Shown here in pieces: positions 1 to 24,000 of a stretch of 24,000 bases of DNA. The notes beneath the pieces were generated by a model. That model saw only the letters and a list, made by a program, of their open reading frames with translations, was not told the origin of the DNA and ran no database searches. Position 1 is the first letter of the stretch; the number at the start of each line of letters is the position of its first letter. Position numbers and translations under genes: made by a program. Where the stretch lies: NCBI GenBank assembly GCA_963819015.1, contig CAWFUN010000001.1:486887-510886 (forward strand), written 5' to 3'. The stretch comes from Terriglobia bacterium. GTDB lineage: Bacteria; Acidobacteriota; Terriglobia; Acidiferrales; UBA7541.

Positions 1-1021
<1,021 letters not shown>

Positions 1022-1087
1022 TTCCCCTCGCCGCTCCTCAATCTTTCCGTCGCAGAGCGCGGGACTCCGCGCCCTCGCGGGCAATCT

Positions 1088-1330
1088 CTATCGTCTTGGC
1101 GGATGTTCGATCACGTAGGCCTTCACCGTGTCGAATGCATCCCCTGTATTCGTAAACCGCCGAGCCGAAAAATGCTCTTCGATCTGCTGCAAGAATGAAT
1201 CGCGTTCCGCATCGCTTGCAAACTCAATCGCCACGCCGCTGTCTGCGTCGCGCGCCGGGGTCGCGCGAAACTCGCTGCAACCCACCCCGCGCAGCCCCGG
1301 CAACGTCGTCCATCCCAATTGGTAGAGCAT
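1088..1330 (-). CDS. small hypothetical protein (80 aa) between gyrB and gyrA
   Basis: ORF track 1088..1330. The ATG is 10 nt after the gyrB stop and the stop is 66 nt before the gyrA start, on the same strand. No Shine-Dalgarno and no motif I recognise; the middle is acidic and helical-looking (FASDAERDSFLQQIEEHF). Confidence 0.4.
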   Translation of the reverse strand: MLYQLGWTTLPGLRGVGCSEFRATPARDADSGVAIEFASDAERDSFLQQIEEHFSARRFTNTGDAFDTVKAYVIEHPPRR

Positions 1331-1340
1331 GCGAGAAGGA

Positions 1341-3812
<2,472 letters not shown>

Positions 3813-4201
3813 TTACCCTGTGGCCGTCGGCCGATTTTGGGCCGCGGCTCGAAGGGTTTCTGCTCCATCCCGTCCGGATTCCGCTTCCGCGGAAGCGAAC
3901 GTGGCGAAGACTACTTACTTCCAGGCCTGCATTCCCCTGCTGATTCCGGATTGCGCGGGCCTGGCCGACGTGCCGTTTTGGAGGAAACCAAAACTACGCC
4001 AATGCAGCCTTCATTTTACCGCGGCCCGGGCCATTCCTCAAGTCGAAAGGGGCGTGCGTTTCCGTCGTAAATGCCATGAATACAGAGGTTTGCGTGGGGT
4101 GTTTCGGTGCGACTCTTGGCGTTCGCTCGGAGCCTACAAGTGTCCAGCTACAACGCGTGTGGGATTGCCCAGATTACAGAAGCGAAGCCGTTACCATGCT
4201 G

Positions 4202-4229
4202 TTGACAATTGGCAAGCGCCCGGTAATAT
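4202..4229 (+). promoter_or_regulatory. sigma70-like promoter upstream of the HNH nuclease gene
   Basis: TTGACA (4202-4207), 16-nt spacer, TAATAT (4224-4229), about 140 nt upstream of the ATG at 4372. The -10 sits inside the near-palindrome CCCGGTAATATCGGG (4219-4233). A perfect 12-bp palindrome CAATGTACATTG follows at 4249-4260. Confidence 0.4.
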
Positions 4230-4371
4230 CGGGACCTCTCAGAGTGCGCAATGTACATTGTGGCGCTCTCTTGCTCTCTCTCGAAAACGCAAACACTGTG
4301 CTTGCGTGGGGGTTCGTGTGCCGAAGACAACGAGTAAGCCCGGCGCCATCCATCTCCGGATCATAGCTGTC

Positions 4372-5136
4372 ATGAAGCGGTTCCCCGAAGGGATCACAGG
4401 GGGACAGATCAGACAGGAACTCGAAAAGGAGGGCCTACAGCCGGAAGACCAAACTCATCTTGACCGCCGCAAGAGAGACCTCAAGAAGTGGTTCCATATC
4501 GAGAAAATCAAGAGCGCTCAAGAGGTGCAGGGCAAGAAGCGGAACGTGGTTCTGTACACATATGTTGGAAAGAGGAAACGCATCACTGATGAAGGAGGAG
4601 TCGACCAGCGGTTGAAGGCCGAGGTGATCCGCGCAGCTCGCGGGCGCTGTCAAATGTGCGGAAAGACAATCGAAAGACACGGTATCGCCCTCGTTGTTGA
4701 TCACAAGAAGCCCCGGGATTGGGGTGGTACGAATGACCGCGAGAATCTGTGGGCCATATGCGAGGAATGTAATTCGGGCAAGAAAGCCTTTTTCTCTTCG
4801 CTTGACGCATCTCCAGAATTGATGAGAACGGTCACAGCTCACGGGAGCGTCCATGTTCGCATAGGGGAGTTGTTGAAGGCGGTGGGCGTCGGAAAGCCTA
4901 CGCCATCATCTCTGCTAGAGGTTGTCGCTGACCAGGATGATTGGCAGAAGCGCCTTCGGGAACTCCGATACCCCGTCATCGGTTGGGATATCGAGACGCG
5001 GTTGTACAAGGGACCGTCTGGCAGGAAACAGGCTGACTACATTCTTCGAAGCCACAAACCTTGGCCCGAAAACCCTACCGAGACGATTCGCCGGTTTGAA
5101 AGGGAACGGGAAAAGAAGAACAGACGCCGGGGATGA
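4372..5136 (+). CDS. HNH-family endonuclease with flanking helical/winged-helix-like regions; probable restriction endonuclease of the island
   Basis: In-frame ATG at 4372 within ORF 3820..5136. The upstream ~180 codons are not protein-like. An alternative GTG at 4318 would add VPKTTSKPGAIHLRIIAV. The central beta-beta-alpha-Me signature is GRCQMCGKTIERHGIALVVDHKKPRDWGGTNDRENLWAICEECNSGKK (two CxxC pairs, DH...N). The C-terminal part (RLRELRYPVIGWDIETRLYK) looks like a DNA-binding module. The gene is convergent with vsr, 3 nt apart. Confidence 0.8.
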   Translation: MKRFPEGITGGQIRQELEKEGLQPEDQTHLDRRKRDLKKWFHIEKIKSAQEVQGKKRNVVLYTYVGKRKRITDEGGVDQRLKAEVIRAARGRCQMCGKTIERHGIALVVDHKKPRDWGGTNDRENLWAICEECNSGKKAFFSSLDASPELMRTVTAHGSVHVRIGELLKAVGVGKPTPSSLLEVVADQDDWQKRLRELRYPVIGWDIETRLYKGPSGRKQADYILRSHKPWPENPTETIRRFEREREKKNRRRG

Positions 5137-5139
5137 TGA

Positions 5140-5553
5140 TTAGCTGAGGAATTTCCGTAAGCGCCGAAGGAAGCGGCTTCTCTTGGAAGGTGCGGTTTCA
5201 CATTCCCATACCACCAAGACCCGCCAGCCAAGATCATTCAACTTCTTCAGATTCTTTGCGTCGCGCCGCACATTCCCCTTAAGTTTTGGCCGCCAGTAAT
5301 TCACTCGGGACTTCGGAATATGGGAATCGACACAACCATTGTGTTGGTGCCAAAAGCATCCCCTCACGTCGACTATCTTCCGCAATCGAGGAAGGACAAT
5401 ATCGGGCTTCCCCGGAAGCGCTGGGGGATGCAAACGAAAGCGATATCCCATCGCATGGATCAAGCGCCGCACCGCCATTTCAGGCCTCATCCCCTTACTT
5501 CTGATGCGGCGCATATTCTCCCTACGCCGCTTCGTAGAGACGGTGTCTACCAT
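5140..5553 (-). CDS. vsr: very short patch repair (T:G mismatch) endonuclease
   Basis: 137 aa with blocks matching E. coli Vsr by eye: RRENMRRIRSKGMRPE, GYRFRLH, LPGKPDIVLP, VRGCFWHQH, WRPKLKGNVRRD, LGWRVLVVWECE. Starts 18 nt downstream of the methyltransferase stop, as in a dcm-vsr operon. Confidence 0.93.
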   Translation of the reverse strand: MVDTVSTKRRRENMRRIRSKGMRPEMAVRRLIHAMGYRFRLHPPALPGKPDIVLPRLRKIVDVRGCFWHQHNGCVDSHIPKSRVNYWRPKLKGNVRRDAKNLKKLNDLGWRVLVVWECETAPSKRSRFLRRLRKFLS

Positions 5554-5571
5554 GAAATTCGGAGGGGGATC

Positions 5572-6606
5572 CTAGCTGGCGGCCACGCGCAGCCGCTTTC
5601 GGGAAGCCATCAGAGCTGCCGCTAGACTTGTCGCAATTGCGCGCGCAAAGGGAGGCGGAAACGCGTTGCCAACCTGTCGGTACGATTGTGTTTTCCCGCC
5701 CGTGAAATGCCAATTATCGGGAAACCCTTGGAGGCGCGCGACCATGCGAACCGTCAGACGTGGCATGCCGACGAAATCACGGCTGGGCGCATCATTCGCA
5801 ATACCAAGCCCGTCTACGCCGAGAGTCTCCCAAGCCCGCCTCGCTCTCGTGGGACCGAGGTCTGGACCGCCGTGCTTCAGGGATCCGCCCACGACAGTCG
5901 GCGCAATTTCGTCGGCCCTCCTGCACCAAGCTTTGGCCCCACGCCACCCGTTGGCCGCCATTAGGTCGTACAAAACCTGGCCAACAGTTTCCGGACTCGT
6001 TTCAGATCTCTCGGGCCAAGAGAAATGCTCCGCGCACGATTTGCGTAGCGCGATAAACACGACCCTCGGGCGCAACTGTGGAACGCCAAAATCCGTCGCA
6101 TTCATCAGTTTCCAGCCGGCCTGGTAGCCAAGCTTTTTCAGTTCGTCGCCAACGAATCTTCGGTAATCTTCAAAAACAGCATCTAGAATTCCTCGAACAT
6201 TTTCGATCATGACCGCGGTCGGGCGGATTTGATCGACAAGTCGAATCATCACAGGAAAGAGGTTTCGTTCGTCCTCATGTCCCAGTTGCTTTCCCGCGAT
6301 CGAGAAAGGTGGACATGGAAGGCCTCCCGAGATTACGTCCACGCCCCTGAAAGCAGCCCCGTCAAACTTGTTAAGGTCGGCCTGGATCACGTTCCATCGA
6401 GGACGATTCGCGGTGAGAGTTGCACATGCGTTTTTTTCGATCTCAATCAACCCAGCATGATCAAGGCCTGCTTGTTCAAATCCCAAGGCCTGACCACCAC
6501 CCCCCGCGCATAACTCTAAGGTCCACAACCCAGATTTCTTAAAGTGAGTCGCGCGTCTCACGGAGCTAACTACGGTAGGCCACGGATTGTCTCGTGTCCT
6601 GTTCAT
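5572..6606 (-). CDS. dcm: DNA (cytosine-5)-methyltransferase
   Basis: Canonical C5-MTase motifs: I LELCAGGGGQALGFEQAG, IV GGLPCPPFSIAG, VI MIENVRG, VIII QLRPRVVFIA, IX/X QSYRQVGNAFPPP. I place the start at ATG 6606 (MNRTRDNPW..). The ORF-track start at 6774 would overlap the divergent promoters and the HTH gene region. No other ATG or GTG lies between the predicted TSS and 6606. Confidence 0.9.
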   Translation of the reverse strand: MNRTRDNPWPTVVSSVRRATHFKKSGLWTLELCAGGGGQALGFEQAGLDHAGLIEIEKNACATLTANRPRWNVIQADLNKFDGAAFRGVDVISGGLPCPPFSIAGKQLGHEDERNLFPVMIRLVDQIRPTAVMIENVRGILDAVFEDYRRFVGDELKKLGYQAGWKLMNATDFGVPQLRPRVVFIALRKSCAEHFSWPERSETSPETVGQVLYDLMAANGWRGAKAWCRRADEIAPTVVGGSLKHGGPDLGPTRARRAWETLGVDGLGIANDAPSRDFVGMPRLTVRMVARLQGFPDNWHFTGGKTQSYRQVGNAFPPPFARAIATSLAAALMASRKRLRVAAS

Positions 6607-6656
6607 CTCGGGAAAAGCTAGTTGCAGCGGCTGCCGAATACTTCTAGAAAATCTGC

Positions 6657-6731
6657 GACAACTTTTGTTGTCATTCTGACATTGTTCAATGCGAACTATA
6701 GTTGACACGCGCTTCCTCGTCAATTCACAAT
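6657..6731. promoter_or_regulatory. control region of the island: overlapping face-to-face divergent promoters plus three palindromes
   Basis: Minus-strand promoter: TTGACG (6723-6718), 17 nt, TATAGT (6700-6695). Plus-strand promoter: TTGACA (6702-6707), 18 nt, CACAAT (6726-6731). Palindromes: GACAACTTTTGTTGTC (6657-6672), CATTGTTCAATG (6680-6691), AACTATAGTT (6694-6703). Confidence 0.4.
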
Positions 6732-6785
6732 TCAGGTGCTGCTTACCCATCTGCGCGGTTGAGTGGCCTCGCAAGTCTCATTTAC

Positions 6786-7145
6786 ATGACATGGAAACGG
6801 GATCTTGGACTCCAACTCAGGCGTGCACGGAAGGCTGCTGGCCTTACCCAAGGTAAGCTCGCTAGTCAGCTGAAAGTCAGCAGACAAATGATTTGTCGCT
6901 ACGAAGCCGGGCGCGCCGCCCCGGCAGTGGAAGTGCTCGCTGAGGCTGCGGCAGTGCTCGATGCAGAGTTTCATGTCCAAGGCTTGCGCATGAACATTCC
7001 AGAGACAGTGGCCCAGACACCCATGAGGACGTTGCCGAAGCAGCTGAACCTAGAGTTCAATAGGTCCAAGAGCTACCCGCACGCGGTCGTCAGGATCACG
7101 CCCCATCGCGGGCGAATTCGTATTACGGCCGACATCCCCGCTTAG
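6786..7145 (+). CDS. XRE-family helix-turn-helix transcriptional regulator (candidate controller protein of the R-M island)
   Basis: ATG at 6786 within ORF 6702..7145. HTH_3-like N-terminus LGLQLRRARKAAGLTQGKLASQLKVSRQMICRYEAGRAAPAVEVL, followed by a ~55-aa tail of unknown type. Divergent from the methyltransferase gene. Confidence 0.75.
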   Translation: MTWKRDLGLQLRRARKAAGLTQGKLASQLKVSRQMICRYEAGRAAPAVEVLAEAAAVLDAEFHVQGLRMNIPETVAQTPMRTLPKQLNLEFNRSKSYPHAVVRITPHRGRIRITADIPA

Positions 7146-7253
7146 GCAATTCGCTTGCCGTAGATTTACTGCTTAAGTGCTTTATTTTGTGCGCGAGGGA
7201 ATGCTTGGGGTTTCACTTCGGGGCGGCGGCTTCCCATTCTGAACCGTTCTGCT

Positions 7254-8366
7254 TCAAATCCGCATCGGCATAATGACGTAGCGGTAGCGAAGCGACTCGT
7301 CGCCGAGCGGCACCAATTGCCCGGCGGATTGTTCATCCTTCAGTTCAATGCTGATGGGGCCGTCCGCGGCCGCCGCCAGAAAATCGAGCATGTACTGCGC
7401 GTTGAATCCGATCGAAAGCGGTTCGTGCTTGTATTCTTTCTCGATCAACTCCTTCGCTTCGCCGTACTCGGGGCTGGATGCGGAAATCTCGATTCCCTCG
7501 CTTGCGAAGGAAAACTTCACGGCGCGGGAGCGCTGGTCCGCGAGTTGTGACACGCGGCGCACCGCGTCGTTGAGCTCGCCCCGTTCCAACACGACCTTCT
7601 TCTGGTTTTCCCGCGGCAACACCGCTTCGTAGTTGGGGAATTGGCCGGTCAGCATGCGGCAGATCAGGAGGCGTTCTCCCATCTTGAAGAATAAGTGGCT
7701 ATCGTCACGCGCGAATTCCATATCCTGGCTATCCTGTGCTTCTGCCGCCAGCCGCTGAATTTCAGCGAGCGCCTTCTTCGGCACCAGGACACGCACCTCG
7801 TTGCTCAGCCCCTCAATCTTGTGGTCGGTCTCGGCGAGCGCGAGCCGGTGGCCGTCCGTAGCCACCATCGTGAGCGAGTTGGGCTTCAAGATCAGAAGCG
7901 AACCATTCAGCGTATAGCGGGACTCCTCCGCGGAGATGGCGAATTGCGTCTTGGAAATCAACGAGGAAATCGTTTGCGCGTTGATTCGCGCGAGGGCGTG
8001 CGGAAACGCGGGAATCGCCGGGAAGTTGTCCTTCTCCATGCCGACCATCTTGTACGTCTTGCGGTCCGCAACGATCTGCACCCAGTGGTTCTCGAGGAGT
8101 TTGAACTTGAGATCTCCTTCCGGCAGCAAGCGCACGAGCTCCAGTAATTTTTTTGCGGGGATGGTGCCGGCGCCGTCTTTTTTCACTTTCGCTTCGCAGC
8201 TCGAGCGGATCGAGAGCTCCAGGTCCGTCGCGGTCAGCGTGAGTAGATTGCCCTTCGCCTCAAAGAGCAGGTTCGACAAGATCGGGATCGTTGTCTTGCG
8301 CTCGACCACACCCTGCGTGAGGTTAAGTTCCGTGAGCAGGTCGAACTTCTTCACGCTGAATTCCAT
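7254..8366 (-). CDS. dnaN: DNA polymerase III beta sliding clamp
   Basis: 370 aa with typical DnaN sequence (MEFSVKKFDLLTELNLTQGVVERKTTIPILSNLLFEAKGNLLTLTATDLELSIRS ... YRYVIMPMRI). GGAGGA RBS upstream. Located directly downstream of dnaA. Confidence 0.97.
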   Translation of the reverse strand: MEFSVKKFDLLTELNLTQGVVERKTTIPILSNLLFEAKGNLLTLTATDLELSIRSSCEAKVKKDGAGTIPAKKLLELVRLLPEGDLKFKLLENHWVQIVADRKTYKMVGMEKDNFPAIPAFPHALARINAQTISSLISKTQFAISAEESRYTLNGSLLILKPNSLTMVATDGHRLALAETDHKIEGLSNEVRVLVPKKALAEIQRLAAEAQDSQDMEFARDDSHLFFKMGERLLICRMLTGQFPNYEAVLPRENQKKVVLERGELNDAVRRVSQLADQRSRAVKFSFASEGIEISASSPEYGEAKELIEKEYKHEPLSIGFNAQYMLDFLAAAADGPISIELKDEQSAGQLVPLGDESLRYRYVIMPMRI

Positions 8367-8777
8367 CTCTGGAGTTCCTCCACGGGGGCGAGTTGCGGTA
8401 GACGGGTACTCTACCCTTTTTTAGGAGAGGGATAAAGACCGTAGTCGTAGTAGGGCCTGTGGAAACAAGGAAAACCGCCGAGGTGCCACAAAGAAAGCAA
8501 GTTGCGGCCAGCGCAGGCATTGCGCAGATGGAGGAAGGCAGAGGAAATCTACGCCTGGCGCGCGGTGGCGTGCGACGCAAGAGCGGAAGCGCGAACACTT
8601 TTCACAGGCGGCCCACAGGGATATCCGCATGTTTTCAACAAGCAAAAAAGAGAGCTGCCGGGCGGGGCCGCAACATTGCGCCAGCCGTCAGAATAGGAAA
8701 GTCCAAGAGTTTCACCCGCGAGGGAAGAAGAAGCGGAACAAGAAGAGTTAGGTGCCGAGAAGAGAAATCGACGAATC
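8367..8777. other. candidate oriC segment (dnaA-dnaN intergenic region)
   Basis: 411-bp non-coding spacer. TAG-TCG-TAG-TAG (8442-8453), then GGCC (8454-8457), then DnaA-box-like TGTGGAAAC (8458-8466), with a relatively A/T-rich stretch CTTTTTTAGGAGAGGGATAAAG to the left (8415-8438). Weaker boxes are CTTTTCACA (8598-8606) and ATATCCGCA (8621-8629). A polypurine tract lies at 8721-8768. Confidence 0.5.
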
Positions 8778-10091
8778 TCAGCCGAAGGAATCCATCAGCT
8801 TGGTGATCGTGCGATTCAGGTCTTTGTCGCTCCGCCGTAGGGAGTCGATCTTGTGGATGGAGTGGAGCACCGTGGTGTGGTGTTTTCCGCCGAACTGGCG
8901 GCCGATCTCCGGCAGCGATGCCGATGTGAGCTGCTTCACCAGGTACATGGCAATCTGCCGCGGGTACGCGATGGCCTTGGAATTCGACCGGATCTTAAGA
9001 TCCTGCTCGCGCAAGCCGAATTGCTCGCCCACCTTCTTCTGAATCAGTTCGATCGTGACGCGTTTCTCTTGCGACGCAATGATATTGCGCAGCACCTGTT
9101 GCGCCGTGAGGAGATTCATCGGATTCCCGGTCAAGGAGGTGTAGGCCAGCAGCCGCGTCAGCGCTCCCTCCAGCTCGCGCACGTTGGACTTGATCGAGCG
9201 CGCAACGTACTCCGCGACCTCGTCGGGGAGTTGCACGTGCTCCGATTCCGCCTTCTTCTGGAGAATGGCGATCTTGGTTTCCAGGTCCGGCGGTTGAATG
9301 TCGGCAATCAGGCCCCACTCGAACCGCGATCGCAAGCGCTCCTCGATTGCGGAGATCTCCTTCGGCGGGCAATCGGACGACACGACGATCTGCCGCTGGA
9401 GATCGTACAGGGCGTTAAACGTATGGAAGAATTCTTCTTGCGTCCGTTCTTTCCCCGCGATGAATTGAATATCGTCCACCAGCAATACATCCACGGTGCG
9501 GAAGCGTTCGCGGAAACTCAGCATGCGGTCGAAGCGCAGCGAGCTGATGACCTCATTCGTAAATTTCTCCGCGCTGATGTACGTCAACCGCGATGCAGGA
9601 TTCCGCTTCTTGATCAAGTGGCCGACGGCCTGCATGAGGTGCGTCTTTCCCATGCCCACGCCGCCATACAGAAAAAGCGGGTTGTAGGCGCGCGAAGGAT
9701 CCTCGGCCACGGCGAGGGCCGCAGCGTGCGCGAATTGGTTCGACGCGCCGACGACGAAGGACTCGAAGCTATAGCGCGGGTTCAATTGGTGCTCCACCGA
9801 GTCGAAATCCAGCTTCGTCTGCCGGGGAGGAACGCTCGCCGGCGGGGCCGCCTCCAGCGTCGTGCAAACGAATTCAAGCTGGGTGTCGGGCATCCCGACC
9901 TCCGCGAGCACCGCCTGAAGCAGTTGCCCATAAGTTTCCGTCAAGCGCTTCCGGAAGAGCCTGGAGGGCACACGGACCACAAGCTTGCCGTTCTCCGAGC
10001 CTTCCTGCCGCGTAGGGCGGAACCACGTCGAGAAGCTGTGCGGATTAACCCGCCGCTCCATGTGTTGGAGAATCTTGTCCCACGCTGTCAT
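8778..10091 (-). CDS. dnaA: chromosomal replication initiator protein DnaA
   Basis: AAA+ Walker A GGVGMGKTHLMQA, box VLLVDDIQFIAGKERTQEEFFHTFN, and C-terminal DNA-binding domain IAYPRQIAMYLVKQLTSASLPEIGRQFGGKHHTTVLHSIHKI. I start it at ATG 10091 (MTAWDKILQHMERR..). The track's 5' extension to 10184 runs through the DnaA-box palindrome. Confidence 0.95.
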   Translation of the reverse strand: MTAWDKILQHMERRVNPHSFSTWFRPTRQEGSENGKLVVRVPSRLFRKRLTETYGQLLQAVLAEVGMPDTQLEFVCTTLEAAPPASVPPRQTKLDFDSVEHQLNPRYSFESFVVGASNQFAHAAALAVAEDPSRAYNPLFLYGGVGMGKTHLMQAVGHLIKKRNPASRLTYISAEKFTNEVISSLRFDRMLSFRERFRTVDVLLVDDIQFIAGKERTQEEFFHTFNALYDLQRQIVVSSDCPPKEISAIEERLRSRFEWGLIADIQPPDLETKIAILQKKAESEHVQLPDEVAEYVARSIKSNVRELEGALTRLLAYTSLTGNPMNLLTAQQVLRNIIASQEKRVTIELIQKKVGEQFGLREQDLKIRSNSKAIAYPRQIAMYLVKQLTSASLPEIGRQFGGKHHTTVLHSIHKIDSLRRSDKDLNRTITKLMDSFG

Positions 10092-10129
10092 ATGTTCGAG
10101 GACCCCTTGGGGGCGCTGCCGTAAGGAGG

Positions 10130-10395
10130 ACACAATTTCCACAGCTGTGGAAATTGTGTGGAAACCCACCACCTCCGGCGCCACACAGGCTTAAGAGAGC
10201 GCGAGCCGAAATGATCGGCCGAGACGAGAACGTCTAGGCGCGGCCTCCCTGAGCAACCCTACCCGGATCGGTCTTGGCTCAGGAACCGCCGCAACCGAGT
10301 GCGGGGGGGATTCTCCACAAACGAAGCGTCCTCTACAAGCGAAATCTGCGAGAGAGCCCAGCCGGGACGCACAGCACTTCCACAGGATTTCCACA
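10130..10395. promoter_or_regulatory. cluster of six DnaA-box-like motifs upstream of dnaA (autoregulatory region and/or second oriC part)
   Basis: Perfect 30-bp palindrome ACACAATTTCCACAGCTGTGGAAATTGTGT (10130-10159) holding ATTTCCACA (10135-10143) and its inverted copy TGTGGAAAT (10146-10154). Further motifs: TGTGGAAAC (10157-10165), TTCTCCACA (10311-10319), ACTTCCACA (10376-10384), ATTTCCACA (10387-10395). Confidence 0.55.
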
Positions 10396-10450
10396 ACAAC
10401 AGAAACCCAGTGAAATTAACGGCTTAGCAGACAGTTGGGGTTGGGAACAC

Positions 10451-10474
10451 CAAAAGTGCGCTCCGCGGCGCGCA
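10451..10474 (-). terminator. weak intrinsic-terminator-like hairpin after the beta-propeller gene
   Basis: Minus strand: TGCGC-GCCGCGGA-GCGCA (10474-10457) followed by CTTTTGG, 3 nt after the stop at 10477. The stem is only 5 bp and the U-tract only 4 nt. Confidence 0.3.
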
Positions 10475-10476
10475 GC

Positions 10477-10707
10477 TCAGTTCCCGGAGTTGTCTGATTT
10501 ATCGGGCCGGTCGAACTCGTAAACCCCCAACGGGTCCTGGCCGAGCAGCAGGCGATCGGGCTCGACGAGAATCGTTGTGGCTTCCAAGCGCGCTCCGCCG
10601 GGGGTATACGTTCGGTAACTATCGAGGCGGTTACCATCTTTGTCGAAGTGCATCAGCAGCGTGCCGAAAGAAAGCCAGACCTCTCCCGTGGCCCGGTCGA
10701 CGCCCAT
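10477..10707 (-). CDS. C-terminal segment of the beta-propeller protein, in a different frame from 10806..11504
   Basis: The track ORF starts at M10707, but the same frame stays open and protein-like upstream to at least 10830 (..ETLDFQPAAQAARREIAREGPGGVLSPHRIITGMGVDRATGEVWLSF..MHFDKDGNRLDSYRTY). It carries another repeat of the xxFDxDGNxL type. Confidence 0.45.
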   Translation of the reverse strand: MGVDRATGEVWLSFGTLLMHFDKDGNRLDSYRTYTPGGARLEATTILVEPDRLLLGQDPLGVYEFDRPDKSDNSGN

Positions 10708-10805
10708 CCCGGTGATGATTCGGTGCGGACTCAGTACGCCGCCGGGCCCCTCCCGGGCGATTTCCCTCCGTGCTGCTTGGGCCGCAGGTTGGAAGTCGAG
10801 CGTTT

Positions 10806-11504
10806 CTAAAGAAACTCGAGAATGGGGGAACCGTGCAGGTCGAACTTCCGGACCGTCGGTTCAGGAATGTAGTCGAACGCGATGTAAAGGTTCGCCGCGG
10901 TGTCTCGCGCCAACCGGCCAAGGTTCACGAGGTGATTCAGATCCGGGCGGTCGCTCAAATCCGCCGGGTCTCCAAACGCGCGGACGAGCTTCCCGGAGGT
11001 GTCGTACACGCTGATCAGGTGGTCCGAAGACTGGCTGGTCACAGCGATCTCGCCGCCGGGGAGCAGCGCCACGGAAACCGGCTGGGCGACATTGAAGGAG
11101 ACAACGAGGGAGCCGTCGGCCGCGTAGACCTTCACCGCGTTGGCGCCCGCATCGGCGACGACCAAACGTCCCGCCTCGTCTGCGTCCAAGCTCACCCCGA
11201 AGACGATGGCCTCAGGAGCCTTCGCCTTCGGATTTTCAGGAACTTGGTCGATAGGCTTTCCCGTCGAGTCGTAAACGGACACCGCACGATTCGGTGCGGT
11301 CAACACGTAATATCGGCCCGCGGGGCCTCGAGCAACGGCCTGTAATCCAGGCCCCACGGCCGGAAGAATCCGTTGTCGCGCGAGCAACTCGGGTTCGACC
11401 TCGTAGTCCGACTGGCAAAACGCCGCGGAAGAAATCAGCAGAAATGAGAGTAAGAACATCACGCGGCGCAAGCGTGCCCGGAGTGCATGTTGCGTGGGAA
11501 ACAT
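10806..11504 (-). CDS. secreted NHL/beta-propeller-like repeat protein (N-terminal part; apparently truncated by a frameshift)
   Basis: Signal peptide MFLLSFLLISSAAFCQS. Repeated strands SVYDSTGKPIDQV / VKVYAADGSLVVSF / ISVYDTSGKLVRAFG. Ends at TAG 10808-10806 while an overlapping frame continues (see 10477..10707). Starts 4 nt after the ymdB stop. Confidence 0.7.
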   Translation of the reverse strand: MFPTQHALRARLRRVMFLLSFLLISSAAFCQSDYEVEPELLARQRILPAVGPGLQAVARGPAGRYYVLTAPNRAVSVYDSTGKPIDQVPENPKAKAPEAIVFGVSLDADEAGRLVVADAGANAVKVYAADGSLVVSFNVAQPVSVALLPGGEIAVTSQSSDHLISVYDTSGKLVRAFGDPADLSDRPDLNHLVNLGRLARDTAANLYIAFDYIPEPTVRKFDLHGSPILEFL

Positions 11505-11508
11505 GAAA

Positions 11509-12294
11509 TCAGGTGTCCAGGCGGTAGCGGCGCCGTTCGATCGTTCGCGCGCGGCCCGATGTTTCGTCTACGTCCAGCAGAACCGCGTTCATTTGAACGT
11601 CTCCCGCGGCGACCTCGAATCGCGCCGGAAGATTGTCCAAAAAGCGGCGCAGGATCGCCGTGCGCTCCATGCCGATCACGCCGTCGTGAGGACCCGTCAT
11701 GCCCACGTCGGAAATGTACGCGGTGCCCTGCGGCAGCACGTGCTCGTCGGCGGTCGCGACGTGCGTGTGCGTGCCCACCACGGCGGACACCCGCCCGTCC
11801 AAATACCAGCCCATCGCCATCTTTTCGCTGGTGGTTTCCGCGTGCATGTCCACAACAATGATCTTCACCTCGCTCGGCAAAGCCGCCAACTCGCGGTCCG
11901 CGGCGCGGAAGGGACAGTCGGTGGAGCCCAGGAACACCCGGCCTTGCAGGTTCACCACGGCGTAGCGCGCGCCGTTACGCGCCGTGCCAAGAAAGACTCC
12001 GCGGCCCGGCGTTCCCTCGGGAAAATTGGCCGGACGAAGCAGCCGTGGCTCACGTGGGATGTACTCGAGCAACTCTTTACGATCCCAGATGTGATTGCCC
12101 CCGGTGAGCACTTCGATCCCGGCCGCAAACAACTCCTCGGCCAACCGGGGTGTGATACCGAAACCCGCGGCGGCATTCTCTCCATTCGCGAGAACGAGAT
12201 CGATCCCCTCTTGCGACACAATGTCCGCAAGCCGGTCCGCCACAATTCGCCGCCCGGGCGAACCAACAATATCTCCAATGAAGAGTATCCGCAT
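11509..12294 (-). CDS. ymdB: YmdB-family metallophosphoesterase (TIGR00282-type 2',3'-cyclic-nucleotide phosphodiesterase)
   Basis: 261 aa. [65 protein letters not shown] and ISDVGMTGP are the calcineurin-like metal-ligand blocks typical of YmdB. AAGGAA RBS. Confidence 0.9.
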
Positions 12295-12440
12295 GTTCCT
12301 TACGTTCTTCTTCGATGAGTCCGGATTTGGCTATGGATGCAGTCTGCCCGCAGACCGATGCCCGCCGCCCGGCACGGGCGCGCCACACCCATCTTATCCC
12401 GTCTCGGCGACGAGAGGGCACGGGGAGGCCAGAAATCTCG

Positions 12441-12473
12441 CCGCGCCTGCCTGCCGGCAGCAAGCAGGCGCGG
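12441..12473 (-). terminator. GC-rich stem-loop downstream of receptor 1 (possible terminator)
   Basis: Perfect 10-bp arms CCGCGCCTGC (12441-12450) and GCAGGCGCGG (12464-12473) around a loop that is itself palindromic (CTGCCGGCAG). On the minus strand it is followed by CGAGATTTCTGG, a poor U-tract. Lies 33 nt after the stop at 12506. Confidence 0.4.
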
Positions 12474-12505
12474 AGTGACACCGGGTAGGACCTCTCAACC
12501 GGACG

Positions 12506-15202
12506 TTAGAAGTGGAACCCGAGCTCCAGCGTCGCAGTTCGCGGCGTGACGTAGTGCGTCCCGCTAAATGTGGACAGGAAGTTGTAAAGTGCCACCTTGT
12601 TCGTCAGGTTGACCACCGTCAATTGCAAGCTCCATCGCTTGTGATCGCCGTGGAACAAATTGTCGTCCCCGATCGCCAAATCAAACAGGCTCCGCGGGGC
12701 GATGCGCGGAGGGTTGTGGTCGTCGTTTTCGGTCCCTGCCGCCGGCACGGAGATCAGTGTGGACCCAAAGTGCGACGCCAGGCACGCCAAAGGGAGCGAA
12801 ATGCCTGAAGGGTGCGTAGCGCTGGGTGGCGCAGCCCCCACGCCATTGCAAGTGAATCCCGCCTCGAATTCTTGATCCGCGGTAAAGGGGACCCCGCTTG
12901 TTGTTTCCATGAGGATCGCCGGCTGGCCGCCGAGCGTCGTGGATTGGGCGCAGTTGCCCCCGAAGCAAGGAGCCTGGCCCGCCACTAGCCCGCTGTCGTA
13001 ACGCCAGTTGAAGCCAAACCACGGCCCGTTTTTCCACGGCTGATACTGGAGGTGCGTCGTTTCATTGAAAACTTCGTCGTGGTCGATCCGGAACACGCCG
13101 CCGGACTGCCCCACGGTGACGCCCAACCCCCCAATCTGCGGCGGGAAGAACCGCGCGTTTACGTGGGACATCACGACGAACGCCGAAAAACCATGGACTG
13201 TCGGCACGGTTCCCCGCACCGTGAAACCCGGGATCTTCGACTTGGTCCATTCCACCGGAAACGTGATCGGCGTGTTTCCCAGGATGCTAAAGTCGTATCC
13301 TTCGCGCGTGTACTTCCAGACGTACTCCCCATCCAAGACGAAGTATCGTCCGAAGGCCTGCTGCAACCCCGCGTGGAACTCATTTCGCGTGCCGGGAGTG
13401 AGTGGGGCGGGAACGCAAGGCACCAGAAAGGAAATCACCGGGTCATTGCAACCCGAATTCGCAACGATGAGGTTCTCGTTGAAGGGAGTCTCCATCGTTC
13501 GCGCGTACGACAGGCGAAGAATCGTATTGGTCTTTGAGATCTTGTAAGCAACGCCGTCGCGGGGCTCCAGAAGATCCTTCACGACCAGCCCGTTATACGC
13601 ATCGCCCCGGACGCCGAGGTTGAACGACCAGTTTCCAACCGTGATTGTATCCTCCAGGTACAAGGCGAGCTCTTTCACGTCCGTGTGGCCATGAAAGAGA
13701 TATTCCGGCACGTGCTGGTAGGTCCCATTGTAGCTGCTCGGATTCGGGCAGCCATCCGTCGTCGCTTCCGAAGCCGTCAGCGGCTCGGCCAGGTCGTAAC
13801 ACGCGGCGATCGAGTCGGTCACATCGACCCCAGGATCGACGATTCCTAGCCGGTCGTTTTCCGTGAGATAGGTCTGCTGGTAGACCATGCCGCCCTTTAC
13901 GTTGTTGACGCCTCTCACGTAGGAAAATTCGGCGCGGAAGCCGGCATTCTTGAGAGTGCGGTTCTGGCCAATCGTTTCGCTCTGCAAAGGGCCGAAGTCG
14001 GAGAACGGATTAGCGCTCGGGTCGTAGTTATAGTGGTCCTGGCGAACGAAACCGCTGAGCGTAACTATCACCGTCGTGCCGATCAGATGTGTCCACGTGG
14101 GCGCGACGTTGAACGTCGTGATGACCGAGCGCTGATCGGTTGGCCCGACCGGGTTGCCGAACGGATCGGTCGCATCGATGTTCAGGTTGTCGTACGTATT
14201 CGGATTCTGGAACCAGGAGTGCGTGTATTCGAGATTCAATTGAAGCGTGTCTGCCGCGGTCGGTTTGAAATCAATCCGGTCAAAAACGTTCTCCTCGTGG
14301 CCGTGGTCGTGCATCACCTCGAATTCCGGCGGGTCGAGAAACCGCCTGGAATAGAGGCCGCTTGCGGCGACAAAATTGCCCCATTTGGGGCCTCCCGTCG
14401 ACAGATTGAAATCTAGCGACGGCGTCCCAAAGGTGCTGTATGACGCGACGACATTTCCTGTCGGCTGCGTGGCGCCGAGACCCGATCTCGTCGTCGCGAC
14501 GATAATCACGCTCGTCTTGTCCCCAAATTCCGCCGGAGGAGCACCGGGAATCACCTCCAGGGATTGAACCGCATCCAGTGGAATCTGGTTTGAGAAGATT
14601 TTGCTTTGCTGGTCCGTGATGGGCTGGTTGTCAACCGTGAAGGAGTTCTCCGCATGATCACCCATCCCGTGAAAGAGGCCGTTCGAGTCCGCCGCGATTC
14701 CCGGAGTGGAAAGCGTGACCAGCGAACTTAAAGAAGAGGATTGGCTTTCCAGGGGAAGTTTGTCGAACAGGCCGCGGTCCACATCCGTATGCGCCGTGGA
14801 ATCGGTTTCCAGCAGGTCGCCCGCATCCGTCCTGACGCTGACCTGTTCCGATGCGCCTGCGATCTGCAAGCCAACTTTCAGCGAGATCGGCAAGCTCGAG
14901 CGGACGTCAACATCCTGCACGAACGACGCAAACCCGTTTGCCGTCACCGTCAAGTGATATGGGTTGAAGGGAACGTTTGGAAAACTGAAAGCGCCCGCGG
15001 AATCCGTCCGCGTGGTTCGGTCGTAACCGCTCACGGGATTGTGGATTTCCACGGTTGCGCCTGAGATCAGGGCGTTCGATGGATCGGTCACCGTCCCTGA
15101 TACAGAGGTTGAGCTACTGGTCGACTGCGCGAACAGCTGTGGCGCGGTGAAAAACACCGCCATCGCTGCAATAAATGCCCAACGAAATAATCTTTTCTGC
15201 AT
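12506..15202 (-). CDS. TonB-dependent receptor with N-terminal carboxypeptidase-regulatory-like domain (receptor 1)
   Basis: Start at ATG 15202 (MQKRLFRWAFIAAMAVFFTAPQLFAQS signal peptide) preceded by AAGGAGA. CarboxypepD_reg-like SGTVTDPSNALISGATVEIHNPVSGYDRTTRTDSAGAFSFPNVP, a plug-like region, a long beta-barrel, and a C-terminal ..ATLELGFHF ending in Phe. Confidence 0.9.
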   Translation of the reverse strand: MQKRLFRWAFIAAMAVFFTAPQLFAQSTSSSTSVSGTVTDPSNALISGATVEIHNPVSGYDRTTRTDSAGAFSFPNVPFNPYHLTVTANGFASFVQDVDVRSSLPISLKVGLQIAGASEQVSVRTDAGDLLETDSTAHTDVDRGLFDKLPLESQSSSLSSLVTLSTPGIAADSNGLFHGMGDHAENSFTVDNQPITDQQSKIFSNQIPLDAVQSLEVIPGAPPAEFGDKTSVIIVATTRSGLGATQPTGNVVASYSTFGTPSLDFNLSTGGPKWGNFVAASGLYSRRFLDPPEFEVMHDHGHEENVFDRIDFKPTAADTLQLNLEYTHSWFQNPNTYDNLNIDATDPFGNPVGPTDQRSVITTFNVAPTWTHLIGTTVIVTLSGFVRQDHYNYDPSANPFSDFGPLQSETIGQNRTLKNAGFRAEFSYVRGVNNVKGGMVYQQTYLTENDRLGIVDPGVDVTDSIAACYDLAEPLTASEATTDGCPNPSSYNGTYQHVPEYLFHGHTDVKELALYLEDTITVGNWSFNLGVRGDAYNGLVVKDLLEPRDGVAYKISKTNTILRLSYARTMETPFNENLIVANSGCNDPVISFLVPCVPAPLTPGTRNEFHAGLQQAFGRYFVLDGEYVWKYTREGYDFSILGNTPITFPVEWTKSKIPGFTVRGTVPTVHGFSAFVVMSHVNARFFPPQIGGLGVTVGQSGGVFRIDHDEVFNETTHLQYQPWKNGPWFGFNWRYDSGLVAGQAPCFGGNCAQSTTLGGQPAILMETTSGVPFTADQEFEAGFTCNGVGAAPPSATHPSGISLPLACLASHFGSTLISVPAAGTENDDHNPPRIAPRSLFDLAIGDDNLFHGDHKRWSLQLTVVNLTNKVALYNFLSTFSGTHYVTPRTATLELGFHF

Positions 15203-15320
15203 TGCGTCTCCTTGTGTGCAAAGCCGGCGCGCATCCCAATGCGCGCGGGAAAAAGGCCAAGTTAGGGAGCAGCCCGGCTGGAGCGCGGTTCCTGCCCGCA
15301 AAGAGAAAGAACTCAGGGAA

Positions 15321-15620
15321 TTAAGCTTGGCTGGGAGGGGCTCGCGAGGACGCGCGTGCAAGTTCAGCAGAGGAATAGAGAATCGTGCCGCTTAGCGGCG
15401 CGCGCATAGCAATCGCACAAAGAGAGATCGGGGCGGGCGGCGCAACCGGCGCGGTCACCGGCATATGCGCAACCTGGCACACGGGGCAAGCAGCCTCCGC
15501 TCCCGGTGCGTCGTAGTGCCAGACTCCGCCCGCCGCCAGGAGGGAGAACAGCGCCACGAGTGCCGCGCCAGTCAGCAAGCGGGTGCGAAGCTTCGAAAGC
15601 GAGTTGTCGCGGGGCGCCAT
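15321..15620 (-). CDS. small single-pass membrane protein with conserved CPVCQVAHMP motif (copy 1)
   Basis: 99 aa: N-terminal basic stretch, TM helix LLTGAALVALFSLLAAGGVW, then AACPVCQVAHMPVTAPVAPP. The paralog at 18787..19086 has the same length, start and stop, with 17 aa differences. About half of the 47 nt differences are silent, which argues for real coding sequence. Confidence 0.65.
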   Translation of the reverse strand: MAPRDNSLSKLRTRLLTGAALVALFSLLAAGGVWHYDAPGAEAACPVCQVAHMPVTAPVAPPAPISLCAIAMRAPLSGTILYSSAELARASSRAPPSQA

Positions 15621-15695
15621 TGGAAGTACGTATTCTATACTAGATGACGGCGGGCACGGCGGCGTTGCAGGCTTTTTGCGCGAGAGGCACTGCCT

Positions 15696-15815
15696 CTACG
15701 CCGATTGGCGCAGGGCGCGTTCGACCAATGTCAGGCAGCGCTCGGCCCGCTCGCGAACGGAAGTGTCGCGCCGCGCGAGTTCCTGTCGCAGCGATTCCAG
15801 CCCGTCCGCGATCGC
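15696..15815 (-). pseudogene. remnant of the last 39 codons + stop of zapA (no start, no N-terminal part)
   Basis: Minus-strand translation AIADGLESLRQELARRDTSVRERAERCLTLVERALRQSA* versus intact ZapA AIADELESLRQEHARRDTSVRERAERCLTLVERALRQSA*. Upstream of 15816 the sequence is unrelated to zapA. Confidence 0.75.
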
Positions 15816-15968
15816 CGTTTACCGGAGCGTTGTTCGCCCCCACCAAGGACACGAGATCCACCTCCGTTCACTCTGGGTTCGTTCCGTAGGGGCTGAGGCT
15901 TTCCAGCAGCGTGCCAACCATGGTTCTATCTGAGTGGGAATAATCACCTGACCTCGGAAAGGAAGGTA

Positions 15969-18659
15969 TCAGAAGGCGATACCCAACTCCGCCCGGTACG
16001 TGCGCGGCGCAACGAAATGCGTCCCCGAGCAAGTCGAAAGGAAGTTGAAGAGCGCCTCTTTGTTGGTAATGTTCAGAGCCTCAAACCGCAAGGTCCAACG
16101 CACCCGATCCGTGTGGAAAAGATTGTCGGTCCCGACCCCGACGTTGAACAGGTTGCGTCCTCGGACACGCGGGGGATTCGTGTCGTCATTTTCCGTGCCG
16201 GCTGGGGGGATACTTACCAGTTTTGTCCCCCAGTTCGAAGAAGTGCAAGTCTTGATCGGAATAAAAGGCGTCGCGACCTGATTGCCGCAATAAAACCCAA
16301 TCTGCGCTTGCTGGTCGGCGGTCAGCCCCAGCACGCTCGCTAGATCCGGAACTGCGCCCGCCACGATGCCGCTGTCATAGCGCCAAGTAAACGCCACCCA
16401 CGGCACATTCTTTTTCATCTGATACTGAATGTAAGTTGTGCTCTGGAAGTTTTGGTCGTGGTCGATCCGCAGGACGCTGACGTTTATGGGAGCTTGGAAG
16501 ATCAAACCGCCGTTCTCCGGGCCGAACACGCGGGCTCGCGTATGCCCCAGATTAAGGTAGGCGGACAGGCCCTTCCACTGGCGAAGGGACAGCCGCGAGG
16601 AGAAACCGTCCATCTTGGAATGGTCCCACTCGATCGGAAAGAAAATCGCAGTGGTAAAGATATTGTCCAGGTCGAACGCGTTGCGAGTGTACTTCCAGAA
16701 GTAGTCGGCATCCAGCACCCAATGCGAGCCTATAGCCTGTTCCAGGCCGGCGTTGTACATGTTGCGAATTCCCGGTTTAAGCGGCACGCTCGCATACCCG
16801 CCGAACACATTTGTCGCCAAGCCGCCGGCGCCCGTCTCGCTCGACAGCACCAAGTTCTCGTTTAGCGGGGTCTCGTAGGTGTGCGAATAAGCCACCCGGA
16901 ATACGGTGCCTGTGCGAGCAACGTGATAGGACAGACCCAGACGAGGATCGGGTTGCCACCCGCGGCTGATACCGGTATAGTTATCGATCCGTAATCCGAC
17001 GTTCAGAAGCCAATTGCCAAGAGTAATGGCATCCTGGGCGTAAAAAGCCTCCTCCCTGATATCCGCGTGGCCGTTAAAGTGAAATAAAGTTCCTCCACGC
17101 GTCAGGTCGTACGCAACGAGGCCGGGCTTGAAGCCGTTATCCGTGGTATTCGGGAAAAACCCAGCCCCCGTGCACTGGCTCGTCTGAGTAAGATTGGGCT
17201 GATCGATGACCGGGTCAGTGAGCTGCGCGTCAGTGTAGCAAACTGGATTGAACGTCGGGTCGGTCAGTCCTAGGCTGAAGCGCTCCAACAGCAGGGTGTG
17301 GGTAAACTGCGCGCCGATCTTGACGTTGTGCCGCCCATGAGCATAACTGAGATCCGCCTTCAGACCCAGGTTGGTCAGCGTCCTGTATTGCGCCAATGTG
17401 GCGGGTGTGTCCGCGAATGAAAGCATTTGATTTTGGTTCGTCGGGTAGTAATTGACCTCGTCATGACGCACGAACGCGTTCACACTCAAGAGTGTATTGG
17501 GCCCCAAGGCACCAACCCAGCCTGGGGCGATGTTGTAGGACCGCACCTGTTGCCTCTGATCCTGCCCGGAAACCAGCCCATCATAGGTGTTAGGAATCTG
17601 AAACCAGTTTCTTGCCCCCATGATGTCGAGGTGGAATGTATTCGCGGAGTTTAGCTGGTAATCGCTCCGGGAAAACACGGTCTCATTGTTGCCTATATCG
17701 TGCATTGGTACCCACTCGGCGGTATCCAGGAAACGGCCTGAGCGGGTGGCATTCACCGCGAAGAACTGACCCCATTTGCTGCCGCCGAACCCGATGTCGC
17801 CTTTCAGATTGTCAGTCCCGAAAGAGCCGTACCCGGTCGAAAAACTGCCGCGCGTCGGCTGTCCAAGCCCCGACCGGGTTACGGTGGTAACGACCAGCGA
17901 GGTCTTATCACCGTACTCGGCAGGGGTTCCTCCATAAACCGCTTCCACGGACTGAATCGCGTTCAGCGGAATCTGCGTGGAGAAGAGGTTGCCTTGCTGG
18001 TCCGTGATCGGTTGGCCGTCGACGGAAAGACTCATTTGGGCGTGATCGCCGAGAGAGTGGAAGAAGCCATCCGAATCCGCCACCACGGCGGGAGAAGCAA
18101 GCGTGATGACGTCGCTGAGGCCAGATGCGACCGATGGCGTTGGCATCTTTGAAAACAGCGTGTTATCGACAATTGACGACGCCGTAGGATTGGTTTCAAC
18201 CAGCGGCTTTTCACCAACAACCGTGAGCGAGGCGTACTGCCCCGGAATGGCCAGCCTGATTTCCAGGTCCACGGGTACAGTGCTCCGAACGTCTAAATCT
18301 TGATGATAATGTTGGAAGCCGGCAGCATCGACCTCGAAGTGGTAGATATTCGGGGGAATGTTCGTGAACTTAAACTCACCGGAAGCCGAGGTCACGACCT
18401 CCCGGCGATATAAGGTCAAATCGTTGTACAGACTTACACGTGCGCCAGCGATAGCGGCGCCGCTTGGATCGGTGACTTTTCCACCGATGGTTCCGGCAGT
18501 GCCGAGAGACTGGCCGGACGCACAGGGACGAAAGGTGAACAGTGAGCCGACAAGCAAAAGGATGCCCAGAGCCAGTCGCGGCAGCGCAGATTCGCAGCCT
18601 CGGGCCCTGCCAAAGCGAAAGTTGCAATAACGAAAAGGACTGAGAAAAGCTGAATTCAT
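15969..18659 (-). CDS. TonB-dependent receptor with N-terminal carboxypeptidase-regulatory-like domain (receptor 2, distant paralog of receptor 1)
   Basis: Start at ATG 18659 (MNSAFLSPF...LALGILLLVGSLFTFRPCASGQS) preceded by AAGGAGA. GGKVTDPSGAAIAGARVSLYNDLTLYRREVVTSASGEFKFTNIPP, plug and barrel, C-terminal ..RAELGIAF. Same architecture as receptor 1, but many residues differ. Confidence 0.9.
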   Translation of the reverse strand: MNSAFLSPFRYCNFRFGRARGCESALPRLALGILLLVGSLFTFRPCASGQSLGTAGTIGGKVTDPSGAAIAGARVSLYNDLTLYRREVVTSASGEFKFTNIPPNIYHFEVDAAGFQHYHQDLDVRSTVPVDLEIRLAIPGQYASLTVVGEKPLVETNPTASSIVDNTLFSKMPTPSVASGLSDVITLASPAVVADSDGFFHSLGDHAQMSLSVDGQPITDQQGNLFSTQIPLNAIQSVEAVYGGTPAEYGDKTSLVVTTVTRSGLGQPTRGSFSTGYGSFGTDNLKGDIGFGGSKWGQFFAVNATRSGRFLDTAEWVPMHDIGNNETVFSRSDYQLNSANTFHLDIMGARNWFQIPNTYDGLVSGQDQRQQVRSYNIAPGWVGALGPNTLLSVNAFVRHDEVNYYPTNQNQMLSFADTPATLAQYRTLTNLGLKADLSYAHGRHNVKIGAQFTHTLLLERFSLGLTDPTFNPVCYTDAQLTDPVIDQPNLTQTSQCTGAGFFPNTTDNGFKPGLVAYDLTRGGTLFHFNGHADIREEAFYAQDAITLGNWLLNVGLRIDNYTGISRGWQPDPRLGLSYHVARTGTVFRVAYSHTYETPLNENLVLSSETGAGGLATNVFGGYASVPLKPGIRNMYNAGLEQAIGSHWVLDADYFWKYTRNAFDLDNIFTTAIFFPIEWDHSKMDGFSSRLSLRQWKGLSAYLNLGHTRARVFGPENGGLIFQAPINVSVLRIDHDQNFQSTTYIQYQMKKNVPWVAFTWRYDSGIVAGAVPDLASVLGLTADQQAQIGFYCGNQVATPFIPIKTCTSSNWGTKLVSIPPAGTENDDTNPPRVRGRNLFNVGVGTDNLFHTDRVRWTLRFEALNITNKEALFNFLSTCSGTHFVAPRTYRAELGIAF

Positions 18660-19282
18660 GTGGCATCTCCTTGTGTGCAAAGCCAGCGCGCATCTCAATG
18701 CGCGTGGGGAAAAGGCCAAGTTAGGGAGCAGACCGGCCGGAGCGCGGAGCCAGTCCGCAAAGAGAAGAAAGTCAGGGGATTGGCAATTAAGCCTGGCTGG
18801 GAGGGGCCCGAGAGGAAGCGCGCGGAAGTTCGGGAGCCGAATAGAGGATCGTTCCGCTTTGCGGCGCGCGCAGTGCAATCGCGCACAGACCAACCAGCAC
18901 GGGCGGCGCAACCGGCGCCGTCACCGGCATATGCGCAACCTGGCATACGGGGCAGGCGGCTTCCGTGCCCGGCTCGTGGTGGTGATAGACTCCGCCCGCC
19001 GCCAAGAGGCAGAACAGTGCCACCAGCGCCGCGCCCGTCAGCAGGCGTGTGCGAAGCTCCGAAAGCGAGTTGTCGCAGGGCGCCATGGGAAGTACGTATT
19101 CTACACTAGATGGCGGCGGACACGGCGGCGTTGCAGGCTTTTTGCGCGAGTGGTACTGCCTCTACGCCGATTGGCGCAGGGCGCGTTCGACCAATGTCAG
19201 GCAGCGCTCGGCCCGCTCGCGAACGGAGGTGTCGCGCCGCGCGTGCTCCTGGCGCAGCGATTCCAACTCGTCCGCGATCGCC
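18660..19282. repeat. copy 2 of the duplicated cassette (here continuous with intact zapA)
   Basis: See copy 1. The offset is 3466 nt for the ORF, spacer and zapA parts, and 3457 nt at the receptor start codons because of small indels in the leader. Confidence 0.85.
18787..19086 (-). CDS. small single-pass membrane protein with conserved CPVCQVAHMP motif (copy 2, His-rich variant)
   Basis: 99 aa: MAPCDNSLSELRTRLLTGAALVALFCLLAAGGVYHHHEPGTEAACPVCQVAHMPVTAPVAPP... Same organisation as 15321..15620. Confidence 0.65.
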   Translation of the reverse strand: MAPCDNSLSELRTRLLTGAALVALFCLLAAGGVYHHHEPGTEAACPVCQVAHMPVTAPVAPPVLVGLCAIALRAPQSGTILYSAPELPRASSRAPPSQA

Positions 19283-19452
19283 AGCGCCGCGAGCACGGCG
19301 ACTCGCACCGAATCCACTGTTCCCGAATCGCGCGCAATTCCCCGCATTTTTTCGTCCACCAGGCGCGCGAGTTGCGTCACGTACTCCGGATCGAGTTCTC
19401 CGCTGATCGTGTAAGGCTGGTCGTAGATTTCCACTTTCACGCGATGGCTCAC
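19162..19452 (-). CDS. zapA: cell division protein ZapA
   Basis: 96 aa with a GTG start and AGAGGAG RBS. VKVEIYDQPYTISGELDPEYVTQLARLVDEKMRGIARDSGTVDSVRVAVLAALAIADEL matches the ZapA family pattern. Position downstream of pheT is typical. Confidence 0.85.
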   Translation of the reverse strand: MSHRVKVEIYDQPYTISGELDPEYVTQLARLVDEKMRGIARDSGTVDSVRVAVLAALAIADELESLRQEHARRDTSVRERAERCLTLVERALRQSA

Positions 19453-19537
19453 GGGCGGCGCTCCTCTAAGGGCGGAGCTATTCTCCGGCTGGAATGTTTG
19501 CGAAACAACAAAAAAGCTTGGCGCTGGGGGACTCGCC

Positions 19538-21616
19538 TCAGGACGTGCGCAGCCGCCCGCCTAGCGACTCGAGCGCGCCAGCGATGCGGCTCCTCGCGCC
19601 GGTGAGTTGCGCGTCCGTCAGTGTGGCGGAGTAACTCTGAAGCGTCACGCGGACCAGGAGCGAATGCTCTCCGTCGGGCACGCCCTTGCCGCGAAATAGA
19701 TCGATGGCTTCGATGTCGGCCACTTCCGCGATGCCGAGCGATTGAATGGCTTGCGCGACCTGCGCGAACGTGACGCTGTCGGGCAGAAACAGCGAAAAGT
19801 CACGTTCGACCGCGGGGAACCGAGGCACCGGCTGATACTGCGGATTTGCGCGCCGCGCGCCGTACGCCGCATAGAGCGGATCGAGCTCGATCTCGGCGAG
19901 ATAGGCGTCCTGCCGCAGCTTGAATCGCTCGGCTACGCGCCGAGCCAGCAAACCCGCGGCGCCAAGGGAGGTTCCGTCCGCCAGAGCGAGCGACGCCGCC
20001 CGCGCTGGCTGCAGCCATGCTGGCCCGCCGTTCGACCAGCGCAACTTCCCGGCGAGAATCTTCAATTGATCGAGGTCGCCTTTCAGATCTTCAAAGCCGT
20101 ACGTGCGCGCGGATTCCGCAACGCCTTGTTCTCGCGCGAAGCCGGACGCTCCGATCGTCAACACGCGCGCCTCAACGGTTTCTTTCCCCGCCCACGCGTA
20201 ACGCCGGCCGATCTCGAACAGCCGAAGGTTGCGCTGGCTGTGGTTCAAGTTCCATTCGAGCGTCGCGGCCATGCTGACGGCGCCATTCGACCGGAGCAGC
20301 GGCGCGTCCTCCGCGATGGGATTCCCGATGCGAACCGGCGTCACGCCCTCCGCGCGAAACAGCGCGTCGCGATCTGCGTCCACATGGGTGATGCTGATAA
20401 TTTCGCGATAGCCCAGGCCCGCCAGCAATTCGCGCAGCCGCTCTTCCGCCTCGGCGTGCGTGCGCTGGGCGGCTGGCCGTTTGGCGGGTGGGAGCCGGGG
20501 AGGGAACTTTTCAAGTCCGAAGTGGCGCGCTACCTCTTCAATGAGATCGATTCCGCGCGACACGTCCGCCCGCCAGGACGGCCGGCGGCACTCCCATGCT
20601 GCCATCAGAGAGCCCGAGCTTCCTCGCGTCGCATCCGTTCGCACGGGTGCAAACCCCAGCGATTTCAGGATTGCTTCGACTTCACGGTCCGGCACGTCCG
20701 CGCCGAGCACGCGCAACAATTCATTTCGCGTCAGCTCGATGCGCGGCGTCTCAGCGCGGCCCGGATAGATGTCCACCACGCCCTGCAGCACGTCTCCGCC
20801 TGCGATCTGTTGAATCAGTTCCGCGCAGCGCCGCGAGGCGAGTTCGGCCATCTCGGGGTCGGCGCCGCGCTCGAAGCGGTGCGATGCTTCGGTCCGCAAC
20901 CCGAGGGCCTTCGACGTTTGCCGCACCGAGATCGCGTCGAACATGGCGCATTCCAGAAGCAGCGCCCGCGTGCCCGCGGATATCTCCGTCTCCGCGCCAC
21001 CCATCACCCCGCCTATCCCCACAGCTCTTTTCGCGTCAGCGTTCAGGCACATGTCCGGAGTGAGTGTGCGTTCCTGGCCGTCGAGCGTGCGCAGCTTCTC
21101 TCCCGCTCGCGCCCGGCGCACGATCATTTTCCGCTCCGCGATGGTGTCCAGGTCGAACGCGTGCAGCGGATGGCCCAACTCGAACATGACGAGGTTCGTC
21201 GCGTCCACGACATTGTTGATCGAAGCTTGCCCCATCGCTTCGAGCCGCTGCCGCACCCACGCGGGCGAAGGGCCGATCTTCACGCCGCGCAGCACCCGCG
21301 CGGTGTATCGCCCGCAAAGTTCCGGGCACTCGATCTCCACGCGCACGGCCGAAGAAGCCTTTTCGGCTGTTTCCTTCAACTTCGGCGCAACGCTCCGCAG
21401 CGCCTGCCGGAACACGGTGGAGACTTCCCGCGCCAGTCCGTAGTGGCCGAGACAATCGCCGCGATTCGCCGTCACTTCGACGTCCAGCACCGCCCCGGCC
21501 GCGTTTTGCTCGATCGCATCCACGGCCGTGCCCGAAAGCGAAAGCCGCTCGCGCAATTCCTCGGGCGCCGCCGTGAAGGGCACAAACTCTTTGAGCCACT
21601 CGTAGAGAACTTTCAT
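19538..21616 (-). CDS. pheT: phenylalanine--tRNA ligase beta subunit (short form, 692 aa)
   Basis: MKVLYEWLKEFVP.. N-terminus, B3/4 domain (INNVVDATNLVMFELGHPLHAFD), B5, and C-terminal FDX-ACB-like end. The start overlaps the pheS stop (ATGA). Confidence 0.95.
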   Translation of the reverse strand: MKVLYEWLKEFVPFTAAPEELRERLSLSGTAVDAIEQNAAGAVLDVEVTANRGDCLGHYGLAREVSTVFRQALRSVAPKLKETAEKASSAVRVEIECPELCGRYTARVLRGVKIGPSPAWVRQRLEAMGQASINNVVDATNLVMFELGHPLHAFDLDTIAERKMIVRRARAGEKLRTLDGQERTLTPDMCLNADAKRAVGIGGVMGGAETEISAGTRALLLECAMFDAISVRQTSKALGLRTEASHRFERGADPEMAELASRRCAELIQQIAGGDVLQGVVDIYPGRAETPRIELTRNELLRVLGADVPDREVEAILKSLGFAPVRTDATRGSSGSLMAAWECRRPSWRADVSRGIDLIEEVARHFGLEKFPPRLPPAKRPAAQRTHAEAEERLRELLAGLGYREIISITHVDADRDALFRAEGVTPVRIGNPIAEDAPLLRSNGAVSMAATLEWNLNHSQRNLRLFEIGRRYAWAGKETVEARVLTIGASGFAREQGVAESARTYGFEDLKGDLDQLKILAGKLRWSNGGPAWLQPARAASLALADGTSLGAAGLLARRVAERFKLRQDAYLAEIELDPLYAAYGARRANPQYQPVPRFPAVERDFSLFLPDSVTFAQVAQAIQSLGIAEVADIEAIDLFRGKGVPDGEHSLLVRVTLQSYSATLTDAQLTGARSRIAGALESLGGRLRTS

Positions 21617-22728
21617 GAGAATTGCCGCAAAAAGCGCACGTCGTTCTGAAAAAAAAGCTGCAGGTCATCGAGGCCGTAGCGCAGCATCGTCAGCCGCTCG
21701 ACACCCATCCCGAATGCGAACCCGGAGAGCCGCGCGGCGTCGTAGTTCACGAAGCCGTACACCGCGGGGTCCACCATCCCCGCGCCGAACAGTTCGATCC
21801 AGCCTGAAAACTTGCACACGCGGCAGCCCGATCCGCCGCACACGTGGCAGCTCGCGTCCACTTCCACCGACGGCTCGGTGAACGGAAAATAGCTCGGCCG
21901 GAGCCGCGTTTTCGCCTTGGGCCCGAGAAATTCGCGCACGAAATGTTCGACGGTTCCCCGGAAATCGCAGAACGTGATGTCCGTGTCCACCGCGAGGCCT
22001 TCGATTTGGTGGAACATGTAGCTGTGTGTGGAATCCGGGTTGTCGCGACGATAGACTTTTCCCGGCACGATGATTCGCACTGGAGGAGCCTGCTTTTCCA
22101 TGGTGCGGATCTGCATTGGCGAGGTGTGCGTGCGCAACAGGCGCGCTGCGGCTCCCGCGGGCGCGCCGACCGGCGGCTCGATGTAGAAGGTGTCCATCGT
22201 GTCGCGCGCGGGATGGTGCTCGGGAATATTGAGCGCCTCAAAATTGTAGTAAGGCGTCTCGATTTCCGGCCCTTCGACTACCGTGTAGCCGAGCGAAAGA
22301 AAAATCCGCTCGATCTCCTCGAACGTTTGCTGCAAAGGGTGCCGCGATCCGACCGGCCGCACCACTCCCGGCAAGGAAAGATCAATCTGTTCCCGCGCAG
22401 CCGCTGCAGCTTCGGCCGCGGCTTCGACTCGCAGCCGGACCGTTTCCAGGGATCGTTCGATGTGAGCTTTCAGTTCGTTGAGGGCTTGTCCGACCGCGCG
22501 CTTTAGCTCGGGAGGGGCCGGCTTCAGCCAGTTCTCGGTGGTGCGCGTAATCGCACCGGCTTTGCGGCCCACCCAGGCGTTGCGCACTTCTTCCCAGCGC
22601 GCCGCGTCGGGCACCGCCGCCGTCTCGTTGACGAATTGCTCTTTGAGAGCCGCGAACAAGCGTGCCACGCCCGCGGCGTCCGCGACGCCCAGTTCCGCAA
22701 GCGTTTTCGCCGTGGGGTCGTTCGGCAT
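21613..22728 (-). CDS. pheS: phenylalanine--tRNA ligase alpha subunit
   Basis: 371 aa with class II aaRS motifs (HPARDTMDTFY, LLRTHTSPMQIR, PGKVYRRD, FHQIEGL, GAGMVDP..FAFGMGVERL). Confidence 0.95.
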   Translation of the reverse strand: MPNDPTAKTLAELGVADAAGVARLFAALKEQFVNETAAVPDAARWEEVRNAWVGRKAGAITRTTENWLKPAPPELKRAVGQALNELKAHIERSLETVRLRVEAAAEAAAAAREQIDLSLPGVVRPVGSRHPLQQTFEEIERIFLSLGYTVVEGPEIETPYYNFEALNIPEHHPARDTMDTFYIEPPVGAPAGAAARLLRTHTSPMQIRTMEKQAPPVRIIVPGKVYRRDNPDSTHSYMFHQIEGLAVDTDITFCDFRGTVEHFVREFLGPKAKTRLRPSYFPFTEPSVEVDASCHVCGGSGCRVCKFSGWIELFGAGMVDPAVYGFVNYDAARLSGFAFGMGVERLTMLRYGLDDLQLFFQNDVRFLRQFS

Positions 22729-22738
22729 AGAAAGGGCG

Positions 22739-23110
22739 TTACGCCTTTGCGGGCGCGGTCAGATGCTGCTTGGCCTGCGCGGCGAGTTCCGCAAACGCCG
22801 CCGCATCCTTCACGGCGAGATCGGCCAACATTTTGCGGTCAATCGCCACGCCGGCCGCTTTCAATCCATGCATGAGTTGGCTATACGACAATCCGTTCGC
22901 CCGCGCCCCGGCGCCGACGCGCTGGATCCACAGCCTTCGGAATTGCCGCTTCTTGTTCCGGCGGTCGCGGTAGGCGAAGCGGTCGGCGCGATTCGCCGCC
23001 TCCTGCGCCGATTGGAACAGCTTCGATTTGGTAAGGAAAAACCCCTTCGTGCGCTTTAAATATTTCTTTCTGCGCGCACGGCGTTTCGTTCCGCGTTTTA
23101 CTCGAGCCAT
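22739..23110 (-). CDS. rplT: 50S ribosomal protein L20
   Basis: Start at ATG 23110 ([25 protein letters not shown]...[20 protein letters not shown]) with AGAGGGA RBS. The track's 5' extension is not protein-like. Confidence 0.95.
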
Positions 23111-23358
23111 AATTCCCTCTTTTGCGAGGAGCGCGCGCACGAAGCACTTGCGCTGGCCGGCCCGCGGGCCCGGCCAACGCCCCCCGGCTTCGGTGGCGTC
23201 TCCACGGCGTGTTGAGAATGCAACCCGAACTTCCCTGGTTGCCCTTTGCCCCGGCCCGCGCACTTTTCGCGCATGGGTTGGAGCCGCTGGCCGGCAGGCC
23301 CGTCGTGGTGGGTTACGCGCTGCCTGGCACAGCAAAAAAATCGTATCAGCCGTTGCCC

Positions 23359-23565
23359 TCAGGCATACGGCAGCATCCGATGCACTTTCGGCGCGTCGGC
23401 CGGACTCACCGCCGCCATCTTCTTCAGGCGGCGCATGCGATTGGCCGGCTTGGTTCCCAAGATGTGCCGCTTGCCCGAATGCATGCGCAACACTTTGCCG
23501 GTGGAAGTGATCTTGAATCGCTTCGCCGCGCCGCGGTGCGTCTTAAGTTTTTGTTTCTTGGCCAT
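23359..23565 (-). CDS. rpmI: 50S ribosomal protein L35
   Basis: Start at ATG 23565 ([39 protein letters not shown]...), 68 aa, GAAGGGG RBS. Confidence 0.93.
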
Positions 23566-23626
23566 GTGCCTAAACCCCTTCTCGCTCGAATCGCTGCGCG
23601 GCCGGACTGCGTCGGGCCACGCCGCC

Positions 23627-24000
23627 TCAGGATTGTCCCGAGGCCACCGCAGGCGCTTGCGTTCGGCCGGGGCCTTTTTTCGGCGCAAGCAGCGCCATGA
23701 GAATGTTTGCTTCCATCCGCGGCCCGATCTCCACCAGCGCATGATCGGCGATCTCGAGCAGCAACCGGTTCATCTTGGCCCGACCCACTTCCTGGTGCGC
23801 CATCTCGCGCCCGCGGTGGAAGATCATCGCTTTCACGCGGTGCCCTTCACCCAGAAATCGGATGATTTGATTTTTCCGCACCTGGTAATCGTGCTCCGCC
23901 GTCGCCGGCCGGAACTTCACTTCCTTCAGTTGCGACCCTTTTTGGTGCCGCCGCTGTTCGTGTGCTTTCTTGTTCGTCTGGTAGAGGAAGCGTCCGTAGT
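23627..24000 (-). CDS. infC: translation initiation factor IF-3, C-terminal part (5' end beyond the window)
   Basis: The frame is open to the window edge. ..LKEVKFRPATAEHDYQVRKNQIIRFLGEGHRVKAMIFHRGREMAHQEVGRAKMNRLLLEIAD is the IF-3 C-domain. Canonical infC-rpmI-rplT order. Confidence 0.9.
   Translation of the reverse strand, partial: YGRFLYQTNKKAHEQRRHQKGSQLKEVKFRPATAEHDYQVRKNQIIRFLGEGHRVKAMIFHRGREMAHQEVGRAKMNRLLLEIADHALVEIGPRMEANILMALLAPKKGPGRTQAPAVASGQS

Follow-up and report, generated by a model that had tools for sequence, protein, structure and literature searches.

The closest described counterpart of the small gene considered here is CruR (Bp2923) of Bordetella pertussis, a DUF2946 (PF11162) protein encoded ahead of the TonB-dependent transporter BfrG, which it regulates in response to copper (Roy et al., mBio 2022, PMC9426467). 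CruR carries a CxxC motif at residues 90-93 and an RAPP motif at residues 139-142, three residues before its end; within the class the spacing of the two motifs is kept within 1-2 residues and an export signal is present in >95% of members (PMC9426467). The gene is followed by a long intergenic region, and within the second half of the upstream ORF (uORF) a C>G bubble begins (PMC9426467). RAPP-containing uORFs are found ahead of TonB-dependent receptors across Gram-negative phyla, and translational arrest by CruR was demonstrated in vitro (PMC12992588). This uORF class and the RAPP/RGPP arrest peptides ApdA and ApdP are described in EMBO J 2025 (PMC12992588), with structures in PMC10951233. 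For CutF of Rhodobacter capsulatus, also a DUF2946 protein, a copper-induced stall opens the stem-loop that hides the ribosome-binding site (RBS) of cutO (bioRxiv 10.1101/2025.02.05.636593).

Organization of the Locus

The window is a stretch of 24,000 nucleotides from a Terriglobia bacterium (GCA_963819015.1, CAWFUN010000001.1:486887-510886), numbered from its first letter. The features of the locus and the evidence for each are as follows.

11509-12294, minus strand: ymdB-like metallophosphoesterase gene, right-hand border of the variable locus (Pfam YmdB, E = 2.5e-107)
12506-15202, minus strand: REC1, 898 aa, ancestral receptor of the locus (Pfam; orthology with the receptor at every related locus)
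15203-15320, minus strand: leader-1, 118 nt, with conserved hairpin GCGCGCAT-TGGG-ATGCGCGC at 15246-15227 and Shine-Dalgarno (SD) sequence AAGGAGA at 15213-15207 (folding, alignment)
15204-15816, minus strand: cassette copy 1, repeat arm H1 (repeat search, blastn, global alignment)
15321-15620, minus strand: uORF-1, 99 aa, CruR/DUF2946-like, CPVC at 15488-15477 and RAPP at 15344-15333 (motifs, homologues, dN/dS)
15621-15695, minus strand: copy-1 spacer, 75 nt, with -10-like TATAGAAT, TAGAAT from 15637 (sequence)
15696-15816, minus strand: zapA 3' fragment, codons 58-96 and stop, pseudogene remnant (sequence; copy-2 counterpart 19162-19282)
15817-15968, minus strand: tail after REC2, 152 nt, ending at an apparently illegitimate joint with the zapA fragment
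15969-18659, minus strand: REC2, 896 aa, CarboxypepD_reg domain and TonB-dependent-transporter fold, putatively captured (Pfam, AlphaFold, Foldseek)
18660-18786, minus strand: leader-2, 127 nt, pyrimidine-rich with C>G start, conserved GC hairpin at 18704-18687 and SD AAGGAGA at 18672-18666 (folding, alignment)
18663-19282, minus strand: cassette copy 2, repeat arm H2, comprising zapA codons 58-96 and stop, 75-nt spacer, uORF-2 and leader-2 (blastn against copy 1)
18787-19086, minus strand: uORF-2, 99 aa, predicted CruR/DUF2946-like arrest peptide, CPVC at 18954-18943 and RAPP at 18810-18799 (motifs, Pfam, dN/dS)
19087-19161, minus strand: copy-2 spacer, 75 nt, with -10-like TGTAGAAT, TAGAAT from 19103; candidate promoter (sequence)
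19162-19452, minus strand: intact zapA, 96 aa, 3' of pheS-pheT (Pfam ZapA, E = 1.8e-19)

The position of zapA is identical in all of the related loci compared, and the ymdB-like gene is found at the same position in relatives. The AlphaFold model of REC2 has a pTM of 0.67 and is matched by Foldseek to FecA, PqqU, and BtuB at E ~1e-23. In the copy-2 spacer, 11 nt separate the TAGAAT hexamer from the ATG of the uORF, and inspection of this spacer revealed no Shine-Dalgarno sequence. A strict sigma-70 scan of the cassette, copy-2 spacer included, returned no consensus promoter. No Rfam family was found in the cassette region. The 152-nt tail showed neither similarity to the compared sequences nor a terminator-like site.

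Extent and Identity of the Repeat

Alignment of 15204-15816 with 18663-19282 by blastn gives an identity of 87.1% over 620 columns, with 73 mismatches, one 7-nt gap, and E = 0, and a repeat-finding run returned the cassette repeat as two gap-free pieces of 84-87% identity. The 0.6-kb repeat is genuine and far above chance. In a global alignment of both units, the identity in 60-nt windows is 75-100% within the repeat and falls to 30-65% where the repeat ends on either side. Values are 93-100% for the zapA fragment and spacer, 75-85% for the 3' half of the uORF, and ~90% for the leader. The preliminary description had counted roughly 84-95% by hand; the repeat is upheld, and the uniform figure gives way to a gradient. 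The same gradient is seen against orthologues in other genomes and is therefore ascribed to unequal constraint, not to a conversion tract.

In minus-strand order, the cassette holds the last 39 codons and stop of zapA, the 75-nt spacer, the 99-codon ORF, and the leader with AAGGAGA, as first described. The similarity was also said to cease at the receptor start codons, and the boundary is indeed sharp: the repeat ends at AAGGAGA(T/C)GC, in the RBS-ATG spacer. The distance from AAGGAGA to the receptor ATG is 4 nt for REC1 (ATG 15202) and 6 nt for REC2 (ATG 18659). The receptors had been called anciently diverged paralogs, which agrees with an identity of 41% of residues and DNA similarity only in patches of 66-71%, compared with 87% for the cassette DNA. 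Direct comparison bore out that the sequences 3' of REC1 and REC2 are unrelated. The piece of zapA carried along is a nonfunctional passenger, with an in-frame TAA directly upstream and two private amino acid changes (E62G and H69L).

The uORF and Its Family

The products of uORF-1 and uORF-2 are 83% identical; uORF-1 is absent from the called genes of the public collection. Each comprises an N-terminal membrane anchor, the segment CPxCQVAHMP, and SSRAPP placed three residues before the stop. Across 19 homologues, A44-C45-P46-x-C48-Q-V-A-H-M-P and S91-S92-R-A-P-P are invariant, and 44 residues separate CxxC from RAPP. A profile search gave 140 cluster representatives, and the sequences of 139 were analyzed. 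CxxC together with R[AGS]PP occurs in 128 of the 139; among these 128, the spacing is 44 residues in 114, 113 have R[AGS]PP within 1-3 residues of the C-terminus, and RGPP variants number 7.

The sole Pfam family matched is DUF2946, with residues 35-96 aligned to profile positions 54-117 of 117. The match of the window copies is below the gathering score (17.4 vs 23.7 bits), and no match at E <= 0.01 was found for the copy-1 uORF. A match at E <= 1 is obtained for 19 of 21 close homologues, and one at E <= 0.01 for 46 of 141 scanned sequences (the 139 homologues and the two window copies). Since these Pfam scores are subthreshold, the DUF2946 assignment rests on motif geometry, consistent subthreshold matches, and gene context. 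On that basis, the 99-codon ORF is placed among the regulatory uORFs of the CruR/CutF (DUF2946) class, as a divergent member from Acidobacteriota.

The dN/dS of the uORF is 0.11-0.41 over all pairs, 0.21 for copy 1 vs copy 2, and 0.17-0.26 for uORF-2 against orthologues, or ~0.2 for both copies. The uORF is under purifying selection along its whole length.

The window uORFs and CruR are both small exported or anchored peptides, first in their operons, with CxxC and with RAPP three residues before the stop (spacing of 44 residues here and 45 in CruR). The leader is 118-127 nt here and 162 nt for CruR, the C>G bubble extends from the second half of the uORF into the leader in both, and a TonB-dependent-type transporter is encoded downstream in both. 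The window members differ in being 99 aa long rather than 145 aa, in falling under the Pfam gathering threshold and being known from sequence, and in an extra invariant His and Met (QVAHMP) after CxxC. The transporter here has an N-terminal CarboxypepD_reg domain with no PepSY gene after it, and the host phylum, Acidobacteriota, is not among the DUF2946 phyla listed for the class (PMC9426467). With the ApdA/ApdP class are shared the RAPP near the C-terminus of a small protein with a localization signal, the position 5' of a TonB-dependent receptor, and the occurrence of RGPP variants. Neither the acidobacterial clade described here, nor its use of uORFs in tandem ahead of both an efflux pump and a receptor, nor a cassette duplication of this kind features in the ApdA/ApdP surveys, which cover the class. 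The system is a predicted arrest-peptide system of the known CruR/DUF2946 type, informative although its kind is not new.

Origin of the Second Cassette

A survey of more than 30 related loci for one-copy and two-copy states, as proposed at the outset, found two arrangements: zapA-uORF-RND efflux operon-uORF-REC1-ymdB, in which two uORFs stand around the efflux operon, or a single zapA-uORF-REC1-ymdB. The RND pump of these relatives is a generic CusA/CzcA. REC2 is present at this locus in none of the 30+ related loci, and no lineage with zapA-cassette-REC2 alone was found among the relatives. Orthologues of REC2 (76-83%) are found at other loci, where distinct CruR-like uORFs of their own precede them; a ZIP permease adjoins one of these orthologues. 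Homology with the orthologue in L015 starts at CATGAATTC, and the junction of REC2 with the cassette is accordingly placed, by sequence, inside the RBS-ATG spacer.

Positions 8075-8694 of L010, a single-cassette relative, align with both window cassettes. Copy 1 groups with L010 in 181 of 200 bootstraps and with copy 2 in 0 of 200; as judged from this tree, the two copies are not sisters. The uORF dS, which covers only ~83 synonymous sites and carries estimated standard errors of ~0.07-0.09, is 0.45 for copy 1 vs copy 2 and 0.21 for copy 1 vs L010, and the pheT dS between the window and L010 is 0.22. The value of 0.45 exceeds every between-genome uORF or pheT dS in the State-B ingroup (L006, L010, L012, and L029). 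At alignment sites 17, 31, and 37, which are the three differences between L010 and the intact zapA of the window, the zapA fragment has the L010-type bases. Given these bases and the similar dS of uORF and pheT to L010, copy 1 and REC1 behave as a vertically inherited unit. Copy 1 had been taken as the derived copy; the truncated zapA does lie structurally in copy 1, yet that designation does not fit this inheritance.

The locus is read as having captured REC2 long ago, with duplication of the cassette in the process. The ancestral arrangement would have been zapA-uORFa-(OEP-CzcB-CusA/CzcA efflux pump)-uORFb-REC1-ymdB, and recombination between uORFa and uORFb near the RAPP codons would have deleted the pump, giving the single-cassette locus of the closest relatives. 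In such loci the uORF is of the a-type as far as about nt 484 of the repeat, and its last codons, like the leader, are b-type. In the window lineage, REC2, from a different receptor clade, would have been added with loss of its own CruR-like uORF, one joint falling on the cassette side in the RBS-ATG spacer and the other in zapA codon 57. The splicing of a foreign receptor gene behind one copy would thus account for the two cassettes, which would flank REC2 as a 0.6-kb direct repeat. The copies are not sisters, their dS is 0.45, and REC2 is missing from this locus in relatives, which argues against both a recent duplication in place and ongoing gene conversion. Since the divergence of the copies is no younger than that of the single-copy lineages, either the capture took place long ago or one copy came in on DNA of a sister lineage, which might have occurred by homology-facilitated illegitimate recombination or by single-crossover integration of a circularized fragment.

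Homology-facilitated illegitimate recombination and Campbell-type additive integration are known from naturally transformable bacteria. As in those processes, foreign DNA lies beside a homologous anchor, the 15816/15817 joint between tail and zapA fragment has only a 2-nt microhomology (GG), and a resident stretch is left duplicated with copies at between-lineage divergence. The route would here be deduced from the end product, and a replication-based duplication-insertion followed by long divergence is an alternative.

An old vertical duplication-insertion in the single-cassette ancestor, with REC2 lost from sister lineages by repeat recombination and no DNA from another lineage, is considered unlikely. 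Direct repeats of 0.6 kb ease scarless deletion, the efflux operon was apparently removed in like manner, and the deepest in-group dS, 0.25-0.33, does not surpass the copy dS of 0.45. This course requires at least two independent losses, however, and no intermediate genome was found. A surviving cassette should also be copy-2-like at its zapA end, whereas the intact zapA of L010 has the copy-1 states at sites 17, 31, and 37.

The capture reading also displaces both histories offered in the preliminary description. None of the related loci surveyed has two receptors, and REC2 appears as a newcomer, so an insertion of the cassette between two pre-existing tandem receptors is not supported. An old tandem pair whose upstream module is kept similar by gene conversion is hardly credible. 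Conversion of uORFs does occur in the clade, where the two uORFs within a genome are 88% identical in L001 and 58-59% in L003 and L034, and the similarity boundary is sharp. Against it, the copies are never each other's closest relatives, their dS is the largest among close single-cassette relatives, and REC2 is absent from this locus in all of the 30+ related loci. Nor would a conversion tract be expected to introduce a zapA fragment at a site without one, or to terminate between the RBS and ATG of a gene whose 5' end is foreign.

An assembly artifact, either a two-strain chimera or a mis-joined repeat, is very improbable: the source is a MAG from samples with several related strains and the 15816/15817 joint, which was looked for, was not confirmed in a second assembly, but 87% identity is too low for collapse or confusion, mis-joins arise at shared sequence rather than at a 2-nt microhomology, both uORFs and both receptors are intact, and the joint of cassette 2 with REC2 is reproduced at 99.9% over 1173 nt by an independent Logan contig (L051, run ERR11594403; window 19184-18012).

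Proposed Working of the Cassette

The regulatory role and class of the uORF, taken together with a history of capture with duplication, are proposed with good confidence. The preliminary description expected the module to matter for receptor expression, in line with the CruR/DUF2946-type regulatory uORF and leader predicted here (PMC9426467). The motif anatomy and conservation, the purifying selection, the C>G bubble, and the transporter fold are established here; in the scheme proposed for the cassette, stalling, metal response, Rho dependence, and promoter are carried over from the Bordetella CruR work. The cassette would be a self-contained sensor-regulator ahead of a TonB-dependent-type outer-membrane transporter. 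Transcription would begin in, or just 5' of, the 75-nt spacer after zapA, and the 99-codon uORF would be translated. The N-terminal anchor would bring the nascent chain to the membrane, and the ribosome would stall at the C-terminal RAPP, three sense codons short of the stop. In the 3' half of the uORF and across the leader, C outnumbers G by 7 to 17 per 60 nt, and the stalled ribosome would shield the start of this C-rich, G-poor stretch. Rho would be kept off and the receptor transcribed. Metal, most likely copper, bound at the invariant Cys-Cys-His-Met cluster (CPxCQVAHM) of the nascent peptide would relieve the stall, and the ribosome would then terminate, with Rho gaining access and the receptor switched off. 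The uORF probably switches the downstream outer-membrane transporter with the supply of metal, likely copper; zinc or another metal is a possible ligand, in view of the generic pump and the neighboring permease noted above. The Rho-dependent mode by itself is put at slightly short of an even chance.

A CutF-like mode has a small chance of applying instead. Metal on the exported nascent chain would induce or prolong the stall and an SD-hiding leader helix would open, making the control translational and independent of Rho, as DUF2946 member CutF operates (bioRxiv 10.1101/2025.02.05.636593). Shared with CutF are the signal or anchor, the Cys/His metal site, the C-terminal proline arrest motif, and predicted pairing of the leader with the SD of the downstream gene. 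In the minimum-free-energy fold of each leader, AAGGAGA is bound by a pyrimidine tract lying 5' of it (UCUCUUUG in copy 1; UUUCC beside the GC hairpin in copy 2), and an 8-bp anti-SD/SD helix is retained in the consensus fold of 10 related leaders. The predicted anti-SD is, however, too far from the stall site: it starts at least 17 nt past the uORF stop and ~29 nt from the RAPP-stalled P-site, out of reach of the ribosome. The helix is broken in the distant leaders L003b and L034b, covariation support is weak for any leader structure (3 of 27 pairs, covariation term +0.38) and essentially nil for this helix, and shuffled sequence folds at least as well as the copy-1 leader (z = +0.59). CutF turns on a detoxifying oxidase with copper, whereas the target here is an uptake-type receptor, for which activation by more metal has the wrong sign unless the receptor does not import that metal. 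The a-type uORF that precedes the RND efflux pump in relatives is the better candidate for a CutF-like mode.

It is improbable that the small protein acts mainly in mature form, as a periplasmic, membrane-anchored chaperone, anti-sigma-like sensor, or other metal-binding partner of the receptor. Purifying selection over the entire length, the anchor, and the Cys/His/Met ligands would suit such a partner, but the best-conserved parts are those of an arrest peptide, with SSRAPP at a fixed distance from CxxC and stop, and the small ORF is always first in the operon with a long leader after it. For Bordetella CruR, no mature protein could be detected, and little structure is predicted (PMC9426467).

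Architecture of the Repeat

Two direct repeats on the minus strand flank the receptor gene REC2. The arms, 15204-15816 (copy 1) and 18663-19282 (copy 2), are 87.1% identical over 620 columns with one gap when the two units are aligned using blastn, and the same arms were returned by a repeat search. In the global alignment of the units, the identity per 60-nt window is 75-100% within the repeat and 30-65% outside of it, which bears out the 0.6-kb repeat before two receptors that was claimed in the preliminary description. The content of each arm, in minus-strand order, is as follows:

zapA, last 39 codons and stop
spacer, 75 nt
99-codon ORF (uORF-1 in copy 1, uORF-2 in copy 2)
leader, 118 or 127 nt

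The leaders end in AAGGAGA, 4 or 6 nt 5' of the receptor ATG. Along the minus strand come pheS, pheT, zapA, cassette 2, REC2, a 152-nt tail, cassette 1 (which opens with the zapA fragment), REC1, ymdB, an NHL-repeat gene, dnaA, dnaN, and gyrB. The uORF products share 83% identity and the receptor proteins, of 898 and 896 aa, 41%; the receptors are thus less similar than the cassette, which is not the pattern of the simple recent tandem duplication that the preliminary description had set against its own reading.

An assembly artefact had also been considered at that stage. Window 19184-18012 is reproduced at 99.9% in the Logan assembly of run ERR11594403, which confirms the joint between cassette 2 and REC2. 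For the joint between the tail and the zapA fragment, no second witness was obtained from exact-protein look-ups; a mis-join at this position appears unlikely, because the joint is without shared sequence and the arms are only 87% identical.

Identity of the Small ORF

A profile was built from the close homologues (n = 20, every one from Candidatus Acidiferrales/Terriglobia MAGs or metagenomes) and used to search 1.84 billion proteins, which provided 140 cluster representatives; 139 sequences were analyzed. The uORF of copy 2 matches DUF2946 (PF11162) in Pfam with 17.4 bits (E = 0.008), short of the gathering score of 23.7 bits, and residues 35-96 align with the final 64 profile positions, up to the C-terminal end. 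No Pfam match at E ≤ 0.01 was obtained for copy 1. DUF2946 was matched at E ≤ 1 by 19 of the 21 close homologues (best 1.1e-4), and at E ≤ 0.01 by 46 of the 141 scanned sequences, comprising the 139 profile hits and the two window copies (best 3.4e-5); no other family was recurrent. Since the checked PF11162 scores fall under the gathering score, the uORFs are filed as a divergent branch and not as members at the Pfam threshold. A search of solved structures by sequence using the uORF profile provided no meaningful match.

The motifs A-C-P-x-C-Q-V-A-H-M-P and S-S-R-A-P-P are invariant in the alignment of 19 homologues. The CxxC motif of the window uORFs is CPVC (residues 45-48); C45 and C48 are invariant in the 19 homologues, and in the 141-sequence alignment C45 is invariant and C48 is at least 90% conserved. 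RAPP occupies residues 93-96 of 99 in both copies, at a CxxC-RAPP spacing of 44 residues. Both CxxC and R[AGS]PP are present in 128 of the 139 profile-search sequences. Of these 128, 114 have the 44-residue spacing and 12 others a spacing of 43 or 45, and R[AGS]PP is found 1-3 residues from the C-terminal end in 113. A stretch of about 20 hydrophobic residues after R12 and R14 (residues 15-34, LLTGAALVALFxLLAAGGVW) was read by eye from the sequence as a candidate signal peptide or N-in/C-out membrane segment, and the pattern is kept in the alignment. The dN/dS is about 0.2 for every uORF pair, copy 1 versus copy 2 included, and both uORFs are therefore taken to be translated and constrained. 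At the related loci the uORF is first in the unit every time; 102-181 nt after it comes an OEP-CzcB-CusA/CzcA pump or a receptor with the TBDT fold.

The defining features of the DUF2946 family include an export signal and a CxxC motif (Roy et al., PMC9426467). In CruR (Bp2923 of Bordetella pertussis) the CxxC-RAPP spacing is 45 residues, constant to within 1-2, a 162-nt intergenic region separates the uORF from a TonB-dependent transporter gene, and a C>G bubble begins in the second half of the uORF (PMC9426467). The window cassettes resemble this system in their spacing (44 versus 45 residues) and in the excess of C over G from the 3' half of the uORF through the leader. Arrest by CruR was demonstrated in vitro, and in a 2025 survey RAPP/RGPP uORFs were found 5' of TonB-dependent receptors across Gram-negative phyla (PMC12992588), so the uORF class is already known. 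The window uORFs are called here, from their sequences, a probable divergent acidobacterial sister clade or subfamily of the class represented by CruR and by CutF of Rhodobacter capsulatus. Their identification as putative CruR/DUF2946-type arrest-peptide uORFs supports the proposal in the preliminary description that the module matters for receptor expression.

The CruR/DUF2946 arrest-peptide sensors would thereby be extended to Acidobacteriota, in a clade that comprises 140 or more cluster representatives (clustered at 50% identity). No new principle is involved, since publications already cover both the class and its connection with TonB-dependent receptors; the locus history is instructive, and the regulator is a divergent relative of a known kind. 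The Pfam threshold misses both window copies and the close homologues with checked scores, and such small genes are often uncalled or merely labeled "hypothetical protein". As a called gene, uORF-1 (15321-15620) is absent from the public protein collection and copy 2 is present; arrest-peptide genes of this small size are easily overlooked by annotation.

Receptors REC1 and REC2

The receptors behind copy 1 (REC1) and copy 2 (REC2) were analyzed using Pfam, where OMP_b-brl_4 is over threshold, Plug is slightly under (20.8 and 21.6 bits versus 23.9), and an extra N-terminal CarboxypepD_reg domain is found. The start codon of REC2 begins at 18659. Nothing was obtained for REC1 in a sequence search of solved structures. 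An AlphaFold model of REC2 (pTM 0.67, mean pLDDT 64.7) was compared with the PDB using Foldseek, and FecA, PqqU, FepA, and BtuB were matched at E of about 1e-23 with target-normalised TM of 0.7-0.78. The receptors are therefore assigned to the TonB-dependent-transporter fold.

Orthologues of REC2 are 76-83% identical and reside at unrelated loci, where the neighbour is a ZIP permease, a cytochrome c, an RND pump, or an integrase fragment. Each is located behind its own, quite different CruR-like uORF (e.g., ...CGVCQVARH...SSRAPPLS). Other acidobacterial receptors of the REC2 clade likewise have their own CruR-like uORFs (L019:7264-7539, L019:13115-13480, and L049:5403-5822). Within this set, two candidate uORFs follow each other at one locus, RGPP replaces RAPP in one uORF, and a phage-integrase fragment lies beside one REC2 orthologue.

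A second REC1 allele of 927 aa occurs in the related loci L006, L012, L022, and L030 (window 12979-14194 versus L006:6671-7923). The DNA identity between the alleles is 80-81% at the 5' end and about 68% in mid-gene (61-62% at the protein level), and the flanking housekeeping genes of these relatives are 90-95% identical. REC1 is, by these alignments, a probable recombination or diversification hotspot.

Related Loci and the Probable Capture of REC2

More than 30 related loci were retrieved, and three arrangements were distinguished. State A, which is widespread and found in deeper lineages, is zapA-uORFa-OEP-CzcB-CusA/CzcA-uORFb-REC1-ymdB, the pump being a TIGR00914 heavy-metal RND transporter. 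State B, a single zapA-uORF-REC1-ymdB, occurs in the closest relatives (L006, L010, L012, L022, L027, and L030) and also in the more distant L047. State C, with REC2 between two cassettes, is found in the window alone among the more than 30 loci. This uniqueness, together with the unrelated locations of the REC2 orthologues, speaks against the earlier suggestion that a duplicated segment was inserted between two pre-existing tandem receptors.

The segment 8075-8694 of the State B locus L010 aligns with both window copies. The window is thus described as a State B locus to which REC2 and the tail were added, with a duplicated cassette around them. The State B cassette is a-type (as before the efflux pump) from its zapA end as far as roughly nt 484 in repeat coordinates, and its last codons and leader are b-type (as before REC1). 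Both window copies likewise look chimeric, a-type and then b-type (18663-19282 versus L003:9805-10288 and L003:16130-16513, in a State A locus). A chimeric cassette of this kind is the expected outcome of recombination between two uORFs with deletion of the efflux operon, and the sequences fit a loss of the pump by such an event near the invariant RAPP codons.

The homology of REC2 with its orthologue in L015 begins at CATGAATTC, and the repeat ends at AAGGAGA(T/C)GC. These two boundaries indicate that REC2 lost its native uORF and leader and was fused with the local cassette inside the RBS-ATG spacer. At the second joint, where the tail meets zapA codon 57, there is a microhomology of 2 nt, and an in-frame stop is located just 5' of the zapA fragment. 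The 152-nt tail (15817-15968) has no similarity to any fetched locus or to the remaining window. Because the tail is without terminator-like structure, transcripts of cassette 2 may read through it into cassette 1 and REC1.

In most related genomes the a-type uORF (98-107 aa) heads an OEP-CzcB-CusA/CzcA RND efflux operon (L003:10001-16391; L023-L026, L032-L046), directly 5' of the uORF-REC1 unit. The hairpins of the a-type leader differ from those of the receptor-type leader. The two uORFs of the locus L001 (3932-4228 and 10001-10300) are near-identical over the first ~70 codons and have position-specific 3' ends. The a- and b-type uORFs are 88% identical overall in L001 versus 58-59% in L003 and L034, and these sequences point to partial gene conversion between the L001 copies.

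Age and Source of the Two Copies

In a neighbour-joining tree of the cassettes, copy 1 groups with L010 in 181 of 200 bootstraps and with copy 2 in 0 of 200. The uORF dS is 0.45 for copy 1 versus copy 2 and 0.21 for copy 1 versus L010; the latter matches the pheT dS of 0.22 between the window and the L010 genome. For copy 2 versus L029, L006, L012, and L010 the uORF dS is 0.26-0.40. The zapA fragment has L010-type bases at all three sites that separate the zapA of L010 from the intact zapA of the window. Tree, dS, and fragment bases together rule out recent in-place duplication and gene-conversion homogenisation in this genome.

Either of two histories would agree with these ages. The event may date from the radiation of the single-cassette group or earlier, followed elsewhere by clean loss; alternatively, REC2 and one of the arms may have come together from a sister lineage, for which homology-facilitated illegitimate recombination and the single-crossover integration of a circular fragment are both conceivable routes. 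No genome in the donor state was found among the related loci retrieved. Counts of L006- or L010-matching sites and the density of window-private substitutions provided no breakpoint of an imported tract or crossover adjoining zapA; the flank scans revealed no more than an unrelated divergent patch in pheT. At this patch (20800-21200), 50 window-private substitutions fall within 400 nt, the rest of the flank having 2-7 per 200 nt; it has the appearance of a short import from a more distant relative.

A recent in-place duplication and gene conversion within the window, the latter put forward in the preliminary description as one of two alternatives, by which the module would be kept homogenised, were both rejected on receptor identity, phylogeny, and dS. 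The identity gradient along the repeat was also discarded as a conversion tract, the same gradient appearing in comparisons with orthologues.

Leaders, RNA Signals, and Proposed Mechanism

Across the 3' end of the uORF and the leader, C outnumbers G by 7 to 11 per 60 nt in copy 1 (leader base counts C40/G33) and by 9 to 17 per 60 nt in copy 2 (C46/G30). A conserved leader hairpin, GCGCGCAT-TGGG-ATGCGCGC, is predicted at 15246-15227, with its copy 2 counterpart at 18704-18687. Promoter and terminator scans of the cassettes and the 152-nt tail returned no sigma-70 consensus site and no terminator, and no Rfam family was matched in 15100-19500 at E ≤ 1. A TAGAAT element is located 11 nt 5' of each uORF ATG, where there is no SD, which suggests that the uORF mRNA may have little or no 5' leader.

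What is observed is the anatomy of the cassette, its conservation, the selection on the uORF, the base composition, and the fold of the receptor; these can be joined to a mechanism in which stalling, metal, Rho dependence, and promoter are supplied by analogy with CruR. When the metal is scarce, the ribosome would stall on RAPP and would shield the C-rich RNA from Rho, and the receptor would be made. Binding of metal to the nascent Cys/Cys/His/Met cluster would release the stall, upon which Rho would terminate within the leader and the receptor would be repressed. Copper is the favoured metal, because of the ligand set and the family precedent. The main mechanistic rival is a translational mode of the CutF type in place of Rho termination. 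Pairing of a pyrimidine tract with the SD is predicted in both leaders, as that mode would have it; the covariation, however, is too weak to claim either this helix or the hairpin, and the anti-SD is out of reach of a ribosome stalled on RAPP.

In relatives, one sensor-peptide family is located before both an exporter and, 6 kb away, an importer-type gene, which implies opposite regulatory outputs. In a reading that is held to be rather improbable, the arrest peptides being nearly the same, these outputs would have to lie wholly in the two different leaders, and a single locus would then combine the CruR mode with the CutF mode. The window is a natural experiment with two diverged sensor copies and two different receptors in one genome, and in relatives an efflux pump and an uptake receptor lie behind sister copies; the shares of peptide and leader RNA in output sign and metal specificity become directly testable. 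The capture of REC2 indicates that the uORF and leader are exchangeable as a unit between transport genes. A broader reading, likewise held to be rather improbable, is that the cassette is not only a regulator but also a portable adaptor with which this lineage swaps metal-transport cargo at one chromosomal site, between zapA and ymdB. Recombination between cassettes would remove cargo, as with the efflux pump, and joining at the cassette RBS would bring new cargo under the same metal sensor, as with REC2; such a site would resemble a small regulator-defined gene-cassette site.

Surroundings of the Locus

The locus adjoins replication-origin genes (window 1341-10184), with the following features:

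10184-8778, minus strand, dnaA
8366-7254, minus strand, dnaN
6774-5572, minus strand, C5 cytosine methylase, between dnaN and gyrB
3820-5136, plus strand, HNH endonuclease, between dnaN and gyrB
3749-1341, minus strand, gyrB

In the relative L006 an Eco57I-type N6 methylase follows dnaN instead, and the dnaN-gyrB interval is therefore regarded as a variable restriction-modification slot.

Follow-up and report, generated by a model that had tools for sequence, protein, structure and literature searches.

Candidate regulatory leader ORFs of the DUF2946/CruR kind upstream of two TonB-dependent receptor genes in an acidobacterium

The small ORF cruR (Bp2923) lies before bfrG in Bordetella pertussis and belongs to the DUF2946/CruR family, which is defined by two motifs, CXXC and RAPP, the latter at the C-terminus; they are 45 residues apart in Bp2923, and the distance is kept within 1-2 residues across the family (Roy et al. 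2022, PMC9426467). The nascent CruR chain senses copper through its CXXC; this modulates the arrest of the ribosome at RAPP and, as a consequence, termination by Rho within a C>G bubble ahead of the gene for the TonB-dependent transporter (PMC9426467). Its translational arrest has been demonstrated in vitro, and upstream ORFs ending in RAPP are enriched before TonB-dependent receptors (PMC12992588). RAPP is an experimentally established arrest motif (PMC10951233, PMC12992588) and arrest peptides of the RAPP/RGPP type have been described repeatedly (Sakiyama 2021; Morici 2024, PMC10951233; Fujiwara 2025, PMC12992588), arrest being known for ApdA, ApdP and CruR (PMC10951233, PMC12992588). The CutF-like family is found mostly before OEP/RND efflux genes and next before TonB-like genes (PMC9973294, bioRxiv 10.1101/2025.02.05.636593); Acidobacteria are not mentioned in the CutF survey (Ozturk et al.). 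CutF itself has a CxxxC, a PPP-type tail and, between the genes, a short stem-loop that hides the ribosome-binding site of the following one, and its metal-induced stalling activates expression.

We analysed a 24,000-nt window of a Terriglobia bacterium genome that contains two 99-codon ORFs, each of them small and placed, like cruR, immediately ahead of a same-strand gene for a TonB-dependent transporter. The likeness extends to a putative N-terminal export-type segment, a CxxC, RAPP at the C-terminal end and a fixed distance between the two (44 residues, compared with 45 in CruR), a long intergenic region (118-127 nt, compared with 162 nt for cruR), a C>G bubble that begins in the 3' end of the ORF, and homology at the profile level. 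Unlike CruR, which is from Betaproteobacteria, the window leaders are acidobacterial (Acidobacteriota), are 99 and not 145 amino acids long, fall below the Pfam threshold and carry an extra HHH/CxxC-Q-x-x-H-M ligand pattern. In addition, the receptor is a CarboxypepD_reg-type barrel with no PepSY-type third gene at the locus, the intergenic regions have conserved hairpins, and two units stand in tandem. A copper response, arrest and Rho involvement, experimental in CruR, are predicted for the window leaders. They also resemble CutF of Rhodobacter capsulatus as putative small, exported nascent-chain metal sensors that have a C-terminal Pro-rich stalling motif and would act in cis, and both contexts of the CutF family, RND efflux and TonB genes, recur among their relatives. 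They differ from CutF in having CxxC plus RAPP and a hairpin that ends about 12 nt before AAGGAG. With ApdA, ApdP and SecM they share an Arg-Ala-Pro-Pro-type module near the C-terminus, a localisation signal (putative in the leaders) and a position upstream of the gene that is, or would be, regulated; those peptides, however, monitor Sec/YidC, are without a Cys/His metal motif and are released by translocation force and not by metal. A further parallel is with small metal-motif proteins of the CzcI/CopL type, encoded ahead of metal efflux or oxidase genes, which head czcCBA-like or copper-resistance operons as the efflux-linked relatives do, although CzcI is without the C-terminal proline motif according to the CutF survey paper.

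The leader ORFs and their relatives

Leader ORF copy 1 (15321..15620) and copy 2 (18787..19086), both on the minus strand like every feature below, precede receptors 1 and 2 respectively, and each consists of 99 codons plus a stop. Their alignment needs no indels and shows 47 nt differences (84.3% identity), 27 of which are at third codon positions; 23 of the differing codons are synonymous and 17 non-synonymous. By the Nei-Gojobori method dS is 0.45 and dN 0.095, and as the resulting dN/dS is low in this frame only (0.21, against 1.2 and 2.1 in the two others) the ORF is selected as a protein. Conservation peaks in the 45-nt window at nt 142-187 of the ORF, which encodes CQVAHMPVTAPVAPP, and the longest identical stretch (26 nt, nt 142-167) begins at the same point. 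The His-rich stretch and motif of copy 2 read VYHHHEPGTEAACPVCQVAHMP. Copy 1 has 20 close homologs, and one protein in public data (P0001) is identical to copy 2. The N-terminus is basic and is followed by a hydrophobic stretch of 19 residues at codons 15-33 (15522..15578 in copy 1, 18988..19044 in copy 2), a putative export signal or signal anchor that is hydrophobic in all relatives. AlphaFold2 predicts a single N-terminal helix over residues 7-33 (pLDDT 91-97) with Arg/Lys residues ahead of it, and models the remainder as an extended chain with no folded domain.

The presumed metal-sensing CxxC...H motif, ACPVCQVAHMP, occupies codons 44-54 of both copies (15459..15491 and 18925..18957), with YHHHE ahead of it in copy 2. 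The presumed ribosome-arrest motif, RAPP, is at codons 93-96 (15333..15344 and 18799..18810), three codons before the stop, and both ORFs terminate as SSRAPPSQA-stop. With CPVC at residues 45-48, the spacing to RAPP is exactly 44 residues in both. Residues C45, P46, C48, Q49, V50, A51, H52, M53 and P54 are invariant in the 20 close homologs, and CPxCQVAHMP, SSRAPP, the spacing of 44 and a stop 2-3 codons later are found in all 20 aligned close sequences, the window copies included. Among 138 representative relatives, taken from a search that covered 1.84 billion proteins, 137 have both Cys of the CxxC and 124 have R[AG]PP after it; in these 124 the spacing is 44 in 113, 43 in 6, 45 in 4 and 47 in 1, and 113 have 1-3 residues between RAPP and the stop. 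It is the length of the linker that is conserved and not its sequence. Across the family the consensus reads C-x-[IV]-C-[HQ]-x-x-H-x-P with W/H-H-H ahead, and hundreds of relatives that are 25-35% identical keep the reading frame, length and motifs. A DNA pattern of CxxC[H/Q]xxH, 40 codons and RAPP had exactly two matches in the window and none in 100 shuffles, which excludes chance. When the same ruler was searched for in DNA more widely, a stop followed 0-8 codons after RAPP in 108 of the 125 matches listed. Across the family the RAPP codons avoid G, with CCG used for the second Pro in 8% of cases against a background of 47% and CCT for the first Pro in 47% against 14-16%. The RAPP and its 44-residue distance from the CxxC had been omitted from the original prediction made for this DNA.

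DUF2946 (PF11162) is the sole Pfam family that the leaders match, always over profile positions ~54-117. The score is 17.4 bits for copy 2 (E = 0.008, positions 54-117 of 117) and 13.4 bits for copy 1 (E = 0.14), so neither reaches the gathering threshold of 23.7 bits. Of 140 family members, 46 match at E <= 0.01 and the relatives straddle the threshold: the acidobacterial, receptor-linked P0246 (25.9 bits) and the proteobacterial L114 (32.8 bits) are above it, and the efflux-type leader of L127 (21.7 bits) is below. In a profile comparison with hhalign, the 140 relatives matched proteobacterial DUF2946 with a probability of 96.5% (E = 7e-10) across 59 columns without a gap, running from the CxxC through RAPP; with the 20 close sequences alone the probability was 81%. 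The proteobacterial reference held seven sequences, including L114/P0253 (32.8 bits), P0255 with a precomputed PF11162 match, and ORFs of L108 and L084 just below the threshold (23.1 and 18.4 bits), and it was small because a protein search seeded with L114 gave just 5 sequences. The CxxC-to-RAPP spacing of the reference sequences is likewise 44. On this evidence the window leaders most likely belong to a new, mostly acidobacterial clade of the DUF2946/CruR kind. Much of the original prediction is borne out by these results. It had described two 99-aa ORFs, whose coordinates and translations agree; ACPVCQVAHMP in both, with HHHE before it in copy 2; 47 nt differences without indels, about half of them silent (23 of 40 differing codons are synonymous); a best-conserved block over the motif, the Cys/His cluster being the conserved core; and a basic N-terminus with one helix. 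It had also noted a resemblance to DUF2946, which proved a sound lead.

Receptors, duplicated cassette and intergenic regions

As had been predicted, a gene for a TonB-dependent receptor adjoins each ORF, 118-127 nt downstream. Receptor 1 (12506..15202, 898 aa) and receptor 2 (15969..18659, 896 aa) both match CarboxypepD_reg, with Plug below threshold, and receptor 2 only also matches OMP_b-brl_4. Both genes have an ATG start with an AAGGAG ribosome-binding site, and the two proteins are paralogs (41% identical). Receptor 1 has 82-88% amino acid identity to the L127 and L129 receptors and is orthologous to the receptor that close relatives have behind the second of their leader ORFs; receptor 2 stands, by synteny, where close relatives hold a heavy-metal RND efflux operon. 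In NCBIfam the receptors had no match to the copper-receptor model (OprC/NosA type, TIGR01778) and weak, partial matches to other models only, and no relative was found among PDB sequences at E <= 0.001. The larger ORFs of the window include no sigma factor, anti-sigma factor or modifying enzyme, again in agreement with the earlier account.

An intact zapA (19162..19452, Pfam ZapA) is directly upstream of unit 2, and zapA also adjoins the equivalent unit in relatives by synteny. Upstream of unit 1 is what remains of a zapA 3' end (15696..15815), with 38 of its 40 codons identical to the real ZapA C-terminus and an in-frame stop ahead. Self-BLAST and alignment define it as the upstream edge of a duplicated promoter-leader cassette (15203-15816 and 18660-19282), in which the flanking non-coding parts are 92-95% identical compared with 84% for the ORF. 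A 73-aa ORF on the same strand (15640-15861) was rejected as a gene: it lies over the zapA remnant in a different frame and does not resemble ZapA. Both copies of the leader have a -10-like TAGAAT 11 nt before the ATG (15632..15637 and 19098..19103), read by eye, and a similar element precedes the efflux-type leader ORFs of L127, L128 and L001. A sigma-70 consensus scan upstream of the leaders called nothing, TAGAAT included. No Shine-Dalgarno sequence is present ahead of either leader ATG, so that, with none between TAGAAT and ATG, the 5' leader may be very short.

The context of the leader in other genomes was surveyed with 106 ruler-matching genes that had a downstream ORF, mostly acidobacterial. 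Among these listed matches the next gene was a TonB-dependent receptor in 58 of the 106, which upholds the predicted pairing, and RND efflux genes followed in 36. Some efflux operons headed by a leader-type protein hold no receptor. Close relatives have the same sensor at the head of a pump of the CusA/CzcA family (885 bits, cut-off 701), and the efflux-linked and receptor-linked leaders, both in the zapA-ymdB locus, are ~80% identical while the intergenic regions behind them are unrelated. The receptor-linked leader there begins just 22 nt past the pump gene, and the receptor might for this reason be co-expressed with efflux.

Intergenic region 1 (15203..15320, 118 nt) has a C/U-rich 5' part followed by hairpins, an architecture conserved in L127-L129, and is 87% identical to intergenic region 2 (18660..18786, 127 nt). 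The strongest minus-strand C>G bubbles of the window, measured in 78-nt windows, cover the 3' end of each leader and the intergenic region. Rut-like bubble 1 (15238..15407) takes in the 3' third of leader ORF 1 and most of the region behind it and reaches a C minus G of +0.23; bubble 2 (18691..18886) reaches +0.28, the maximum of the minus strand, for which the 99th percentile is 0.179. Family-wide, C minus G over the final 30 nt of the leader ORF is +0.27 to +0.30. About 12 nt before the ribosome-binding site of receptor 1 is a GC-rich hairpin, GCGCGCAU-UGGG-AUGCGCGC (15224..15249), matched in unit 2 by CGCGCAU-UGAG-AUGCGCG (18686..18705). This hairpin is common to both units and to L127-L129, with loops that vary and two pairs that show compensatory change, and it is possibly a pause or stability element. 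Receptor-type intergenic regions tend towards more structure than shuffles (mean z = -1.7). A scan found no intrinsic terminators in the intergenic regions, the GC-rich hairpin not being terminator-like, and no Rfam family matched between 15000 and 19400. A covariance model of the intergenic region recovered the two copies of the window and two marginal matches (E about 0.1), which sit at the leader-receptor intergenic position in L077 and L036; the RNA is too little conserved across the family to test covariation. RNAfold and RNAalifold paired the receptor AAGGAG with the SS/RAPP codons or with an intergenic element, UCUCUUUG. Masking of the ribosome-binding site was nevertheless rejected, as pairing of AAGGAG with upstream sequence did not exceed that seen in shuffles (mean z = -0.03 for 63 receptor-type leaders, +0.13 for 40 efflux-type leaders); the complementarity is explained by C/U-rich composition alone.

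A proposed mechanism and its alternatives

We propose that each 99-codon ORF is probably a cis-acting regulatory leader of the DUF2946/CruR/CutF type, and not a structural partner of the receptor. The leader ORF and receptor gene would be co-transcribed, and the nascent peptide would begin with a helix for export or anchoring, followed by a metal-binding cluster of His and Cys ((W/Y)H-x-x, then CPVCQVAHMP) and, exactly 44 residues past its CxxC, by RAPP as the arrest site. During arrest the CxxC would be some 47-50 residues from the peptidyl-transferase centre, just beyond the exit tunnel, and from this position the binding of metal to the nascent chain, or altered folding or translocation of it, could change the pull that the chain is under and with it the duration of the arrest. 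Where the ribosome is stalled, a stretch rich in C and poor in G would begin, continuing into the intergenic region of 118-127 nt. The readout is most likely CruR-like: with metal scarce the ribosome would remain stalled, Rho would be unable to load and the receptor gene would be on; with metal present the stall would be released and the leader completed, exposing C-rich RNA on which Rho would terminate and turn the receptor off. By analogy with CruR and from the ligand set, the sensed metal would be copper-like. The direction of regulation is uncertain because a sensor ~80% identical heads an efflux operon that would be expected to be metal-induced. Other observations against the proposal are that the receptor-type intergenic regions tend to be structured, when in CruR a lack of structure in the rut region mattered, that the receptors lie outside the known copper-receptor family, that the window proteins score below the Pfam threshold and that the leader ORFs have no Shine-Dalgarno sequence.

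One alternative has the opposite logic. In this case metal on the partly exported nascent chain would prolong the stall at RAPP, and the paused ribosome would open a downstream RNA structure or block Rho, making the receptor metal-induced. Rhodobacter CutF, a DUF2946 member, acts in this way and requires its Sec signal (PMC9973294, bioRxiv 10.1101/2025.02.05.636593), and the window peptides do have a strong N-terminal hydrophobic helix. The near-identical sensor before the expectedly metal-induced CusA/CzcA operon, with the receptor leader 22 nt after it, would also fit, as would structured receptor-type intergenic regions with a conserved hairpin near the ribosome-binding site. However, this hairpin leaves the ribosome-binding site uncovered, and over the 63 receptor-type leaders complementarity to that site is at the level of shuffles (mean z about 0). 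The motifs are CxxC and RAPP as in CruR, and not the CxxxC and PPP-type tail of CutF, and the intergenic region, at 118-127 nt, is as extended as would suit cruR and likewise has a C>G bubble. We regard the CutF-like direction as unlikely for these units.

The original prediction had instead pictured a membrane protein that displays a metal site for the receptor, as part of a two-gene uptake unit not previously described. The unit is not undescribed, since DUF2946/CruR, CutF-like and RAPP small ORFs before TonB/RND genes have been published (PMC9426467, PMC9973294, PMC12992588). A stable membrane-anchored protein with a periplasmic Cys/His/Met site, serving as chaperone, sensor or accessory of the receptor, would account for the basic N-terminus, single helix and conserved HHH/CxxCxxxH(M) ligand set and for purifying selection on the leader; transposon fitness data for Pseudomonas fluorescens (bioRxiv 10.1101/072470) also show DUF2946 to be cofit with two copper proteins, a TonB-dependent receptor and a chaperone. 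It leaves unexplained several properties that make a nascent regulatory peptide likelier: RAPP is invariant with 1-3 residues left before the stop, the linker keeps its length of 44 residues but not its sequence, the RAPP codons avoid G, and the same type of protein heads heavy-metal efflux operons, including ones with no receptor. CruR and CutF are undetectable as proteins, CruR being thought to be degraded after export, and the AlphaFold2 model is without a folded domain. We consider this explanation distinctly improbable as the main function, although a second role of the finished protein would be compatible with regulation. It is very improbable indeed that the ORF is untranslated and that a promoter, 5' UTR structure or riboswitch-like leader of the receptor genes accounts for the repeat. 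Such an element would fit the missing Shine-Dalgarno sequences and the non-coding flanks, better conserved than the ORF (92-95% versus 84%), but not the 27 of 47 differences at third positions with a dN/dS of 0.21 in this frame only, the retention of frame, length and motifs by hundreds of relatives that are 25-35% identical, the absence of an Rfam match, or the stop 0-8 codons after RAPP in 108 of the 125 ruler matches listed.

Implications and a possible portable cassette

If the leaders are cis-acting regulators as proposed, this is most likely a known switch of Bordetella and Rhodobacter met in an acidobacterium and not a new kind of system. In public acidobacterial genomes such genes are labelled 'hypothetical protein' and most escape Pfam, yet by sequence they appear to be metal-sensing arrest peptides of the CruR/CutF type that make up a large clade. 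Once recognised, they would flag the downstream CarboxypepD_reg receptors, a huge acidobacterial family, and RND pumps as metal-regulated. The CxxC-to-RAPP ruler (44 +/- 1 residues) now reaches another phylum and constrains models of how metal is coupled to arrest; if the proposal is right, it fixes where the metal site sits on the path from ribosome to translocon. The efflux and receptor platforms behind near-identical sensors provide a natural pair for dissecting the direction of regulation. Tentatively, it is possible that one nascent-peptide sensor serves two opposite outputs, with efflux induced and uptake repressed, as a portable cassette. Such an arrangement would parallel, with a peptide, the modularity of riboswitches, in which one aptamer is combined with interchangeable expression platforms. 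In the genome studied here, a promoter-leader-intergenic cassette with a 120-nt zapA remnant precedes each of the two divergent receptor genes.

Two probable leader ORFs with a fixed motif spacing

The two 99-codon ORFs of the original prediction, leader copy 1 (15321-15620, minus strand) and leader copy 2 (18787-19086, minus strand), were confirmed in the window together with their sequences, and each does lie immediately upstream of a TonB-dependent receptor gene on the same strand: receptor 1 (12506-15202, minus) follows copy 1 after 118 nt and receptor 2 (15969-18659, minus) follows copy 2 after 127 nt. Both receptors have a CarboxypepD_reg domain, a sub-threshold Plug match and an AAGGAG-N7-ATG start, and they share 41% amino acid identity. 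The leaders align without gaps and, as predicted, show 47 nt differences, here over a length of 300 nt, with 27 of these differences at third codon positions; the codons that differ comprise 23 synonymous and 17 nonsynonymous changes. The annotated frame has a dN/dS (Nei-Gojobori) of 0.21 and a dS of 0.45, while the remaining frames give ratios of 1.2 and 2.1; selection acts on the leader peptide, beyond the DNA alone.

The most conserved stretch of the ORF, nt 142-187, encodes CQVAHMPVTAPVAPP. Both peptides end in SSRAPPSQA-stop, an ending that was overlooked originally, and in both the CxxC (residues 45-48) and RAPP (residues 93-96) are separated by exactly 44 residues. This ruler holds in all 20 sequences of a close set (both copies and 18 homologs, which belong to Candidatus Acidiferrales where a source names the organism), in which CPxCQVAHMP and SSRAPP are invariant and the stop falls 2-3 codons past RAPP. 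When 1.84 billion representative proteins were searched with a profile, 139 relatives emerged, the majority of about 90-100 amino acids. Both motifs were present in 124 of the 138 examined, the spacing was exactly 44 in 113 and RAPP lay 1-3 residues from the end in 113, while the sequence of the linker between CxxC and RAPP was not conserved. The family consensus is a hydrophobic helix, G-x-W-H-H-H, six residues, C-x-[IV]-C-[HQ]-x-x-H-x-P, 40 variable residues, [SP]-R-A-P-P, one or two residues and the stop. So strict a ruler would be expected if the metal site needs a defined place once the ribosome reaches RAPP.

TAGAAT stands 11 nt before each leader ATG (15632-15637 and 19098-19103, minus) and a Shine-Dalgarno sequence is absent before both, so the transcript could be near-leaderless, its 5' leader very short or missing; a consensus promoter scan of the window called no promoter at the leaders. 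A similar element, CATCT-N-T[GA]TA[AG][AG]AT, precedes efflux-type leaders at variable distance in three loci (L127, L128 and L001).

Relation to DUF2946 and to published leaders

Pfam DUF2946 was the sole family to match either copy (17.4 and 13.4 bits, gathering score 23.7), always over the C-terminal half of the profile up to its final position. It reached E <= 0.01 in 46 of 140 relatives, among which no other family recurred, and some acidobacterial members lie above its threshold or already carry its label. When the family profile was compared with that of proteobacterial DUF2946 proteins, the probability was 96.5% (E = 7e-10), and the alignment ran without a gap over 59 columns, CxxC to RAPP. 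The resemblance to DUF2946 named in the original prediction is thus borne out as profile-level homology, but the window copies fall short of the Pfam gathering score. Since they combine this homology and the defining features with a missed gathering score, we regard the leaders as divergent members of a DUF2946/CruR/CutF-like superfamily and not as DUF2946 in the Pfam sense.

Those features are the ones by which the literature defines DUF2946, namely CXXC, a C-terminal RAPP and conserved spacing (Roy et al., PMC9426467). In Bordetella, the upstream ORF Bp2923 (CruR) encodes a nascent chain that senses copper through its CXXC, relieving a stall at RAPP, with the result that Rho terminates transcription within a C>G bubble ahead of bfrG, a TonB-dependent transporter gene (Roy et al., PMC9426467); the arrest has been demonstrated in vitro (Fujiwara et al., PMC12992588). 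The window leaders resemble CruR in five sequence-level features: CxxC, RAPP, their fixed spacing, a C>G bubble and a location as an upstream ORF ahead of a TonB-dependent receptor; their N-terminal helix may in addition serve as an export signal. A second studied member, CutF of Rhodobacter, has the opposite polarity (PMC9973294). CutF differs in its CxxxC and masking stem-loop, and since the window leaders have neither, a CutF-type element was ruled out. The window receptors are not members of the known copper-receptor family, and attempts to name a substrate through NCBIfam and PDB sequence relatives yielded none.

The suggestion that the two-gene unit is not described does not stand. Besides CruR and CutF, small ORFs that encode a signal sequence and end in RAPP are over-represented before TonB-dependent receptors across Gram-negative phyla (PMC12992588), CutF-like genes in one survey most often precede OEP/RND efflux genes and, second most often, TonB-like genes (PMC9973294), and transposon fitness data had earlier tied DUF2946 to a copper receptor (bioRxiv 10.1101/072470). 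The additions to this picture are small: an extensive clade, chiefly acidobacterial and for the most part missed by Pfam, a ruler stricter still than known, the pairing with CarboxypepD_reg receptors, near-identical sensors that within one locus precede efflux genes as well as receptor genes, and a promoter-leader cassette in two copies in the window genome, one with a zapA remnant.

The repeated cassette and gene context

The repeated unit is not the whole gene pair but a 614-nt cassette (15203-15816 and 18660-19282, 87% identity) that comprises the last 40 zapA codons, a spacer of 77 nt, the leader ORF and the intergenic region as far as the receptor ribosome-binding site. Upstream of copy 1 the zapA part is a dead 3' fragment (15696-15815, minus), identical to the ZapA C-terminus at 38 of 40 residues and preceded by an in-frame stop. 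Identity is 95% in the zapA tail, 92% in the spacer, 84% in the leader ORF and 87% in the intergenic region, which points to flanks that arose later than the ORF or were homogenised more recently, and suggests mosaic gene conversion or a repeat with parts of different ages.

In the closest relatives (L127, 8001-16297; L128, 8001-16297; L129, 1932-9834) the order is pheS, pheT, zapA, a 98-amino-acid leader, OEP, a CzcB-like adaptor, a CusA/CzcA-family RND pump (885 bits to TIGR00914, cut-off 701), a 22-nt gap, a 99-amino-acid leader and a receptor. Their two leaders are about 80% identical, yet no sequence relationship links the efflux-type to the receptor-type intergenic region. Receptor 1 is orthologous to their receptor (82-88% amino acid identity), whereas receptor 2 is only about 40% identical to it and occupies the position of their efflux operon.

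Scanning DNA of one genome per species for CxxC[H/Q]xxH, 40 codons and RAPP gave at least 125 matches; in 108 of those listed a stop followed 0-8 codons past RAPP, a frequency far from chance expectation. Judged by record titles, roughly 95 of these 108 came from Acidobacteriota MAGs (Acidiferrales, Bryobacterales, Vicinamibacterales and Acidobacteriaceae) and a few from Proteobacteria, Verrucomicrobiota and one Porphyromonas isolate. Among the 106 listed matches with a downstream ORF, this encoded a TonB-dependent receptor in 58, an outer-membrane efflux protein in 35, and an RND adaptor, ExbB and CopD in one each, figures that are proportions within a sample biased by pattern and listing and not a census. 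Among loci L007-L126, efflux-linked leaders mostly read WHHH...C[PS]ICHL[SGN]HQ...ARAPP-x1-2 and are followed by an intergenic region of about 70 nt (median), and receptor-linked leaders are more varied (C[QHP]xC[HQ], with P or S before RAPP; median about 115-120 nt). UGA stops are rare in both classes (4 of 94 among the matches listed).

The leader-receptor units are flanked by ymdB (11509-12294) and zapA-pheT-pheS-rplT-rpmI. The adjacent dnaN and dnaA (7254-10184, minus) place the window near the chromosomal replication origin. A restriction-modification-like cluster adjoins dnaN (3820-6774): an HNH-domain protein that weakly matches a type II restriction enzyme (3820-5136, plus), a Vsr nicking endonuclease (5140-5553, minus) and a C5 cytosine methyltransferase (5572-6774, minus). 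Upstream of it, ORFs of 913 (1329-4070, plus) and 260 amino acids (218-1000, plus) had no Pfam or PADLOC match.

A candidate arrest leader and its alternatives

Coding-strand C minus G in 78-nt windows rises to 0.23 in unit 1 (leader copy 1 and receptor 1) and 0.28 in unit 2 (copy 2 and receptor 2), the minus-strand maximum of the window, whose 99th percentile is 0.179. The C-rich windows span the last ~90 nt of each leader and much of the intergenic region, and the bubble recurs family-wide. It is partly forced by the RAPP codons, and codon choice adds to it: at the 108 listed loci the first proline is CCT in 47% (14-16% background), the second is CCG in 8% (47% background) and CCC or CCT in 85%, and the arginine is CGC in 79% (41% background). 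This avoidance of G at third positions is consistent with a rut-like tract; codon-specific stalling effects are also possible. Both units and L127-L129 retain a GC-rich hairpin some 12 nt before the receptor ribosome-binding site, with variable loops and compensatory change at two pairs. A covariance-model search with the intergenic RNA was a dead end, and terminator and Rfam scans of the window locus found nothing.

We propose that each ORF is very probably a cis-acting arrest-peptide leader, and we infer that it works like CruR, its arrest, metal, polarity and use of Rho included; this CruR-type switch is the best-supported reading and the one we favour on balance. The leader would be translated and the ribosome would arrest at RAPP, when the CxxC/His cluster would lie 47-50 residues from the peptidyl-transferase centre, freshly out of the exit tunnel, and the N-terminal helix, 62-80 residues out, could already engage the membrane or translocon. 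Metal binding would alter force on, or folding of, the nascent chain and so the duration of arrest. The stalled ribosome would cover the start of the C-rich tract, and once it left, Rho could load and cause termination ahead of the receptor gene.

The main rival is the same arrest leader with CutF-like polarity, which would fit the near-identical sensors that head the efflux operon in relatives, the receptor-linked leader only 22 nt past their pump gene and receptor-type intergenic regions more structured than shuffles (mean z = -1.7). However, pairing at the ribosome-binding site is no better than chance, by which a masking helix was rejected, and the motif set is that of CruR and not of CutF; we think this polarity unlikely. 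The reading as a stable, chaperone-type small membrane protein, after the original prediction, appears more doubtful still, as it leaves RAPP, the ruler, the codon bias and the efflux contexts unexplained and AlphaFold2 gives only a helix and an extended chain. An untranslated RNA element is contradicted by the codon-level evidence and is scarcely credible.

Tandem DUF2946-like leaders precede a single receptor in L005 (4580-5297; 94 and 98 amino acids) and L074 (4712-5446; about 60 nt apart), which would mean two arrest sensors in series. In Porphyromonas pasteri JCM 30531 (L030; 4568-4722, minus), a small ORF lies directly upstream of a Plug-domain TonB-dependent receptor; it carries CSICHFVH, a linker of 44 residues and a terminal RAPPTFA-stop. 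This cultured Bacteroidota isolate could be tractable for tests of the ruler.
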